In this document: one piece after another, positions 1 through 58,624 of the stretch
How positions within the stretch are numbered: the stretch's first letter is position 1
Layout: the number at the start of each line of letters is the position of its first letter
NCBI GenBank assembly: GCA_041654215.1
Contig: JBAZDY010000001.1
Span: 1-58,624 of the forward strand
Source of the DNA: Candidatus Omnitrophota bacterium
GTDB lineage: Bacteria > Omnitrophota > Gorgyraeia > Gygaellales > Profunditerraquicolaceae
DNA length: 58,624 nucleotides
Reading direction: 5' to 3'
Position numbers and translations under genes: made by a program
Notes under the pieces: model-generated
Told to the model about the DNA's origin: nothing
Databases searched by the model: none
What the model saw: only the letters and a program-made list of their open reading frames with translations

Positions 1-115
1 CTATCGGACGGCCAAGTATTCGCTCGTGCGAAAGTGCCGAAGGGATTTTTCCGGTATCTTACGACACGGGGTTAATCAAGAAAGAAACCCCGGGCTGAAG
101 CCCGGGGAGCTTCAT
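1..115 (+). repeat. Copy 1 of a dispersed intergenic element, cut at its 5' end by the window edge: box A (1-31), alternative hairpins (67-107), box C (100-115)
   Basis: About 90% identical by eye to 19231-19322. It shares the terminal 16-mer gcccggggagcttcat with 19378-19393. Hairpin cggggtt/aaccccg (67-73/86-92) competes with ccccgggc/gcccgggg (88-95/100-107). Confidence 0.8.
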
Positions 116-152
116 AGAATCCAGAACCTAACACCCGATTTTTCTTTACGAT

Positions 153-1724
153 ATGCTCAATCTGGCCTTCATTTATCATATGCACCAGCCTTATTACGTC
201 AACCTGCTAAGCAGGGAGACGGAACTGCCCTGGGTAAGGCTCCACGGCATCAAGGATTACCTGGATATGGTGCAAATTCTCGCCAAATACCCGCGCGTGC
301 GGCAGACCTTCAACTTTGTTCCGTCGCTGCTGGAGCAGGTCGAGTCTTTCGTGGATTCCTCGGTAAAAGACAAGTTCATAGATATGACGATGCGTCCGGC
401 GGAAAGTCTCACGGACGGCGAAAAAAATTTCCTGCTGGAAAATTTCTTTATGATCAACGCGGAAAACTGCATAGCCGGCCACCCGCGTTACTACGAACTC
501 TTCCTTAAGAAACAGGGCGGCAGGCATTTCTCCGTCACGGATTACCGCGACCTGCAGATGTGGTTCAACCTCGCCTGGTTCGACCCGACGTTCCTGCAGG
601 AGCGGCCCGCGTTAAAAGCGCTTATAAAAAAGGGCCGCCATTTCGGGGAAGAAGATAAGAAAGTTATGATCGAGCAGCAGATGCTCATACTCGCGGAGAT
701 CATCCCCGCCTACCGCAAATTTTCCGAGAGCGGCCAGGTGGAGGTTATACTAAGTCCTTATTACCACCCCATTTTGCCTCTGCTTTACAACAGCAACATC
801 GCCAGAGAGGCCAATCATAAAGTATCCCTGCCGGCGCGCGCCTTTTCATATCCCGGCGACGCGCAGAGGCAAGTGTCCGAAGCGGTGCTTTTCTATACGC
901 GGCGTTTCGGCCGGCCGCCGGCCGGGATGTGGCCGTCCGAAGAGGCGGTCTGCGACCATATCCTGCCCATACTGATCAATAACGGCATCAAATGGATAGT
1001 AAGCGACGAAGCGATGCTTTTCCGCTCTTTCGGCCGCAAGAAAAGGGATACAGCGCTCCTCTACCGGATGCATAGCGCCGAAAGGGAGGAGGGAACCATC
1101 CATATGACTTTCCGCGACAGGAATCTTTCCGACCTGATCGGTTTCACTTACCATAAATGGGACCCGAAAGACGCGGTGAGCGATTTTATGCGCCATCTGG
1201 AAAACACGGCAGAGGCTTTCAAGGACAGGGATATCCTGGTAACAATAGCCATGGACGGGGAGAATGCCTGGGAGTATTACAAGAAAGACGGGCATCCGTT
1301 TCTTAACCTGCTTTATGAACGCCTGTCGGACAGCAAGATGATCAGGATGGTGACGGTGGAGGACTATCTGCGGCAGAATACTCCTGAGAGCAAGATACGC
1401 CGTCTGGCGGCCGGCTCCTGGATCTACGGGGAATTCGGAAAATGGATAGGGAACCAGTACAAGAATAAGGCCTGGGAATACCTGGCGGAGGCGAGAAAAG
1501 AGATGGAAACGTTCCTCTCTTCGGGAGCCGCGGAGGAAAAAACCAGAGCAGCCGCCTGGAAACAGATGATGATCTGCGAGGGCAGTGACTGGTTCTGGTG
1601 GTACGGAGATTACCAGCACGATTTCGACCGGCTTTACCGCCTGCATCTTTCCAACTTTTACCTCATCATCGGGAAGCAGCCGCCCGGCTATCTTAAACAT
1701 TCTCTCTATTCAAATCCCGGGTAA
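153..1724 (+). CDS. Glycoside hydrolase family 57 alpha-glucan enzyme (amylase, branching enzyme or glucanotransferase type)
   Basis: The N-terminus reads FIYHMHQPYY, followed by WVRLHGIKDYLDM. The length (523 aa) and layout are typical of GH57. Confidence 0.85.
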   Translation: MLNLAFIYHMHQPYYVNLLSRETELPWVRLHGIKDYLDMVQILAKYPRVRQTFNFVPSLLEQVESFVDSSVKDKFIDMTMRPAESLTDGEKNFLLENFFMINAENCIAGHPRYYELFLKKQGGRHFSVTDYRDLQMWFNLAWFDPTFLQERPALKALIKKGRHFGEEDKKVMIEQQMLILAEIIPAYRKFSESGQVEVILSPYYHPILPLLYNSNIAREANHKVSLPARAFSYPGDAQRQVSEAVLFYTRRFGRPPAGMWPSEEAVCDHILPILINNGIKWIVSDEAMLFRSFGRKKRDTALLYRMHSAEREEGTIHMTFRDRNLSDLIGFTYHKWDPKDAVSDFMRHLENTAEAFKDRDILVTIAMDGENAWEYYKKDGHPFLNLLYERLSDSKMIRMVTVEDYLRQNTPESKIRRLAAGSWIYGEFGKWIGNQYKNKAWEYLAEARKEMETFLSSGAAEEKTRAAAWKQMMICEGSDWFWWYGDYQHDFDRLYRLHLSNFYLIIGKQPPGYLKHSLYSNPG

Positions 1725-1761
1725 AGAGTTGACACCCGCGCGGTTTTATGATATATAAAAT

Positions 1762-2340
1762 ATGCTGATTATGGAAAAAAAAGATATCTACGAACATCTG
1801 GCCGAGATTTATCTCGACGCCTCGTTAACCAAGAAGAAACCGCGCGCGCGCGGTTTCAAGAACGCCGCCGGCTGGATACTGGCAGGGGCGTTTCTGCTGG
1901 GCGGAGTCATCTTCGCTGTTTTTCTCCCGCCGCATCTGAAACCTCCGGTATCGGAAAATGCCTTATTGCTTTCCAGCAACAATCCTGTTAAGATAGCCTA
2001 TAATCTTTCCGCGGGCAGCAAGGAGTTATCCGAGTTGTCCCTTAACGGCGTTAACCTGCGCTCTTACAAGTCGTTGGTGCTCACAGTCAGATCAGACGCG
2101 CCGGCCGCTTCGATGCCGGCTATCGCCGTCGAGATACTGAATAAAACCGGAGAGAAAGGGCTCGTTTACATAAGGGATGCCGGAAGAAAATGGCGGCAAT
2201 ATGAAATACCGTTCTCCGATTTTAAACCGGGGTTGAGCGACTGGTCGCGCATCGAATCCCTGACATTCATAGTGGAAGAATGGAATGCCCCCATAAAAAA
2301 AGGGGTTGTTTATATCGATAACATAAGGTTCCTTCGCTGA
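1762..2340 (+). CDS. Membrane-anchored hypothetical protein with a possible beta-sandwich, carbohydrate-binding-like C-terminal domain
   Basis: One N-terminal TM helix (WILAGAFLLGGVIFAVFL). The C-terminus ends in VVYIDNIRF. It sits between the GH57 and ParA-CBM48 genes. Confidence 0.55.
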   Translation: MLIMEKKDIYEHLAEIYLDASLTKKKPRARGFKNAAGWILAGAFLLGGVIFAVFLPPHLKPPVSENALLLSSNNPVKIAYNLSAGSKELSELSLNGVNLRSYKSLVLTVRSDAPAASMPAIAVEILNKTGEKGLVYIRDAGRKWRQYEIPFSDFKPGLSDWSRIESLTFIVEEWNAPIKKGVVYIDNIRFLR

Positions 2341-2366
2341 GCAAACCTAAAGGGGAGGGCGCACAA

Positions 2367-3467
2367 ATGAGGATCATTTCGGTTACCAACCAGAAGGGCG
2401 GATGCGGCAAAACGACAACGGCTGTCAATCTTTCCGCGTGTCTGGCGGCAAACGGCAAGAAAGTGCTTTTAATAGATCTCGATCCCCAGGCGCACGCCAC
2501 CCTCGGGCTGAATATTCGCGCTGAAGCCAGCATTTACAACGTCCTTTCCAAGATATCCGTCAAGAAGACCCCGCTGGAGGGAATAATCAGGAAAGTGACG
2601 CCCGGTTTCGATATCGCGCCGTCTTCCATCGTGCTGAGCACCCTTGAGCAGGAATTGGCCGGCGAGATAGGAAGAGAATCGCGCCTTTGGGAAGTCCTGC
2701 AGGAGAATAAACAGCTTACCCGTTACGATTATCTGATTATAGATCTTCCGCCGAACCTCGGCATACTTACAGTCAACGCCATACGGGCCTCGTCCGAAAT
2801 AATAATCCCGGTGGAAGCCAGCCGCTTTTCGCTGGAGGGCGTCAACCAACTGCTGAAAATAATTGAGCTCATAAAGGACAGGCTTAACCACAATGTCTCT
2901 TACAAGATACTGGTGACAAACTTCGATTCCCGCCTGCGGCATTCCTTTTCCATGCTGGACCAGATAAAAGAATCTTTTAAGGGGAACGTCTTCGGCACCA
3001 TTATCCACGTGAACGTGAAACTCAAGGAAGCGCAGAGCTACGGGACGCATATTCTCAGCTACGATAAATACAGCCGGGGCGCCAAGGATTACTTCACCTT
3101 GTCCCGAGAGATGATATCGGGGAGCGTCAAGAATGAGACCGCGGCGGACAACAAGATGGCCTCGCTTGACAAACGTATGAAAGAGAGCATAAGCGAGAAT
3201 ATGCCGCGCCTCAAGGAAGTGGTATTCTCGATGTCTTTCCCGGAAGCCCAGGAAGTGCACGTGGCGGGGGATTTTAACCGCTGGCAGATCTCGGATAACA
3301 GCCGGATGAGCAAGAATAACGGAAAATGGTTCAAAAAGATGACGCTGGAGCCCGGCGCATACCACTACCGTTTCGTGGTGGACGGGACCTGGATGGATGA
3401 CCCGGAGAACCCGCGCAAGGAAACCAATCCTTTCGGGCAGACGAACTCTCTGCTTAACATCAAATAG
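2367..3467 (+). CDS. ParA/MinD-family ATPase fused to a C-terminal CBM48 (AMPK-beta-type) glycogen-binding domain
   Basis: Deviant Walker A (NQKGGCGKTTTAVNL) and LIDLDPQ at the N-terminus. The C-terminus reads VHVAGDFNRWQ...YHYRFVVDGTWMDDPENP...GQTNSLLNI, matching the CBM48 pattern. Confidence 0.85.
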   Translation: MRIISVTNQKGGCGKTTTAVNLSACLAANGKKVLLIDLDPQAHATLGLNIRAEASIYNVLSKISVKKTPLEGIIRKVTPGFDIAPSSIVLSTLEQELAGEIGRESRLWEVLQENKQLTRYDYLIIDLPPNLGILTVNAIRASSEIIIPVEASRFSLEGVNQLLKIIELIKDRLNHNVSYKILVTNFDSRLRHSFSMLDQIKESFKGNVFGTIIHVNVKLKEAQSYGTHILSYDKYSRGAKDYFTLSREMISGSVKNETAADNKMASLDKRMKESISENMPRLKEVVFSMSFPEAQEVHVAGDFNRWQISDNSRMSKNNGKWFKKMTLEPGAYHYRFVVDGTWMDDPENPRKETNPFGQTNSLLNIK

Positions 3468-3480
3468 AAAAGGTTAATCA

Positions 3481-3810
3481 ATGAGCGCGAAACCTGAACA
3501 GGAAAACGAGATACTGGAAGGCAAGATATACGCCGTTATGTCTTACTGGTTCTTTCTGTGTATTATCCCGTTCGTGCTGAAGAAAGACAATAAATTCGCG
3601 GTTTTTCACGGCCGCCAGGGCCTGGTCCTTTTCATTTTTCTCTCCGCCGGTTTCCTGTTCAGCATATTGCCTTTGATAGGAGCGCTTTTCTATAAAATGA
3701 CCCTGTTTATCTATATGTTATGCCTGCTTTTCGGCACCGTGCAATCCCTGCGCGGCAAATACAGCAGGATCCCGTTCATTTATCAGGTATCTCAGAAGAT
3801 CAATATTTAG
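3481..3810 (+). CDS. Small integral membrane protein (DUF4870-like)
   Basis: Three predicted TM helices and a HGRQGL motif after the first helix. The start is spaced tightly after the upstream stop. Confidence 0.55.
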   Translation: MSAKPEQENEILEGKIYAVMSYWFFLCIIPFVLKKDNKFAVFHGRQGLVLFIFLSAGFLFSILPLIGALFYKMTLFIYMLCLLFGTVQSLRGKYSRIPFIYQVSQKINI

Positions 3811-3914
3811 TCCGCAAGGTCCCGAAAAGACCGGGCTGATCCGCCTGCTTAAAGCTACGAATAACGCCTCAGGCGCGTGTTTAGACCGATTTTTGAAGAG
3901 AAGGAGGGATTATA

Positions 3915-4100
3915 ATGAGACTTTCCGAGATCGAGAATAAAGCCAGGAAAATCGGAATCACAAACACCTGGAGGTATTCAAAGAAGGAATTAATCCGCAC
4001 CATCCAGAAACAGGAAGGTAATTTCGACTGTTTCGATACTCCTGCCAAACAAACCTGCGAGCAAACTCTATGTTGCTGGCGGACCGATTGCATAAAATAA
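3915..4100 (+). CDS. Small Rho_N/SAP-like protein with a Cys-rich tail
   Basis: SD gaaggaggg lies upstream. The N-terminus (LSEIENKARKIGITNTWRYSKKELIRTIQ) resembles the Rho N-terminal/SAP fold. The tail is CFDTPAKQTCEQTLCCWRTDC. Confidence 0.55.
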   Translation: MRLSEIENKARKIGITNTWRYSKKELIRTIQKQEGNFDCFDTPAKQTCEQTLCCWRTDCIK

Positions 4101-4173
4101 TACCAGAGAAGCAGCGTTTTAAACAGACAAGCAGGATAAGCAGCGGGGCAACAAAGCCCCCAAAAAGCTAAAA

Positions 4174-4210
4174 CCGGCCCCTAGAAAACCTCGTCGTGGC
4201 CGGCTTTTTT
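4174..4210 (+). terminator. Possible intrinsic terminator
   Basis: ccggcc (4174-4179) pairs with ggccgg (4198-4203) and is followed by a T6 run (4205-4210). The loop is long, so this is weak. Confidence 0.3.
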
Positions 4211-4216
4211 GTCCCT

Positions 4217-4236
4217 CTCTACTTCCTATAATATAT
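4217..4236 (+). repeat. 20-nt direct repeat, left copy (ctctacttcctataatatat)
   Basis: Exact match to 5528-5547. The two copies bracket the TA pair and the decayed ORFs. Confidence 0.8.
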
Positions 4237-4349
4237 TTTGAAAAAGGGGTTACTATAACTATACTATGTAAGGTTTTCAAATCCTAGGATGGTCCTTTCC
4301 GTATCTCCGGATAAAGTTGTGCCATACCATAAGCCGCTTGTGAAATGCC

Positions 4350-4378
4350 TTGACGTGTTAAGTCCTGTATAGTATATT
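4350..4378 (+). promoter_or_regulatory. Sigma70-like promoter for the TA pair
   Basis: TTGACG (4350-4355), 17-nt spacer, TATATT (4373-4378), about 34 nt upstream of the TTG start at 4412. Confidence 0.4.
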
Positions 4379-4411
4379 TAGAATATTCACAGCAAAGAAC
4401 GCGAGGGTAGG

Positions 4412-4645
4412 TTGAAAAAGATCATATTCTCAGATCACGCTCAGGAACGGTTGAAAGAACGCCGGATCAGCGAAACAGAAGTCAAAAAGGTTTTGAGCGA
4501 GCCTGATATTACCGCGCCGACACGCCGTCGCCGCAGAAAGCGCGCAATGAAAACACTCGACGGCCGAACAATAGACATAATTTATGAAGAACGAACAGAT
4601 ATGATTTTTGTGATCACCTGTGCTGTTCTTTGCAAGGAGGGATAA
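4412..4645 (+). CDS. DUF4258-family toxin-like protein
   Basis: The N-terminus (IIFSDHAQERLKERRISETEVKKVL) is the DUF4258 signature. TTG start. It is followed directly by a DUF2283 gene. Confidence 0.7.
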   Translation: MKKIIFSDHAQERLKERRISETEVKKVLSEPDITAPTRRRRRKRAMKTLDGRTIDIIYEERTDMIFVITCAVLCKEG

Positions 4646-4647
4646 AG

Positions 4648-4896
4648 ATGTTGATTAATATTGATACACGTGCCGGTGCGGCATACATAAAAATCAGTGA
4701 AGGCAAAGTTGCTTACACAAAAGAACTGTTGCCGGAAGTCTTTGTCGACTACAACAGCAGCAAAGAGATTTTAGGCATTGAGTTGATTAGCCCGTGCGTG
4801 CTTACATTGCGTAAAGCATTGAAAGTTCTGCGTTTACCAGGATTGAACCGCATAAAACACCCGCTGGAAGAGTTAATCTGCCATAAACCGAATTAA
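4648..4896 (+). CDS. DUF2283-family antitoxin-like protein
   Basis: Strong SD AGGAGG lies 7 nt upstream of the ATG at 4648. LINIDTRAGAAYIKISEGKV...ILGIELI matches DUF2283. The track start at 4630 overlaps the toxin, so I rejected it. Confidence 0.7.
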   Translation: MLINIDTRAGAAYIKISEGKVAYTKELLPEVFVDYNSSKEILGIELISPCVLTLRKALKVLRLPGLNRIKHPLEELICHKPN

Positions 4897-4899
4897 GCC

Positions 4900-5526
4900 A
4901 AACCAGAAAAAAAACCTCAACAGCGATTTAACGGTAAGCTGATCCGGCGGCAGGTTCTTTACAAGTTCCTGCACGATCTCAAACGTGTTCTCGACGGCCT
5001 TTTGTTTCCTTACACCGTGATTACGTCCACCACAGACGTAGTTACAATGCGGATGTTTGGCGTCATACTCACGGCTTTACCTCCTGTTCTTTCTGCCTGA
5101 AATACTGGTAATTGTTACATACAGCAAAAGGGGGGACAGAATCCGCTTTTGTTGCCTTTGCTGTCCCAATGTTCCTGTTCGTAGTTATTGCACTCCCGGT
5201 AATGCCGTCTTTCCGGCTCTACTACTGGATCTCCAACAGGGTTATCAACAGAAGGTTTTCCCGTTTGTATGATATAGGATGAGTTTCGGGATTATCCTTA
5301 AACTGTTTCGGGGAAACCCCGATACTTTCTTGAAATTGCTGTAAGGGTTTGACTTTAAAGGTATGGTCCGCAGGGGGGTGATTTCTTTAATTTGGTGAGT
5401 TCTTCGCGGGCTTTTTAGTGAGTATATATCCCAGCCGATATCGGAAAGATTGCAGATATTTGTTTCGGGGTCGCGGTAAAGACGGTTCATAATTTTATTT
5501 CTCTGTCTATCCACGTATAGGGCCAC
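4900..5526 (-). pseudogene. Decayed coding remnants; no intact recognisable gene
   Basis: ORF 5245-5526 matches no family I recognise. A shifted frame reads QFQESIGVSPKQFKD (AraC-type HTH-like) and is broken by stops near a G6/C6 run (5373-5378). At about 4920-5075 an SD and an 18-20 codon ORF are followed out of frame by KQKAVENTFEIVQELVKNLPPDQL. Confidence 0.25.
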
Positions 5527-5527
5527 C

Positions 5528-5547
5528 CTCTACTTCCTATAATATAT
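5528..5547 (+). repeat. 20-nt direct repeat, right copy
   Basis: Exact match to 4217-4236. Confidence 0.8.
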
Positions 5548-5616
5548 CTTATGTTAACTACACCTATGGGTAAAAATATCAACAGGCAGATGTAAAACGC
5601 CCCTTCTTCCTAAGGT

Positions 5617-6483
5617 TTAACTGCCACTCACGCTCGCCAAATCAAACTCGAGACCCTTGAAGGCATCCGGATATTTATGGAACCAATCAGATTTATATTG
5701 GTAGTCATTTCGGCTCGTATCTTCTATGTGTTTATCACTGGTAAACGTATCGCTATAACCGGCTTCGCCTCTTTTGCGAAATTCGCCATTCTCTGTAATA
5801 AAATAAGTGCCTTTATAGTAAATCTCGCACCATTCATGATAAACCTTGCCTCCGGGTTCGCCTTCGTCAGATTTACCGCCCCAAACTATGACCGCGGGAA
5901 TGCCCTTAGCAAGAAAAATTGAACAGGCAAGTCTCGCCCAATCCCGGCATATGCCTTTGCCGTGAGCGTCAATTATCTGTTCTATATCAAGATCCTGAGC
6001 AAAACCGTTCTGAATACGATCCGGCATCAGCCGCCATTTCATTCCGAGGCTTTCTCCTTTATTGTAGCCGTCATAGTCATCTTTAAAGGATAACCAAATA
6101 GAATCGATGTTATTGCCGGTAGTATCCTGAGATATTGCCAGATGCGCGGCCAATTCCTGCAGTTTACTATTCCCGGGAGCTACGAAATACGCATTATCTA
6201 TGTTTGTATTATAGAATATACTGGTGTCTGAACCGGCAGATTGGATTACTAACCTGTCTTCCCTGCGGCTGCCGGATAATCCCGCACCGATCGAACTTCC
6301 TGAAGACTGCCAGATGCCGTTCACTCCATAACTTTTCGGGAGGCTGAAGCCGCCGCTGTTACCGCCCCAGCTATTTCCCCAGGCATATACTGAACCTGTC
6401 AGACAAAAACAGATAAGGCTTTCTATTACTGCTAAAGACAAATATTTTTTCTTCCGAAAACTAACAGGGGTTATCTTTACCAT
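5617..6483 (-). CDS. Secreted transglutaminase-like cysteine protease-fold protein
   Basis: Signal peptide ending in SVYA/WG. Core GKGICRDWARLACSIFLAKGIPAVIVWGG...VYHEWCEIYY shows a Cys...His arrangement. Confidence 0.65.
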   Translation of the reverse strand: MVKITPVSFRKKKYLSLAVIESLICFCLTGSVYAWGNSWGGNSGGFSLPKSYGVNGIWQSSGSSIGAGLSGSRREDRLVIQSAGSDTSIFYNTNIDNAYFVAPGNSKLQELAAHLAISQDTTGNNIDSIWLSFKDDYDGYNKGESLGMKWRLMPDRIQNGFAQDLDIEQIIDAHGKGICRDWARLACSIFLAKGIPAVIVWGGKSDEGEPGGKVYHEWCEIYYKGTYFITENGEFRKRGEAGYSDTFTSDKHIEDTSRNDYQYKSDWFHKYPDAFKGLEFDLASVSGS

Positions 6484-6680
6484 AATTCTTCCCGCATTTT
6501 TTTATCTATTTTTCCCGGCGCTTCGGCCACAGCCTTGGCGGTCTTACCGGCGTTCTCCAGGTCTTCGCCGGCCCCGCGCACGGCTCCTTTGGAAGTTCCC
6601 GCCACGGTCTCGCAACCGCATAAGAAAATAGCTGCGGCCAGGAAAAAAAAGAAAAACAGCGGATTTCTACGGTTAGACAT
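6477..6680 (-). CDS. Small lipoprotein (entericidin-like size)
   Basis: Signal peptide with lipobox-like FLCGC, then a short Ala/Gly/Lys-rich mature part. It overlaps the downstream gene by 7 nt. Confidence 0.5.
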   Translation of the reverse strand: MSNRRNPLFFFFFLAAAIFLCGCETVAGTSKGAVRGAGEDLENAGKTAKAVAEAPGKIDKKMREELW

Positions 6681-6706
6681 AGTATGCCTTTCTTTTTTTT
6701 AAAAAG

Positions 6707-7312
6707 TTATCTCTCGAATACCGCCAGTTCCCGCCACCAGCGGCTGGAATCCCATTTCTTCAAACGTAAAAACAGTTTTCTGGCAAACCGGCTTTTCAGG
6801 TATTTTTCTCCCACGCGCATAAAATTGCGGGTATGCAGATTGCCGGCGTCCAGGTATTCTTTGGCCTGCAGGACGCACTCCAGTATATCCGCGTCCCTGG
6901 CGATCACCGCCTCGCGCGTGCTCTGTCCGGTATATTGCGAACGCAGAACAGCCATCTCCAGGCGCACCGGCCCGGGAAGGCCGGAAATCTGCCCTGAATA
7001 GGCCTTGTCTTCGGCTTTCTTGAAATCTATATAACGATGCCCCACTTTATGCAGGTCGTTTATCCTGGCCTCGTGTATATCGTTAAAAAGGCACATCATC
7101 AGGACTTTATAAGGATCGGCTTTTTCCGCCCGGGCGATCAAGTAACCGAGTACCGCGCAGCGGAAACAGTGTTCGGCCACGCTTTCCGGATGTTTGATAC
7201 CGGTAACCCACCAGCCGGAACGCTTGACGCGTTTCAACTGTCCGGCCTCGGCAAGAAAATTCAGGACGCGGTCAACTTCGCTTGCGCGCATACCTTCAGG
7301 TTTTATTTTCAT
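6707..7312 (-). CDS. HD-domain phosphohydrolase (YfbR-like 5'-nucleotidase family)
   Basis: ESVAEHCF...NDIHEARINDL contains the H...HD...D metal motifs. An alternative ATG at 7291 would remove the overlap with the upstream gene. Confidence 0.65.
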   Translation of the reverse strand: MKIKPEGMRASEVDRVLNFLAEAGQLKRVKRSGWWVTGIKHPESVAEHCFRCAVLGYLIARAEKADPYKVLMMCLFNDIHEARINDLHKVGHRYIDFKKAEDKAYSGQISGLPGPVRLEMAVLRSQYTGQSTREAVIARDADILECVLQAKEYLDAGNLHTRNFMRVGEKYLKSRFARKLFLRLKKWDSSRWWRELAVFER

Positions 7313-8060
7313 AATCCGCTCTTTGCGACGCCGCTTCGTAGCAGAATATCCCGGTGCTGACGGCGGCGTTCAGGGACAACGCCGCGCCCCGCATCGGCAG
7401 GGTAAAACGGTAATCCGCCTCTTTCAGAAGCCCGGAACGCACCCCCTCCCCTTCCGAGCCGATGATCAAAGCCAAAGGGAAGTTCATGGATGCCCCGCGG
7501 CGGGGATCGCTCCCGCCCTCCACCACGGTTGCGGCTATCCAGTATCCGCTTCTGCGCGCTTTATCAACGGCTACGGAAAGACTGGAGACAATGCAAACCG
7601 GGACGTAATTCTCCGCGCCGCAGGCCACTTTAAGCACGGCTTCCGTAACGTTCACCGATTCATGTTTGGGCAGCACCACGCAGAAGCTCCCCAGGCAGGC
7701 GCAGGTCCTTAAGACCGAACCGAGATTCTGGGGATCGTTTATGCGGTCCAGCATGATCAGAGTCGGTTTTTCTACGGAGTCAAGCACGTCGTCAAGGTCG
7801 GCGTAAGCGAATTCCTCCACCTCTGCCGCAATCCCCTGAGAGTGGATGCCTCGGGTCAGGGCTCGAAACTGCGTTGCCGGCATAAGCTCAACCGGGACCT
7901 TACGAGACCTGGCCAACCCGGCAATATCCTGCACTCGGGCGCCGCCGTGTTCCAATATAACTCTACGCACGCTTTCCGGAGCGGCCTTCAGCCGTTCTTC
8001 TATAGAGCGTTTTCCGTAAAGATACAACATTTCACTCTTGTTACTGCCTGCCATCTTCAA
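7296..8060 (-). CDS. rlmB: SpoU/TrmH-family RNA 2'-O-methyltransferase, RlmB-like
   Basis: LYGKRSIEERL at the N-terminus, then DRINDPQNLGSVLRT, IGSEGEGV and LNAAVSTGI motifs. An alternative ATG at 8030 is possible. Confidence 0.75.
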   Translation of the reverse strand: MKMAGSNKSEMLYLYGKRSIEERLKAAPESVRRVILEHGGARVQDIAGLARSRKVPVELMPATQFRALTRGIHSQGIAAEVEEFAYADLDDVLDSVEKPTLIMLDRINDPQNLGSVLRTCACLGSFCVVLPKHESVNVTEAVLKVACGAENYVPVCIVSSLSVAVDKARRSGYWIAATVVEGGSDPRRGASMNFPLALIIGSEGEGVRSGLLKEADYRFTLPMRGAALSLNAAVSTGIFCYEAASQRADYENKT

Positions 8061-9036
8061 GATGCCTTTCTTCGATATTTATGCCGGATAATTCGGATAA
8101 TCCATACCCTTCCTGGACCCACCCGCGGCCGAAACCGTATTCGGCCAGGCATTCTTCCGCCTCGGAATACTCTTGCGCGCTTATCCTGCGTGAAAGTTCT
8201 GAATACTCTTCGGCCCTGTTACAGGGAAGATATTGGCTCATAAGACTGACGCATACGTTCTGCGGCGAGACGATACCGGCCAGGCGTTTTAATACTTCGC
8301 GCGTGCCGGAAATGTCTTGCGGCAAAACGAGATGCCTGACTATAACCCCGCTGCGCATTATCCCCGCGCCGTCGAAAACCGGCGCCGGGCGCTGGCGGCA
8401 CATTTCCTTCACCGCGTTCAGGTTGAATTCCGGATACCCCGGCGCGGAGGAATATCTTACCGCGCAGCTCTCCGAGGCGTAACGCATATCTGTCAGGTAT
8501 ATATCCACGACGCCTTCCAACAGGCGGACTGTTTCAGGCAAGTCATAACCTCCGGTGTTATAAACCAGCGGGATATTCAGCCCGCGGCCGGAGGCGATAT
8601 CGAGCGCCTGAACAATCTGCGGCAGGACATGTCCCGGGCTGACCAGATTTATATTATGACACCCCTTTGCCTGCAGCGCCAGCATAATCTCCGCCAGTTC
8701 GCCGGCAGACACTTTTCTTCCCGGCAGGCCGCCGTCTTCCGCGTTCATCTGACTGAACTTGTAATTCTGACAGTAAACACAGCGCATATTACAGCCGGAA
8801 AAGAATACCGTCCCCGATCCTTTATCGCCTGATACCGGCGGCTCTTCCCCGTGATGCGGGAAATAACTGTAAACATAGACGTCTTTAGCGGTGCGGCAGA
8901 AACCTTTTTCTCCTGCGGCGCGGTCAACGCCGCAGGCTCTCGGGCATATCCGGCAATTTCCCAGCATGCGCGCGAGCCGTTCCGCCAAAGAAGAGAGGAC
9001 GGCATTCTTGTAAACCGGCGCCGGGGAGCCTGTCAC
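8041..9036 (-). CDS. Radical SAM protein, PflX-like (COG1313 type)
   Basis: CRICPRACGVDR...GEEPPVSG...GCNMRCVYCQNYKFS. I prefer the GTG start at 9036: it has SD GGAGGGAG upstream and a GTGA overlap with the upstream stop. The track start at 9132 overlaps by 100 nt. Confidence 0.75.
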   Translation of the reverse strand: MTGSPAPVYKNAVLSSLAERLARMLGNCRICPRACGVDRAAGEKGFCRTAKDVYVYSYFPHHGEEPPVSGDKGSGTVFFSGCNMRCVYCQNYKFSQMNAEDGGLPGRKVSAGELAEIMLALQAKGCHNINLVSPGHVLPQIVQALDIASGRGLNIPLVYNTGGYDLPETVRLLEGVVDIYLTDMRYASESCAVRYSSAPGYPEFNLNAVKEMCRQRPAPVFDGAGIMRSGVIVRHLVLPQDISGTREVLKRLAGIVSPQNVCVSLMSQYLPCNRAEEYSELSRRISAQEYSEAEECLAEYGFGRGWVQEGYGLSELSGINIEERHLEDGRQ

Positions 9037-9572
9037 TTTCTCCCTCCTGCCGATATCTGCCTGAAATAAATAGACCTTATGTTTTCGAAAATCGAGAGGT
9101 AACAGGAACTCCGGTAATCGGGATACGTCCATTCAAGCGGCCGAAAAGTACCGCAGCGGTCGTAGAGGAGCGTTATCTCGGCGTATATGCCGCGGGAAAT
9201 ATATATGCGGTGGCTGAAATCTTTGGTGGAGGCCAGCACAAGCCTGGCAAGATCAAGATAACCGGGGTCAAGATTGACTTTACGACTGCCGTCGGCGCTC
9301 AGGCCGGTTTCGATGCGGTTGGTAATAAGCTTGATACCGGCAAGACTGTCTGCCGCGATCAATTTCCTGAAGGAAAAGAACTTGCGCCGCAGTCCGCTGC
9401 CCATTTCTTTCTGGTAATATCCGGTCTGCGTAAAGGGAACGCTGCCGCTTTCGAAATCAACCGGCCCAAATCGGCGGCGCAAACATCCTGAAGCCGCGGC
9501 GCCGTCCTTTTCTTCCCTGTAAAGCATACCGCAGACAAGTTTAACCGGGATGTTCTTTTTTATTCTTCCCAT
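9033..9572 (-). CDS. DUF4416-family protein
   Basis: PVKLVCGMLY...FTQTGYYQKEMG...VNLDPGYL...VLASTKDFSHRIY matches the pattern I recall for DUF4416. Confidence 0.45.
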   Translation of the reverse strand: MGRIKKNIPVKLVCGMLYREEKDGAAASGCLRRRFGPVDFESGSVPFTQTGYYQKEMGSGLRRKFFSFRKLIAADSLAGIKLITNRIETGLSADGSRKVNLDPGYLDLARLVLASTKDFSHRIYISRGIYAEITLLYDRCGTFRPLEWTYPDYRSSCYLSIFENIRSIYFRQISAGGRK

Positions 9573-9584
9573 AAGGGGCGCGGG

Positions 9585-9941
9585 TCAATAGGGAAGGAAC
9601 CGGTTGATGTATTCCGCGATCCTGTGCTGCTGCGCCGGTTTTATATCGTTAAAAAATACGGCAATGTTGAAACCTCCGGCGGGGTCATCCTCTGTCCTCA
9701 CCACCACCCCTTTGCACGCCACCTCGACCTTTCTGGAGGCGTTGGGTTTTACTGGCAGACGCAGTTTTATGTTCAATTTCGTGAAAGGCGGGACGTATTT
9801 GCCTATATGGCAATAAGCGCCAAGGCAGCTGATGTTCCTGGTAGTGCTCATAAAGTCGTAACCGTCCGCCATCACGTTTATGGGCATACCGTGGTCCAGC
9901 CGGGGATGAAGACGCCTGTCGCTATAATTAACGTCGGCCAT
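9585..9941 (-). CDS. PilZ-domain protein
   Basis: RRLHPRL ... TRNISCLGAY matches the RxxxR / DxSxxG-type c-di-GMP-binding motifs. I prefer the ATG at 9941, which forms a TAATG overlap with the upstream small ORF. Confidence 0.7.
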   Translation of the reverse strand: MADVNYSDRRLHPRLDHGMPINVMADGYDFMSTTRNISCLGAYCHIGKYVPPFTKLNIKLRLPVKPNASRKVEVACKGVVVRTEDDPAGGFNIAVFFNDIKPAQQHRIAEYINRFLPY

Positions 9942-10105
9942 TATTTCCGTCCTTCTCCGGAAGCGGGAGCGGTTTTTGCCTTTTTCCAGCATTTCTTATC
10001 GCAATAATACTTGCCGTTCCGGTAATATATTTTGATCTTCTTGAGGGGTTTGTTGCACCCCAGACAGTTTGTCTGTTTTTCTTCCGCTGCCGTCTCCGCA
10101 GTCAT
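9941..10105 (-). CDS. Small zinc-ribbon-like protein (54 aa)
   Basis: MTAETAAEEKQTNCLGCNKPLKK...YYCDKKCWKK carries a CxxC...CxxxC pattern. The longer track ORF (to 10279) runs into the upstream PilZ gene. Confidence 0.5.
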   Translation of the reverse strand: MTAETAAEEKQTNCLGCNKPLKKIKIYYRNGKYYCDKKCWKKAKTAPASGEGRK

Positions 10106-10125
10106 GGTTTTTCCTTTCTCGTTCT

Positions 10126-10470
10126 TTACTGCTCCTCCGGCGAATTGCTGCCGGATAAATATTTTTTTAGATATTCCCTGTCCAGCGGGTTCATCTCGAG
10201 AAATTCCACGCCCATCCGGTAGCGGCTGGAGCGCGATGAAACATTTACCCACGCCACTTTGCCTATGGAGCAAACGCATCTTTTCGCCAGCATGAATTGT
10301 ATCATCAGGTTGGTGGCAGGCGTTATGAAAATGTCCCCGGTGATGCCGACTCCGCCGGCGCTGATATTGTCGCTGGTAACCGTGCCTGAAGCGGCCTGAT
10401 TACCCCGGACGTAATACTTTACAGGGACCTCAAGATTGTATCTGCGTAATCTCCGCTTATTATTTTGCAT
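10126..10470 (-). CDS. PilZ-domain protein
   Basis: RRLRRYNLEVPV ... SDNISAGGVG are PilZ motifs. Confidence 0.7.
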   Translation of the reverse strand: MQNNKRRLRRYNLEVPVKYYVRGNQAASGTVTSDNISAGGVGITGDIFITPATNLMIQFMLAKRCVCSIGKVAWVNVSSRSSRYRMGVEFLEMNPLDREYLKKYLSGSNSPEEQ

Positions 10471-10618
10471 TGCGCCTTAGGCGTATGGTTAAGTGGATGA
10501 ACGCATGCTTTCAACGTAGATAATTATACTGGATTTTATGCTTTTTTCAATATAAAATATGAAAAACAAATTCGGCCGCGTTTTTTACGGGCGCGGCCCC
10601 GCCAAAAAGGGGTGAGTC

Positions 10619-11119
10619 ATGGAGAATGGCACCACTACAGAAAACCGCAAGGCCACCGCAGACGCAAAGTCCGCGCCGCCGGTCGGTCAGCAGATCCTTC
10701 GCAAACGAACTCTCTACCTGCTCGTAGCTTTCGCCGGTATGCTGGCGGCAAAATTGTTCTTCGACTTCGCTTTTTCCGGCCGCCCGGCGCCGCTGCCTCC
10801 GGCCGCACCGCCGGCGGTATCAAAAACCGCCGCGCCTCCAGCCGATACCGCCGCGGATAACCTCTCCGCTCTCTCTTGCGCTCCCGGGAGCGCGGATAAC
10901 GATGCCGCAGAAGACAACAAAAAAACGGCCGCCGAACCCCCTCTGCTGGTATTGAACGGAACATTACTTTCCAACGGAGAGAAATTCGCCATAATAAACA
11001 ATCAGATAGTCAAAATAGGCGATGAAATAGATGGTGCGGTGGTAAAAAAGATAACGGTAAATGCTGTGGAATTAGAGTTTGCCGGAAAACCCTTATGTAT
11101 TACTTCCGCAGAGAACTAA
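10619..11119 (+). CDS. Membrane-anchored hypothetical protein (GspC/PilP-like C-terminal beta domain?)
   Basis: One TM helix, an Ala/Pro-rich linker, and the C-terminus LNGTLLSNGEKFAIINNQIVKIGDEIDGAVVKKI. It is the only convincing plus-strand gene after 5 kb. Confidence 0.5.
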   Translation: MENGTTTENRKATADAKSAPPVGQQILRKRTLYLLVAFAGMLAAKLFFDFAFSGRPAPLPPAAPPAVSKTAAPPADTAADNLSALSCAPGSADNDAAEDNKKTAAEPPLLVLNGTLLSNGEKFAIINNQIVKIGDEIDGAVVKKITVNAVELEFAGKPLCITSAEN

Positions 11120-11218
11120 ACTTATAGTTTTTGTGTAACTCTTAAGAAAAACCCCAAAAGTACCTAAGACGGTAGTTAACGCAATGTTTCCGCTGTTTTT
11201 AAATGTAACGGCACTAAT

Positions 11219-12097
11219 TCATTCCGATATAGTCCATACAAGCTCTCCGTTTTTATCTTTTGATATAGTGCAAGCGACACCTATTTTTGCGACAGACTGC
11301 TCGTTCAGCTTCGTTACCTTCCCGTTTTCCTGAAGATTTATAAATACACGCATTTCTTCATCCATAGAAGCGATGAGCGATGAGTCTGGATGATGCTTAT
11401 CATAAATTTCCAAGCTCTTTGCATTATCGGAGATTTTTACCGTTAAGTCCACGCCGGGATCGGTAGCTACATCCAGATAACCGGCAATGTAATACGCTTC
11501 CGAATCTGTAAAACCCCCAAAAGTTATCTTCTCTACCCCAGAGCCGGCGTCGAACTGTATATCGATTCCTGTTTGTTCTGCTCCTTCGTGGGAGGCAATC
11601 GATACAAATGCCTTCCCGAAGGATGCCACGGTTACGCTGGGGACATTAGCCTTAGAAGCAGGGGTCCCAGAGGCGGTATTATAACTCCAAATCACGCTGT
11701 CATTATTTGTGGAAGCGGTCAAAGAGAATAGGTGGTTGCCCAAGGAATTCAATGCATATACATCTGTACTGCCCTCTTTATACTGTACATCCAGACCGCT
11801 TATATTCTGTGATAAAGCGTCCCAGGAGAAGACGGTGGTGAGCGGCTCCGGAGTGTAATTTTTACAAACCCCGCCCTCCCAAATTATGTCCCTGTTCCAT
11901 TGATCCATCCTTTGAGTAGCGGTATTGTTTTCGCGCGCGCTATTGGCGCCTCCTCCGAAAGAACTCCAACTGCCGTTGTAAACATCTATATTCTTCGCAG
12001 TTTTGTAGTTACCCCAATTATCCCCCCAGGCATACAAACTGCCCCCATAACAAAGGCTGATTACCGATATCATCAAGACAATTATCTTCTTTTGCAT
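11219..12097 (-). CDS. Secreted hypothetical protein
   Basis: The ATG at 12097 has SD AAGGAG 5 nt upstream. The signal peptide ends in SLYA/WGDNWG, the same post-signal motif as the 5617-6483 protein. Confidence 0.6.
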   Translation of the reverse strand: MQKKIIVLMISVISLCYGGSLYAWGDNWGNYKTAKNIDVYNGSWSSFGGGANSARENNTATQRMDQWNRDIIWEGGVCKNYTPEPLTTVFSWDALSQNISGLDVQYKEGSTDVYALNSLGNHLFSLTASTNNDSVIWSYNTASGTPASKANVPSVTVASFGKAFVSIASHEGAEQTGIDIQFDAGSGVEKITFGGFTDSEAYYIAGYLDVATDPGVDLTVKISDNAKSLEIYDKHHPDSSLIASMDEEMRVFINLQENGKVTKLNEQSVAKIGVACTISKDKNGELVWTISE

Positions 12098-12226
12098 TTT
12101 TGCTCCTTTCACCGTATAAAATTAAAAGCCACCGATCAATAAGTAAGCCTACTTACCGATCCGTGGCATTGGACAAAGTGTAACATATGTTCGGCTATAA
12201 ATCTAACTAAGAAACCGGATTTTGCT

Positions 12227-13321
12227 TCAGTTTACAGCCATCACTCTAATCTCTTCCTTAATCATCTTTAAGGGAATGTTCTTTTTTATCCCTACCATAC
12301 CCGGTTTTTCGAGAATCACCATCCGGTTCATTCCGCCGACGAATTTCTTGTCCCTGCCGAAAGCTGAGAGCAGACGGCCGGTATCTATTCCCCGCGCTTT
12401 CAGGGGAAGACCGTAAGCCAGCAAAAGCCTTTCCAGACGCGTCAAGGCATTTTTGTCCTTGAGTATTCCGAGCTTCTCGCTGAGCCGCAGAGCGCACAAC
12501 ATCCCCCAGCCTACCGCTTCCCCGTGGTTGTAGCGCCGGAAACCGGCGGCCGCCTCAAGGGCGTGGCCGAAAGTATGCCCAAAATTCAAAGCCATGCGTA
12601 TTTCTCCGGTATCGAATTCATCTCTTTCGACATACCGCGCTTTTATAGAAGAACAGTGCGAGACGATAAATTCCATTGCCTCCGGAATGCGTTTAACGAT
12701 CTTCTCACGGGCAACCTCTAAAAAATTCAGCAGGCTTGAGTCGGCGATGAATCCGTATTTGATCACCTCAGCCATCCCGGAATTTAGCTGCCTTCTGTCA
12801 AGGGTAGAAAGAAAATCCATGTCGCTCAGCACCAACTTCGGTTGATAAAAAGTGCCGGCCAGGTTTTTGCCGGTTCGCAGGTCCACCCCGTTCTTCCCCC
12901 CTATTGCGGAATCTACCTGCGCAAGCAAAGTAGTCGGTATCTGGATAAAGGGCACGCCTCGTTTAAACACCGAAGCGGCAAATCCCGCGACGTCACCGGT
13001 CACTCCGCCGCCCAAGGCAATCACGAATATTTTTCCTTTTCCCGCATATGCGGCGAGCCCATTCACAATGTCTGCGGCGTGCAACCATGATTTACCGAGT
13101 TCGCTGTCCGGTATGGTATGGAAATAAAAACGGCAACCGGCCTTTTTCAGGCCGTTCGACAGCGTCCTTCCCCACAAACGCCGCACCCTGGCGTTGGCGA
13201 CGATACAAGCCAGGTCGCCGGCAGCGGAGGCCCGCAAATGCCGGTTTAGAGAACAAATCGCTCCTTTTCCCACGATAACCGGATAGCTTCTTTCTCCCAA
13301 GCGCACCTTTATATTTTTCAT
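12227..13321 (-). CDS. aroB: 3-dehydroquinate synthase
   Basis: GGGVTGDVAGFAA, IPTTLLAQVDSAIGGKNGV, GKNLAGTFYQP and NFGHTFGHALE motifs. Confidence 0.9.
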   Translation of the reverse strand: MKNIKVRLGERSYPVIVGKGAICSLNRHLRASAAGDLACIVANARVRRLWGRTLSNGLKKAGCRFYFHTIPDSELGKSWLHAADIVNGLAAYAGKGKIFVIALGGGVTGDVAGFAASVFKRGVPFIQIPTTLLAQVDSAIGGKNGVDLRTGKNLAGTFYQPKLVLSDMDFLSTLDRRQLNSGMAEVIKYGFIADSSLLNFLEVAREKIVKRIPEAMEFIVSHCSSIKARYVERDEFDTGEIRMALNFGHTFGHALEAAAGFRRYNHGEAVGWGMLCALRLSEKLGILKDKNALTRLERLLLAYGLPLKARGIDTGRLLSAFGRDKKFVGGMNRMVILEKPGMVGIKKNIPLKMIKEEIRVMAVN

Positions 13322-13926
13322 ATCAGGACACCCGCAATGAACCTTACCAGCGGCCAGATGACGTAATCAAACGCCCCGGCCATGGAAAGAAGTATTATTA
13401 TGATAAAGCCGTAAGGCTCTATTTTCGCGTATCCGGCAGCCGCGGCCGGCGGTAGAAATCCGGCTAACACGCGAGAACCGTCCAGCGGAGGAAGCGGAAT
13501 AAGATTGAATATCCCCAGAACCAGATTGATCAGCAGGAAATGCGCTAACAGCAGGCTGAGAAGCGTTCCTTGCGGAAGGAGCCTGATAACGGCCGCGCTG
13601 GCGCAGGCAGCCGCGATGTTGACCAACGGGCCGCTGGCGCCGATAAATATTACGTCTCTGGCCGGGTTCTTAAGCATCCCGTAATCGATCGGCACCGGTT
13701 TAGCGGCGCCGAAGACGAAACGTCCCCCGGTACTGAAGAAAAATAACAGCGGGATTATCACGGTGCCTACCGGATCGATATGAGCCAAAGGATTGAGCGT
13801 TAGCCTTCCGGAAAGCCTGGCGGTCTGGTCGCCGAACTTATAGGCGGTCCAGGCGTGCGCGAATTCATGCAGAGTCATCGCGACCAGCAAAAGCGAAAAA
13901 GAAAGAATCAATGCCGGCAGGTTCAA
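13318..13926 (-). CDS. M50 (site-2 protease) family membrane metalloprotease
   Basis: HEFAHAW (HExxH) lies in the first TM region. The protein is polytopic and has an LPPLDG motif. Confidence 0.8.
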   Translation of the reverse strand: MNLPALILSFSLLLVAMTLHEFAHAWTAYKFGDQTARLSGRLTLNPLAHIDPVGTVIIPLLFFFSTGGRFVFGAAKPVPIDYGMLKNPARDVIFIGASGPLVNIAAACASAAVIRLLPQGTLLSLLLAHFLLINLVLGIFNLIPLPPLDGSRVLAGFLPPAAAAGYAKIEPYGFIIIILLSMAGAFDYVIWPLVRFIAGVLI

Positions 13927-14894
13927 TCCATCGCCTCTATCTTTAATACTTCCACCACCGGCAGTCCTTTGCAGGAAGAAACGGGTTTCCCACTTACCCG
14001 GGCTTTGCGATTCACCAGGGCGTTGAGGGTCTGTTTGTCCCCTTTCAAAAGGAATATTTTTTTATCGGAAGCCACCAGTTTGTGGGTTGCAGGGCGTTTA
14101 AAAACCATCCCGTAAGGTTTGATGACGCCTTCATACACGCAAAGGCCGGGAATCTGTTTGTCTTCGCCTGCCTGGACGGGAGCATCTTCAGGTTTTGCCC
14201 CGTATTCCGTACCGGGCAGACCCCCGGCAGATTGTGCCGCTTGTTCCTCCGCCGGCGTCTTTAACGGGGCCTTGCGGACGAAATCAGCGTGTATCCAGCC
14301 GCAACTGCCGGACACCGGTTTGATGCGGTACCAATTGTTTTCCATACCGATGAAATTCAAAACCTCATTTTTCGAAACGCGCCCGATTATGGAAGAGGAC
14401 TCATCCGGCCGGAGCCTGACGTTCACGCGGTCGCGTTCGACCTTGATCGTGTTGAATCTCGCTCCGGTTTGTTCCTGGGGGGTAAAATTCGCGCTCTTTA
14501 CTTCAACCGCCGAGACCATATCTGCCCTTATATAGCTGGGGGCGATATCCGGCAGGCGCACCTTATACCAACCGTATTGCCCGGAGATAACTTCTACCGC
14601 GGCGCCTTTATCCATCCTGCAGATAACTTCCGAGCTTGTGGTCGAATCGACACGGAGGTTTATATCCGCCGCCGTAACTTCCCCGGCAAAAGGGAACATT
14701 TCCTCTTCCTGGGCGTAAGAAACGGATAAAAGCAGCGCGCTAAGGACGACTGCGCGAATTCCCGCCAGGACGAAATCTACCCGGCGAAAAATCCGGATAA
14801 ATCTTGCCTCAGCGGATACGCGAACGCAGTGCGCGCCATCCGGCTGAAAATGCGGGAATTTTTGTGTCTTGAGTAAACACGGATTATGCCGCAT
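13923..14894 (-). CDS. Secreted protein with two bacterial SH3 domains
   Basis: INLRVDSTTSSEVICRMDKGAAVEVI...GWYKVRL and a second VNVRLRPDESSSIIGRV...NWYRI repeat. The true start is uncertain. Confidence 0.65.
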   Translation of the reverse strand: MRHNPCLLKTQKFPHFQPDGAHCVRVSAEARFIRIFRRVDFVLAGIRAVVLSALLLSVSYAQEEEMFPFAGEVTAADINLRVDSTTSSEVICRMDKGAAVEVISGQYGWYKVRLPDIAPSYIRADMVSAVEVKSANFTPQEQTGARFNTIKVERDRVNVRLRPDESSSIIGRVSKNEVLNFIGMENNWYRIKPVSGSCGWIHADFVRKAPLKTPAEEQAAQSAGGLPGTEYGAKPEDAPVQAGEDKQIPGLCVYEGVIKPYGMVFKRPATHKLVASDKKIFLLKGDKQTLNALVNRKARVSGKPVSSCKGLPVVEVLKIEAMD

Positions 14895-14907
14895 AAAAAC
14901 AGCTCCT

Positions 14908-15153
14908 TTATTTCTTCTCGGCCGTTTTGCCGGCGGCCGGGGCGGCTGCTGCCGCGGTTCCTTCCGCTGCCTTGGCGGTCTTTTCTTTCTTGATCCTGAT
15001 CTTCACGGTCTTGATCTTGGGAAGACCGCAAACTCGGTCGCCCTCCTTCCACTGGTTTTTGGAAAGCATTAACTTCAGGCGCTCCGTTCTCTTCAATACA
15101 GAACGCTGTTTGGAATCCTGGCCGGCTGATCTCAACGACGGGTGAATCGACAT
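14908..15153 (-). CDS. Small highly basic protein (TIGR04137-like, PVC-type)
   Basis: MSIHPSLRS...RSVLKRTERLKLM...GLPK followed by a Lys/Ala tail. Confidence 0.5.
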   Translation of the reverse strand: MSIHPSLRSAGQDSKQRSVLKRTERLKLMLSKNQWKEGDRVCGLPKIKTVKIRIKKEKTAKAAEGTAAAAAPAAGKTAEKK

Positions 15154-15154
15154 T

Positions 15155-15742
15155 TTACAACCTCCTTACATAACAGTCGCGATATTGTTTTTTTAATTTC
15201 AGGCGCCATAATTCGGCGGTACGGCTTTCCTGAAAACTACCCGAGCAAAGCACGTAATAAGGCCGCAGGTAAATGACGGCCGGAGCGAGTCCGCGTTTTT
15301 GCAGGGTCTGGGCCTCTTTTAACGCCTGCTCTTTCGATTTATAACTCGCCAGCTGAACGGTATATTTACCGGTTATCCTGGGCGCCGGAGCCGGCTGAGC
15401 GGCCTGCTGTGATACCACTGCCGTCGGATGTCGTGCAGGTCGCTGAAGCGCCGCTGCAGGCCGCGATTGTGCCGCTGGAAGCGCCTGCCGGGCCGGCTGT
15501 GGCTGCGCGGTTTCCTGCTGCTGCCTCAAAGCTGCCAGGCGTTTCAATACCGAATTTTTGCCTTTTTCCACTCCCGCGATGAAGGAAAGCACGGACACCG
15601 CAAGCAGCAGTATTATTATCAGAACTGTCTTCTCATAAGCGCGCAGGTATTGCAGAAACGCTCCGGAGACTTTCGTTTCGCCGCCGCTTCCGCCGCCGGT
15701 GTTTTCGGAGCCGGAAAACAGTTCAAGTTGTTCTTTTTCCAT
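15155..15742 (-). CDS. SPOR-domain membrane protein
   Basis: One TM helix, a Gln/Ala/Pro linker, and the C-terminus YTVQLASYKSKEQALKEAQTLQKRG, which is a SPOR fold signature. Confidence 0.7.
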   Translation of the reverse strand: MEKEQLELFSGSENTGGGSGGETKVSGAFLQYLRAYEKTVLIIILLLAVSVLSFIAGVEKGKNSVLKRLAALRQQQETAQPQPARQALPAAQSRPAAALQRPARHPTAVVSQQAAQPAPAPRITGKYTVQLASYKSKEQALKEAQTLQKRGLAPAVIYLRPYYVLCSGSFQESRTAELWRLKLKKQYRDCYVRRL

Positions 15743-15999
15743 ATCTTTCCGTTATCTCCGGCCGAGTGATCCCGGTCACGCCTAATCAGGAAACTGCTTT
15801 TGCGCGCCGCCGGAATATGCCGGAATGTTAAAAGTCTGCTGAAAAACCCTGTTTTTAGCTTTAAAAAGAAAAATACAGCAAACCATGTTTTTGTAACGCA
15901 TTATATTGCAACGTGTTATAAAAGAGGCAAAACAGATAATATTACCAAAAACAGACAAAAAGGACTTTTTTAGCAGACTGTTAACTAAATATTATATAT

Positions 16000-17067
16000 T
16001 TATTGTTTCGCGCTTTGCAAGTATTTTTTTGCCTTGAATTTTTTCGCTATTTTCAGGAACGCGTCCACCACCTTGGGATCGAACTGCGAACCGCTCTTGT
16101 TCTTTATTTCGCGGATGGCGGAATTGATATCCTTTCTTTCCCGGTAAGGCCTGCCGTAAACCATGGCTTCAAAGGCGTCTGCGACCGCCATGATCCTGGC
16201 TCCCAGGGGGATCTGCCCTTTTTTCAGGCGCGAAGGATAACCGGTGCCGTTGTATTTCTCGTGGTGGTGCATGATGATGGGAACCGCGGGTTTGAGTATC
16301 TGCAGAGGGCGCAATATTTGCGCCCCTTTCAACGGGTGGTTCTTTATTATGGTAAGCTCACGGGCCGTAAGTTTGGTTGTCTTGGTAAGTATCTCCGGAG
16401 GTATATCTATCTTACCGGTATCGTGCAGAAGGCTGGCGTATTTAAGGCACTCTATCTGTTTCTCGTCCAGGTGCATCTGTTCGGCTATGGCTATTACCAG
16501 CCGGCTGAAATTCTGGGAATGCGTGTATTCCTGCGGCACCCGCATATCGAGCAAAGTGACCAGGGACTTTATGCTCCCGAACACCACCTTCTGCTGTTCC
16601 TCGTAAAGCTGAAGATTGCGTATGCCTATCACCGCCTGCTCCGCCACCGTCGAAAGCATCTCCTGGTCGAAGTTGTCGAAGGGGACGTCGTTGCGGTAAC
16701 GTTTGATTATCATCAGGCCCAGGAGATCGTCGCCTATCAGCGGTATCGCCAGAAGCCATCCTCTGCGCACGGAGGAGGACTTGCGTATTATTCTTTTCTC
16801 CAGCGGATTGGTTATCTTTATTTTTTTGTCGTGAATGTATTTCTTGCGCTCGCTGGCGAGACACTTGAAAATGGAGTGTTTCTTGCTGGGATCAAGGAGT
16901 ATAATCAGGCAATACCGGGAATTGAAGATCTGGCAGATAAGCCTGCTCAACCTTATGATCAGCTCTTTCTGCTCGTACGTCGAATTCACCAGCCGGTAAA
17001 TGCTGTGAATCGACGACATCAGGATCTTATACTTTTTCGTAGGGGTCAAATAGCTTTTTGTATTCAT
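16000..17067 (-). CDS. GAF-like sensor plus HD-GYP c-di-GMP phosphodiesterase
   Basis: LLHDTGKIDIP ... HHEKYNGTGYP ... ARIMAVADAFEAM are HD-GYP motifs. Confidence 0.8.
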   Translation of the reverse strand: MNTKSYLTPTKKYKILMSSIHSIYRLVNSTYEQKELIIRLSRLICQIFNSRYCLIILLDPSKKHSIFKCLASERKKYIHDKKIKITNPLEKRIIRKSSSVRRGWLLAIPLIGDDLLGLMIIKRYRNDVPFDNFDQEMLSTVAEQAVIGIRNLQLYEEQQKVVFGSIKSLVTLLDMRVPQEYTHSQNFSRLVIAIAEQMHLDEKQIECLKYASLLHDTGKIDIPPEILTKTTKLTARELTIIKNHPLKGAQILRPLQILKPAVPIIMHHHEKYNGTGYPSRLKKGQIPLGARIMAVADAFEAMVYGRPYRERKDINSAIREIKNKSGSQFDPKVVDAFLKIAKKFKAKKYLQSAKQ

Positions 17068-18160
17068 CCAGAGCGTACCTGTCGGTCATTCCCGCGATGT
17101 AATCGCAGACGACCTGTTTTTTGCCGTAAACGGTTATTTTTCCCTGTTCAGCCGGCGGCAGCTGCGCCGGAGACTCCGCGTAAAGATTAAAAAGCTCGGT
17201 TATGAAGCGCCGCGCCTTGTTGCTCATGCGCATCACCCTGTAGTGATGGTAAAGGTTATCCATCAGGAATCCCCTCAGGGGCCGCCTTAATTTCAGCATG
17301 GACGGGCTGAAAACCACGGCTTTCTCCCCCGCGCTACGCACGTCGCGCTCGCTCTTCAGACTCATACTGTCAATGCGCTTCCGGGTTGCTTCGATCAAAT
17401 CGGTAACCTGCACATTGATCAGAGATCTTATCACGAGGTATTTGCGTTTCTGGCCGTCCGCCCTTCCGCCGATACCCGATGACATTTTATCCCATATCGG
17501 CAATTTTTCAAGCTCTTCCTCGTTTAGCAGCCCGGAAGCGAGGCCGTCGTCGAGATCGTGATTGTCGTAGGCTATCTCGTCGGCGATATCCACCACCTGC
17601 GTTTCCAGAGAGGGCGTCTCGTTATCCGGAAACCCCGCCACTTTCTCCGTTTTGTCGAATTCCGTGGAATGCCTGATTATGCCTTCCCTGACCTCGTATG
17701 TGAGGTTCAGTCCGGGGAAGTCGGGATATTTGTCCTCCAACTGGTCTACCACACGCAGACCGTGCCGGTTATGATTGAACCCTCCTTCATCGGACATCAA
17801 ACCGTTTAGGGCCTCTTCCCCGGCATGGCCGAAAGGGGTATGCCCAAGGTCATGGGCGAGAGCTATAGCTTCCACCAGATCCTGGTTCAACCGCAATGCG
17901 CCGGCGATGGTGCGCGCTATCTGGGAAACTTCTATACTGTGCGTCAGCCGGGTGCGGTAATAATCGCTTTCGTGTATGACGAAAACCTGGGTTTTATATT
18001 CCAGGCGTCTGAACGCGGCAGAATGCACTATCCTGTCCCTGTCGCGCTGGTAGGCGGAACGATATGGATGCTCGGCTTCCTTGTGCACGCGCCCTCTGCT
18101 GCGGCGGCTTTTCATCGCGTAAGGGGCGAGCAGTATATCTTCGGTTCCCTTTTTATTCAA
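17027..18160 (-). CDS. dgt: dGTPase-like deoxynucleoside triphosphate triphosphohydrolase
   Basis: YQRDRDRIVHSAAFRRLEYKTQVF, RTRLTHSIEVSQIAR and HDLGHTPFGHAGE. Confidence 0.85.
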   Translation of the reverse strand: MNKKGTEDILLAPYAMKSRRSRGRVHKEAEHPYRSAYQRDRDRIVHSAAFRRLEYKTQVFVIHESDYYRTRLTHSIEVSQIARTIAGALRLNQDLVEAIALAHDLGHTPFGHAGEEALNGLMSDEGGFNHNRHGLRVVDQLEDKYPDFPGLNLTYEVREGIIRHSTEFDKTEKVAGFPDNETPSLETQVVDIADEIAYDNHDLDDGLASGLLNEEELEKLPIWDKMSSGIGGRADGQKRKYLVIRSLINVQVTDLIEATRKRIDSMSLKSERDVRSAGEKAVVFSPSMLKLRRPLRGFLMDNLYHHYRVMRMSNKARRFITELFNLYAESPAQLPPAEQGKITVYGKKQVVCDYIAGMTDRYALDEYKKLFDPYEKV

Positions 18161-18167
18161 ACAAGCC

Positions 18168-18653
18168 TCATTTCTTTTTTAATAATTCAAGCAGTTCTTG
18201 AAGGGACTGGGGAATGACCTTGATTCCGGAGGTAGCCGGCATAAAATTGGTGTCTCCGATCCAGCGCGGCACGACGTGTATGTGCAGGTGCCCGGGGATA
18301 CCGGCTCCGGCGGCCCTGCCTTCGTTTATTCCGATATTGAATCCCTCCGGCCCCAGTTTTGTCTTCAGCAGCAGCCGGACATCCCTGAGCAGGGAAAAAA
18401 GGCCGTCCGCTTCTTCGGCGCTTAAACCGCCGATGTCCGCCACGTGCCTGCGCGGAGCCACCATTACATGTCCGTTGTTGTAAGGATAGATATTCAACAC
18501 GGCGAAAGCCTCTTTGCTGGAGGCGAATACCATGTTCGCCCGGGGGGCATTCACCGCGGCGCAAAAAATACATCCCCGCGTCTTTCGCCGCCCGGCGGCA
18601 GGCCGCAAATACGCCGCCCTCCAGGGAGCCCAGAGTTTTTTCACGTCCGTCAT
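18168..18653 (-). CDS. HIT-family nucleotide hydrolase/transferase (Ap4A phosphorylase-like)
   Basis: Histidine triad GHLHIHVVPRW, CIFC near the N-terminus, and NIGINEGRAAG. Confidence 0.8.
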   Translation of the reverse strand: MTDVKKLWAPWRAAYLRPAAGRRKTRGCIFCAAVNAPRANMVFASSKEAFAVLNIYPYNNGHVMVAPRRHVADIGGLSAEEADGLFSLLRDVRLLLKTKLGPEGFNIGINEGRAAGAGIPGHLHIHVVPRWIGDTNFMPATSGIKVIPQSLQELLELLKKK

Positions 18654-19135
18654 ATCCGCACTATCCTTACTTCGATGCCGTTTTTTATTTCGATAAGCCC
18701 GTAAGAATTGTATGGGGCGTAAACCTTGTCCGTGGGGCTGCCCGGGTTGAAATAGATGACCCCGTCCCTTTCGATCCTGGAAGGCTGGTGGGAATGCCCG
18801 TAAACAGCCACTTGCACGTTCTTACCCCGGAATTCCGACTCTACGATATCCAGCAACCCGGCAGGCGCTCCCCATCCGTGCATAACCCCCATCTTGATGC
18901 CGCCCGGCAAGTCTATGATCAGTCTGGCGGACAGTTTTGTCTTAAGCTCTTCACCGTCCATATTACCGTAAACCGCCCTTACGTCCGGGCACACGCTCTT
19001 CAGTTCCTTAAGAACAGCCGCCTGCACTAAGTCTCCGGCGTGTATTACCATATCGGCCTGCCCGGCTATCCTGAGCAATACCGGGGGAACGACTCCGCTG
19101 GTGATATGGGTATCGGCAATGACCGCTATCTTCAT
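18650..19135 (-). CDS. YfcE/MJ0936-family metallophosphoesterase
   Basis: IAVIADTH, HAGD, GNMD and GHSH motifs in the canonical order. Confidence 0.8.
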   Translation of the reverse strand: MKIAVIADTHITSGVVPPVLLRIAGQADMVIHAGDLVQAAVLKELKSVCPDVRAVYGNMDGEELKTKLSARLIIDLPGGIKMGVMHGWGAPAGLLDIVESEFRGKNVQVAVYGHSHQPSRIERDGVIYFNPGSPTDKVYAPYNSYGLIEIKNGIEVRIVRI

Positions 19136-19188
19136 AGTTTAATCCCCTAGCCCAGAAATCCCCGGGTTTTAACCCGGTTGTACCTCAG

Positions 19189-19393
19189 CTTATCGGAAGG
19201 CTAAGTATTCGCTTGTGCGTGATACCTTAGCTTATCGGATGGCTAAGTATTCGTTCGTGCGAAAGTGCCGAAGGGATTTTTCGGGTATCTTAGACACGGG
19301 GTTATTTGAGAAAGAAACCCCGGTCGCGTGTCCTGAGCAGTTCGACAAGCTCATTACTGAAACCCGTCGAAGGATCAGCCCGGGGAGCTTCAT
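19189..19393 (+). repeat. Copy 2 of the dispersed element: box A duplicated in tandem (19189-19219 and 19231-19261, 42-nt period), hairpin region, a 55-nt insertion, box C (19378-19393)
   Basis: Direct comparison with 1-115. The stem cggggtt/aaccccg is kept while the loop differs (aatcaagaaag vs atttgagaaag). The insertion sits where copy 1 has the tgaa loop. Confidence 0.8.
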
Positions 19394-19424
19394 TTCAAGC
19401 CGCAGAATCACCCGGAGAAGCGTT

Positions 19425-21023
19425 TCAAACCACCACTCTGGGCCGGTGGAATATATCAAAAAGCTGGTTTATATTCTCGAGGTTCCAGGTTATGATTTTC
19501 TCTTCCAGCGCCCTCAAACGGGCATTGGTTTCCACATCGTGGAGCGCCACTAATATCTTTTTATCCAGTTTATTCCTGTACTTGCGGCATTCCTTGGCGA
19601 AAGCGGTAATGTCGTCCTCGGTGACCGGTTCATTCTTGAACCCCATTATCCACAAGGCATCCCCCGACCGCCCTATTACTCCGTCTCTCACTCCCCCGGC
19701 GCCGAACTCCAGCGGTTTTATTTCGCGAAACTGCGTGAGCCTGATCTTCCTGCGTTCGATCTGTATCACGTCGTCCTGGAAAAGGCCAAGCAGTTCCGTA
19801 ACACGTTCCTGCACGGGTTTCCGCGTGTCCTTGATAAACGCGCTGATGTCTTCCTTGAGCCGATTGCGGAATTCTTCTTTCTGCGTTTTATCGTCCGGGG
19901 AGAAAGAGAGGTTTTTCCCGCGGTGGACGAACTTAAGCCAGAAACCGAACATCCTGTCGGTAAACTGCAGGAATTCCCCTGCCTTCAGAATTATATCGTT
20001 ATCCAGCAGGTAACCGATACGGTTGTTCAATTCCGCGCGCTTTTTGCCGAGCAGATGCCCCAGATCCCGTATCTTGTTATGGCCGCCGGCTATCGAATGC
20101 GCGAGCTGCACGTAATCACGCCCGCAGGCTGCGGAGGAAAGCTTTTGCATGACTGCGGAATATTTCTGAAAAAGTATTCCGCACGGCTCGCACATCAGTT
20201 TTTCCAGGATATCAACCAGCCCCGCTCCAGGAGACTTGATCACGGCCTCGCTTACGGCGGTCAGATAGAACGGCGAGCCGCCGGTAAAATGTACCAGGAA
20301 CCCTTTCCAGCCGTTCTCGACCTGTTTCAGGCCGCGGAAGCGTTCCGTGAGAAACGCCTCGCTTGCGTCGTTAGCGAAGTTTTCGACCGATATCGTCTCG
20401 AAATTGCCGAAAAGCAGGGACAGGTCCCGGGAAAGCACCTCTTTGGTCCTGGAAACGGCGGAACTGGCTATAATATACATTACCTTCTTCTGCATGATCA
20501 GCTTTTTCGACCATTCTTCATAGAGGCTGCGGATGCCCAGCTTCTCCAGATCAAGGAATTCGTCCAGCACCACCACGCAGGATTTCCCCGTCTCCTCGGT
20601 GATAACGTCAAGCAGCGCAAGCAGAGGCGAAAAAAAAGAACTTTTTGAACGTTTGGTTTTTATTTCCGCAAGGAATTTCTTGACGGCTGCCGAAGTGCGA
20701 GGGATGTATTTCTCGGCCTTGGCGACGAGGAAATCGATGTCTTCCTTGACCGGGACGACTCCCGCGGAGAGAAAATTATAAAGCAGGGCCCCTATGAACC
20801 GCCTGGCAAAGCCCTCGAAGTTTTCCGGTCTGGTCTCCAGGTATAATATGATCAGCCTGCCGTCCTGGCCTTTACGCAGAAGAGCCCGTATGAGGGTAGA
20901 CTTTCCGCAGGATTCATAGCCTATCAGCGCTATGTTCTGCCTGTAGCCTTCTTTAAAATCTCTTATACGTTTAGCCAGGATATCCAGGTATTCCCGTCTA
21001 TCCCAGAATAATTCTTCTTTCAT
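19425..21023 (-). CDS. Arch_ATPase-type P-loop ATPase with a DUF234-like C-terminal domain
   Basis: Walker A IGYESCGKSTLI and Walker B VVVLDEF. The C-terminal block (WIMGFKNEPVTEDDITAFAKECRKY...) resembles the DUF234/nuclease-like module of archaeal-type ATPases. Confidence 0.55.
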   Translation of the reverse strand: MKEELFWDRREYLDILAKRIRDFKEGYRQNIALIGYESCGKSTLIRALLRKGQDGRLIILYLETRPENFEGFARRFIGALLYNFLSAGVVPVKEDIDFLVAKAEKYIPRTSAAVKKFLAEIKTKRSKSSFFSPLLALLDVITEETGKSCVVVLDEFLDLEKLGIRSLYEEWSKKLIMQKKVMYIIASSAVSRTKEVLSRDLSLLFGNFETISVENFANDASEAFLTERFRGLKQVENGWKGFLVHFTGGSPFYLTAVSEAVIKSPGAGLVDILEKLMCEPCGILFQKYSAVMQKLSSAACGRDYVQLAHSIAGGHNKIRDLGHLLGKKRAELNNRIGYLLDNDIILKAGEFLQFTDRMFGFWLKFVHRGKNLSFSPDDKTQKEEFRNRLKEDISAFIKDTRKPVQERVTELLGLFQDDVIQIERRKIRLTQFREIKPLEFGAGGVRDGVIGRSGDALWIMGFKNEPVTEDDITAFAKECRKYRNKLDKKILVALHDVETNARLRALEEKIITWNLENINQLFDIFHRPRVVV

Positions 21024-21151
21024 TGTTCTTTATCTAAAATAAGACCTTTAACTCCGCGTATGGTCAAACTGCCGGGAAAATCTTCCGTCATTTCAGCGCT
21101 GTCCACGCGGCGTAATCCGCTATTAATATTATTATATTATATATCACCGGC

Positions 21152-21859
21152 TCAGCCTGGCAAGTAAAAATACGGATTTTGGGCCGTCTGTCTTTTCCTT
21201 ATCTCGAAATGAAGATATGGCAGTTTGTCCCTGCCGGCACGCCCCACCCTGGCGATCAAGGCGTCTTTTTTTATGTAATCGCCTTTTTTTACCAAAAGTT
21301 CGGAATTTCTGCCGTAAACGGTGAAAAGCCCGTCGCCGTGCGAGATGATCAATGTCTTGCCGAATCCGTAAAACCCGGAAGAGGCGAATACTACTTTACC
21401 GCTGCGCGCGGCCAGGACCGGGGCGTTCATCGACGCCTGTATGTGAATGCCTTTATTCAACATACCCCTGGAATACCGTCCGAAAGAGGAAATGACCCTG
21501 CCTTTTACCGGCCAGGAGAAGTCTTCGTCCTGAAGCGTCCCTGAAGGCGCTGGAACCGGGGAGCTGCCTTTTTCCTCGGGGATGAAAAGCAACTGCCCTT
21601 CTTTTATGCATTCTGAATCGGAAATGTTATTGATTTTTACCAGGGTATCGAGCGGGATGGAATAAACGCGGGATATCTCCCAGAGAGTCTGCCCTCTGGC
21701 TATTTTATGGTATTTACCGGGCAAAGAGGCGGCAGGCGGGGCTTCCGGGACCCGTGGCAGGCCGGCGCAGCCGCAGACAATAAAGGCGCATAAACAGACA
21801 ATTGCCTTATCCAGCCAGCGGGGAACAGGTCTGGAAACGTGCTCATTTTTTTTCTGCAT
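21152..21859 (-). CDS. LysM plus M23 peptidase lipoprotein (NlpD-like)
   Basis: LysM: YHKIARGQTLWEISRVYSIPLDTLVKINNI. M23: GIHIQA...SGKVVFA...GKTLIISHGDG. Start trimmed to the ATG at 21859 (MQKKNEH) because the longer ORF overlaps the tRNA. Confidence 0.8.
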   Translation of the reverse strand: MQKKNEHVSRPVPRWLDKAIVCLCAFIVCGCAGLPRVPEAPPAASLPGKYHKIARGQTLWEISRVYSIPLDTLVKINNISDSECIKEGQLLFIPEEKGSSPVPAPSGTLQDEDFSWPVKGRVISSFGRYSRGMLNKGIHIQASMNAPVLAARSGKVVFASSGFYGFGKTLIISHGDGLFTVYGRNSELLVKKGDYIKKDALIARVGRAGRDKLPYLHFEIRKRQTAQNPYFYLPG

Positions 21860-21880
21860 CCGCGCAAGTAAAGGAAAAGA

Positions 21881-21950
21881 GCGGGTGAGCGGAATCGAAC
21901 CGCCATACACAGCTTGGGAAGCTGTTATTCTGCCACTGAATTACACCCGC
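21881..21950 (-). tRNA. tRNA-Gly (anticodon CCC)
   Basis: The reverse complement folds as a cloverleaf: acceptor GCGGGTG/CACCCGC, D arm ATTC/GAAT, anticodon arm ACAGC-TTCCCAA-GCTGT, T arm GGCGG-TTCGATT-CCGCT. No CCA is encoded. Confidence 0.9.
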
Positions 21951-22012
21951 ATGAATATTCTATATGTGCGGCCGGAACTCCGGCCGTGTGAAACCATACG
22001 AACAAACCCGTA

Positions 22013-23296
22013 TCATTTTAAGCAGCGTTTTACCAACCTGATAGAACAATATTTACCGCACATAGTGCAGACTTCAGATATCCCCGGTAACGAGGACTTC
22101 CTGTAGGCGGCCGCCTTTTCCGGATCAAGCGCGAGTTTTAGCTGCGTTTTCCAGTCCATACGAGCCCTGGCCCGCGAGATCCGCTTGTCCGGTATCAGCG
22201 CGCCCGGCAGGCCTTTGGCAATGTCGGCGGCATGAGCGGCAATCCTGGAGGCTACCACCCCTTCTCTGACATCATCCAGCCCGGGATGGCGCAGGTGCTC
22301 GGCCGGCGTTACGTAGCAGAGGAAATCCGCGCCGTTTGCGGCGGCGACCGCCCCGCCGATGGCGCCGGTTATATGATCATAACCGGCGGCGATATCTGTC
22401 ACCAGCGGACCGAGGACGTAGAAAGGCGCGCCCCGGCATATCTTTTTCTGCAGGCGGACATTCCTGGCTATATCGTTCAGCGGAACATGCCCGGGCCCTT
22501 CTATCATCACCTGAACGTTCCTGCGTCCGGCCCTGGCGGCAAGCTCGGCGAGAGTCTTCAACTCGCCTATTTGCGCCGCGTCCGTAGCGTCAAGAATGGA
22601 ACCGGGCCTTAACCCGTCACCCAGGCTCAACGTAATGTCATAATTATATGCGATTTCCAGAATCTTGTCAAAATTCTCCAAGAAAAGATTTTGCCTGCGG
22701 TGCAGGTGCATCCAGGCGGCGAGTATCGCTCCACCCCGCGAAACCACCGGCAGTATACGGGGTTTCTTTTTCAGCAGGGCGATATTCTCCCGGGTCACGC
22801 CGGCGTGAATAGTAAAGAAATCCACCCCGTCGCGCGCCTGGGCTTCCAGAACTGCCAGCATATCGCCGGCATTGAACTTCAAAGGATCGCCGGACCTCTT
22901 GTCGGCAATGGCGGCCATCTCGTACACGGGGACCGTGCCGAAAGGCACCGGGCATTTCTCCAGCAGTCTTTTTCTGATATAACGGAGATCTCCGCCTTCG
23001 CTGAGATCCATCACGGCGTCCGCCCCCAGGCGCACTGCCAGTTCAAGCTTGGCCGTTTCCCTTTTCAGGTCTATCTTGTCCGTGGAGGTGCCTATATTGG
23101 CGTTTATCTTTGTGCGCAGTCCCCCGCCTATGGCGCAGGGTTTTCTCAGGGTCCGCCTGTTGTTATTGGGGATTACCGCCCTGCCGGCGGCCAGGCTTTT
23201 AACCAGGTGAGCGGACGGCACACCTTCCAGTGACGCCGTCTTCTTTAACAAAACGGTGATCTTTCCTTTTTTAGCGGCTTCCAGTTGTGTGGTCAT
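22013..23296 (-). CDS. thiC: Phosphomethylpyrimidine synthase
   Basis: Short (427 aa) ThiC form with TVPVYEMA, FFTIHAGV, MIEGPGHVPL and C-terminal CTMCGKYC cluster motifs. Confidence 0.9.
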   Translation of the reverse strand: MTTQLEAAKKGKITVLLKKTASLEGVPSAHLVKSLAAGRAVIPNNNRRTLRKPCAIGGGLRTKINANIGTSTDKIDLKRETAKLELAVRLGADAVMDLSEGGDLRYIRKRLLEKCPVPFGTVPVYEMAAIADKRSGDPLKFNAGDMLAVLEAQARDGVDFFTIHAGVTRENIALLKKKPRILPVVSRGGAILAAWMHLHRRQNLFLENFDKILEIAYNYDITLSLGDGLRPGSILDATDAAQIGELKTLAELAARAGRRNVQVMIEGPGHVPLNDIARNVRLQKKICRGAPFYVLGPLVTDIAAGYDHITGAIGGAVAAANGADFLCYVTPAEHLRHPGLDDVREGVVASRIAAHAADIAKGLPGALIPDKRISRARARMDWKTQLKLALDPEKAAAYRKSSLPGISEVCTMCGKYCSIRLVKRCLK

Positions 23297-23374
23297 TTAT
23301 GGCAATCCCCTGGTTTGCTGATGATTCTGATACTCAATGGAGCGTGTATTATCCGCGCCCTTAAGCGCGCGGTT

Positions 23375-24082
23375 TTAGCGGCGTCGTAGTAAAGCTGTGA
23401 AACGCTCCACTTCGGCCGCAGGATCGGCGGCCGTTATAACTGCCGAGCAGACCGCGACCCGGCCGGCCCCCGCGCGTAAAAGCTCCGGCAGATTAGCGGC
23501 GCAAATCCCGCCTATACAGAAAAACGGAACCTTCACTTTCGGGGACTTGGCCCCGATAGGGGACTTGGCCCCGATAGGGGCTAAAGCTCCTCTCGAGACC
23601 AAGACATCCACAAGCGCGAGCCCTGCGTAAGCCGAACATTCCTTCGTGGCAGTCGGGAAGACCGGTCCGATGCCGAGATAGTCGGCCCCGGCTGACTGCG
23701 CGGCGAAGGCTTGCTCTAAAGACGAACAGGATATCCCGATAATCTTTTCCCGGCCCATCAGCCTTCTGGCTTCGTGCGCCGGCATATCCGATTGCCCCAG
23801 GTGCACTCCGTCGCACCCGCAGTCAAGCGCGATATCCGCATGATCGTTGAGAATAAAAAGCGTTTCAGAGCCGGTGAAGACTCCGGCAAGCCCCGCTGCT
23901 TCTTGCTTTATCCGGCTGAGCGGGGATACCTTATCCCTTAACTGCACCAGCCCGACGCCGGCGTCCCGCAGTTTCTCCGCCAGCCCGAAGATGTCTATTC
24001 CCCGGTCCGCGCAGACTTTTCCGTCTATCAGCACGTAAAGCCGAGAATCTGCAAGCCGATCTCTTCTCGATCTCATATACAC
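23375..24082 (-). CDS. thiE: Thiamine-phosphate synthase
   Basis: LYVLID, VGLVQLRDK, DGVHLGQSD, GISC, YLGIGPVFPT and CIGGI motifs. It contains an in-frame 6-aa tandem duplication. Confidence 0.85.
   Translation of the reverse strand: MYMRSRRDRLADSRLYVLIDGKVCADRGIDIFGLAEKLRDAGVGLVQLRDKVSPLSRIKQEAAGLAGVFTGSETLFILNDHADIALDCGCDGVHLGQSDMPAHEARRLMGREKIIGISCSSLEQAFAAQSAGADYLGIGPVFPTATKECSAYAGLALVDVLVSRGALAPIGAKSPIGAKSPKVKVPFFCIGGICAANLPELLRAGAGRVAVCSAVITAADPAAEVERFTALLRRR
23541..23580. repeat. 18-nt perfect tandem duplication inside thiE
   Basis: ggggacttggccccgata appears twice (23541-23558, 23559-23576), followed by a partial gggg. It encodes the repeated PIGAKS in a loop before the CIGGI motif. 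Confidence 0.9.
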
Positions 24083-24479
24083 GGTATCGCGCCTTTTGAA
24101 AACCCGCCGCCGCCCCGCAGTTTTTCAGTTTGGAGAATTCCTCCAAGACGCGCAGGGACTCTTTTACCCGCTGGATGTTGGCGTAAAGCACGTCTTCCAG
24201 AGAAGCGCGGCTGAACTCTCCCGGGGCAGTGATCGTCGTTCCAACGTCCGTGCCGGTAGAACGGCTGCCGATAAGCGCTTCCATCCGGTTCAAACGCGAG
24301 GAAAGCATATCGGCGTCGTGCCGCAGGCGCTTGAACGCCGCGGTAAGCCCGGTGTCCTCAAGGACAAAACGGCAGACCTCCTCGCAGACGCGCAGCCCCT
24401 CTTTGAGCCTGTTGATATTGGCGTCCAGTATGCGGTCGACGCCCCGGTATATCCCTGCGGGTGAAGATCGGGGATTCAT
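23931..24479 (-). CDS. Protein matching the domain usually fused to the ThiE N-terminus (ThiD2-like); its last ~50 codons overlap thiE out of frame
   Basis: RILDANINRLKEGLRVCEEVCRF...ANIQRVKESLRVLEEFSKL...ARYRVYEIEK. After that point the translation turns into low-complexity Arg/Gly sequence while the thiE frame begins. Confidence 0.5.
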   Translation of the reverse strand: MNPRSSPAGIYRGVDRILDANINRLKEGLRVCEEVCRFVLEDTGLTAAFKRLRHDADMLSSRLNRMEALIGSRSTGTDVGTTITAPGEFSRASLEDVLYANIQRVKESLRVLEEFSKLKNCGAAAGFQKARYRVYEIEKRSACRFSALRADRRKSLRGPGNRHLRAGGETAGRRRRAGAVKG

Positions 24480-24988
24480 CTTTTGGGACAGGAACGGATA
24501 ATCTTGTCTATGAGAGAAGACGTGGAGAAGCCGTCCACGAAATCAAGCGAAGTCACTTTCCCGCCGCCGGCTTCGACCAGGTCTGAGCCGACAATCTCCT
24601 CTTTACGCCAGTCTCCGCCTTTGACCAAAACGTCCGGCTTGACGGCCTTGATCAGATCATACGGGGTGTTTTCGTCGAACAGCACGACGAAGTCGACGCT
24701 CTGCAGCGCCGCGACCAGCGCCGACCGGTGCTCCTGACGGATCACCGGCCTGGACTCGCCTTTCAGCCTGCGGACTGAAACGTCGCCGTTTACGCCGACA
24801 ATCAGCACGTCGCCCAGCGCTGCCGCCTCCTGCAGGTAAAGAGCGTGCCCGTAATGCAGTATATCAAAACAGCCGTTGGTGAAAACTATCTTCCTGCCCG
24901 CCTCGCGCAGTTCCCGGGCCAGCGCAGTTATTTCCGGCAGTGTTTTTATTTTTGACTGTAGAAAAGTCTGTGCTCTACGATCTCGCAT
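24476..24988 (-). CDS. D-glycero-beta-D-manno-heptose-1-phosphate adenylyltransferase (RfaE domain II / HldC type)
   Basis: VFTNGCFDILHYGHALYLQEA...IVGVNGDVSVRRLKG is a cytidylyltransferase fold signature. Confidence 0.8.
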   Translation of the reverse strand: MRDRRAQTFLQSKIKTLPEITALARELREAGRKIVFTNGCFDILHYGHALYLQEAAALGDVLIVGVNGDVSVRRLKGESRPVIRQEHRSALVAALQSVDFVVLFDENTPYDLIKAVKPDVLVKGGDWRKEEIVGSDLVEAGGGKVTSLDFVDGFSTSSLIDKIIRSCPKR

Positions 24989-25524
24989 ATAATATGCCCG
25001 ATGGTGATGTGAGCTTCCTGGATACGGGCCGTTATTGTCGAAGGGACCACGACGCAGACGTCCGGTATTTTCGCCAGTTCTCCCCCGTCCCCGCCGGTCA
25101 GAGCGGCGGTGGACATGCCTATCTTTTTCGCCTGTTTTATTGCGGCGGCCACGTTCTTCGCCTTGCCGCTTGTCGATATACCGAGGGCCAGGTCGTTCTT
25201 ATGGCCGAGGGCTTCTATCTGGCGCGAGAAGACGGTTTCGTAGCTGTAATCGTTCGCGACCGCGGTGAGCACCGACGTGTTGACGGTCAGCGATAAAGCC
25301 GGCAGGGCAGGCCTGTCTTTCTGAAACCTGCCCACGAACTCCGCGGCGATGTGCTGGCTGTCGGCCGCCGAACCGCCGTTGCCGAATATGATGAGCTTTC
25401 CGCCTTTCTTCAGGCTGGTAATCGCCATTTCCGCTATCTCGATTATGCGCGGGATCTCGTTGCGCATCATCTCTTCCTTGATGCGTATGCTTTCCAGGAA
25501 AATGTCTTTTATTTGTTCTCTCAT
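24946..25524 (-). CDS. gmhA: Phosphoheptose isomerase
   Basis: SIS domain: GNGGSAADSQHIAAEFVGRF, ANDYSYE, GISTSG and RIQEAH. Confidence 0.85.
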   Translation of the reverse strand: MREQIKDIFLESIRIKEEMMRNEIPRIIEIAEMAITSLKKGGKLIIFGNGGSAADSQHIAAEFVGRFQKDRPALPALSLTVNTSVLTAVANDYSYETVFSRQIEALGHKNDLALGISTSGKAKNVAAAIKQAKKIGMSTAALTGGDGGELAKIPDVCVVVPSTITARIQEAHITIGHIICEIVEHRLFYSQK

Positions 25525-25528
25525 ATCT

Positions 25529-26560
25529 CTACCCGAAGAAAACTTTGGCGATATCGTAAAACTCTTTATCTACGGTCTTCAGCTCCTTGACGGCGTCGCC
25601 GAGCGGCACATCCACTATTTTATTGCCTGAAAGGGCCACCATGCGGCCGAATTTCTTCTCTTTCAGCAGTTCGACGGCTTTCACCCCGAATCGGGTGCCC
25701 AGGACCCTGTCGAAAGCGGTCGGGGAACCGCCGCGCTGTATGTGCCCCAGCACGCTCACTCTGGTTTCGAACCCTGTGCGCTTTTCGATCTCCTGGCCAA
25801 GCTTTTCGCCGATCCCTCCCAGCCGCACGTGGCCGAAATCGTCAAGTTTCTGTTCCTGCGTGACGAACGTCCCTTCCTTGAACTGGGCGCCTTCCGCCAC
25901 GACGACTATACTGAAGGTCTTGCCTCTCTGATGACGCTTATTTACTATAGCGCAGACCTCATCGAGGTCTATCGGCACTTCCGGGATAAGTATCACGTCC
26001 GCGCCGCCGGCTATCCCGGCTTCGACCGCTATCCATCCGGCGTGCCTTCCCATCACCTCGGCGACTATTATCCTGTGATGGCTCTCCGCCGTGGTGTGCA
26101 GGCGGTCTATGCATTCTGTGGCGACGTTCAGCGCCGTGTCGAAACCAAAGGTATAATCGGTGCAGGAGAGATCGTTATCTATGGTCTTGGGCACTCCCAC
26201 CACGTTGTTGATGCCGTCTTTGAAGAGTTTGGCCGCTACCCCCAGGGTGTCTTCGCCTCCCACCGCTATCAGCGCGTCCAGCTCCAGCCTGGAGAAATTT
26301 TCCTTGACCATCTCCACGCCGTTCTCTTTCTTGTAGGGGTTGGTGCGGCTGGTCCCGAGAATGGTGCCCCCTTTGGGCAGGATACCGGAAACGGTATCTA
26401 TGGTCAAAGGCATTGTGTCGTTCTCTATCAGGCCCTTCCATCCGTTCCTGATACCGGTTATTTCATATCCCTCCAGCAGCCCTTTGCGCACTACCGCCCT
26501 GATAACGGGATTCAGCCCCGGGCAATCTCCCCCTCCGGTAAGTATTCCCACTTTCTTCAT
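25529..26560 (-). CDS. 6-phosphofructokinase (ATP- or PPi-dependent; GGEDT type)
   Basis: GILTGGGDCPGLN, VGGEDTLG, PKTIDND, MGRHAGW and LGHIQRGG. Confidence 0.9.
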   Translation of the reverse strand: MKKVGILTGGGDCPGLNPVIRAVVRKGLLEGYEITGIRNGWKGLIENDTMPLTIDTVSGILPKGGTILGTSRTNPYKKENGVEMVKENFSRLELDALIAVGGEDTLGVAAKLFKDGINNVVGVPKTIDNDLSCTDYTFGFDTALNVATECIDRLHTTAESHHRIIVAEVMGRHAGWIAVEAGIAGGADVILIPEVPIDLDEVCAIVNKRHQRGKTFSIVVVAEGAQFKEGTFVTQEQKLDDFGHVRLGGIGEKLGQEIEKRTGFETRVSVLGHIQRGGSPTAFDRVLGTRFGVKAVELLKEKKFGRMVALSGNKIVDVPLGDAVKELKTVDKEFYDIAKVFFG

Positions 26561-26581
26561 TTCCCTGTCCTCCGTAGTCTT

Positions 26582-26610
26582 TTACTAATTATTTCTCTTT
26601 TTATTGTCAA
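26582..26610 (-). promoter_or_regulatory. Sigma70-like promoter upstream of pfk
   Basis: On the minus strand: TTGACA (26610-26605), 17-nt spacer, TAGTAA (26587-26582). SD GGAGGA lies before the ATG at 26560. Confidence 0.35.
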
Positions 26611-26647
26611 CGTTTTTTCAGTCTGTCTGCTGCGTCATTGCGCCTTT

Positions 26648-26662
26648 ATGAAGCTCCCCGGT
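26648..26662 (-). repeat. Isolated box C fragment of the dispersed element
   Basis: The minus strand reads ccggggagcttcata, identical to 102-116 of copy 1. It lies directly after the stop of the AmaP-like gene. Confidence 0.4.
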
Positions 26663-26665
26663 GCT

Positions 26666-27286
26666 TTATAATCTCCCGTATCCTCCGTAAGGCAAACCGG
26701 CCTGCTGTTCCATCGGCTCGGCTACGGACTGCGACTTGCGTTTTTTATCCTTTTCTTCGCTGGTGATTATCTTGGCGATATGTATGCGTATATTTATCTG
26801 TTCTTCTATGCCGAGGGCGCTTTGTATCTTGGATTTGGTCAAGTCCTGCAGTCTGGCGGTCAGTTCCGGGATATTGGCCTCTGATCTCAGGATCACCCGC
26901 AGGTCGACCATAAGTCCTTTCTTTCCGGCGATTACATCCGGGCGCAGTTCGCGTATCTCCGGCAGAAGAGCGGCTATCCTGCGGATCAGGTCCTCCACCG
27001 CCGACAACGCCACGGTCACTTCTCCCGAAGGAGTGGTAAAAGCGATCGTCTTTTCGCTCTGAAAACGCCCCAGGATGAGCTGGGCGAAAGAAAAGCTGAT
27101 AAGAATAAGCAGCAGGCCGGAAAGGCCGACGATTAGACGGGTGTTCAACCCCGATTGCAGGTAAACAAGGACGTCGCTTATCTGCGCGGGCTGGAGAAGA
27201 TTGAAAGAATAGACGATAAGGCCGGCGCCTATGATAATAAGGACCGTAGCGTAAAAAACTATCCCCAGCGAATTAAAGAACCTCAT
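26666..27286 (-). CDS. AmaP-like membrane anchor protein (Asp23 partner)
   Basis: Two N-terminal TM helices, then a soluble domain. It lies immediately downstream of an Asp23-family gene. Confidence 0.5.
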   Translation of the reverse strand: MRFFNSLGIVFYATVLIIIGAGLIVYSFNLLQPAQISDVLVYLQSGLNTRLIVGLSGLLLILISFSFAQLILGRFQSEKTIAFTTPSGEVTVALSAVEDLIRRIAALLPEIRELRPDVIAGKKGLMVDLRVILRSEANIPELTARLQDLTKSKIQSALGIEEQINIRIHIAKIITSEEKDKKRKSQSVAEPMEQQAGLPYGGYGRL

Positions 27287-27327
27287 TTGGCCCCCCTCCC
27301 ATTCTCATCCGACTGCAGGATGGATTC

Positions 27328-27705
27328 TTATGACTGCCTTGAAGATGCCTCATCCTTTTCGATGCCCTGTACCGCTACGTTTATGTTCCTGACGGTGAGA
27401 TTAGTCATTTTCTCCAGGGCGTTGCGGACATTCTCCTGCACTTTATTGGCAACTTCAGGCACGTTAAAGTTATATCTGATCACCAGCGGAAGTTCAACGC
27501 AGACCTCGTCGTTTTTCTCGAACATCACCTTTACGGAAGAATAACTTCGCCGGCCTACCATCTCCCAAAGGCCCATTTTAAAGTCTTTGCCTATCTTCCT
27601 GACCCCTTCGATCTCGAGGGCGGCGAGGGACGCTATGGAAGCGATCACGTTCTTGTGTATCTTTATCGTCCCCAGGTCGAGTGTGGATTCTTCTTTGTGC
27701 ATCAC
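27328..27705 (-). CDS. Asp23/Gls24-family envelope stress protein
   Basis: [25 protein letters not shown] is the family signature at the N-terminus. Confidence 0.75.
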
Positions 27706-29060
27706 TCCTCCGCTTTGCTTTCTTTATACATGTCCTGCACGAAATGAGTGGAGACGTCACCTTTTAGGAACAAGGTATTCTCCAGCAGGCGCTGGTGAAA
27801 CGGGATCGTCGTTTTGATAGGGCCGATGACCAACTCGCTCAAAGCGCGCTGCATTACCCTGACCGCCTCCTGGCGGTTTCTGCCGTGCGCGATAATCTTG
27901 GCGACAAGCGAATCGTAATGCGGGCTGATCTCGTATCCCTGGTATATGTGGGTATCCACCCTGACGCCCGGCCCTCCGGGCAGCAGCAGAGTCTCGATCT
28001 TTCCCGGGCAGGGCAGGAAGTTTTTGTCCGGGTCTTCCGCGTTTATACGGCATTCTATGGCGGCTCCGTTGATCCTTATCTCTTCCTGGTGGGTCGAAAT
28101 ACGCTCTCCGCAGGCGATCTTGAGCTGTTCTTTTATCAAGTCTATGCCGGTTACCATTTCGGTGACCGGATGCTCGACCTGGATGCGGGTATTCATTTCC
28201 ATAAAATAAAAGTTGCTGCGCGCGTCAAGCAGAAATTCCATCGTTCCGGCGCTGACGTAATTCACGGATTTTACGCCCTTCACCGCCAGTTCCCCGAGAC
28301 GCTTGCGCAGTTTGCCGTCTATCGCCGGGGACGGCGACTCCTCCAGAAGCTTCTGGTGGCGGCGCTGGATACTGCAATCGCGCTCGCCCAGATAGACGGT
28401 CTTGCCGTATTTATCGGCGAGAAGCTGTATCTCGACGTGCCTTGGTTTTTCGATGTATTTCTCTATGTAAACGTTGGGGTTGCCGAAATTATTGTCCGCT
28501 TCCTGCTGGGCGACCATCAGGCTGCTCATCAGACTTATATCGTTATGGCAGATGCGCATTCCCTTGCCGCCGCCGCCGGAGGAGGCCTTGATGATCACCG
28601 GATAGCCGATCTTTTTGGCGATCTTGACCGCTTCTTCTTTCTTCTCGATCACCGCCGTGCTGCCGGGAACGATCGGCAGGCCGGCCTTCTGCATGGAGAG
28701 GCGCGCCGCCATTTTGTCTCCCATCAGGCGTATGTTGTCGGTGGTCGGGCCGATGAAGGTTATCTTGCAGGATTCGCAGATCTCCGCGAAATGCGGGTTC
28801 TCCGCGAGAAAACCGTAACCTGGATGAATCGCCTCCACGTCCGTTATCTCGGCCGCGCTTATGATCGCCGGGATATTGAGATAACTGCCGGCGCTGGCGG
28901 CCTTGCCGATGCAGATCGCTTCGTCCGCCATGCGGACGTGCAGGGAATTCCTGTCGGCCTCGGAAAAAACGGCAACGGTTGTCACACCCAGCTCGCGGCA
29001 GGCGCGGATTATGCGCAAGGCTATCTCGCCCCTGTTGGCTATCAGTATTTTAGAGAACAT
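27702..29060 (-). CDS. accC: Acetyl-CoA carboxylase, biotin carboxylase subunit
   Basis: [47 protein letters not shown]. Confidence 0.95.
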
Positions 29061-29073
29061 CGGCGCGGTTTTT

Positions 29074-29535
29074 TTAGACGGGTTCGATAAGGAATAAAGG
29101 CTGGCCGAATTCTACCGGTTCGGCGTTATCCACCAGGATCTGCACGACCCTTCCCTTTATCTCGGATTTTATCTCGTTCATCAGCTTCATGGCTTCTATG
29201 ATGCAGATCACCTGCCCCGTTTCCAGGGGCTGGTTGACCTCCACGTAAGGGGGCGCCTCGGGAGACGGCGCCCTGTAAAAAGTCCCCACCATGGGAGATT
29301 TTATTTCTAAGGTATTTCCGGCAGGGGCCTTCCCGGCGGAAACCGGGGCTTCTTTGACCTGCGGGGCCTCTCCGGCCTTTTCCTTTTCGATAAGTATGGG
29401 GCCGCCGGGATAGCCTTCGGAAGCCGGGCCGCTTTTCTTGAGCCGGATGCGCATGCCTTCCTTTTCGATCTCCAGCTCCATAAGACCGTTCTCGTTCATC
29501 AGGGTTACCATATCCTTGATCTCTTTAATGTTCAT
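29074..29535 (-). CDS. accB: Acetyl-CoA carboxylase, biotin carboxyl carrier protein
   Basis: Pro/Ala linker and the biotinylation motif [12 protein letters not shown]. Confidence 0.9.
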
Positions 29536-29563
29536 CTGGCACCTGCCTTTCCGGAGCGCGGCC

Positions 29564-30130
29564 TCACTTGTTTATACGTTCCACGTATCCGCCGCTGCGG
29601 GTATCGACTTTTATGCTGTCGCCTATCTCAATGAAAAGAGGGACCTGGACCATGGCCCCGGTTTCTATCTCGGCCGGTTTCGTCCCGCTCTTCGCGGTGT
29701 CGCCCTTGATGCCGGGCTCGGTGTGTTTTATCTTTACTTCGATGAAATTGGGAAGATTCACGGTGAGCACTTCGTTCTTGAAGAAACAGGCGGTGACTTC
29801 TATGTTGTCCAGGAGGAACTTGGTCTTCTCCCCCATATCTTTTTCGTTTATGCTGATCTCCTCGAAATTGTCCTGGTCCATGAGATAAAACATCCCGCCC
29901 GATGCATACTGGTACTGGAGCTTGCGTTCCTCTATGTAAGCCTCCTCTATCTTTTCGTCTCCGCGGAAGGTCATCTCCTGAACGTTACCGTTCTTGACGT
30001 TGCGCAATTTGACCCGCACAAAGGCCGCGCCTTTGCCGGGCTTGACGTGATGAAATTCCAGGACCGCGTAAACTATATTGTCCACCAGAACGGTCAATCC
30101 GTTCTTGAATTCATTTATCGAGATCGCCAC
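29564..30130 (-). CDS. efp: Elongation factor P
   Basis: FKNGLTV...HVKPGKGAAFVRVKLRN. The length is 188 aa. Confidence 0.95.
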   Translation of the reverse strand: MAISINEFKNGLTVLVDNIVYAVLEFHHVKPGKGAAFVRVKLRNVKNGNVQEMTFRGDEKIEEAYIEERKLQYQYASGGMFYLMDQDNFEEISINEKDMGEKTKFLLDNIEVTACFFKNEVLTVNLPNFIEVKIKHTEPGIKGDTAKSGTKPAEIETGAMVQVPLFIEIGDSIKVDTRSGGYVERINK

Positions 30131-31175
30131 TAAGTACCTCCGTTCCTTTCCCGCCGACCAGAACCATATCCTCTATCCTGATGCCGAACTTACCCGGCAG
30201 GTAAACCGCCGGCTCCAGCGTGAAGACCATTCCCGGCAAAAGCCAGCCGCTCTCGTTCTTCGAGATACGCGGAAGTTCATGGACGTCCAACCCCACTCCG
30301 TGTCCCAGGCTATGCCCGAAATACCTGCCGTATCCGCTGTTGACGATATGACTGCGCGCGGCGGCATCCACCTCGCAGGCTGGAACGCCGGCTGACGCCG
30401 CCTCCAGCGCTTTTTCCTGCGCAGTCAGCACGATTTCATACACTTTCGCCTCAAGAGGAGTAATTTTACCCGAAAAGAAAACCCTTGTCAAGTCGGATTT
30501 GTAGCCCTGGTATTCGGCTCCTATATCCACCAGCACCGCTTCGTTTTTAAGTATCTTTCGCTCTGAAGTAAGGTGGTGCGGCTTGCTGGAATTAGGCCCC
30601 GAGGCGACTATGACGCCGAACGCCGGCCGCTCCGCTCCCAATCCGCGCATATATGATTCAAGTTCGAAAGCGACCTCTTTTTCGCTTCTTCCGGCCAGGC
30701 GCATGCGCGAAGCCCTGCGCAGCGCCGAAGCCGCGATACGAACCGCCTCCCTTATTTTCGTCATCTCTTGGGCGGTCTTGACCCTGCGCAATCCCTCCGC
30801 CATACCCGGCAAGGGGAACAATTCCGTACCTTGCCCTAAAGCGGCGGAAAGACGGCTGTAATAGAGATACGTAAGGTGCTCCGGCTCGAAAGCGAGTCTG
30901 CGCACCTTAAGCCTGCGGCAGACGGTCTGTATTGAGGCGCAAAGCGAAGATTCCACCTGTATTATCCGGCAGCCTTTTATTGCGCGGGAGGATTCCTCGA
31001 GATAACGGAAATCGGTAAAATAAAAGCACTCTTTTGCGCTGACCAGCAGGAAAGAATCGCGGCAGGGATAGGCACAAAGATAAGATACATTCGCGGGGTC
31101 GATGAACAGCATGGCGGCGCCGCCGCCGCAAGCCGTCAGTTGCTCTCTGAGCGCCTTCAAAGCCGGAATATTCAT
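30111..31175 (-). CDS. M24-family Xaa-Pro aminopeptidase
   Basis: [35 protein letters not shown] and IRIEDMV metal-ligand motifs. Confidence 0.85.
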
Positions 31176-31630
31176 TCGGTCTGAAGGATATCCAGGAGCG
31201 CTTCCAGGCCGAGCCGGTAACTATCCGCGCCGAAACCGGCGACCACGCCTCTTGCCACCGGCGAGATCAGCGATTTACGGCGAAACTGTTCGCGCGAATG
31301 GACATTTGAAAGATGCACCTCTACTGCGGGCAGGCCGGACGCGGCTATGGCATCGCGGATAGCGACGCTGGTGTGCGTGTATGCCGCGGGATTTATCAGG
31401 ATACCGTCAAAACTGCCCGGCGCGGCCCCTATCTTTTTGACGATATCTCCCTCGATATCGGATTGCAGAAAAGACAGTTTCGCCTTCCGCGGCTCAGCGG
31501 TCTTCCTTAAAAGCGCGTTTACGGCGTCCAGGGTAGTTCTGCCGTAAACCGCGGGCTCGCGCCTGCCCAACAGGGCCAGGTTAGGTCCATGAATAACAAG
31601 TATCTTTTTGGAAACAGGCATAATTTTCAA
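31172..31630 (-). CDS. aroQ: Type II 3-dehydroquinate dehydratase
   Basis: [32 protein letters not shown] and EVHLSN. Confidence 0.9.
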
Positions 31631-31857
31631 CCTTTTGACGGCAATTCCGCCTTCTCGATGATCAGTATAGGGATACCGTTTTTAACCGGATAACGTCTTG
31701 AGCAGGATAAACAGTAGAGAAAATCCGCGGCTGCGCCGCTCTTCATGTCTCCCCCGCAGGCCGGGCAGGCCAGGATATCCAGTAATTCTTTATCGATGCC
31801 GCAGGTCACGCTCCGGCTGTTCGCGCTCTCGTCTGCGGTATCCGGTGTTTTTTTCAT
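31627..31857 (-). CDS. Trm112/YcaR-family small zinc-ribbon protein
   Basis: [12 protein letters not shown]...[20 protein letters not shown]. Confidence 0.75.
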
Positions 31858-32195
31858 TTGTTATTCTCCACGTATTGCAGTCTCAATTCGTAAAGCGCGT
31901 TCTCCAGCAGCCGCCCCTCTTCTTCGCTGAGATTCCCGGAAGTCTTCTCCTGCAGCATCGCCAGGGTGTCTATCAGGAACTTCGCCTGGGAAAGATTGGA
32001 CTCTTTTTTTCCGGTAGAGGGGTTGGCGACGATGCCCAGCGCGATGGAGGCCTGTAAGGCCATGCTGGTCACAAAAATGTTAAAATCCGCTTCCGGAGGC
32101 GTAAACCCGCCATCCTTGCTGTCCGGCGACTTCTCTTTTTCGACCGAATCCTTCCAGGACTCGTCGACCTTCTTCTTTTCGTCTTGTTTATCCAC
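31854..32195 (-). CDS. DUF1844-family protein
   Basis: FVTSMALQASIALG...NPSTGK...AKFLIDTLAMLQEKTSGNLSEEE...LYELRLQYV. Confidence 0.6.
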   Translation of the reverse strand: MDKQDEKKKVDESWKDSVEKEKSPDSKDGGFTPPEADFNIFVTSMALQASIALGIVANPSTGKKESNLSQAKFLIDTLAMLQEKTSGNLSEEEGRLLENALYELRLQYVENNK

Positions 32196-32222
32196 GCTTT
32201 TTTCCTTTCCCGCGCCCGGACT

Positions 32223-33041
32223 TCAGTAGATAACGACGCCGGCGTAGCCTACAACGCTGGAGAAATCGCCGCTCACCTCTCCGCTGTTGGCATATTCCAT
32301 GATCTCCGCCTTGACCGCTCCGAGCCGCTTTGCCGCCTCAAGCAGAGACATTACCGGGGCGTAACCGCACATGCTTATATCCATTTCCAGAACGCGCCGG
32401 TAAAGCTCCTCGGCGTCAAGGCCGCAAACCGCATCCAGCGCCGCCCTGTCCTTTTTTCCGGCGCTTGAACTATTTTCGTAATGCGTCATGTCGCTGCTGG
32501 CCGCTATCAGCACCGACCCGGGAGGGAAAGACTTCTTTACCGCATTCGCAATGGCGCGCCCTAATTCTATCAGTTCGCAAGGGCCGCCCCCGCCTATGCA
32601 TACGGGGAATATGCGAAAATCCCCGCCGAGATATTGAAAAAACGGTAATTCCACTTCCAGGGAGTGTTCGGCCTCGTGCGCGCTGTCGTCTTCGCGAAGC
32701 AAAGCGCATTCCGCGGTGAGGGCGGCCGCCATCTCATCATCCGCGCGGCACTTGCCCAGAGGCGTTTCCCAGGTCTGTAAAGAAAAACTGAACGGGCTTC
32801 CGGCGCCGGTATGGTTGGGGCCGAGCAGTATGAGGTGAGGCCTTATGCGCAAAGACGAAACCGTGCGGCCCGCGACCTTACCGGAATACACATAACCCGC
32901 GTGCGGCAGTATGCATCCTATCGCCTCGGTTTTTGAGCGTCCGGGGTCCACCAGCGATTCCACCTGCCTGCGCAGGGCCTCCGGAGCGCTCTCGTAAAAG
33001 CGCCCCGCGGCCGCCGGCGGACGTAAACGCGTCTTAAGCAT
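32223..33041 (-). CDS. MEMO1 / AmmeMemoRadiSam system protein B family
   Basis: GCILPHAGYVYSG, LGPNH, HSLEVELPF and SSDMTHY motifs. Confidence 0.75.
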   Translation of the reverse strand: MLKTRLRPPAAAGRFYESAPEALRRQVESLVDPGRSKTEAIGCILPHAGYVYSGKVAGRTVSSLRIRPHLILLGPNHTGAGSPFSFSLQTWETPLGKCRADDEMAAALTAECALLREDDSAHEAEHSLEVELPFFQYLGGDFRIFPVCIGGGGPCELIELGRAIANAVKKSFPPGSVLIAASSDMTHYENSSSAGKKDRAALDAVCGLDAEELYRRVLEMDISMCGYAPVMSLLEAAKRLGAVKAEIMEYANSGEVSGDFSSVVGYAGVVIY

Positions 33042-33954
33042 GTATTATCCTTTCAAGGAATGAAAGAGACCCGGAAACGCTTTCCCCGGAAGCCGGAGCA
33101 TGCGCCTCAATCACCCGCAAAGGACATTCCCTTATTTCCTCGGCCATACTCCGGAAATCTATCTCACCGTCCGCCGAAGGCGGAAGATGATCCTGAAAGT
33201 TTTTAACATTGTGTAAATGCAGACCGCCCAGAAAAAAAGAATATCGAGCCATAAAAGCTCCCGCGGCCGCCAACCCGAGGTTTTCGATAATCCTGCCGTG
33301 GCCGGTATCATACCAGAAACAAAGGCTTGAGCCGGTGAAGCGACGGAATATCTCGCCGGTCTCTTCAAAAGACGGGATCTCCCGGTAATAGAACCTGTTC
33401 TCTATCCCGAGTTTTATGCCCCGGCGCGAAGCGTAGGAGTCGAGTTCCTCAAGGCTGCGCAGGGCGTTGGAAAAGAAAACGCCAGCGGCATCCTTTCTTT
33501 CGCGGATGAATTCCTTTCTGGTCTGCGCCAGGAGGGCGTTCCCTTCTTCTCCCCGGAGGCGCAGGGCTATCATTTCCCGCGTCCTGTCCTTTATCTCCAC
33601 GCGCCCGCAATGCAAAACAACCGCCTCGGCATTCAATTCCGCGGCGGTATCTATGCTTATTTTGGCAAATTTTACGGCGGCCGCGCGCTCTTGCCGGTCC
33701 GTAGAAGACATGGAATAACAATCCGGCAGGGCCTTTCCCCTTTCCATCCCTTCCGGCACCGGACAGTAGTTATGCACGCTCGATACGCGAAACCCGCGTT
33801 TTCCGGAGGCTTTCTTCACGTCGTCAACCATTTCCCGGGTGAGGTTGAATCCTAATTCCACCTCCGTAAACCCAAGAGCCAATATCTCAAAAAGCATTTC
33901 CCCGCCGGAAGAATGCCTGAAGGCGTTCCAGGAGGTCGAGAGCGAAAAAGGCAT
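33034..33954 (-). CDS. Xylose isomerase-like TIM-barrel protein (sugar phosphate isomerase/epimerase family)
   Basis: FTEVELGF, SVHNYCP, VVLHCG, LGIENR and WYDTGH blocks are typical of the AP_endonuc_2 fold. Confidence 0.6.
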   Translation of the reverse strand: MPFSLSTSWNAFRHSSGGEMLFEILALGFTEVELGFNLTREMVDDVKKASGKRGFRVSSVHNYCPVPEGMERGKALPDCYSMSSTDRQERAAAVKFAKISIDTAAELNAEAVVLHCGRVEIKDRTREMIALRLRGEEGNALLAQTRKEFIRERKDAAGVFFSNALRSLEELDSYASRRGIKLGIENRFYYREIPSFEETGEIFRRFTGSSLCFWYDTGHGRIIENLGLAAAGAFMARYSFFLGGLHLHNVKNFQDHLPPSADGEIDFRSMAEEIRECPLRVIEAHAPASGESVSGSLSFLERIIHA

Positions 33955-33963
33955 CTTCCCGCG

Positions 33964-34125
33964 TTAACGCTTGCGGCGCGCCTTTTTCCTTCGTTTTTCA
34001 CTCGGCTTTTCGTAATGCTTGCGGTCGCGTACTTCTTTCAGAATACCTTCCTGTTCGATCTGCCTCTTAAAACGGCGCAGCGCCGCTTCAAACGACTCGT
34101 CTTTCTTGATCTCTACTTTTGACAT
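33964..34125 (-). CDS. rpsU: 30S ribosomal protein S21 (not in the supplied ORF track; 53 aa)
   Basis: My own translation: [60 protein letters not shown] lies upstream. Confidence 0.9.
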
Positions 34126-34148
34126 TTGGCATCATCTCCTTTTGCAAC

Positions 34149-34177
34149 AATATAACATCCTTGAAAATCCTTGTCAA
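34149..34177 (-). promoter_or_regulatory. Sigma70-like promoter for rpsU
   Basis: On the minus strand: TTGACA (34177-34172), 17-nt spacer, TATATT (34154-34149), about 24 nt upstream of the ATG. Confidence 0.5.
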
Positions 34178-34189
34178 TCAGGTTCTATT

Positions 34190-34297
34190 GCGCTGTTAAA
34201 TAAGTTCTTTAAACAGCGCATAGAGCAATCGAGAGCCGAAAATCGAAATTTGATTCGATAAAAGTTATCGATTGCGGTCTAATTTCGATTCTCGATT
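34190..34297. repeat. Cluster of nested palindromes rich in TCGA
   Basis: gcgctgttaaa/tttaaacagcgc (34190-34219); aatcgaaatt/aatttcgatt (34241-34250/34281-34290); aatcgag/ctcgatt (34227-34233/34291-34297); tcgataa/ttatcga in the centre. Confidence 0.6.
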
Positions 34298-34298
34298 A

Positions 34299-35252
34299 TC
34301 AAAAACTTACCTGGATATCCTTAAACCACCGGCAGGTATTCTCAAGCCCTTCCTCAAGCGGGACCAGAGGGCGCCAGCCGAGCAGCTTTACCGCCAGGGA
34401 GATGTCGGGTTTCCGCCTGCGCGGATCGCCGGCAGAGGCTTTTAGAAAACGCAGTCCCGCCTTGTTGCCGGTAAAACGGTTTATCATACCCGCCAGCTTG
34501 AGTATGCTGATCTCCTGCGGGTTCCCGAGGTTGACCGGACCGGGCACTCCGCGCAGGGCCAAGCGCAGCAGTCCTTCCACCATATCCGCTATGTAGCAGA
34601 ACGACCTGGTCTGACTGCCGTCACCGTTGACCGGCAAGGGCCTGCCTGAGACTGCGGCGCAGATCATATTGGAAACTACCCTGCCGTCGGAAGCCAGCAT
34701 CCCTTCGCCGTAAGTATTGAATATCCTGGCTATACAGCCCTCGGTTCTGCCCGCGCCGCGGTATGCCGCGACTGCGGCTTCCGAAAAGCGTTTTGCCTCG
34801 TCGTAACAGCTGCGCGGACCCACGGGATCGACGTTGCCGAAATAATCCTCACGCTGGGGATGCATCAGAGGATCGCCGTAAACCTCTGATGTGGACGCCA
34901 GTATAAAACGCGCGCCGGCAAGCGAGGCGGCTTCCAGGCAATTCATCGTCCCGATCGAACCGGTGCGCAGAGTCAAAAGAGGCAGACGCATATAGGCCTT
35001 AGGAGAAGCCGGGCAGGCCAAATGAAAAAAATAACCGAACTTTCCGGGGAGCTTGAAAGGCCGGTTGATATCGAAACGCAGGAAATCGAAACGGGGATCG
35101 CGCCTGAGTCCGCGCAGGGCCCGGAGGCCGCTTGTCGCGAAAGAATCGAGGCATACCACGCGCATTCCTTCGGCTATTAGACGGCGGCATAAATGGGCCC
35201 CGATAAACCCCGCCCCCCCGGCCACCACCGCCGTCTTCCTCTTTGCGCTCAT
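34299..35252 (-). CDS. NAD-dependent UDP-glucuronate decarboxylase-like SDR (UXS family)
   Basis: VAGGAGFIGAHLCRRL Rossmann motif, the catalytic YDEAKR, and RIFNTYG. Confidence 0.8.
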   Translation of the reverse strand: MSAKRKTAVVAGGAGFIGAHLCRRLIAEGMRVVCLDSFATSGLRALRGLRRDPRFDFLRFDINRPFKLPGKFGYFFHLACPASPKAYMRLPLLTLRTGSIGTMNCLEAASLAGARFILASTSEVYGDPLMHPQREDYFGNVDPVGPRSCYDEAKRFSEAAVAAYRGAGRTEGCIARIFNTYGEGMLASDGRVVSNMICAAVSGRPLPVNGDGSQTRSFCYIADMVEGLLRLALRGVPGPVNLGNPQEISILKLAGMINRFTGNKAGLRFLKASAGDPRRRKPDISLAVKLLGWRPLVPLEEGLENTCRWFKDIQVSF

Positions 35253-36586
35253 AGTTTTTCTATCCCATCGCCGGCGGCGGCGTAAACGTTACGGGTATCG
35301 AAAATGAAAGGGGCATGCCTTCTGATAAGGGCGTAATCGACGGAGGAATGGTCTGTGGCGATAATCACGCAGTCGCAGGACTTGAGCGCGGCAGGCGACA
35401 GCGGCTGAGATATCAAGTCTATGGAGCCGATCTTCAGATAAGGTATCAAAGGGTCGTGGTAAAACACCTCCGCCTGCCTCAAGCGGAGTATTTCGATGAT
35501 ATCCAGGGGCGGAGATTTGCGCAGGTCTTTGATGTCCTTTTTGTAGGTCACCCCGCAGACCAGGATTCGGGCTCCCTTGAGGCGCCTGCCGCGCGAGCGC
35601 AGCGCGGCCTGCACCCTGTCTACAACGTAACGCGGCATATAGTTGATTATATCGGAAGAGAGCTTTATGTATTTCGATTTGAACCCGAACGATTTCGCCT
35701 TCCAGTAGAGATAAAGCGGATCCTTGGGAATGCAGTGCCCCCCGACCCCGGGGCCGGGATAAAACGGCATGAAGCCGAAGGGTTTGGTCCCGGCGGCTTT
35801 CACCACCTCCCATATGTCTATGCCCATCTTGTGGCACATCATCGCCATCTCGTCTATCATCCCGATGTTGACGATGCGAAAGGTGTTTTCCAGCAGTTTC
35901 ACCGTCTCGGCAACGCGGGGAGAAGAAACGGGCACCGCCGCGCAGGTGATGCGGCGGTAAAGCGCGGCGGCCAGTTCGGAGGCCTCGCTGGTCACCCCTC
36001 CCACCACTTTGGGTATCCTGTTAACCGGGAAATTCCTGTTGCCCGGGTCTATGCGTTCCGGGGAAAAAACGAGAAAAAAATCCCTGCCGCAGACCAGTCC
36101 GGACGATTCCAGCAGGGGCAGTATGACCTCCTGCGTAGTGCCCGGATAAGTGGTGCTCTCCAGTATCACCAGTTGTCCCGGCCGAAGGTTCTTCCTGATC
36201 TGTTTCACCGCCGAGATGATAAACGAGATATCCGGGTGGTATTTGCGTTTCAAAGGCGTAGGAACGCAGATAAGTATCACGTCGGCCCCGGACAAAAGGC
36301 TGAAATCAGTGGAAGCGCGCAGCAGGCCGGCGGCGGCGGCGCGGGATATCACTTTATGCGGGACATCGGAGATGTAGGAAGTGTTATCGTTGAGCCTCCT
36401 CACCCTGTCCTCATCGAGATCCACCCCCGTGACCTTAAAACCCTTGAGCGCGAACTCCGCCGCCAGAGGCAGTCCGACATAACCGAGCCCGATCACGGCC
36501 ACCGCGGCTTTCTTCCGCTCTATCTTTTTCTTCAATATCGCGAAATAATCCGGGTGGGACTTGGGCATTCCGGGTTTTCTTTTCAT
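35249..36586 (-). CDS. Nucleotide-sugar 6-dehydrogenase (UDP-glucose/UDP-ManNAc dehydrogenase family)
   Basis: VIGLGYVGLPLAAEFA, KLLENTFR and GVGGHCIPKDP. Confidence 0.85.
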   Translation of the reverse strand: MKRKPGMPKSHPDYFAILKKKIERKKAAVAVIGLGYVGLPLAAEFALKGFKVTGVDLDEDRVRRLNDNTSYISDVPHKVISRAAAAGLLRASTDFSLLSGADVILICVPTPLKRKYHPDISFIISAVKQIRKNLRPGQLVILESTTYPGTTQEVILPLLESSGLVCGRDFFLVFSPERIDPGNRNFPVNRIPKVVGGVTSEASELAAALYRRITCAAVPVSSPRVAETVKLLENTFRIVNIGMIDEMAMMCHKMGIDIWEVVKAAGTKPFGFMPFYPGPGVGGHCIPKDPLYLYWKAKSFGFKSKYIKLSSDIINYMPRYVVDRVQAALRSRGRRLKGARILVCGVTYKKDIKDLRKSPPLDIIEILRLRQAEVFYHDPLIPYLKIGSIDLISQPLSPAALKSCDCVIIATDHSSVDYALIRRHAPFIFDTRNVYAAAGDGIEKL

Positions 36587-38799
36587 TGCTGGGAACCTGA
36601 AGAGGGGGCGTGATAGGACTGGTCAAACCCGAATTCCATCTCGGGGAACGCCTTGAGACGGAAGATTACCCAGATGGTGTGGCCGGTATCTTCCTTGATA
36701 TCGTAAGCAAGGTTCATTATCCAGCAGTGCAGGTCGCGCGAAAGGATATACTGCTGTTCTATGAAACCGCTGTCCCTCTGGGTGCTCCGGTTGACCTGGT
36801 AACGCTCGTATAATTCGAACTTCCACTTGGGATTGCATCTCCAGACGGCGCTGAAGGTGATCTGGTTGCCGCCGTAATTGTTGTCATAAAGCTTGTTCGT
36901 GTAACGCTGGCCGATACCGAAGGAGCGCTCTGCGGCGAAGTGATAGTTGATATCGTAGTTGATCTCTTTGAAATAGTCGCCGACGTGGTCGTATCTGGCC
37001 GAAGAGCTGAAACGGACGTTGTCGTAAGGCCTGGCGTCGAGATAAATGAGCAGGTCCCCGAACTTGCTGCCGGATTCGGACACGGTCTGGCGGAAGGTCG
37101 CGGGGTCGTAAGCGACAGTCCTGGGATCGAAAGAATAATCCGTCTGCAGGCGCAGTTCCACGATGTCCGCCCTGGACCCGCTGCGGCGCTTGGTCTGCAG
37201 TTTGTTCGAGAGTTCCAGGGTAAAGACGTTGCTGCGCGTGATGGAATCCACCTCGTCAAAATATTTAAGCCGCTCTGCCGGCAGCGTGGGCTCGTGGTTG
37301 TAGGCGTATTTTACTGAAGGGGTGATCACGTGTCTCAAGCCGTTGATATCCATCCCCAGCAGGCGCGGGCGCACGTCGAAAATACGGTAAAAGCGGGTGC
37401 TGGCGTCCGCCCCGGCGTAGAAAATCGTGCGCGGACCCGGCGCTGCATTATCTATGTCCCTGTCGTAAAAGGTCTGCCGGCTGCCGGCAAAAGGAGTGAA
37501 TTCCACGAACGCTATCTTGGCGGGCAGAGAGACCTTGTTGTAGGTATCGAAGCGGTTGACCGAGACGTCGGCCGACGAAGGCGAAGGTACCGCTTTTTTA
37601 TAATTCAGGTTGGCGAAAGAGCTGCCGTTCTCGAAATAGAAAGGTCCGTCCCAGAGCGGAACGTCGGGAAGGCTGTATTTTATCTCGGGGAGCTTTTCCA
37701 GCTGGTCATACCAGCGGTTCGTGCGTTTTTGCAGGAGGACGTCGAGGCTGGAACCGGAAAAGGAATGGTGCAGCAGGGTATATGACAGCGGCCTGGAATC
37801 CGATTCGTATTCCCTGTAAAAATAATCCTTGAGTATGAAGTGGTCCGTGCCGAGAAGCGTGTATTTGGAATCATGGATCCTGTAATATTCGTTAATCAGG
37901 GAAGTGCTGCGGTCTATGTCCCATTTGTGGCGCCAGCGTATCAGGTACCGCTCGAATTCGTCCGGCGTCCCCTCGTCAAGGGTAGTGTCTTTCTCGTGCG
38001 CGTAATAAAACTTGAAGTTGCCTTTACCGGCGATCCTGGTGTCGTAATTGGCGCCGACCCCCTCGGCCACGCCGAGCTTGCTTCTGTAATCAAGATATAT
38101 CCGGCCTTCCGCGTTATCGCAGATGTCGAAACGCGTCGTGGTAAGCAGAAACGGCCCCCACCCGCTGCGGGTGCCGGGGGTCAGCTGAACGCGCATAAAG
38201 GGATCCGCGAAAGAGTGAGTGAAATACGGCAGGTAGAACAGGGGCATATTCCAGAGGCGGAAGACGTTCTCTCTGGCGGTGACGCGCTCCCCGGTCTTAA
38301 AATCTATCTCCTCCGCGCTGAGCCTGTAATCCGGGGTATCGTATTCACAGGTAGTGTAATAACCGCGCCTGGCGATTATCTCGTTCTCCCCCACCTTGCT
38401 TACCGATTCGGCCCTGCCGAAGTAAGGCGGCGAATTGAAAGCGGCGTTGCTCGCTTCGCCGGTCTTTGTTTTCAGATTATAGGAAAACGACTCCGCTTCT
38501 ATGATGCCGCGGGCATCGGAAACCTTGACGTTTCCGGAAGCCTTCGTGTCCTTAGTGACGGTATCCGCCTGAAGACTGCCGCAGGTCAGGGTGCTGTCTT
38601 TATATTTCACCTCCACGTTGCCTGAAGCGGAGACCTTTTTCTCCTCGGTGGAATACTCCACGTTATCGCCGTTAACGGTCACTCCCTGTTCCGGATCCTG
38701 CGCGAGGGCGGCGCGAACCGCGGGCGCCGACAGCAGCGCCGCGATGAGCAACCCGTTTGCTATGAAAGATATCCTCATTCTACCCCCGGCACGGTTCAA
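36583..38799 (-). CDS. lptD: LPS-assembly outer membrane protein LptD
   Basis: Signal peptide, an OstA-type N-terminal domain ([32 protein letters not shown]) and a large beta-barrel-like remainder. Confidence 0.8.
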
Positions 38800-39458
38800 A
38801 CCGCTGACGCGTTAAGCTGCGATATCTTATTCCAGTCGTTCAGGAACCTTTGCACCCCGATATCGGTCAGGGGATGCCTGACAAGCTGTTCGATGACCTC
38901 GTAAGGGACGGTCGCGATGTCCGCTCCGATCTTGGCCGCCTCGGCGACGTGCACCGGGTTCCTTACCGAAGCCACGATTATCTGCGTCTTAAAACCGTAA
39001 TTCCCGTAGATCAGTTTTATGTCCCTGATCAAATCGATCCCCTCCTGCGAGATATCGTCCAGCCTTCCGATAAAAGGCGAAATGTAATCCGCCCCGGCTT
39101 TCGCCGCCAGCAGCGCCTGGGAAGAAGAAAAACACAGCGTCACGTTGGTCTTTATCCCCTTCCGGGAGAGCGCTCCGACCGCCTTGAGCCCTTCTTTGAT
39201 CAAGGGTATCTTTGTAACGATGTTACCGGCGATGCGCGAAAGCCGCATCGCCTCCTCGACCATGCCGCCGGCTTCCATGCTGACGACTTCCGCGCTGACC
39301 GGGCCCGAGACGATGGAACATATCTCCTTCAGCACCTCCACGGGGTCGCGTTTCTCTTTCGCCATCAGGGTAGGGTTGGTGGTCACGCCGTCTATCAATC
39401 CCAGCGCCGCCGCTTCCCTTATCTCGCCGGTATCGGCCGTATCCAAAAATAGCTTCAT
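38796..39458 (-). CDS. Short (220 aa) transaldolase / fructose-6-phosphate aldolase
   Basis: [39 protein letters not shown] and NVTLCFS. Confidence 0.9.
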
Positions 39459-40381
39459 GCTTTCGTCCTCCCCGCGGCCGCAAGAGCCGCGCCTATCAAA
39501 CCCGCGTCACTGCCCAGCGCTGCCCTCACCACCTTAACCCTGCGCCCTTGCACCGGCATCGCTCGTCTCAGCAGATTTTCTTTTATGCCGTCGAAAAGAG
39601 GCCTGCCTGCCAAAGAGACCCCTCCTCCGACAACTATCACATCCGGGTTCAAAACGTTGCTCAATCCGGCCAAGGCTATGCCGATATGCGTTGAGGCCGC
39701 CCGCCAGAAGCGGAGCGCTTTTTTGTCGCCTTCGGCAGCCAGCGCGCTCGCCTTTTCCAGGGTAATGGACGCGCCGAGAGCGGCGCGCGCTTCTTTAAGC
39801 AGGGCTCCGTTTCCTGCGTAACGCTCAAGACAGGCCCTTCCTCCGCAGGGGCACGCCGGTCCGTTCTCGTTCAAAGGCAGATGCCCGATCTCACCGGCGG
39901 CGTTGTCCGCGCCGCGGTAAAGTTTTCCCTCGATTATCAATCCTGCGCCCACCCCGGTGCCCAGAGTAAGGCAGACGGCGTTACGGCTGCCTTTTGCGGA
40001 GCCGAGCGTGTATTCGGCCAAAGCCATCATCTTGGCGTCGTTATCCACCACGCAAGGAATACCGCAGGCGGCGGTGAAGAGGGAACTTAAAGGCACGTTC
40101 CTCCAGCCGGGTATATTCGGCAGGAAATGGACAACCTGCCTGTCAAAATCCACCGGACCGGGCACACCGATGCCGGCGGCGGAGATATCCTTAAGATCCA
40201 AACCGAGCCGCGAGGCCAACTTCTTCGCGGCGTAAATCAGCGCTCCGATCACCGCTTTCTTTCCCGCGCAAGCCGGTGTCGGCATAGACATCTTCTCGAG
40301 TATGGAAAGTTTTCCGCTAAAAACGGCGGCTTTTATACTGGTACCGCCTAAATCCAAGGCAATGAAGTATTTACGTCTCAT
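39455..40381 (-). CDS. ROK-family sugar kinase (glucokinase-like)
   Basis: The start at ATG 40381 gives [17 protein letters not shown]. Also GAGLI, GEIGH, and the zinc motif CPCGGRAC. The track start at 40474 adds an unlikely 31-aa extension. Confidence 0.8.
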
Positions 40382-40506
40382 AGATTTCAGGGTTAATCTG
40401 AATACATGCGCGCTTACCTGCACAAGCGCCCGTTTCAGCGGCTTCATTTTATATGAAAGACTTTTTAAATGCAAGTTAAATTACCATCGCGGTTCCCGTT
40501 CCCGGA

Positions 40507-41148
40507 TCAACCTATCATAAGTCCCTCCACCCGCGCGCGCTGTCCGTCCGGCGAAGCAGTCAGACAATTCACCAGGCCGCTGTGCCGCCATTGCAGCATA
40601 CAGTTGCGTGGAAGGAACCAGTAACGTTCGCCTACTTTCAGGTCAACCCGGCGGTCGCGCACTATTCCTTCGTATGCCTGCGCCGAATAATAACCGATAT
40701 CCTTTACCGGGGTTGAGCGAGCGGCAAGAGGTCCGCTGATGCACCAGACGATTACGCCGTTGTCCGGGTCGGATTCCAATACCACTCCGCAATGCGTGAC
40801 CGGACATCCGCAGGACATTCCCATGGGGCGACCTGTCAACAGGTCGCCGGCCCTGACTCCCTGTTTGCCGATCCTGGTTGGGTTATATAATAATATGGTT
40901 TCCCTGGGGCCGGGATCTCCAGGCAGGGTATCCAGAATGAAATCGAACGGCCGGCCGAGCGAATCATTCCAGGAGCCGGTAGACGCGCAAGAGCACCCGC
41001 TTACAGTATGTGTTCCGGAGCTCAGGTACGGACACAGATACGCGGCCGAAGGATCTTCTTTTATGAGCAGCGCGAGCTCTCCGCAGGAACGCCTGCCGCA
41101 CAAACCACAGTCCAACCCGGGCAATTTTTCCATTCTTCTCTCTCCCAT
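40507..41148 (-). CDS. Fe-S cluster-domain protein (RnfB-N-terminus-like 4-Cys motif) with an uncharacterised Cys-rich C-terminal domain
   Basis: LPGLDCGLCGRRSCGELA resembles the putative Fe-S cluster domain of RnfB/corrinoid proteins. Further cysteines occur in MSCGCPVTHCG. Confidence 0.55.
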   Translation of the reverse strand: MGERRMEKLPGLDCGLCGRRSCGELALLIKEDPSAAYLCPYLSSGTHTVSGCSCASTGSWNDSLGRPFDFILDTLPGDPGPRETILLYNPTRIGKQGVRAGDLLTGRPMGMSCGCPVTHCGVVLESDPDNGVIVWCISGPLAARSTPVKDIGYYSAQAYEGIVRDRRVDLKVGERYWFLPRNCMLQWRHSGLVNCLTASPDGQRARVEGLMIG

Positions 41149-41149
41149 T

Positions 41150-41869
41150 TCATTCGCCCCGGTAGAATATGCCGTTATCCAAAGGCCGCACTACTCCGAA
41201 ATGTTTTTGCCAGCCGGTTTCTTTCCTGCCTACGCATACGGTGCAAGTGCCCACCGGAGGGCTGCCCCGCATTTTGAAATCGAGGCCTTGTATATCCGGT
41301 GCAGCCGTTATCTTCGCCGCTACGGCGTCGATGCCTATTCCGTATAACGCGTTCGACTCGAAAACCGGGATGCCGGGAGCAGCCTTCATCACCCCCGCCC
41401 GGAAAACCTCCCTCTCCGCCTGGGATATCAGATCTATCTTGGTAACTACTGCGGCATCGGCCAGGGTCAACATCGGCCCTATCTTTATCGGCAGGTTCAT
41501 CCCGGCGGTAGCTTCCAACACCGCTATTCCCAACGCCCCCTCTACATAAGGAGAACAACGAAGGCAAAGCCCGGCCGTCTCAACCATCAGCACCGACGCG
41601 CCGCACTTCTGCGCCCATGCCGCGGCATCGCTGAAAACCATTACGTTGCAGTGGTCCGGGCATAACTCGCCGGAAAATACTTTTTTTGCCGGTATCCCGA
41701 ATTCCGACGCGAAAATAGAGTCCTCGGATGCATACTGCACGTCTATCTTAAGGTAAGCGAGCTTCATTCCGGCTTTTATAAGCCTGCGCGCCGCCTGACG
41801 GAGGACTGTAGTTTTTCCGGCGGTCGAAGGCCCGGCGCAGATCACCGCTTTCATGACCGCCCTCCGCAC
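41150..41869 (-). CDS. G3E-family (HypB/UreG/CobW/MeaB-like) P-loop GTPase
   Basis: Walker A GPSTAGKTT. VETAGLCLRCSP parallels the ENVGNLVCP motif of HypB. VVTKIDL is the NKxD-type box. Confidence 0.6.
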   Translation of the reverse strand: MRRAVMKAVICAGPSTAGKTTVLRQAARRLIKAGMKLAYLKIDVQYASEDSIFASEFGIPAKKVFSGELCPDHCNVMVFSDAAAWAQKCGASVLMVETAGLCLRCSPYVEGALGIAVLEATAGMNLPIKIGPMLTLADAAVVTKIDLISQAEREVFRAGVMKAAPGIPVFESNALYGIGIDAVAAKITAAPDIQGLDFKMRGSPPVGTCTVCVGRKETGWQKHFGVVRPLDNGIFYRGE

Positions 41870-42672
41870 CGGCGCGCGCCGGGGAAACAGTCCATGACTC
41901 CCGCCTCCACTTTTTCTCCGTCCCTAATAAGCTTCCGTAGATACAGGACAGACTCATCCAGGCGCCTGATCTCTTCGGCCACGGCGCGCTCCGCCCCGTC
42001 CGAACACACCAGTTTAACCATCGCGCCGTTTTTCATTACGATACGAAAATCAGACATCAGGGCGATCCCGGGGTCGTGAGTGACGAAAACGAATATTTTT
42101 TTGTAATTCTTCAGCAATTCCAGGGCACGGCTGCGGTCGATACCGGCATTCTCTATCTCGTCCAGCAGGATTATGGGTGAATTTCCGATCACCACCGCAT
42201 CGGCGATCAGAAGCGCCCTGGTCTGCCCTCCCGAGAGTTCGGTCATGCCGCTGTGAGGATCCAGTGGTTCTCCGGTGAGCTGGTTAGCGAAATTCACCGT
42301 TTCCTCCACCGCGGAAGGAACGTCCGCGTTAGACCTCACAGAAGCGTGTATCTTAAGGAATTCAGCTACCGGCAAATCGGAAAGAAAATTGGTATGCTGG
42401 GTTATAAAAGCCACCGGGTTACGAGCGGGATCTCCTGCCGCCTCGGGCGGGAGGCGTTTGCCGTTGATAAAGACCTTGCGCCTGCTCGGCGTGTTTTCGA
42501 AAGCGAAAAGGGCGATGTCGTCTATGAGGGTAGTCTTACCCGAACCGGTAGGGCCGACGATGCTGACGACATCTCCCATTTTCATCTCCACTTCGAAGAC
42601 GCCGTCCGCCTGTCCGGACTTTCCTATTCCCCCGGTTATCCTTAAATGTTCGATCTCCATTTCACGTCCCAT
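41851..42672 (-). CDS. ABC-type ATPase without a cognate membrane domain
   Basis: Walker A GPTGSGKTT, signature LSGGQTRAL, Walker B ILLDEIENAG, H-loop VTHD. No permease gene is adjacent. Confidence 0.8.
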   Translation of the reverse strand: MGREMEIEHLRITGGIGKSGQADGVFEVEMKMGDVVSIVGPTGSGKTTLIDDIALFAFENTPSRRKVFINGKRLPPEAAGDPARNPVAFITQHTNFLSDLPVAEFLKIHASVRSNADVPSAVEETVNFANQLTGEPLDPHSGMTELSGGQTRALLIADAVVIGNSPIILLDEIENAGIDRSRALELLKNYKKIFVFVTHDPGIALMSDFRIVMKNGAMVKLVCSDGAERAVAEEIRRLDESVLYLRKLIRDGEKVEAGVMDCFPGARRCGGRS

Positions 42673-42722
42673 CTTTCGCTTGCGCCGCCGGCATATAAAC
42701 CGCAGTCAAGTTCAGTCAACGG

Positions 42723-43904
42723 TCAATAATGAAAAAACTCCCCGTTCACCAGTTTATCCAGAAAATTCCCGTGTCTGTCACGCAGGGAATCCAGGTATTC
42801 CTTATCGTAGCTCAACGCCTCTCCGGCAACCCGCGCGCAATAACCGCAATCGGAGCAGCCTCCATGCGGGCAGCCGGAAGTGACGAATTTCCCGATAAAA
42901 CCGTTCAGTCTGGTGTTGTCTATGCGGATTCTGAAATCCTGCAGTATGCTCCCGAGCTCGGCCAAAGAAAAAAGATTGAGCTCGCGAGGATGAAAAAAAT
43001 ACCTGACTTTCAACGGCAGCGTGCGGGGATCAAGCACGGTCTTGCCGTGAAACATCGGCAGCAGATCCACCAGGTTGCCGTCGTATCTACGGCCTGCGTA
43101 AGCCCGCGCGATGAGCAATAGTTTCTCCGTGGAGCAACGCCTGTCGATCAATTTTAACGTCCCGATACCGGCGGATTCATAAACGGCCAGGTCTTCTGGC
43201 CTGATCCACTGAGAAGAGATAAACCTCACCGGGTCGCTCAGACGGATAAACTTGCAGAAAAGATTACAATAATCCACGGCGAACCCGGGCCTGCGCGTAG
43301 AATCCGCCTGCGAGCTGTGGGCGTCGTAAGCGTTATGATACCTGAAGAGAGGACAATCCAGCAGGCAGCTGGTGTTGGCGATCAGCCTCAATTCGCAGGA
43401 GACTTTCTTCTTCAACAGCCTTATCAGGGCGAAATCGCGATTCGCCAGGTTGTGCGCAAGCGTGATCTGGTCCGCCCCGAGCTCCTGCCAGAAAAGCGCT
43501 TTTTGCAGAGAGGCGACCTCGGCATTGGTAGAAACACAGATATTAAAAGCCGGGTATTTCTTTTTTATCATTTGTAAGAAATACGGCGAGGCCACTGTAA
43601 GGGAATCCACCCCGGCGTCAGTCAGCCAACCCAGCAGTTTTCTCACATCCCTATCCCCGGAACGGCTAAACTCCCGGAAAGAACCGCAGGCGGCGTTCAA
43701 AAGATAATTAAATTTAATCCCGGCCCCGTGCAGCTTGCGGATATGCCCGGCGACCCGGACACGGGAAACGTTCGGGAGAATGAACGCCGATCGGCCGCCT
43801 CCCACGACGTCCACGGCAAGTTTACCGTAACATTCGGCTATCCCCAGCTTCTTATATTCGGGGACCAGCGCGTCGTCCCAGTTAGTGGGCATAACCAGTT
43901 TCAA
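42723..43904 (-). CDS. U32-family (UbiU/UbiV/RlhA-like) Fe-S protein, paralog P1
   Basis: MKLVMPTNWDD; block GVDSLTVASPYFLQMIKKKYP...CELRLIANTSCLLDCPLFRYH; GIGTLKLIDRR; C-terminal GCPHGGCSDCGYC. Confidence 0.7.
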   Translation of the reverse strand: MKLVMPTNWDDALVPEYKKLGIAECYGKLAVDVVGGGRSAFILPNVSRVRVAGHIRKLHGAGIKFNYLLNAACGSFREFSRSGDRDVRKLLGWLTDAGVDSLTVASPYFLQMIKKKYPAFNICVSTNAEVASLQKALFWQELGADQITLAHNLANRDFALIRLLKKKVSCELRLIANTSCLLDCPLFRYHNAYDAHSSQADSTRRPGFAVDYCNLFCKFIRLSDPVRFISSQWIRPEDLAVYESAGIGTLKLIDRRCSTEKLLLIARAYAGRRYDGNLVDLLPMFHGKTVLDPRTLPLKVRYFFHPRELNLFSLAELGSILQDFRIRIDNTRLNGFIGKFVTSGCPHGGCSDCGYCARVAGEALSYDKEYLDSLRDRHGNFLDKLVNGEFFHY

Positions 43905-43955
43905 ACCGCACCTCCGCAGATTAGCATTACTTTATTATAGCCGGCGGCTTCGATA

Positions 43956-45008
43956 TTACCAGAGGGAATCTCCGCAGGAACGCCCTCCCCCGCACGGCAA
44001 CAGCAGTTCCTTCAGAATATCCTCCTGCCTTTTTAAAGCATATTGACGTTCCTTTTCATCGAACTCCACCGCCTCGCGCGCTTTTTCGGCGCAGAACCGG
44101 CATCCTCCGCAGGCCGCGCCGTTGCAGCCGGCTTCGTAAAGCCTTTCAATGAAACCGTCAAGCTTGGCGTTGTCCACGCTAAAAACATCTCTTCCCGTCT
44201 CCGTCCTGTCCTCACACAAAAGCAGGTCAAGCAGATTGCCCCGGTAGGCTCCCTGAGAATAAGCGTCTATCAAAATCCTTAATCTTTCCTCCGGAAGCGA
44301 AGAACCGGAAAGCTCCAGAATATCCGCGCCGAGGCGGCTGTAAAAGCCGGCGTCTTCCGGCCTGATCCAGGAAGCCTTCAGCAGCATTACCGGGTCGGAG
44401 AGAAATATCCGCCGGCACCCGGCCAGGTCATAATCAAAAAGAACGGTTTTTGCTTTGCTGCGGTGCGCGCCGAAGAACGGGCGGTGAAAAGAGAACGGAC
44501 AATTCAATAATCCGGGGGCATTGGCGGACAGCCTCAGCTCGCAAGACACGGCGGCGCGTATGGCTTTTATCAAGCCGAAATCGCGGTTCACCCTGACGGA
44601 GGACAAGGTCAGGGAGTCAGCGCCGAGTTCAAGCCATAACCTGGCCCGTGCCGCGCAGTCGATATGGGCGGAATCAGAGACGTTCACTTTAAAAAGCGGG
44701 AACCTTTTTTTTATCAGCTCCAGCAAATACGGAACGCTCACCGTCAGCCTGTCGGCTCCGCACGCGGCAAGCCGGTCCAGCAAATTTTCAATGCCGGACT
44801 GCCAGTTGCGGCCCCATTCGCGGTTATCCAGGCACGCTTCATCCAGGAGATAATTGAAAGAGAACCCTTTGGCGCGCGCCGCCCGTATGTGCCCGGCGTG
44901 CCGGGCCTTCAATCCCGCCTCCGCTTTCCCGCGCACTTCTTCGGCCTTCCGGTGAGAAAGGCTTTCTATAAAAGTATCGTCCCAGTTCGTGGGCACGGAC
45001 AACCTCAT
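43956..45008 (-). CDS. U32-family protein, paralog P2 (shorter; first central Cys replaced)
   Basis: MRLSVPTNWDD; CELRLSANAPGLLNCPFSFH (Gly in place of the first Cys); C-terminal GCNGAACGGCRFC. There is a 4-nt overlap with P3. Confidence 0.7.
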   Translation of the reverse strand: MRLSVPTNWDDTFIESLSHRKAEEVRGKAEAGLKARHAGHIRAARAKGFSFNYLLDEACLDNREWGRNWQSGIENLLDRLAACGADRLTVSVPYLLELIKKRFPLFKVNVSDSAHIDCAARARLWLELGADSLTLSSVRVNRDFGLIKAIRAAVSCELRLSANAPGLLNCPFSFHRPFFGAHRSKAKTVLFDYDLAGCRRIFLSDPVMLLKASWIRPEDAGFYSRLGADILELSGSSLPEERLRILIDAYSQGAYRGNLLDLLLCEDRTETGRDVFSVDNAKLDGFIERLYEAGCNGAACGGCRFCAEKAREAVEFDEKERQYALKRQEDILKELLLPCGGGRSCGDSLW

Positions 45009-46195
45009 CTTATTCTCCCCGTCCGGAAGAGAGCGCCGCCGGCAATCTCTTCAAGGAAAGCTTCGAAACGTCCGGACGCCTTTTTCAGGTAATCCGGATC
45101 TATCTTCACCGAGCGTGCGGCTATATCTTTACAATAACCGCACTCGGCGCAGTCTTTATGCGCGCAGGAAGAATGAAGAAAGAAATCCAGGAATCCGTCA
45201 AGCGAACGGTTGTCTATGAATATCTTTCTGCGCGAAACGATATCCCGGAAAGCGTAGAGCCTGCGCAGGTCCACACTCAAGGGCCGGAAGAAGAAAAAGA
45301 GGTTCCTCACCCAGAAAGAGGCCGCGCGGCGGAGGGTATCGGAAGGTTCCGAGAAGAGATCCGCCAGGTTGCCGTCATAACGTCCTTGGCTGTAAGCCGT
45401 CACTATCCGCTTTATCCTGCTCGTGGGCATAGTGCGGTTAACCAGCTTCAAGGCGTTTATCCCTCTCTCGGCGTAAATCCCCTTGTCCTCGGGGCGGATC
45501 CACCCGGAGCGGATAAAGTGCTCCGGGGATTTGAGTTTGATGAGAAAACAGCGCAGGAAGCAATAATCTATCACGAATCCCCCGCTCCGGTGCCCGTCCT
45601 GTGAGGCATGCGAACTAATTGCGGAATGATACCTGAAAAACGGACAGCCGTGGAGACAGTCCAGATTGGCTATCAAGCACAGTTCGCAGCCGACGGCCGA
45701 ACGTATCCGACGTAAAGCCTCGAAATCGCGGTTGACGTCCGTTGCCGAAAGAGTCAAACCGCTGGCGCCCATCTTTTCCCAGAAAACGGCCTCTTCCCCG
45801 GTTTTTATCCCCGCCTGCGTGGAAACATATATCTTCAAACACGGATAATTAGCCTTTATGAATTCCAGCAAGTACGGTATGGAAACGGTCACGCAGTCGG
45901 CCCCGCAACCGCATATCCAGTCAAGCAATGCGCGCAATCGTTTTCTGCCCGCCGGGGTCAATTCGGCGTTGCCCATACAAGCCGAATTCAGCAGATAGTT
46001 GAAAGACAGCCCTTTGGCGCGGATCGAAGCGATATGCGCGGCGGCTTTCGCGCGGCCGACAGGAGGTAAAATGCAGGAAGGCCTGCCGCCCCCGGTAAAA
46101 TCCCGGTCAAGTTGGCCGTAAAACCCGCTTATCTCCCGTAAAGGAAGCTCCTGCAGAATATCGTCCTGCCAGTTTGTCGGGACTATCAATTTCAT
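45005..46195 (-). CDS. U32-family Fe-S protein, paralog P3
   Basis: MKLIVPTNWQDD; CELCLIANLDCLHGCPFFRYH; ALKLVNR; C-terminal SCAHKDCAECGYC. There is a 4-nt overlap with the upstream radical SAM gene. Confidence 0.7.
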   Translation of the reverse strand: MKLIVPTNWQDDILQELPLREISGFYGQLDRDFTGGGRPSCILPPVGRAKAAAHIASIRAKGLSFNYLLNSACMGNAELTPAGRKRLRALLDWICGCGADCVTVSIPYLLEFIKANYPCLKIYVSTQAGIKTGEEAVFWEKMGASGLTLSATDVNRDFEALRRIRSAVGCELCLIANLDCLHGCPFFRYHSAISSHASQDGHRSGGFVIDYCFLRCFLIKLKSPEHFIRSGWIRPEDKGIYAERGINALKLVNRTMPTSRIKRIVTAYSQGRYDGNLADLFSEPSDTLRRAASFWVRNLFFFFRPLSVDLRRLYAFRDIVSRRKIFIDNRSLDGFLDFFLHSSCAHKDCAECGYCKDIAARSVKIDPDYLKKASGRFEAFLEEIAGGALFRTGRIR

Positions 46196-47658
46196 GATCG
46201 TTTTAGAAATATTTTTTTTGTCTTTTTCAAACTGCCGAAGAGAAAAATAAACAACAGCCAGGCCCCGCCGAAGATAAGATTACGCAAGGTTATTGTTCCC
46301 CGGGAGAGGTTTTTTATTATGACTCCCGGACGGGCGTAGTATTCCATCATACCCTTGCGCTGGAAATAACGCAAGGCGTCGCCGCTCATGCCTTGCGGGG
46401 CATAGACCAGCCCCCCTCCCAGGTGTGTCCAGTCAGCCCAACTGGTGAACTTCTCCGGGGATTCTTTTATCAGGTTTTTCCCGTGTTCCTCGAAGAAACG
46501 GGACCCCGGGTAAGGCACGGCAAGATTGAACTTTACTATGTCGCAATTCAACTCTCTGGCGAAATCTATCGTCTGCCTGCATGTAGCCGGCGTTTCCCCG
46601 GGCAGGCCGAGAATAAACAACCCCTGCGAAAAGATACCCGCTTTCGCGGTCTCCCTCACCGCGAACCGGGCCTGTTCCAGGGTGGTGTGCTTGTTCAACC
46701 GCTCGAGCACCTCCCGGCTGCCGACCTCTATCCCATACATGATAAGATGCGCCCCGGCTTCCTTCATCGCGCGCAGCAGGCGCGGAGTCACTTTATCTAC
46801 CCTTGTCTCCGTGCACCAACGGACCTTTTTATGCAGACCGCGCCCGATGATTATCCGGCAGAAACGCAGGCCGCTATCTTCGTCCCAGGGGAAATAAGCG
46901 TCGCTAAAACCGAAATATCCGACCCGCAAGGTATCGGCAAAATACTCCATTTCGTCGGCCACTTTCTCAAGGTCACGGAAACGCATGCGCGGATATACCT
47001 TATCCTGGGAACAATAATAACAGCGGTATTTGCATCCCCGGGAAGCGATAATCGGGAACGCGCGGGACCTGTTGATCGCTACCAGAGGCGCCTCCTTATA
47101 AAGGTCGGCGTCGAATAAATGCCAGGCCGGCAACGGAAGGGAATCGAGGTCGTCGCGCAGAGGCCTGTCCGGGTTTTCGACAACCGCGCTGTCTTCGCTA
47201 TAGCTTATGCCCGGCGCTTCTCTCCAGGATTTGCCGGAACGGATGTTACGGCAGACCTCCAGCAGGGTATCCTCCCCTTCTCCCCTCACTACGATATCAG
47301 CCATGCCGTCTCCCAGCATGTCCGCCGGAAAACACGTGGCGTGGATATGGCCCAGAATTATCGTAACGTCCGTGTTTTCTGCGCGGATACGGGATATCAT
47401 CCTTTTAATGTCCGGGACAACGGTAGTTAGAGCCGCAATACCTATCACCCCCGGTCTGAATGAAGATATCTTCCGCAAAAGAGCGTCATCCCCGGTTTTC
47501 AGGGCAAACTGGTCATAGACGGCGACCTCAAAACCGTCTTTTTCCAGCACAGCCGAGAGATAGGCCAGCCCCAAAGGGGCTATCGGAGCGCAAAACTTGC
47601 GATAAGCCCAGCTTTTAGATACCACGCTGGAATCGGGATTGATCAGTAATACTCTCAT
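46192..47658 (-). CDS. B12-binding-domain radical SAM enzyme (class B), with a hydrophobic C-terminal helix
   Basis: N-terminal Rossmann-like B12 domain (VLLINPD...GIAALTT...IILGHIHAT). Cluster motif ASRGCKYRCYYC. The tail is LIFGGAWLLFIFLFGSL. Confidence 0.8.
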   Translation of the reverse strand: MRVLLINPDSSVVSKSWAYRKFCAPIAPLGLAYLSAVLEKDGFEVAVYDQFALKTGDDALLRKISSFRPGVIGIAALTTVVPDIKRMISRIRAENTDVTIILGHIHATCFPADMLGDGMADIVVRGEGEDTLLEVCRNIRSGKSWREAPGISYSEDSAVVENPDRPLRDDLDSLPLPAWHLFDADLYKEAPLVAINRSRAFPIIASRGCKYRCYYCSQDKVYPRMRFRDLEKVADEMEYFADTLRVGYFGFSDAYFPWDEDSGLRFCRIIIGRGLHKKVRWCTETRVDKVTPRLLRAMKEAGAHLIMYGIEVGSREVLERLNKHTTLEQARFAVRETAKAGIFSQGLFILGLPGETPATCRQTIDFARELNCDIVKFNLAVPYPGSRFFEEHGKNLIKESPEKFTSWADWTHLGGGLVYAPQGMSGDALRYFQRKGMMEYYARPGVIIKNLSRGTITLRNLIFGGAWLLFIFLFGSLKKTKKIFLKRS

Positions 47659-47677
47659 ACCTTCCCCGCGTACAGTT

Positions 47678-49345
47678 TTATTTCCGCAGTTCGTAATAAT
47701 AAATCTCCACTCCTTCGAACGCTCGATTTTCCTTTACGAGCCTCTGCCGGGAAAGAAACTCCTCCATCCCGGCCGGAGGCCGGATTATCTTTCTGTTCCA
47801 GCCGCTGCAAACGAGCCACAACCCGCCTTCTTTCCCGCTGAACTGCCGCTCAGTGGCGGTTTTGACCCACGGCATCTTCAGCATGCCGGAAAGAGTGTTC
47901 TTTTCATATTTATCTTCGACGGGAGAATCTATCAGGAAAAGCCCGGGCAACATCCGGCGCGGCAGGTAACACGCCATGGGATACAACGTACTGTAGTGAG
48001 ACAAAAGCACGGCCTCCCCGGGCTTATATGCCCGCTTTATGTAGTCGCATACTTCGCGCAGAGGCTTGTTCATTACAACTCCGCCCGAAGGCTCGAAATG
48101 TTCATTCCGGTAATAATTCCGCAGCGCCGAAAGCGCAACGGCGAGGAATACCACGAACAAACAGATCGCCGCGGCGGGCCTGCGGCGGCAAAGCAGGCGT
48201 AAACCGCAGGCAAACAGAAGATAAAAGTAACCGCTTGCGAAAATAAGCGGCCTGTCGAACAATAGCGGGCAAAATAACGGCGATAACGCCAAAGCCGCCA
48301 GGAGCGGAACAACCATACAAACAAGTATAAAGATCGCGGAATCACTCCGGCCCCAGGAAGATGTCCCGTCTCTTCTGACTGCACAGCGCACCAAATAAAC
48401 GGTTGGCGCCAGGCAGACCGCGAAGGCCGCCAGGGTGCCGGCAGTAGAGCCGGGAAAAGCGGTGTGATAGCCGAAAAAGAAATTCTTGAATATCCCCGCC
48501 AACTGCCCCGGCGTAAGCGGAGGAACCCAGAAGTGCCCTTTAACCCGCAGAATATGATGCAGCATCTTGCCGCTCCAGGGCAAAAAAAGCAAAGCGGTAA
48601 ACAAAGACGACGCAATCCAGTATTTTACCGTTCTGCGGCCGGGGCGGCAAATAGAATACAAAAGCACAAATACGGCTTGGCCACCAAGCAGAAGAAACGC
48701 TGAATAATGAGTATAAAGAACCAGGGCATTGACCAGTGAATGCCCCGCCCAGAAAAGCTTCTTCCCGTTCTGTAATGCCGTTATCAACAATAAGCCCGAT
48801 GTCAGGGAAAGGCATTCGAACAAGGCGTACATCTTTATTTCCTGCGCGTAGTATACCTGAAAAGCGGAAATACCCATTAGCGCCGCCGAAAACAGCGCGA
48901 TACCCGTTCCAAACAGGGATTTCCCTATCGCGTAGATTAAAACAACGGCCAACAGGCTGAACAGCACAGAAGGCAGGCGCAATGCCCGTTCATTGAAAGC
49001 CGGAGAGGTATCCTCTCCGGCTTTCTGCAGAGAGGGAATTCCCGCCGCCGGCGGCGCGGACATTTGCGTTAAATAACGCCATAAAATCCGAAAAAGAGGC
49101 GGATGGATATCTCCACTGCCGGTGTGCGCGTTCTCCGGAGCGGGGTTGTAAACCTCAAGAACTATTATGGACTCATCAAACCATAATGACCTTTGCCCTA
49201 AACCATGGAGACGCGCAGCTCCAGAGGCAAAAACAATCAAAAGCGCCAGCAGTATATGCGCGCGGACGCGCAAACAGGCTCTCCCGCCGACGGACGCATA
49301 CCCGCCACCTGAACCGGAAGAATCGCCTGGAATATTATTTTTCAT
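47678..49345 (-). CDS. GT-C fold membrane glycosyltransferase (ArnT / PMT_2, GT39/GT83-like)
   Basis: About 12 predicted TM helices, SLWFDE in the first periplasmic loop, and a soluble C-terminal domain. Confidence 0.75.
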   Translation of the reverse strand: MKNNIPGDSSGSGGGYASVGGRACLRVRAHILLALLIVFASGAARLHGLGQRSLWFDESIIVLEVYNPAPENAHTGSGDIHPPLFRILWRYLTQMSAPPAAGIPSLQKAGEDTSPAFNERALRLPSVLFSLLAVVLIYAIGKSLFGTGIALFSAALMGISAFQVYYAQEIKMYALFECLSLTSGLLLITALQNGKKLFWAGHSLVNALVLYTHYSAFLLLGGQAVFVLLYSICRPGRRTVKYWIASSLFTALLFLPWSGKMLHHILRVKGHFWVPPLTPGQLAGIFKNFFFGYHTAFPGSTAGTLAAFAVCLAPTVYLVRCAVRRDGTSSWGRSDSAIFILVCMVVPLLAALALSPLFCPLLFDRPLIFASGYFYLLFACGLRLLCRRRPAAAICLFVVFLAVALSALRNYYRNEHFEPSGGVVMNKPLREVCDYIKRAYKPGEAVLLSHYSTLYPMACYLPRRMLPGLFLIDSPVEDKYEKNTLSGMLKMPWVKTATERQFSGKEGGLWLVCSGWNRKIIRPPAGMEEFLSRQRLVKENRAFEGVEIYYYELRK

Positions 49346-49408
49346 AAAGGCTACCCAATCCCCCGTCCCCGGGTATGCGGATGACCAGTCTGGTCTTTGC
49401 CGCGAAGT

Positions 49409-50986
49409 TCATTCATCGTACCATCGGGGGCGCCTTAAGCGCATAAAACCGGTCAACTCTTCAACGCTTCTTTTACCGCGCAGGGCATCCCAAAGAGACA
49501 AAAAAAGCATCTTCAGGGTATTCCTGAGAAACCAGCGGTAAAGACCCCTCTTGTGTTTATGCGGTGAAAAAAGCCCGCGTATTAACCAGTGCGGCCTGTA
49601 AAGCACATACCGTTTGTTCAATTCCATATTCAGATCTGAAAGCTCCGCCCTGGACAATCCGGTCTCGGAAGACATCAATGGGGTTGCCCAGTCGTATTTG
49701 CTGAAATCGGTTTCCAGGAGACGGCCCCGCGCTTTGACCTCCTGGTAAAGGAACGTGCCGGGCACCGGGGCTACCGGATGGAAAGCGGGATAATCTATAT
49801 CTATCTCCACCGCGTATTTAACGAGATCAAGCATGGACTTCCTGGTGTCGAACGGCAGGCAGGTAACAAACGTCCCCTGACGAAAAACGTGCGGGTATTT
49901 GTTCTTGAATATCGCAAAAACCTCCTTGATCATATCACGAGTATAGGCGGTTTTCTTGAGGAGGCGCAGATCTTCAGAACAGCACCGCTCCACCCCGATC
50001 AGCGGATGCACCATTCCGGCCCTGACCATTTTTTCAAGTATGCCGAGTTTCTCGTCGCGTAAAGTAAAATCAGCCCGGATAAAAGCCCACCAGTAAAGAT
50101 CTTTATAATTTCTCTTCAGCAGGCCTTCGCAAAACTCGTTTGTCCACTCGGGCTGGACGTTGAAGGTAGGGTCGGCCCAAAGAATATAACGCCGGCCGTA
50201 TTCTTTATAGATGATATCCACCTCCTCCAGCGTGCGCTGAACGCTCTTGGTCCGGTAGCGCGGAGAAACTTCAAGCTCGCCTTTCTCGATATCATTGCGT
50301 TTCTGCGTGCCCCAGAACGTCCATAAGGAACAAAAATTGCAGCGGTCCACGCAGCCACGGGAATGCTCCAGTGTGGCGCTTTGCGGCCAGATGTAGCCGA
50401 AACGGGAATATTTGCCCATCGGCATAAGGTCATAAGCCGGCAACGGCAGGCTGTCCAGATCGGAAACCATCTCTCGCAGGGCCGTGCGCACGGCCCTGCC
50501 GTTCTTGAGGTAGGCGATCCCTTGAACCCCGGAAAGATCCCCCCCTCTGCGCAGAGCGGCAATAAGCTCCACGATCGTCTCTTCCCCTTCGAAACGCACA
50601 ATAAAATCCAGAGGGAACGACTTAAGGCTCTGCTCATACATCCAGGAAAAGAAATGCCCGCCGGCTACGGTAACTATGCGCGGATATATATCCTTGGCGA
50701 GAGAAAAAAGACGGGCGGCCTCATGGTGATAAAGGGCCTCCTCCCCTGCTCCTATAATATCCGGCTTTTCGAGCTCGATTATCTCACGTAGGCTCTTCCA
50801 GCCTATCTTTAAGGGAGGACAGTCGATTATCTTGACTGTTATCTCCGGAAAGGCCCTGCGTACCGAGGCGGCTATACAGGGGAGTCCGAGCGGCAGAAGA
50901 GAATTATCCGATTCGTTTATAAACGGCCATAAATAACGGGGCGGCCGCACCAACAGGAGTTTTCTGATATCCGTGGAATTAGACAT
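49409..50986 (-). CDS. B12-binding-domain radical SAM enzyme (class B), second copy
   Basis: LLLVRPP...LGLPCIAA...IIGAGEEAL...VAGGHFFS B12-type domain. Cluster motif HSRGCVDRCNFCSLW. Confidence 0.8.
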   Translation of the reverse strand: MSNSTDIRKLLLVRPPRYLWPFINESDNSLLPLGLPCIAASVRRAFPEITVKIIDCPPLKIGWKSLREIIELEKPDIIGAGEEALYHHEAARLFSLAKDIYPRIVTVAGGHFFSWMYEQSLKSFPLDFIVRFEGEETIVELIAALRRGGDLSGVQGIAYLKNGRAVRTALREMVSDLDSLPLPAYDLMPMGKYSRFGYIWPQSATLEHSRGCVDRCNFCSLWTFWGTQKRNDIEKGELEVSPRYRTKSVQRTLEEVDIIYKEYGRRYILWADPTFNVQPEWTNEFCEGLLKRNYKDLYWWAFIRADFTLRDEKLGILEKMVRAGMVHPLIGVERCCSEDLRLLKKTAYTRDMIKEVFAIFKNKYPHVFRQGTFVTCLPFDTRKSMLDLVKYAVEIDIDYPAFHPVAPVPGTFLYQEVKARGRLLETDFSKYDWATPLMSSETGLSRAELSDLNMELNKRYVLYRPHWLIRGLFSPHKHKRGLYRWFLRNTLKMLFLSLWDALRGKRSVEELTGFMRLRRPRWYDE

Positions 50987-51185
50987 AAACGAGTGAACAA
51001 TCTCTCCTTTCTGCCCGGCATTCGTTTCAATTCGTAAAACCGGGATTTACAAATGAAACGCCGCGGGCTGATTCTTCGGCAAGCCTTGGCAGTGAGCCTG
51101 TCTAATTACTTAAGCCAGGCGTCCGCTATTTGCCGAAGCGCAATACTGCTATCCTTCCAAGATTTCCGAAAAGAGCGGCCAAACC

Positions 51186-51359
51186 CTATCCGCGAATGTA
51201 TAAACTCCAAGCGCCGTGCTCATCTCTCTGCGGATAGAAAACTTCATTCGCGCTTTTGAGCGGGAAGAAATATGTTCCATAGTGCGCCTTTCGGGCAAAC
51301 CGCGATTTTTTATTGCCGTATCGAGGGATCGGTATAGGACAACACCGGCGCGGGGACAT
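51186..51359 (-). CDS. Candidate unannotated 57-aa ORF in the gap between P4 and the second radical SAM gene
   Basis: My own translation: MSPRRCCPIPIPRYGNKKSRFARKAHYGTYFFPLKSANEVFYPQRDEHGAWSLYIRG. SD GGAGG lies 9 nt upstream of the ATG. A TGcTATAAT box lies about 27 nt upstream. I recognise no family. Confidence 0.25.
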   Translation of the reverse strand: MSPRRCCPIPIPRYGNKKSRFARKAHYGTYFFPLKSANEVFYPQRDEHGAWSLYIRG

Positions 51360-51385
51360 ACCGCATGGCCTCCGACGATTTTATG

Positions 51386-51394
51386 ATTATAGCA
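51386..51394 (-). promoter_or_regulatory. Extended -10-like box (TGCTATAAT)
   Basis: The minus strand reads tgctataat. A weak -35 (tttcta) lies 17 nt upstream. Confidence 0.25.
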
Positions 51395-51464
51395 TCTGAG
51401 GCGAGATTTAGAAAGCTGGATTTGAAGAAATGCCTTCGGTTGTTTCACGGACAAACCGCAGCGT

Positions 51465-52670
51465 TTATTTTCTTCCGCTCCGGCTTTTATCCTTGATAAA
51501 AAAGATGCCTCCTCCGGCAAGATCGTCGAGAGCTCTGCGATAAGTCCTGAGCGCGGCCTCTTTGATGCCGGCAGAGACGGTCAAAGCTTTGGAAGTCGCG
51601 TCGCGGCAGTAACCGCAGGAAGAACAATCATATCCGCGGCACTTCCCCTGACGAAAAAATTCCAGGAAGCCGTCCAGTTTACGGTTATCCAGGTATATCC
51701 CTCCGGCAGAAAGCGCGCGGCCGAGAGCGGCAAGGCGCAGAATGTCGTATTGAAAAGGTCGGAAGAAATAAAAAAACTTCTTTAAAATCTGAGGAGCGAA
51801 ATTAACCACGTATTTATCCGTGTTAAAGGGAAAGAGATCCAGGAGATTACCCTCGTACCTGCCGGCTGTATAAGCCGAAACTATGCGCGCCAACTCCGCG
51901 GACTTCATTCCCCTGTCCACAAGCTTTATGCGGTCAACGCCGGCTTCTTCATAGAAACGCACATCCTCGGGACGGATCCATACCGCCGATAACATCCTTT
52001 CCGGCTCAGACAAACGCATGAACCTACAGAGAAGAGAACAATAGTCGATATGGAAACTTCCCGTTTCGCGCCTGCGCGAGGCGTGGCTGGAGATATTCCC
52101 GTGGTACCGTTGAAGATGACAATTAGGCAGGCACGGCAGATTGGCTATCAATTGCAGGTGGCAGTGTACGCGTCTGCGTATAGCGCCCAGCAGGCGAAAA
52201 TCACGGTTGACATCCACGCAGGAGAGGGTGATCTGTTCGGCCCCCATATCTTCCCAGTAGGCGGCGCGCGCCGGTGTATCCACTGCGGCACCCACCGAAA
52301 CCGAGATCTTGAAATGAGGGAATGATTTCTTCACCAGAGCCAGCAGATAAGGCGTGGAAACGGTCACCCCATCCGCTCCTGCGAGAGAAATAACATCAAG
52401 AAGACGGCGTATCCTCACCTGCCCCCCCCTCGTCCATTCCATATTGCCTGTGCAAACCGGGTTCAAAAGATAATTAAAAGCCAATCCCAGGGAATGAGCG
52501 CGCCCGACCTCGCGACAAAGCGCTTTCCTGCCGGCTGAAGGAAGCAGGCAGGAAGCATGCGCGCCGCCCAGGCAATCGGGTTCCATTTTGCCGTAAACTT
52601 CGGCTACCGACGAAATATCTATCGTATCCAGCAGATCCGTCTGCCAGTTAATCGGCACGGAAAACTTCAT
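51465..52670 (-). CDS. U32-family Fe-S protein, paralog P4
   Basis: MKFSVPINWQTD; CHLQLIANLPCLPNCHLQRYH; RIKLVDR; C-terminal KCRGYDCSSCGYC. Confidence 0.7.
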   Translation of the reverse strand: MKFSVPINWQTDLLDTIDISSVAEVYGKMEPDCLGGAHASCLLPSAGRKALCREVGRAHSLGLAFNYLLNPVCTGNMEWTRGGQVRIRRLLDVISLAGADGVTVSTPYLLALVKKSFPHFKISVSVGAAVDTPARAAYWEDMGAEQITLSCVDVNRDFRLLGAIRRRVHCHLQLIANLPCLPNCHLQRYHGNISSHASRRRETGSFHIDYCSLLCRFMRLSEPERMLSAVWIRPEDVRFYEEAGVDRIKLVDRGMKSAELARIVSAYTAGRYEGNLLDLFPFNTDKYVVNFAPQILKKFFYFFRPFQYDILRLAALGRALSAGGIYLDNRKLDGFLEFFRQGKCRGYDCSSCGYCRDATSKALTVSAGIKEAALRTYRRALDDLAGGGIFFIKDKSRSGRK

Positions 52671-52810
52671 TACAAACTCCGTTTTTTTGTGGGGCTCGCC
52701 TTTTGAGATATCATTTGAGTGGAGCCCGCGGCTCCTTCTATTTCCCGGCGAAGCCGATGCTTCGCCGGTACACAGCGCTTATTCGGCTATCTGCTTGTTC
52801 AAGCGACCTC

Positions 52811-52851
52811 CCCGGAGCTTCGCACGAGCGAATACCGAACCTTCCAGTCGG
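52811..52851 (-). repeat. Copy 3 (box A, followed directly by a box C-like segment) of the dispersed element, in the P4 leader
   Basis: The minus strand reads ccgactggaaggttcggtattcgctcgtgcgaagctccgggg. It shares the 17-mer gtattcgctcgtgcgaa with 16-32, plus flanking partial matches. Confidence 0.55.
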
Positions 52852-52912
52852 TTTGGGTATTATATCACATCCGCGGGAAAATTTCTAAGAAAGAGGGGCG
52901 AAAACGGGAATC

Positions 52913-53920
52913 TCAGGAGGCGGAGCAGACGCGGTTGCGTCCGCCGTGCTTCGCCATATAAAGGAATTTGTCGGCGCTATCCACCAGGCTCTCCATCTCC
53001 GACGCGTCCTGCGGAAAGGTGGCCACGCCGATGCTGATGGTTACGCGCAGGTCTTCGTCGTAAGCTCTGATCTGCCTGGATTCGACCGCGCGCCGGATAC
53101 GTTCGGCGGCGAAAAGCGCGCCCGCCTTGTCTGTCTCGGTAAGGATAAGGGAAAACTCCTCCCCGCCGTACCTGCCGAACAAATCTATCTGGCGGATATT
53201 TTCCCTGATAATGGCCGCGGTTTCCTTCAGAATAACATCCCCCACCAGATGCCCGTAATGGTCGTTGTAGAACTTAAAATGGTCTATATCTATCATCAGG
53301 AAAGAGAACCGGTAGTTGAAACGCTTCGAACGGAGGATCTCCTCGCGGAAACGTTCCGCCCAATAGCGGCGGCTGAAGGCGCTGGTCAAAGAATCGGTGA
53401 CCGCCAGGGTCTGCACCCGTTTGAACAGTTCCGCGCGCTTCAATCCGAGAATGAACTGCTGGCCGAATATCTGGAATTGCTCGCTATCTTCCATCCTCAG
53501 GCCGTAGACGCCGAGGTACCCGAACATCTTCCCGTCGATGGAAAGCGGAAAGAAATACTCCCCCTCCCGGCGCCTTTCGGGTGTCTGCTCCTGCCTGACA
53601 AAACCGCAATGCACTTCACCGCCGAAGTATTTAACCGCCTGCTCCCGGAAGACCGCCGCCAGCTTATCTTCGTCAAGAGACTTGCAAACCTCTCCGGTCA
53701 GCTCGTAAATAGCCGCGGTCCTGGAGAGTTTTCCCTTCTCTTCCTCAAGGACTGAACGCAGTTCGGCATCCTCCTCGTTAAGCTTCTCCAGCTCGCGGCG
53801 CAAAAGCGGCACTTCATCCTGCCGGCGTTTCAACAGCAGGCCCAGCAACCTGCGCAGGACAGCCGCGTAGACCGCCAGGGAAAAAAGGAGCACAAACCAA
53901 ATCATAGCTTCGCTTTTCAC
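52913..53920 (-). CDS. Membrane-anchored diguanylate cyclase (GGDEF)
   Basis: One TM helix, a coiled-coil segment, then DSLTSAFSRRY, MIDIDHFKFYND, RYGGEEF and MAKHGGRN. Confidence 0.85.
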   Translation of the reverse strand: MKSEAMIWFVLLFSLAVYAAVLRRLLGLLLKRRQDEVPLLRRELEKLNEEDAELRSVLEEEKGKLSRTAAIYELTGEVCKSLDEDKLAAVFREQAVKYFGGEVHCGFVRQEQTPERRREGEYFFPLSIDGKMFGYLGVYGLRMEDSEQFQIFGQQFILGLKRAELFKRVQTLAVTDSLTSAFSRRYWAERFREEILRSKRFNYRFSFLMIDIDHFKFYNDHYGHLVGDVILKETAAIIRENIRQIDLFGRYGGEEFSLILTETDKAGALFAAERIRRAVESRQIRAYDEDLRVTISIGVATFPQDASEMESLVDSADKFLYMAKHGGRNRVCSAS

Positions 53921-55257
53921 GCAATCACCACCCTGTTCCTGCCGCCGTTCTTGGCCGCATACATCGCCTTATCCGCCTTTATGATCAGCTCATCCTCATA
54001 ACCGGCGTCGGTAGGGAAGGCCGAAACCCCTATCGATACTGTCATCTTTTCCTGCTGCTGGCGCAGGCTTATCCTGGAAGCCGCGACCACGGAACACAGT
54101 TCTTCGGCAAGACGCGCCCCTTTCTTCTTGTCCGTGTCGGGAAGTATCACGCAGAATTCCTCCCCGCCGAACCTGCTTATCACCGGGCTGAACTCTCCCA
54201 ACGAATCGGTCAGCAGACGGCTCAAATTCTTGAGCACGATGTCTCCGGCGATATGACCGAAATTATCGTTATACTGTTTGAAATGGTCGATATCCACCAT
54301 CAACAGGGAGAAGCAGCTATTCTTGCGGCGCACGCTCCTGCGTATCTCTTCCCGCAGACGCTCGATCAGGTAACCTTTGGTATAAAGCCCGGTAAGCCCG
54401 TCGTGTATGGCGAATTCCTTGGTGCGCTGGAAAAGCATACTGTTCTCCAGGGCGACCGCGCCTATGCCGCAGATAACGGACAGAAAACGCAGGTCCTCCT
54501 GGGTATACGCGCCCGGACGCTGGTTATCGAGCCGCAGTAACCCCAGAAAAGAATCGGCGCTTGCCAGAGGAGCGCTTATCAGGGAACGCACCGATCTGGA
54601 GCCGGCATCCGCGGCCTTTTCCAGGTCGAAACGGAAATCGCTGCGCGTGTCTTCGACAAGCAGATTGCCGGAATGCCGCATCACCCAGAGATCGAATATA
54701 TCGCCCTCCTTGTCCTTGACCACGCTTTTCTTGTCCTCTTTGCGGGTTTTGAAAAGGGTGAGCCGGCGGCTGTAGGGATCTGCCAAATACAAGGAACAGG
54801 TACCGGCCTTCCCGCCGATCAGGTCGAATACCACTCCGGTAAGATTATGCGCCACCGAATCCAGACTGAGATCGTCATTGACCTTCTCTACGATCTCTTT
54901 CAGCTCGCCATAGAGCACAGACCTGGCGCGCGCCGATTCTATTTCGCTCTTCTGCTTGCGGACCGAATCTCCGGAAAGATTAATGCGCTCCTGCAGGCAC
55001 TCCGCGTCGAAAGATATTTTTCTGAGCCCGGAATTGTAGCGCGCGAAAAGCCATAAGGTAAAAGAAATGAATCCGAGATAGAACAGGAAGAGGCTGAGCG
55101 GCGGGACCGCCTTGAGAAATAAAGCGGGGAGAAAAAATACGGCGCCTGCCGAGGCGGCAAGGAACAGCCTCTGCGGAACGCCGCGCGGTTTTGCCCGGGA
55201 AGCTTTGTCGGGTCTCATCGTGCTTATATTATAACGCAAAGCGGCGCCCGGAGTCAA
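53917..55257 (-). CDS. Membrane-anchored GAF plus GGDEF diguanylate cyclase
   Basis: Two TM helices, a GAF-like middle section, then DGLTGLYTKGY, MVDIDHFKQYND, RFGGEEF and AAKNGGRN. There is a 4-nt overlap with the downstream GGDEF gene. Confidence 0.85.
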   Translation of the reverse strand: MTPGAALRYNISTMRPDKASRAKPRGVPQRLFLAASAGAVFFLPALFLKAVPPLSLFLFYLGFISFTLWLFARYNSGLRKISFDAECLQERINLSGDSVRKQKSEIESARARSVLYGELKEIVEKVNDDLSLDSVAHNLTGVVFDLIGGKAGTCSLYLADPYSRRLTLFKTRKEDKKSVVKDKEGDIFDLWVMRHSGNLLVEDTRSDFRFDLEKAADAGSRSVRSLISAPLASADSFLGLLRLDNQRPGAYTQEDLRFLSVICGIGAVALENSMLFQRTKEFAIHDGLTGLYTKGYLIERLREEIRRSVRRKNSCFSLLMVDIDHFKQYNDNFGHIAGDIVLKNLSRLLTDSLGEFSPVISRFGGEEFCVILPDTDKKKGARLAEELCSVVAASRISLRQQQEKMTVSIGVSAFPTDAGYEDELIIKADKAMYAAKNGGRNRVVIA

Positions 55258-55281
55258 CAGGCTAAAAAAACACCTGCGCGG

Positions 55282-56385
55282 CTAAACGATGGTCTCTTCG
55301 CTTTCTTTGTCGAAGAAATGCACCTTGCTCATATCGAAGACGACCTCGATGTCCTGATTGACCTTGGGACGGTCATGCGCACCTACCCGGGCGATGAAAG
55401 TGTGTTTCCCTGTGTTAAGATAGAGATAGACCTCCGACCCCATAGGCTCGACCACCTCGCAGTTGACCCTGACGATGTTCTCCGGGGCGGCGTCGGAAGC
55501 GAAAAGCTTGTCGTAGATATCCTCCGACCTGATGCCGAAAATGATCTCTTTGCCGGCGTAAGGCGCAAGCTTGCTCGTCATTTCATCTATTATCTTGACC
55601 TTGACTCGCCCTTCCTCGAAATAAAGACGGTTGTCCTTTTTTACTATTTTTCCGTTCATGAAATTCATCGGCGGCATCCCGATAAACCCGGCGACGAACT
55701 TGTTCTTCGGTCTATCGTAAATGGTCATCGGATCGGCCACCTGCTGAATCACCCCGCCCCTCATGACGGCAATACGATCGCCCATGGTCATGGCCTCGGT
55801 CTGGTCGTGCGTGACATAAATAATGGTGGTTTGAATACGGATGTGCAGTTTGTGTATCTCGGTGCGCATCTGCACGCGCAGTTTGGCGTCGAGATTACTC
55901 AAAGGCTCGTCAAAAAGAAAGACCATCGGTTTGCGCACGATCGCCCTGCCCAGCGCCACTCGCTGGCGCTCGCCGCCGGAAAGTTCCTTCGGCCTGCGCT
56001 CCAAAAGGTGCTTTATGCCTAATATCTCAGCCGCTTCGTTGACCCGCTGGGCGATCTCGGTTTTTGGATAATGGCGCAGGCGCAGCCCGAACGACATGTT
56101 CTCGAAAACCGTCATATGAGGATAAAGGGCGTAGTTCTGAAAGACCATTGCTATGTCGCGATCCTTGGCCGGCACATCGTTGACGCGTTTATTGCCTATA
56201 TAGATGTCGCCGTCGGTTATCTCTTCGAGTCCCGCGATCATCCTCAAGGTGGTGGATTTCCCGCAGCCGGAAGGCCCGACCAGGACCATAAATTCTTTGT
56301 TTTCCACTCCAAGGTTTACATTATTAACCACTTTCGCGCCGGTGCTGTATATCTTCGATACATTCTTCAGGCTTACCTGTGCCAT
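55282..56385 (-). CDS. Sugar-type ABC transporter ATPase (MalK/UgpC/MsiK family), orphan
   Basis: GPSGCGKSTTLRMIAGLE, LSGGERQRVALGRA, FLFDEPLSNLDA, and a C-terminal TOBE-like domain. No permease or binding-protein gene lies nearby. Confidence 0.9.
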   Translation of the reverse strand: MAQVSLKNVSKIYSTGAKVVNNVNLGVENKEFMVLVGPSGCGKSTTLRMIAGLEEITDGDIYIGNKRVNDVPAKDRDIAMVFQNYALYPHMTVFENMSFGLRLRHYPKTEIAQRVNEAAEILGIKHLLERRPKELSGGERQRVALGRAIVRKPMVFLFDEPLSNLDAKLRVQMRTEIHKLHIRIQTTIIYVTHDQTEAMTMGDRIAVMRGGVIQQVADPMTIYDRPKNKFVAGFIGMPPMNFMNGKIVKKDNRLYFEEGRVKVKIIDEMTSKLAPYAGKEIIFGIRSEDIYDKLFASDAAPENIVRVNCEVVEPMGSEVYLYLNTGKHTFIARVGAHDRPKVNQDIEVVFDMSKVHFFDKESEETIV

Positions 56386-56447
56386 GTCTCTCTCTCCCGC
56401 ATTATCTGAATGGATTTCTCATGCCGAAAACAGCTTTAAAATATTTA

Positions 56448-57299
56448 TTATACACCCTTATTCGCAAGATAGTCAAGCAACAAGCTTATGGTATTCTTCA
56501 TATTCTTGCGGTTGACGATGATGTCGATCATTCCGTGTTCCTGGAGGAATTCCGAGCGCTGGAATCCCGGGGGGAGCTTCTGTCTTATGGTCTGCTCGAT
56601 GACTCTCGGGCCGGTGAAACCGATCAGCGCTTTCGGCTCGGCAAGGGTTATATCCCCCAGAGCGGCGAAAGAAGCCATTATCCCGGCCATGGTCGGATTG
56701 GTCAGCACCGAAAGATACGGCAGGCCGCCGCGGTGATGATACGCCAGGGCCGCCGAGGTCTTGGCCATCTGCATAAGGCTTAAAACCCCCTCATACATCC
56801 TCGCCCCGCCGCCGGAACCGGAGACTATGATTACCGGCAGCCGGCCGGCCGTGGCGAACTCCACGGCGCGGGTTATCTTCTCTCCCACCACAGAGCCCAT
56901 CGAACCCATTATGAAACGCGAATCCGTGACCGCCAGCACCGCCCTGTGCCCGTTGATCAGCCCCTCGCCGGTGATGACCGCGTCTTTTAGATTGGTGGCT
57001 TTCCTGTCCTGATCGAGCTTCTCGATGTAGGTCTTGGGCCCTTTAAACTCCAGAGGATCCGCGGCAAGCATGTCCGCGTCGAACTCCTTAAAGGTATCCT
57101 TATCCATTAGCAAATTCACCCTGGAGACGGCGTCCAGGGTGAAATGATAATTGCATTTCGGACAGACCCGCAGATTCTCCTCCAGGGTCTTATTGTAAAG
57201 GGTCTCGAAACACTCCTCGCACTTGGTCCAGAGGCCGTCCGGTATCTCCTTTTTCTTTATCTTTACTACCGTGTATTTGGGCTTGCCGAAAAGAGACAT
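56448..57299 (-). CDS. accD: Acetyl-CoA carboxylase carboxyltransferase beta subunit
   Basis: N-terminal zinc ribbon CEECFETLY...CPKCNYH, then GSMGSVVGEK and SGGARM. Confidence 0.9.
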   Translation of the reverse strand: MSLFGKPKYTVVKIKKKEIPDGLWTKCEECFETLYNKTLEENLRVCPKCNYHFTLDAVSRVNLLMDKDTFKEFDADMLAADPLEFKGPKTYIEKLDQDRKATNLKDAVITGEGLINGHRAVLAVTDSRFIMGSMGSVVGEKITRAVEFATAGRLPVIIVSGSGGGARMYEGVLSLMQMAKTSAALAYHHRGGLPYLSVLTNPTMAGIMASFAALGDITLAEPKALIGFTGPRVIEQTIRQKLPPGFQRSEFLQEHGMIDIIVNRKNMKNTISLLLDYLANKGV

Positions 57300-57308
57300 A
57301 TATCGTCC

Positions 57309-58583
57309 TTAATGTTTATGCACGACCATGCCGGAGATCAGTTTAGGGTAGAAGAAAGTTGATTTCGCGGGCATCTTCTCCCCCTTCAAAGCCACGGAGA
57401 TTATCTGCTCCATCGTCACCGGACGCAGGAAGAACGCCATGCGCCCCTCGCCGGCGTCCACGGCCTTGATCGTCTCCTCGCGGTCTTCGGAATATTTCAA
57501 CGCGTCCTTCGACTCCGGAAGCAGGCCGAGAATGCCGAGAAAAACGAGCTGGTTCAATATCGAGACGTCCAACAGGCGGTACTCCCGGGACTTGTCCGGC
57601 ATGAGTTTATCAAGCGATTTTTTGTCTTTCAGGCGCAGCAAACGGTATTTACCGGACATATACATGCCTATAACATGGCTGGAAGACGGCGCCGAGCGCA
57701 GAGCCGCGAAGAGTCCGGCCTTGCCCATGGGAGCGGAAACCTCGAAATGTTCTTTAAGCTGTTCCAGGAATTGCTTCTCGCCTTGCGGCAGGGAGGTTTT
57801 CACCAGGCGGTGTATCGGAAGAATGCTCAAACCGCTTGGATCGGCGCCGGTGAAATAGGCCAGGGTGCAATCGTAACTCTGTTCCCCCTTCTTTCGGCCG
57901 GCCTTCTCCTTCATCTGCCTGCGGTAAGCGCAGGAGACTTCGTAACGGTGGTGTCCGTCGGCAATGAAGATACATTCCTTGCTTAAAGCTCCCCTCACCA
58001 TCTCCACTAACGCGGGATCGCTGACCCGCCACATCTTGTGTTCGACACCCGCGTCGTCCGTAAAAAAGACATCCGGATCGCGTGGGGTAATGTATTTGCG
58101 CACGAATGCCGGCATAAACTTTTTCTTATCGGGAAAAACGGCGAAGATGGGGCTAAGGTTCGCCTTTACCTCTTTGATAAGCCTCAACCTGTCTTCTTTG
58201 GCCTCCAGGCGCGTGTGTTCGTGTCCGTAAACGGAGGAGTTTTTGTCTTCAAGTTTCAACAGCCCCATAAAACCGGTGCGCAGCATCACATTCCCGTCCA
58301 CCCGGTATTTCTGGCTGTAGAAATAAAAAGCCGGTTCATCGTCCCGGCGTAATATACCCTGGTCAAGCCAGCCGTTAAAATAAGCGGCCGCGCGGCGGTA
58401 TTTATTCTCGCCACGAACGTCTTTGCCCAGTATTATATGGATGAAATTGAACGGATCGCGGCGCAGGTAATTCTCCTGCTGCTCCGGGGAAATGACGTCG
58501 TAAGGCGGACAGACGACCCTGTCGACACCTGCTATCCTCTCCTGGTTATATACCACGGCTCGAAAAGGCCTTATTTTCGTCAT
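57309..58583 (-). CDS. DUF1015-family protein
   Basis: The ATG at 58583 gives MTKIRPFRAVVYN...VVCPPYDVIS...IADGHHRY. The track start at 58610 is a TTG. Confidence 0.75.
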   Translation of the reverse strand: MTKIRPFRAVVYNQERIAGVDRVVCPPYDVISPEQQENYLRRDPFNFIHIILGKDVRGENKYRRAAAYFNGWLDQGILRRDDEPAFYFYSQKYRVDGNVMLRTGFMGLLKLEDKNSSVYGHEHTRLEAKEDRLRLIKEVKANLSPIFAVFPDKKKFMPAFVRKYITPRDPDVFFTDDAGVEHKMWRVSDPALVEMVRGALSKECIFIADGHHRYEVSCAYRRQMKEKAGRKKGEQSYDCTLAYFTGADPSGLSILPIHRLVKTSLPQGEKQFLEQLKEHFEVSAPMGKAGLFAALRSAPSSSHVIGMYMSGKYRLLRLKDKKSLDKLMPDKSREYRLLDVSILNQLVFLGILGLLPESKDALKYSEDREETIKAVDAGEGRMAFFLRPVTMEQIISVALKGEKMPAKSTFFYPKLISGMVVHKH

Positions 58584-58624
58584 TTTATGAAAGGCAAAAC
58601 CGGCTTTCAAACCGGGGATTTCTG

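Follow-up and report, generated by a model that had tools for sequence, protein, structure and literature searches.

A conserved ParA-CBM48 fusion of Omnitrophota and its possible role in the organization of cytoplasmic glycogen

What might explain why a ParA-type ATPase carries a glycogen-binding type of module on its own C-terminus? Bacteria generally rely on ParA-type ATPases to place chromosomes, plasmids, carboxysomes, and chemoreceptor arrays, and in the known systems the activator of the ATPase sits on the cargo. To our knowledge, and as far as literature searches could establish, the placement and inheritance of glycogen in bacteria are essentially unstudied, and the literature on ParA and glycogen yielded nothing on positioning. 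The DNA considered here, a 58,624-nucleotide stretch of a Candidatus Omnitrophota contig that we refer to as the window, contains an open reading frame at 2367-3467 (+) with a stop-free translation of 366 aa. A preliminary description of the window had viewed this protein as a complete ParA ATPase joined to an AMPK-beta/CBM48 domain and had suggested that it positions or partitions glycogen granules or tethers glucan enzymes. All of its coordinates proved correct, and the features on which the argument depends are as follows.

153..1724, + strand: GH57 alpha-glucan hydrolase, cytoplasmic (PF03065, E 2e-63)
1771..2340, + strand: partner membrane protein, here p192; 189 aa from the ATG at 1771, in an ORF that opens at 1762
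1771-1860, + strand: cytosolic N-terminal tail of p192, an invariant helix (IYEHLAxIYLDAS) followed by poly-Lys
about 1861-1929, + strand: transmembrane (TM) helix of p192
about 1951-2337, + strand: CBM11-like beta jelly roll of p192, predicted to be periplasmic
2367..3131, + strand: Soj-type ParA ATPase domain of the fusion, residues 1-255 (Pfam, NCBIfam, and solved-structure matches)
3132..3218, + strand: flexible linker, residues 256-284 (low pLDDT, poor conservation)
3219..3467, + strand: AMPK-beta-type CBM48 and stop codon, residues 285-366 (Pfam, 4y0g alignment, pLDDT ~90)
3481..3810, + strand: small multi-pass membrane protein of 109 aa, here p109 (weak DUF4870/TIC20-like match)
3915..4100, + strand: 61-aa Cys-rich protein that keeps this downstream position and strand in the window's family (f1)

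Architecture and conservation of the fusion protein

Domain HMMs bear out both halves of the fusion. In the N-terminal half, Pfam AAA_31 matches residues 1-177 with an E-value of 1.2e-53, accompanied by CbiA (E 7e-22) and CBP_BcsQ (E 1.7e-9), and the domain falls among the ParA/RepA/MinD models of NCBIfam, none of which exceeds its equivalog cut-off. Its full-length counterpart among solved structures is 8ray, a 'ParA family protein' (E 3e-49, residues 2-250), and the Soj proteins of Thermus thermophilus (1wcv, E 1e-44; also 2bek) and Helicobacter pylori (6iub, E 7e-39) likewise align with the whole length of the ATPase domain. The deviant Walker A motif KGGCGKTT occupies residues 10-17 (coordinates 2394-2417), and its signature residues K10, G11, G12, K15, and T16 are invariant across 29 fusion orthologs (alignment A2), as are D37/D39 of Walker A' and D126 of Walker B. 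The cysteine of the Walker A motif (KGGCGKT) is invariant in all fusions, those of other phyla included, whereas canonical ParA proteins of Omnitrophota (n=5) have Thr or Val at that position. Arg189, in an FDSR motif, is kept in at least 90% of the same 29 orthologs and falls in the same column as the arginine of the 8ray FDSR and the Thermus Soj YDGR motifs; its equivalent in Bacillus subtilis Soj is R189, which that protein needs for non-specific DNA binding. The fusion thus shares with chromosomal ParA/Soj the deviant Walker A with its signature Lys, together with the FDSR arginine, but unlike chromosomal ParA/Soj it has no adjacent ParB, it continues into a linker and a CBM48, and it appears to be an additional paralog. 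No membrane-targeting segment, whether hydrophobic or amphipathic, was seen in the fusion.

The C-terminal domain is matched by AMPK1_CBM (PF16561) at residues 293-366 (E 3.5e-13, 50 bits against a cut-off of 26.8) and by CBM_48 (PF02922) at residues 283-342 (E 8e-6, 26.5 bits against a cut-off of 22.4). When residues 270-366 are compared with solved structures, the best matches are the carbohydrate-binding modules of AMPK beta-1 and beta-2 (4y0g, E 2.4e-8), followed by the N-terminal CBM48 of pullulanase and by the plant glucan phosphatases SEX4 and LSF1. In the 4y0g alignment W306, R335, W342, F356, and N360 fall on W99/100, K126, W133, L146, and N150 of AMPK-beta, W100, K126, W133, L146, and N150 being the glycogen-contact residues of that subunit. 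W306 and W342, the sugar-stacking Trp pair, are invariant in 31 of 31 diverse orthologs, and the remaining three contact positions vary among them only as R/K/Q, F/Y, and D/N. The glucan-binding residues of the fusion CBM48 are intact by this comparison, and binding itself is predicted.

In the AF2 model the protein consists of two confident domains (pLDDT ~90 for ATPase residues 1-255 and for the CBM) joined by a linker that is modeled as disordered, with pLDDT below 50 for residues 257-282. Linker length ranges from 30 to ~330 aa among orthologs, and the linker is often acidic. An assembly chimera was rejected as the source of the fusion because the homologs are full-length with both domains: this holds for all of the best homologs listed (120), and among the best 150 clusters at 50% identity most match the whole length of the profile or do so as two separate segments.

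Both ends of the protein are conserved. Mean pairwise identity across the 31 orthologs is 54% for the ATPase, 16% for the linker, and 46% for the CBM48. Between the window and a genome of the same genus the corresponding dN/dS values are 0.044, 0.16, and 0.066, with 0.12 for the periplasmic jelly roll of the partner, all from a single species pair with few substitutions. These comparisons of coding sequence indicate that the ATPase and the CBM48 are both under strong purifying selection.

The membrane partner and other neighboring genes

The preliminary description had placed a membrane-anchored, beta-sandwich-like protein between the fusion and a GH57 gene two genes upstream, and both genes are as it described them. 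The protein in between, p192, has a single TM helix and a jelly roll that matches CBM11. Its AF2 model (pLDDT 83) contains an N-terminal helix (residues 4-18), the TM helix (residues 32-51), and the beta jelly roll, for which Foldseek ranks CBM11 modules highest (1v0a, E 1e-7). The N-terminus is predicted to be cytosolic and the jelly roll periplasmic, because at least six Lys/Arg residues precede the TM helix. In 120 of 120 family members the protein has the motif IYEHLAxIYLDAS followed by poly-Lys, in which I, Y, H, L, A, and Y do not vary, and the cytosolic tail is the most conserved part of the protein (alignment A1); the jelly roll, at 25-42% identity, evolves faster than the rest. The p192 family comprises 278 homologs, and all those with a named organism come from Omnitrophota. 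No Pfam family covers p192, and searches of the partner proteins against Pfam and NCBIfam returned nothing save a sub-threshold CBM30 match for a homolog from family f11. Complex prediction with the ParA-CBM dimer, ATP, and residues 1-30 of the p192 tail scored 0.15 against a mark of 0.32, and a score below the mark speaks neither for nor against binding.

It is p192, and not GH57, that is the constant neighbor of the fusion: a p192-type membrane protein adjoins it on the upstream side in nine families of the class. In family f1, 9 of 12 loci have GH57 directly 5' of the partner gene; among the eight further families that share this operon layout, f21 alone has it there. An adjacent GH57 is missing from the other operon layouts and from the two loci examined from other phyla, and in most lineages the glycogen genes are not adjacent to the fusion.

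The GH57 enzyme of the window probably acts on intracellular glycogen, because it lacks a signal peptide, retains its catalytic motifs (HQP, GQVEVxxSPYYHP, and DGEN), and has as its closest solved homolog a GH57 amylopullulanase (8zyi/9iht, E ~1e-82; PMC12106739). The host genome itself encodes a GlgA-type synthase, two GH57 genes, and a stand-alone 91-aa CBM48 protein, and from the presence of GlgA and two GH57 enzymes it is predicted to make glycogen. Of the 201 Omnitrophota genomes sampled, 186 have a GlgA match. Only one of the 15 GlgA-less genomes, which belong to related reduced lineages, carries the fusion, and many GlgA-positive families are without it. The pattern is weakly compatible with dependence on glycogen; co-occurrence with GlgA is a weak test, because GlgA is near-universal in the phylum and the GlgA-less genomes are related to one another.

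Downstream of the fusion the order of genes is looser. The p109 gene follows directly in most, not all, of the loci with the partner layout, and in five f1 genomes a Lys-rich protein unrelated to p109 is found directly downstream of the fusion. A tblastn search recovers the 61-aa Cys-rich protein, at 54-93% identity, from 7 distinct genomes that account for 8 of 12 other f1 loci, and its membership of the module is uncertain. The loci examined are flanked by housekeeping genes, which encode a PurQ-type amidotransferase (GATase_5), an NlpB-like lipoprotein, a nitroreductase, UvrC, LptD, and TldD. PADLOC, run on the module and on the alternative partners described below, gave only P-loop-level matches, and none of the partners fell into a defense family. 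About 750 bp downstream the window contains a putative toxin-antitoxin islet.

Distribution, phylogeny, and paralogy

How widespread is the fusion, and how is it inherited? It is present in ~130 of 201 sampled Omnitrophota genomes (~65%), by hand count, and in all 18 sampled genomes of the window's family. Besides full-length matches in many families, numerous other hits covered just the ATPase within a longer ORF; of 13 such long or partial candidates that were fetched, 12 are the fusion, with a linker of 100-250 aa that is mostly acidic. The preliminary description had called for a survey of how widely the fusion occurs and whether it stays linked to glucan genes: the gene is widespread in the phylum and next to GH57 in families f1 and f21, but elsewhere the adjacency is not kept.

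In a maximum-likelihood tree all fusions form one clade apart from canonical ParA, with a support of 100. Taxonomic families are mostly monophyletic inside this clade, the sole exception being a second copy in one genome (G014) that is nested in another family, and the tree suggests that inheritance in Omnitrophota has been mostly vertical. Beyond the phylum, the commonest phyla among the ParA+AMPK1_CBM clusters of the ESM Atlas are Krumholzibacteriota, Thermodesulfobacteriota, and Planctomycetota, and cluster names also put the fusion in Nitrospirota and Leptospirillia; two fusion loci from outside Omnitrophota were read.

The genome of the same genus and four other relatives possess a canonical parA-parB operon besides the fusion, and in these relatives ParB adjoins the other, canonical ParA. 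In the window's own assembly, which is 86% complete, no ParB (ParB_N) and no second Soj-like gene were found, and the fusion is the only strong AAA_31 match; ParB_N was likewise absent from the four neighbors scanned (GH57, p192, p109, and the 5'-end ORF). Judged by its relatives, the fusion is an extra ParA paralog.

A second operon layout

The other large clade, comprising families f30 and f40 and a Leptospirillia genome, has a different layout, in which the fusion is followed by genes for two unannotated proteins. The alternative partner in those lineages is a ParA-like protein that lacks Walker A. Alignment of four f30 loci indicates that the first downstream protein starts K-K-L-K-R-G-L-K-D-V-S-x-L-F, which resembles the N-terminus of Omnitrophota ParB, M-E-K-K-A-L-G-K-G-L-x-A-L-I-P. 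The N-terminal peptide of ParB stimulates ParA ATPases. In these other lineages the fusion pairs with soluble partners, without a membrane protein.

Discussion

What does a ParA with a built-in glucan module do? We favor the view, with a probability of roughly 0.45, that the fusion is a dedicated orphan ParA that tethers or positions cytoplasmic glycogen under the control of an ATP switch. Glycogen binding, DNA binding, contact with the partner, and positioning by the fusion are all predicted from architecture, residue conservation, and gene linkage. In the proposed mechanism the Soj-like domain would, when bound to ATP, form a sandwich dimer that binds the nucleoid non-specifically, and the two CBM48 modules on their flexible linkers would hold glycogen particles, which would thereby be spread over or retained on the chromosome and divided between daughter cells. 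The partner would switch the ATPase by controlling hydrolysis, or relocate the fusion. In the window this role would fall to the upstream membrane protein, by way of the invariant helix and the poly-Lys stretch at its cytosolic N-terminus; other lineages would use the Walker-A-less ParA-like protein with its ParB-like N-terminal peptide. A tether fits better than a Brownian ratchet, because the cargo binder is fused to the ATPase, unlike in known ParA systems.

A model confined to nucleoid and granule positioning neither needs nor explains the membrane location of p192 and its predicted periplasmic, lectin-like domain, and for this reason a membrane-anchoring or signal-coupling role has to be weighed. 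Here the nucleoid would play no part, and the protein would be a membrane-linked glucan organizer or signal coupler: as an organizer, the p192 tail would recruit the ParA-CBM48 dimer to the inner membrane and anchor glycogen or its enzymes at a defined site, for example a pole or septum; as a coupler, the CBM11-like domain would read a periplasmic glycan signal and pass it on to glycogen storage or mobilization. That nine families strictly pair the fusion with a single-pass membrane protein, that the cytosolic tail is invariant, and that a small membrane protein often lies downstream would all follow naturally. There is also a precedent in BcsQ, a ParA/MinD ATPase found at the membrane with polysaccharide machinery, and the fusion itself has the CBP_BcsQ match. 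A membrane role is nevertheless unlikely: it does not sit well with the soluble partners of the other lineages, which come without a membrane protein, or with retention of the Soj DNA-binding-type Arg, and the fusion has no membrane-targeting helix of its own, while the module holds neither a glycosyltransferase nor an exporter.

The architecture is already in the literature, in one preprint, and its function is disputed. 'Widespread Recruitment of ParA-like NTPases into Prokaryotic Immunity' (22 Oct 2026, bioRxiv 10.64898/2026.10.19.760177) describes a 'ParA-CBM' system in branch ConB5, a ParA with a C-terminal AMPK1_CBM, in two variants: in one, the gene upstream encodes a single-TM protein whose CBM is periplasmic; in the other, an extra inactive ParA and an inactive REase-like protein are present. 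Its phyletic survey is based on 8052 RefSeq genomes, and its authors regard the system as sporadic and the CBM as fast-diverging, and propose immune sensing (bioRxiv 10.64898/2026.10.19.760177). The preliminary description had taken the function to be unestablished; as far as experiment goes this stands, but the architecture and the two operon variants had been described. The first variant is the layout of the window, and the second we take to be that of family f30 and the Leptospirillia genome; neither the invariant tail of the membrane partner nor the ParB-like peptide of the other partner is mentioned in the passages of the preprint that were consulted.

Could the fusion, then, be part of an immune or conflict system? 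The CBM would sense a carbohydrate signal of infection or the depletion of glycogen, ParA would multimerize and block the invader, and p192 would contribute a further lectin sensor on the periplasmic side. The jelly roll of p192 does evolve faster than the rest, and agreement with the preprint extends to the exact architecture and to both operon variants, the second of which is said to include an inactive REase-like protein; the presumed toxin-antitoxin islet can be counted on the same side. What does not agree is the behavior of the fusion in Omnitrophota, where the data fit immune sensing poorly. The CBM48 is not fast-evolving there, with an identity close to that of the ATPase (46% versus 54%), a dN/dS of 0.066 in the one species pair, and fixed binding residues. 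Nor is the gene sporadic or set in defense islands: besides being frequent in the phylum, near-universal in several of its families, and present in every sampled f1 genome, it is mostly vertically inherited in stable synteny, among housekeeping neighbors (GH57, GATase_5, NlpB-like, nitroreductase, UvrC, and TldD), with partners that match no PADLOC defense family. RefSeq, from which the 8052 surveyed genomes were drawn, presumably holds few uncultured Omnitrophota, and outside Omnitrophota the distribution could yet prove sporadic. We regard an immune role as quite unlikely for this clade, and favor a housekeeping role in glycogen organization over immune sensing because in Omnitrophota the fusion behaves as a core gene under purifying selection.

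The dimer might instead set the state of glycogen and not its position. ParA dimerization is ATP-dependent, and a dimer with one CBM per monomer on a flexible linker could cross-link glycogen, gathering the particles in larger granules or shielding them from GH57 and phosphorylase until ATP falls. Like the CBM of AMPK-beta, to which it is analogous, it would then gate the reserve according to the energy state of the cell. The degrading GH57 enzyme adjacent to the module in two families would suit such a gate, but retention of a DNA-binding-type Arg would be left unexplained, as would the need for dedicated partners with activator-like peptides, and we consider cross-linking improbable. That the fusion is simply the chromosomal Soj/ParA of this organism plus an accessory domain is barely credible and was rejected: its being the sole strong AAA_31 match, with no ParB found, comes from an assembly only 86% complete, five relatives keep a separate canonical parA-parB operon besides the fusion, and the fusions form their own clade, distinct from canonical ParA, with no ParB gene adjacent.

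If glycogen tethering or positioning is correct, a ParA with a built-in glucan module would add polysaccharide reserves to the list of ParA cargoes and would represent a new design, in which the cargo binder is on the ATPase itself. A fuller claim is slightly less probable again: that ParA-CBM48 and its partner are the first known machine for positioning or partitioning a polysaccharide reserve, with the adaptor built into the ATPase, that this machine is ancient and part of the core in Omnitrophota and is shared by several other phyla, and that immune sensing is wrong for this clade. Immune sensing is the only published reading, and glycogen housekeeping competes with it; straightforward experiments could show whether the system represents a novel type of ParA cargo or an immune sensor.

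The proposed tether is reminiscent of several known systems, each of which it resembles in part. The AMPK beta-subunit CBM (4y0g, 1z0n, and 2f15) shares with the fusion the Trp pair, the K/R site, the aromatic-or-Leu site, and the N/D site, but it sits on a kinase scaffold, whereas the CBM48 of the fusion is mounted on a P-loop ATPase. McdA-McdB, which positions carboxysomes, and PpfA-TlpT, ParC-ParP, and PomXYZ each employ an orphan ParA-type ATPase for a non-DNA cytoplasmic cargo, as is proposed for the fusion. A further likeness may be that the probable regulator of the ATPase is a small partner whose N-terminal peptide is short and charged; these systems differ in having the adaptor on the cargo and ParA on the nucleoid, whereas the fusion has the cargo module in ParA and, in the window, the partner in the membrane. 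PhaM and PhaF tie PHA granules to the nucleoid for inheritance by daughter cells, which is close to the role envisaged here for glycogen, but they do so without an ATPase switch, with unrelated folds, and for a polyester instead of a glucan.

Clade-marker residues and the interdomain linker

What distinguishes the ATPase domain of the ParA-CBM48 fusion from the ParA of a separate parA-parB operon? Two residues do not vary in any of the fusions examined, those from other phyla among them: a cysteine within the Walker A motif (KGGCGKT) and a histidine, His43 (DPQAHAT).

2403-2405, Cys13 of the fusion, inside Walker A

Five canonical ParA proteins from Omnitrophota carry threonine or valine at the position equivalent to the Walker A cysteine, and the four whose printed sequence reaches the second site have asparagine at the His43 position. 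The Walker A cysteine and His43 are clade markers of the fusions, and a redox role is conceivable.

The linker between the ATPase and the CBM48 domain can be as long as approximately 330 residues, and at such length it is extremely acidic (L052, L039, and L044), with D/E-rich repeats such as EAADE[ED]DE. Possible roles for a long acidic linker of this kind are those of an entropic spacer or of a DNA mimic.

L052:8001-10049, long-linker fusion, Leptospirillia, GCA_046754085.1

Additional copies and other CBM48 proteins

One genome of Omnitrophota family f30 (G014) encodes two ParA-CBM48 proteins, at loci L026 (contig C48) and L027 (contig C27). While one copy clusters among the f30 sequences, the second is nested within family f11 (support 99), reflecting either lateral transfer or bin contamination. 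The genome containing the window (G000) also possesses, outside the window, a separate gene for a stand-alone CBM48 protein with intact FNSW and YKFFVDGNW motifs.

G000 contig C10:32583-32858, minus strand, AMPK1_CBM/CBM48 protein, 91 aa (PF16561, E 1e-15)

In the representative library, the very long proteins P0241 (1812 aa), P0280, P0287, and P0368 match the CBM48 portion of the fusion profile 7-18 times in tandem, and look like multi-CBM48 repeat proteins.

Genes downstream of the ParA-CBM module

Downstream of the module lies a small Cys-rich protein gene.

3915-4100, plus strand, 61-aa Cys-rich protein

It is found on the same strand downstream of the module in 8 of the 12 other loci of the window's own family, f1 (7 distinct genomes), with 54-93% identity, and may form one transcription unit with the module. 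In five f1 genomes, the gene directly 3' of the fusion is not that of the 109-aa membrane protein but a different one.

L004:2604-2999, alternative downstream gene
L005:2617-3087, the same
L007:1025-1444, the same
L009:1080-1508, the same
L011:2658-3089, the same

The encoded protein is very rich in lysine at its N-terminus. Its C-terminal domain is conserved (GxITHYFPHVQAAVIKL...IKIKGHTTDF...) and, by eye, appears to resemble an EF-Tu domain-2-like barrel.

Follow-up and report, generated by a model that had tools for sequence, protein, structure and literature searches.

The question raised by this locus is whether ten consecutive genes on one strand of an Omnitrophota genome, encoding four U32-family proteins, two cobalamin-binding radical-SAM (B12-rSAM) enzymes, a GT-C glycosyltransferase and a trio of ABC-type ATPase, G3E GTPase and Fe-S protein, belong to a single pathway, and what such a pathway would make. 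In the window, i.e. the whole stretch of 58,624 nucleotides that was analysed, the ten tightly packed minus-strand open reading frames were all found where the initial annotation had placed them (Table 1). The same is true for their overlaps (4 nt at 45005-45008, 4 nt at 46192-46195 between the stop of rSAM2 and the start of U32b, and 19 nt at 41851-41869) and for the gaps between them (1, 19, 50, 51 and 63 nt, and one of 478 nt). The family assignments were also borne out, all genes exceeding the Pfam gathering score (22.4 bits for Peptidase_U32, where the four paralogs reached 27-48 bits, and 26.1 bits for PMT_2). The possibility that these genes simply fall into characterised orthologous groups, which had been raised at the same time, found no support. 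Judged by sequence profiles, no gene of the locus reaches any such group, as all were far below the cut-offs of the NCBIfam equivalogs UbiU, UbiV, TrhP, BchE, HpnJ, HpnR and ArnC. Lastly, lptD and nucleotide-sugar genes had been described as lying just downstream. lptD and the genes for UDP-glucose dehydrogenase and an epimerase are indeed present there, but a ROK kinase and a transaldolase gene intervene, and the proximity is weak evidence, as L004, a collinear close relative, is the only other locus to have it.

Table 1. Genes and promoter candidates of the locus, with their positions in the window.
Feature	Position	Strand	Length	Family or sequence signature
Sigma-70-like promoter candidate upstream of U32a	52859..52887	-		TAGAAA, 17 nt, TATAAT, TG extension
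U32a	51465-52670	-	401 aa	Peptidase_U32 PF01136, 36.4 bits
Extended -10 element inside 478-nt gap	51383..51396	-		TGCTATAAT, conserved with L004
rSAM1	49409-50986	-	525 aa	Pfam B12-binding + Radical_SAM
GT-C	47678-49345	-	555 aa	PMT_2 PF13231, 40 bits
rSAM2	46192-47658	-	488 aa	Pfam B12-binding + Radical_SAM, 79.8 and 74.9 bits
U32b	45005-46195	-	396 aa	PF01136, 38.3 bits
U32c	43956-45008	-	350 aa	PF01136, 27.1 bits
U32d	42723-43904	-	393 aa	PF01136, 47.7 bits
ABC ATPase	41851-42672	-	273 aa	Pfam ABC_tran
G3E GTPase	41150-41869	-	239 aa	Pfam cobW; HypB/UreG-like
FeS protein	40507-41148	-	213 aa	Pfam FeS PF04060

The locus consists of two units, one of seven genes (42723-52670) and one of three (40507-42672), and is not a single ten-gene pathway; of the ten-gene locus originally proposed, the seven-gene part stands. 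The trio, composed of an ABC-type ATPase without a permease, a HypB/UreG-like G3E GTPase and a PF04060 Fe-S protein, is an independent and widely conserved operon of anaerobes outside the U32/rSAM module. L085, L086, L087, L091 and L092 have the identical three-gene order and lack U32 and rSAM genes in its vicinity; in L087 and L091 the trio is preceded by an Rrf2 regulator. In Bacteroidota, Methanocella and other anaerobes the trio stands alone, with Rrf2, cysteine desulfurase, cysteine synthase or ThiF/ThiS genes as neighbours; B12-rSAM genes were never seen beside these stand-alone operons. Homologs of the Fe-S protein are 50-60% identical across bacteria and Methanocella, and the role of the trio is probably in Fe-S or sulfur homeostasis. 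It could be argued that all ten genes nevertheless form one operon, in which the trio supplies the radical-SAM and U32 proteins with cobalamin or metal clusters. G3E GTPases include cofactor chaperones, the strand is common to all genes, and U32d is separated from the ABC gene by just 50 nt, the two being called as overlapping in L004. However, L004, which is fully collinear with the window, is the only other U32 locus that contains the trio, and next to U32d in the 93%-identical L006 the trio is missing. Given also its solitary occurrence elsewhere, a single operon of ten genes is disfavoured and in our opinion very unlikely, and the dedicated cofactor delivery that the initial annotation had ascribed to the G3E GTPase has to be abandoned.

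The seven remaining genes are syntenic in related genomes, and represent a conserved, undescribed module of uncultured Omnitrophota. The combination of U32, cobalamin radical-SAM and GT-C genes recurs in many Omnitrophota and Elusimicrobiota genomes, within variable surface-glycan loci, and in dozens of unrelated contigs. Tandem U32 genes accompanied by B12-rSAM genes are present in L001, L002/L003, L005 and L089, of which only L005 lacks a PMT_2 GT-C; L088 carries rSAM1 and three U32 genes, and neither a GT-C nor a further B12-rSAM gene. Among the 71 loci with a called U32 gene, B12-rSAM genes occur in 40 (directly adjacent to U32 in 28), GT-C in 18 and more than one U32 gene in 21, in a sample drawn by similarity to the U32 gene, so that these association counts are not phylogenetically independent. 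The adjacency might still be incidental, the genome being gene-dense and co-directional, and the peptidase annotation first given to the U32 proteins might be correct. Almost all genes of the window are indeed co-directional, and U32 and rSAM genes are spaced no more closely than the background of these loci, the median gap being 17 nt in either case. This view is hard to reconcile, however, with the finding that the association spans contigs at 40-60% identity that share no flanking genes, and with the strong enrichment of B12-rSAM genes around these U32 genes (128 in 1.27 Mb of loci versus 2 in the 58.6-kb window, both within the locus). We therefore attach hardly any likelihood to an incidental arrangement.

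The seven-gene unit is shuffled cassette-wise, even between genomes that are 93% identical. At 93-94% nucleotide identity, L006 (Ca. Undivivens) shares with the window only U32d and the stretch 45956-47030, which includes rSAM2 sequence and the initial ~240 nt of U32b. The remainder of U32b and the whole of U32c have been exchanged for ~8.9 kb that encode a DegT protein and other rSAM enzymes. The module forms a single cassette in a surface-structure locus that changes rapidly. As to its transcription, no other site in the region surpasses the promoter candidate that precedes U32a, a consensus match only, with 10 of 12 positions matching. The TGCTATAAT element in the 478-nt gap is a candidate for a possible internal promoter serving rSAM1 and the following genes. 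Apart from this conserved element, a 142-nt indel distinguishes the gap from that of L004 and speaks against a conserved small ORF; none was found in this comparison, and the gap matched no Rfam family.

As already noticed in the initial annotation, the four U32 proteins are true paralogs (39-45% mutual identity). They group as one distinct U32 subfamily in sequence comparisons, and each has a separate orthologous lineage, that of U32a being found in L001, L004 and L016. U32a has the conserved barrel cysteines and a C-terminal C-x4-C-x2-C-x2-C motif, and is a putative prephenate-dependent Fe-S hydroxylase. Of 106 family members, 104 retain Cys180 and 102 retain Cys184 (U32d numbering), which align with Cys169 and Cys176 of UbiU, respectively; Cys217 and the C-terminal four-cysteine motif are likewise kept in the family. 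The AlphaFold model of U32d (pLDDT 87.5, pTM 0.89) has as its best PDB match the U32 protein Mk0906 (entry 5d88; E 3e-11, TM 0.74), an entry that the U32 family profile matches at 3.5e-19. U32b is the long member of a recurrent pair of long and short U32 proteins, and its adjacency to U32c is kept in L001, L004 and L038. The short U32c is degenerate: in alignments it lacks the GGGR loop and Cys213, and Gly replaces the almost invariant Cys180, which is absent in just one other of the 106 members. It shares a divergent clade with the short U32 genes found in L001 and L038, and probably serves U32b as a partner that is either non-catalytic or altered.

Both radical-SAM enzymes are of the cobalamin-binding class B, the sequence of which is not predictive of the reaction. 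rSAM1 contains the C-x3-C-x2-C motif (GCVDRCNFC) and has BchE as its best NCBIfam match (195 bits; cut-off 481). Its orthologous group is ~70-75% identical across more than 100 sequence clusters, the named sources being almost all Omnitrophota, and it adjoins U32 genes in L002, L012, L013, L027, L088 and L089. The best matches of rSAM2, BchE (190 bits) and HpnJ (161 bits), are far under the cut-offs, and its orthologs, 39-72% identical, adjoin U32 genes in L002, L019, L022, L023, L030 and L038. The C-terminal hydrophobic helix reported earlier for one of the two enzymes was located at residues 456-474 of rSAM2, where it is a predicted membrane anchor; such a segment is also present in 13 of 122 related B12-rSAM proteins. 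GT-C has at least nine predicted hydrophobic segments, with an FDES acidic motif after the first, and its family is present in 19 clustered sources, the window included. This PMT_2/ArnT-like membrane enzyme is expected to act on the outer side of the inner membrane and to take its sugar from a polyprenyl-phosphate donor.

Clues to the function come from relatives in other phyla, where the U32 subfamily occurs in three settings, namely beside chorismate mutase, in squalene-hopene cyclase operons and in type III PKS phenolic-lipid operons. Prephenate is the product of chorismate mutase. A fusion of this enzyme with DAHP synthase (CM-DAHPS) directly adjoins U32 in six loci from several phyla, and a standalone chorismate mutase gene lies between U32 genes in L088, an Omnitrophota rSAM1 cluster. 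The operon in L076 comprises polyprenyl synthase, CM-DAHPS, U32, GGR-like and squalene-hopene cyclase genes, with reduced forms in L057 and L069, and the subfamily is also found in YceI/type III PKS/MMPL/UbiE operons. For UbiU/V, prephenate is the established oxygen donor (PMC10990095). A hydroxylase, and not a protease, is what one would expect from the pattern of Fe-S cysteines and from the neighbouring chorismate-mutase genes. In view of the contexts of these relatives, the seven-gene unit may therefore be read as combining prephenate-dependent hydroxylation, radical alkylation and periplasmic glycosylation.

The Omnitrophota loci contain genes for WecA-like GT4, GT1 and ArnC-like GT2 proteins, an ABC-2 transporter, DegT, epimerases, a polysaccharide deacetylase, a WbuX-like amidotransferase and an HpnK-like deacetylase, as well as numerous unannotated polytopic membrane proteins. 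These glycan genes could be mere neighbours in a variable region, and the module in the window has no GT2, GT4 or transporter of its own. Aromatic-scaffold genes (type III PKS, UbiA, chorismate lyase) were absent from the window and the sampled Omnitrophota loci; to our knowledge, all U32 proteins characterised so far act on aromatic or pyrimidine rings. With moderate confidence, we propose that 42723-52670 is an O2-independent hydroxylation, alkylation and glycosylation module for a membrane-anchored envelope molecule of the Omnitrophota cell, the most likely substrates being lipids, and sugars or glycans linked to a lipid or to polyprenyl phosphate. This proposal draws on direct data for gene families, fold, paralogy, conserved synteny and the settings in which relatives occur (lipid, glycan and prephenate), from which we infer what the enzymes do, which class of substrate they act on and in what order. 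Anaerobic hydroxylation and alkylation together with glycosylation of a lipid, isoprenoid or envelope glycan, in general terms as first suggested for this locus, fits the comparative evidence (U32 relatives adjoin chorismate mutase, squalene-hopene cyclase and glycan-assembly genes, or a type III PKS gene together with an MMPL transporter).

A peptide substrate had not been foreseen in the initial annotation. The module could modify a ribosomal peptide or protein, with the B12-rSAM enzymes C-methylating residues, the U32 proteins hydroxylating aromatic side chains without O2 and GT-C acting as a periplasmic O-glycosyltransferase. In L088, L013, L009 and L017, the rSAM1 ortholog directly follows a PapB-like SPASM radical-SAM enzyme, the best NCBIfam match of which is the PapB ranthipeptide maturase (235 bits; cut-off 340), followed by SCIFF, QhpD and nif11 maturases. 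Just upstream of this maturase, L088, L013 and L009 encode a conserved Lys-rich ORF of 27-36 aa ending in KLSRYCRSGRVLW (L017 is truncated at the locus start, so that this position is not covered there). Furthermore, rSAM2 has sub-threshold matches to the RiPP enzymes ApyD (136 bits) and TIGR03975, PMT_2 is the protein O-mannosyltransferase family, and protein glycosylation is also possible for GT-C/PMT enzymes. However, the window holds no such peptide, the locus no SPASM enzyme and the 478-nt gap no conserved small ORF; the peptide cassette accompanies only 4 of ~11 rSAM1 loci, sugar and lipid genes dominate the remaining context, and the conservation of rSAM1 would be unusual for a RiPP tailoring enzyme. 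Peptide modification is a live rival, albeit an unlikely one.

The high conservation of rSAM1 could also suggest a core function, such as making or finishing a small redox cofactor or quinone-like lipid without O2, as in the UbiU/V/T pathway, with GT-C being an unrelated neighbour. This would agree with the U32 family and its link to prephenate (PMC10990095), with the UbiU-like U32 genes (98-100 bits; UbiU cut-off 440) that have a 265-275-aa partner in five Omnitrophota loci, and with the UbiE-type methyltransferases and YceI that accompany the subfamily in other phyla. Yet neither the window nor the Omnitrophota loci contain a prenyltransferase, decarboxylase or O-methyltransferase gene, GT-C is too recurrent for a bystander, and the variable, cassette-like gene content is unlike that of a cofactor pathway. 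A cofactor or quinone product is therefore quite improbable.

In the proposed tailoring of an envelope molecule, the four U32 proteins would be Fe-S hydroxylases that take an oxygen atom from prephenate, and their extra C-terminal four-cysteine motif may hold a second cluster for electron transfer. rSAM1 and rSAM2, one of them membrane-anchored, would carry out C-methylation or another radical rearrangement of the same substrate, and GT-C would transfer or receive the tailored unit at the periplasmic face, with a polyprenyl-phosphate-linked donor. The U32 proteins of the window are thereby likened to the Fe-S hydroxylases UbiU/UbiV, TrhP and RlhA, and the pairing of UbiU with UbiV is the model for U32b and the degenerate U32c, which probably act as a long and short pair. 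A further parallel is offered by the aerobic hidABC-type operon, where an FAD oxidoreductase takes the position that U32 holds in the type III PKS operons (PMC10896814); judged by this position, the U32 subfamily would replace an O2-dependent flavin hydroxylase in the phenolic-lipid operons.

ORF calling placed ten open reading frames on the minus strand at exactly the positions given in the initial annotation. The overlaps of 4 nt (45005-45008 and 46192-46195) and 19 nt (41851-41869) described there agree with these coordinates, as does the single 478-nt gap, which lies at 50987-51464. Each of the protein families proposed earlier was recovered above its Pfam gathering score, namely Peptidase_U32 in four proteins, B12-binding together with Radical_SAM in two, PMT_2 in a 555-aa membrane protein, and ABC_tran, cobW and the PF04060 Fe-S domain in the three proteins of the trio. 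None of the ten proteins reached any NCBIfam equivalog, which bears out the view that they fall outside the characterised orthologous groups. The hydrophobic helix noticed at the C-terminus of one radical-SAM enzyme corresponds to residues 456-474 of rSAM2. The flanking genes are of the housekeeping type. Downstream they encode an ROK kinase, transaldolase, LptD, UDP-glucose dehydrogenase and an epimerase, so that lptD and nucleotide-sugar genes are indeed found where they had been reported, and upstream they encode two GGDEF proteins, a MalK-type ATPase, AccD and a DUF1015 protein.

The 58.6-kb window contains only two B12-rSAM genes, both in this locus. Queries for type III polyketide synthase (PKS), fused chorismate mutase-DAHP synthase (CM-DAHPS), UbiE, MMPL, SPASM, DUF362 and UbiU-like proteins gave 0 tblastn matches in the window, and an Rfam scan of the window returned tRNA-Gly only, with no cobalamin riboswitch or other RNA family. 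A 252-aa ORF (21152-21910) that overlaps the tRNA-Gly(CCC) gene is probably not real. Chorismate mutase is absent from the window and aroB is present; since the window thus encodes 3-dehydroquinate synthase, it holds at least part of the shikimate route to prephenate. ThiC is also encoded in the window, where in addition a GH57 glycoside hydrolase adjoins a ParA/MinD-type ATPase fused to a glycogen-binding CBM48/AMPK1 module.

Coordinates of the features discussed, in the window and in the loci of relatives (L numbers)
Source	Positions	Feature
Window, minus strand	51465-52670	U32a
Window, minus strand	49409-50986	rSAM1
Window, minus strand	47678-49345	GT-C
Window, minus strand	46192-47658	rSAM2
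Window, minus strand	45005-46195	U32b
Window, minus strand	43956-45008	U32c
Window, minus strand	42723-43904	U32d
Window, minus strand	41851-42672	ABC ATPase (trio)
Window, minus strand	41150-41869	G3E GTPase (trio)
Window, minus strand	40507-41148	PF04060 Fe-S protein (trio)
Window, minus strand	52859-52887	promoter-like site upstream of U32a
Window	51383-51396	range containing the conserved extended -10 element TGCTATAAT, in the gap before rSAM1
Window	153-3467; 12227-13321; 21152-21950; 22013-23296	GH57, ParA/MinD-CBM48, aroB, ThiC, 252-aa ORF/tRNA-Gly
L089	16681-18001	pieces of a B12-rSAM paralog
L076	7739-14255	polyprenyl synthase, CM-DAHPS, U32, GGR-like flavoprotein, squalene-hopene cyclase
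L057	4177-9326	same order as L076, without the flavoprotein gene
L069	720-5474	U32, flavoprotein gene, cyclase
L014	8061-9879	UbiU-like U32 and partner
L015		UbiU-like U32 and partner
L017	18713-20571	UbiU-like U32 and partner
L058	9653-11454	UbiU-like U32 and partner
L088	11548-13467	UbiU-like U32 and partner
L088	8388-8471	ORF ending KLSRYCRSGRVLW; Lys-rich N-terminus, invariant C-terminus
L013	6627-6722	ORF ending KLSRYCRSGRVLW; Lys-rich N-terminus, invariant C-terminus
L009	4430-4540	ORF ending KLSRYCRSGRVLW; Lys-rich N-terminus, invariant C-terminus

The initial annotation regarded the ten genes as one pathway in which the trio would deliver a cofactor to the other enzymes. Our comparison instead separates two units, a seven-gene module (U32a to U32d) and an independent trio. 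The trio adjoins U32 genes only in the window and in L004, a collinear metagenome contig from a near relative. By tblastn it was detected in 0 of 79 further loci, and it is absent from the more distant module relatives L001, L002/L003 and L005. Its Fe-S protein has more than 2000 homologs, which are 50-60% identical in Omnitrophota, Phycisphaerae, Bacteroidota, Bacillota and the archaeon Methanocella, and the free-standing order ABC, cobW, FeS occurs in five independent neighbourhoods (L085, L086, L087, L091 and L092), none of which has U32 or B12-rSAM genes near the trio. Since the trio is missing from the U32 loci of relatives and stands free elsewhere, it is an independent operon and not a dedicated cofactor loader of the module. 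Although all ten genes adjoin each other in the window and in L004, a single ten-gene operon with its own cofactor-loading trio is therefore very unlikely. In two of the five neighbourhoods (L087, L091) the trio lies directly behind an Rrf2 regulator. In L085, an Rrf2 gene is located near the trio, a cysteine-desulfurase-like gene lies inside it, and nearby genes encode a Hexapep protein, which may be a serine acetyltransferase, and a PALP enzyme, which may be a cysteine synthase. In Methanocella conradii (L086) the trio adjoins ThiF/ThiS. The G3E GTPase is HypB-like. We found no family model, solved structure or paper that identifies the trio, and a PDB search by sequence gave no informative match for its Fe-S protein or for the GT-C enzyme of the module. 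Judged from these contexts, the trio is probably tied to Fe-S or sulfur/cysteine homeostasis, and its separation from the module flags another widespread, uncharacterised anaerobe operon.

The conservation of the module was assessed by running a U32-subfamily profile against a set of genomes in which each GTDB species is represented once. This yielded at least 600 stretches, of which 596 were confirmed and the best 80 kept; ORFs in the retained loci were called and clustered, and cluster representatives were annotated. Among these best 80 loci and the window, all counted as sources, the U32 family has 103 members in 72 sources, the B12 radical-SAM family 128 members in 43 sources and the GT-C family 20 members in 19 sources. 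With the window excluded, 71 loci have a called U32 gene. More than one U32 gene is present in 21 of these 71, B12-rSAM genes in 40 (directly adjacent in 28) at a density of one per ~10 kb of U32 locus, and a GT-C gene in 18. The synteny of U32, radical-SAM and GT-C genes thus recurs in relatives as a seven-gene theme, but it does not include the trio. In the relative L001, whose U32d is 64% identical, orthologs of U32d, U32b, U32c and U32a stand in tandem, with additional B12-rSAM genes ahead of them and a PMT_2 and a B12-rSAM gene behind. In L002/L003 (50% identical), three U32 genes are accompanied by rSAM1, an ortholog of rSAM2, a further B12-rSAM gene and a PMT_2 gene, and in the Elusimicrobia contig L005 a pair of U32 genes comes after a pair of B12-rSAM genes. 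A long U32 gene followed by a short one is found in the window, L001, L002, L013 and L028. The two neighbourhoods retrieved via rSAM1 rather than via U32 (L088 and L089) again have U32 genes directly beside rSAM1, and L089 also carries further B12-rSAM genes and a PMT_2 gene. L004 shows 91-94% nucleotide identity and is collinear with the whole window region including the flanks, which makes it uninformative on linkage. We consider it most improbable that the genes adjoin only incidentally, or that the U32 proteins have a peptidase function.

Variability of the module is illustrated by L006, the locus of Ca. Undivivens industriae, which belongs to an Omnitrophota genus and was the best genome match among those listed. 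Its nucleotide identity of 93-94% to the window is limited to 45956-47030, corresponding to rSAM2 and the first ~240 nt of U32b, and to exactly U32d. Where the window has the remainder of U32b and the whole of U32c, L006 instead carries ~8.9 kb with different B12-rSAM genes and a DegT gene, and the identity ends exactly at the end of U32d, beyond which the downstream region differs. This mosaic reflects either a chimeric MAG contig or cassette exchange, a process typically seen in loci for surface structures. In L089, pieces of a B12-rSAM paralog are located between two intact B12-rSAM genes. One, of 94 aa, is B12-binding; the other, of 214 aa, shares 49% identity with the C-terminal part of the window rSAM1 and 63% with an rSAM1-like gene in L010. 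These fragments look like a decayed copy, which would be consistent with rapid turnover of B12-rSAM genes.

The 478-nt gap between U32a and rSAM1 is strongly conserved with L004, except for a 142-nt insertion in the window. It has no Rfam match and no conserved ORF, and a small gene in the gap was rejected as its ORFs are disrupted by the 142-nt indel relative to L004. The two promoter-like signals, one upstream of U32a and one in the gap, are weak indications of transcription start sites read from the DNA. A tighter spacing of U32-rSAM pairs than background was not observed, the median gap being 17 nt in both cases.

The four U32 proteins of the window are paralogs with mutual identities of 39-45%. 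Their PF01136 scores are 36.4, 38.3, 27.1 and 47.7 bits against a cut-off of 22.4, and the match covers only positions 3-86 of the 233 positions of the model. An AlphaFold model of U32d (pLDDT 87.5, pTM 0.89) has its best PDB match in 5d88, the U32 protein Mk0906 (E 3.2e-11, target TM 0.74), which was also found with the family sequence profile (3.5e-19) and is, to our knowledge, the only solved U32 protein. Cys169 and Cys176 of Escherichia coli UbiU align with Cys180 and Cys184 of the window proteins, with a spacing that is unlike that of UbiU/UbiV. Of the candidate ligands of a 4Fe-4S cluster, Cys180, Cys184 and Cys217 are kept in 102-105 of 106 members, and Cys73, Cys170 and Cys213 in 71-93. 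A C-terminal C-x4-C-x2-C-x2-C motif, which is nearly invariant among these members and missing from UbiU/V, may hold a second cluster. U32c is degenerate in that it lacks Cys180, Cys213 and the N-terminal GGGR loop. Orthology to characterised members was not supported: the four proteins gave 24, 16 and 23 bits or no match against the TrhP cut-off of 534, and no match to the NCBIfam model of either UbiU or UbiV. PF01136 was their sole Pfam match, and the DUF3656 domain, which we take to be specific for RlhA, was not seen. In a neighbour-joining tree, U32a, U32b and U32d each form an orthologous lineage of their own within an Omnitrophota/Elusimicrobiota radiation, and U32c groups with other short U32 proteins in a divergent clade. 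At E≤1e-30 the subfamily numbers 873 cluster representatives (50% identity), and those U32d homologs that bear a source name are almost all from Candidatus Omnitrophota. Twelve U32 subfamilies have been recognised, most of them without an assigned function, and U32 proteins are the only enzymes known to use an organic oxygen donor, prephenate, for hydroxylation (PMC10990095, PMC5727448). In UbiU/V-dependent hydroxylation the oxygen atom comes from prephenate, and this has been proposed for all U32 proteins (PMC10990095).

Both rSAM1 and rSAM2 match PF02310 and PF04055 and carry the C-x3-C-x2-C motif (GCVDRCNFC and GCKYRCYYC, respectively), and they are only 25% identical to each other. Their best NCBIfam match is BchE, with 195 and 190 bits against a cut-off of 481. 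They also remain below the cut-offs of HpnJ (95 and 161 bits versus 578) and HpnR (88 and 91 bits versus 650), and below those of PhpK, ApyD, BzaD, the lipid 'ladder' rSAM and the remaining radical-SAM models. The closest solved structures found by sequence search are OxsB (2.9e-9) and CysS. Orthologs of rSAM1 that are 70-75% identical occur in more than 100 sequence clusters, and the source-named ones are almost all from Omnitrophota. In the scanned loci, rSAM1 is 70-73% identical to that of the window, while the accompanying U32 genes are only 42-50% identical. The GT-C protein scores 40 bits for PF13231 (cut-off 26.1) and, as judged from hydropathy only, has at least 9 hydrophobic segments, with an acidic FDES motif ~15 residues past the first. 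It scores 34.5 bits against the cut-off of 900 for mannosyltransferase MT1671 and 18 bits for archaeal STT3, and reaches neither the ArnC nor the ArnT equivalog in NCBIfam.

The neighbourhoods of U32 genes in relatives contain several links to prephenate and to lipid synthesis. A standalone chorismate mutase gene lies between the U32 genes of the rSAM1 cluster in L088, and in six loci from other phyla a fused CM-DAHPS directly adjoins U32, the stop and start codons overlapping in places. In L076, a U32 gene is part of a row of overlapping or abutting genes that includes a squalene-hopene cyclase gene; L057 and L069 have similar rows, the latter starting at U32. Polyprenyl synthase and U32 occur together in L083, a cyclase gene lies near U32 in L046, and squalene synthase genes are found nearby in L076, L057 and L083. 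These cyclase-operon loci belong to Myxococcota-type MAGs and suggest an O2-independent oxygenation step linked to triterpenoid synthesis. In six further loci (L036, L054, L065, L074, L077 and L082), from Geobacter, Desulfuromonadales, Planctomycetota, Acidobacteriota and Bdellovibrionales MAGs, U32 occurs with type III PKS and methyltransferases, joined in several of the six by genes for a YceI-like protein and an MMPL/RND transporter. In the aerobic counterpart operon, a FAD-dependent oxidoreductase holds the corresponding role (PMC10896814). The U32 protein is thus likely to be a non-orthologous replacement of an O2-dependent hydroxylase, in parallel to UbiH/I/F versus UbiU/V. Glycan genes abound in the loci of Omnitrophota and Elusimicrobiota (WecA-like GT4, GT1, ArnC-like GT2, ABC-2 transporter, DegT aminotransferase, epimerases, polysaccharide deacetylase, WbuX-like amidotransferase and an HpnK-like deacetylase with 178 bits versus 233), which also encode many unannotated polytopic membrane proteins.

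A second, UbiU-like kind of U32 protein (98-100 bits versus the UbiU cut-off of 440) recurs in Omnitrophota U32/rSAM loci and is always followed by a 265-275-aa protein without a detectable family. This partner was rejected as a hidden U32 or UbiV protein, with an hhalign probability of 2.6% and no Pfam or NCBIfam match. In another set of loci, from Syntrophaceae/Thermodesulfobacteriota (L047, L055, L056) and Elusimicrobia (L005), the surroundings are of a LuxC/LuxE type. A LuxC acyl-CoA reductase gene directly precedes U32 in L056 and the U32 pair in L055, with genes for an HMGL-like 2-oxoacid-elongation enzyme, an aconitase-like enzyme and a flavoprotein upstream, and in L005 LuxE and the same three families are encoded a few genes before the U32 pair. 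This context hints at a further lipid-like pathway.

The strongest rival explanation is that the module modifies a peptide or protein. The rSAM1 ortholog directly follows a PapB-like SPASM maturase gene in L088, L013, L009 and L017, and just upstream of the maturase gene in the first three loci is a conserved ORF of 27-36 aa that is rich in Lys and has KLSRYCRSGRVLW at its end; L017 is cut where this ORF would lie. The ORF and the SPASM gene look like a RiPP precursor cassette as far as their sequences tell, and proteusin/polytheonamide-type RiPP clusters likewise have several class B radical-SAM genes per cluster. However, none of the six reading frames of the window contains the KLSRYCRSGRVLW peptide, the window locus has no SPASM enzyme and no conserved small ORF in the 478-nt gap, and most rSAM1 loci have neither the SPASM gene nor the KLSRYCRSGRVLW ORF. 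Moreover, unlike RiPP clusters, the window lacks a precursor, maturase, leader-recognition or protease/export gene, and sugar and lipid genes dominate the context. We therefore regard peptide or protein modification as doubtful.

The neighbourhoods of the subfamily, which comprises ~870 sequence clusters, point consistently to membrane-lipid and envelope-glycan tailoring. From the observed families, fold, paralogy, synteny and gene contexts of the module, we infer that it most likely tailors a membrane-anchored envelope molecule without O2, a view including activities, substrate class and step order for which we see an even balance of arguments. The U32 proteins would hydroxylate the envelope molecule with oxygen taken from prephenate, the class B radical-SAM enzymes, one of them membrane-anchored, would methylate or rearrange it, and the GT-C enzyme would perform periplasmic glycosyl transfer from a polyprenyl-phosphate donor. 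The main weakness of envelope tailoring is that all U32 substrates known to us are aromatic or pyrimidine rings, yet no aromatic-scaffold genes accompany the sampled Omnitrophota modules. More tentatively, it is conceivable that in Omnitrophota and allied anaerobes multiple prephenate-dependent U32 proteins with an additional Fe-S motif cooperate with cobalamin radical-SAM enzymes in a pathway not yet described, whose substrate would be an isoprenoid lipid or a lipid-linked glycan and whose product would be a new class of polyhydroxylated or C-methylated envelope glycolipid formed wholly without O2. The same subfamily would then also oxygenate in the hopanoid (squalene-hopene cyclase) and phenolic-lipid operons of other phyla. 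In that case U32 chemistry would reach further than quinones and RNA, possibly even to non-aromatic carbon, with consequences for the use of oxygenated lipid biomarkers as oxygen proxies. Envelope tailoring by the module, if true, would explain how strict anaerobes add oxygen and methyl groups to envelope lipids and glycans, and would offer a first biochemical entry point to the cell surface of the Omnitrophota, which are uncultured and largely host-dependent. Oxygenated triterpenoid or phenolic lipids could then also arise independently of O2, which matters for biomarker geochemistry.

Among known systems, UbiU-UbiV(-UbiT), TrhP and RlhA share their family and TIM-barrel fold with the U32 proteins of the window. 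Two cluster-ligand cysteines of UbiU align with conserved cysteines of these proteins. As with UbiU/UbiV, U32 genes lie next to each other, a long and short pair among them, and the substrate proposed for the module is likewise lipid-associated. In addition, the chorismate mutase link of relatives matches the prephenate dependence of UbiU/V (PMC10990095). A quinone or cofactor pathway is a further rival reading, which we consider unlikely. The window proteins are not orthologs of UbiU/V or TrhP (at most 24 bits versus cut-offs of 275-534), their Pfam match is confined to the first 60-85 model positions, and they differ from UbiU/V in cysteine spacing and in the additional C-terminal cysteine motif. 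There are four paralogs and not two, the window has no ubi genes or UbiT, and the partners are B12 radical-SAM and GT-C enzymes.

The SrsABC/HidABC phenolic-lipid operons consist of type III PKS, methyltransferase and FAD-dependent oxidoreductase genes. In the type III PKS operons of relatives, which often include UbiE-type methyltransferase, MMPL and YceI genes, U32 proteins 36-40% identical to those of the window hold the position of the O2-dependent flavoprotein of the aerobic operon (PMC10896814). However, type III PKS is absent from the window and from all sampled Omnitrophota loci, and no locus of the set analysed has GT-C and PKS together. Because of this absence, the analogy concerns the role of the enzyme and not the pathway of this locus. 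In hopanoid tailoring (HpnI/HpnK/HpnJ; HpnP/HpnR), class B radical-SAM enzymes likewise act on a membrane lipid or an attached sugar. L001, which has all four U32 paralogs, encodes an ArnC-like GT2, an HpnK-like deacetylase and HpnJ-like radical-SAM enzymes, and the U32 subfamily is found inside the squalene-hopene cyclase operons of Myxococcota-type MAGs. On the other hand, the window rSAMs reach only 88-161 bits for HpnJ, HpnR and other equivalogs (cut-offs 578-650). No squalene-hopene cyclase and no HpnH/G/I/J/K or HpnP/R equivalog was found in the window, the Omnitrophota loci have no cyclase, HpnH or HpnG, and the cyclase occurs only in the loci of distant relatives. We know of no described hopanoid pathway that includes a U32 protein.

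With the ArnC/ArnT, GtrB/GtrC and Ppm1/PMT systems the window shares a PMT_2-family GT-C enzyme, and relatives hold an Arn-type parts list in which GT-C occurs with a small ArnC-like GT2, DegT aminotransferase, polysaccharide deacetylase and sugar epimerases. The window module itself lacks GT2, aminotransferase and deacetylase and has no ArnT equivalog match, and those systems have no counterpart of the radical-SAM and U32 enzymes. In the full-text literature, as far as it was covered, no description was found of the module, of U32-cyclase or U32-PKS operons, or of the trio. The module belongs to none of the UbiU/V, Hpn or Arn/Gtr orthologous groups of NCBIfam, but resembles a combination of UbiU/V-type hydroxylation, Hpn-type radical-SAM lipid or sugar tailoring and Arn/Gtr-type GT-C glycosylation. 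What is new here is an uncharacterised U32 subfamily and its pathway context, assembled from known enzyme classes.
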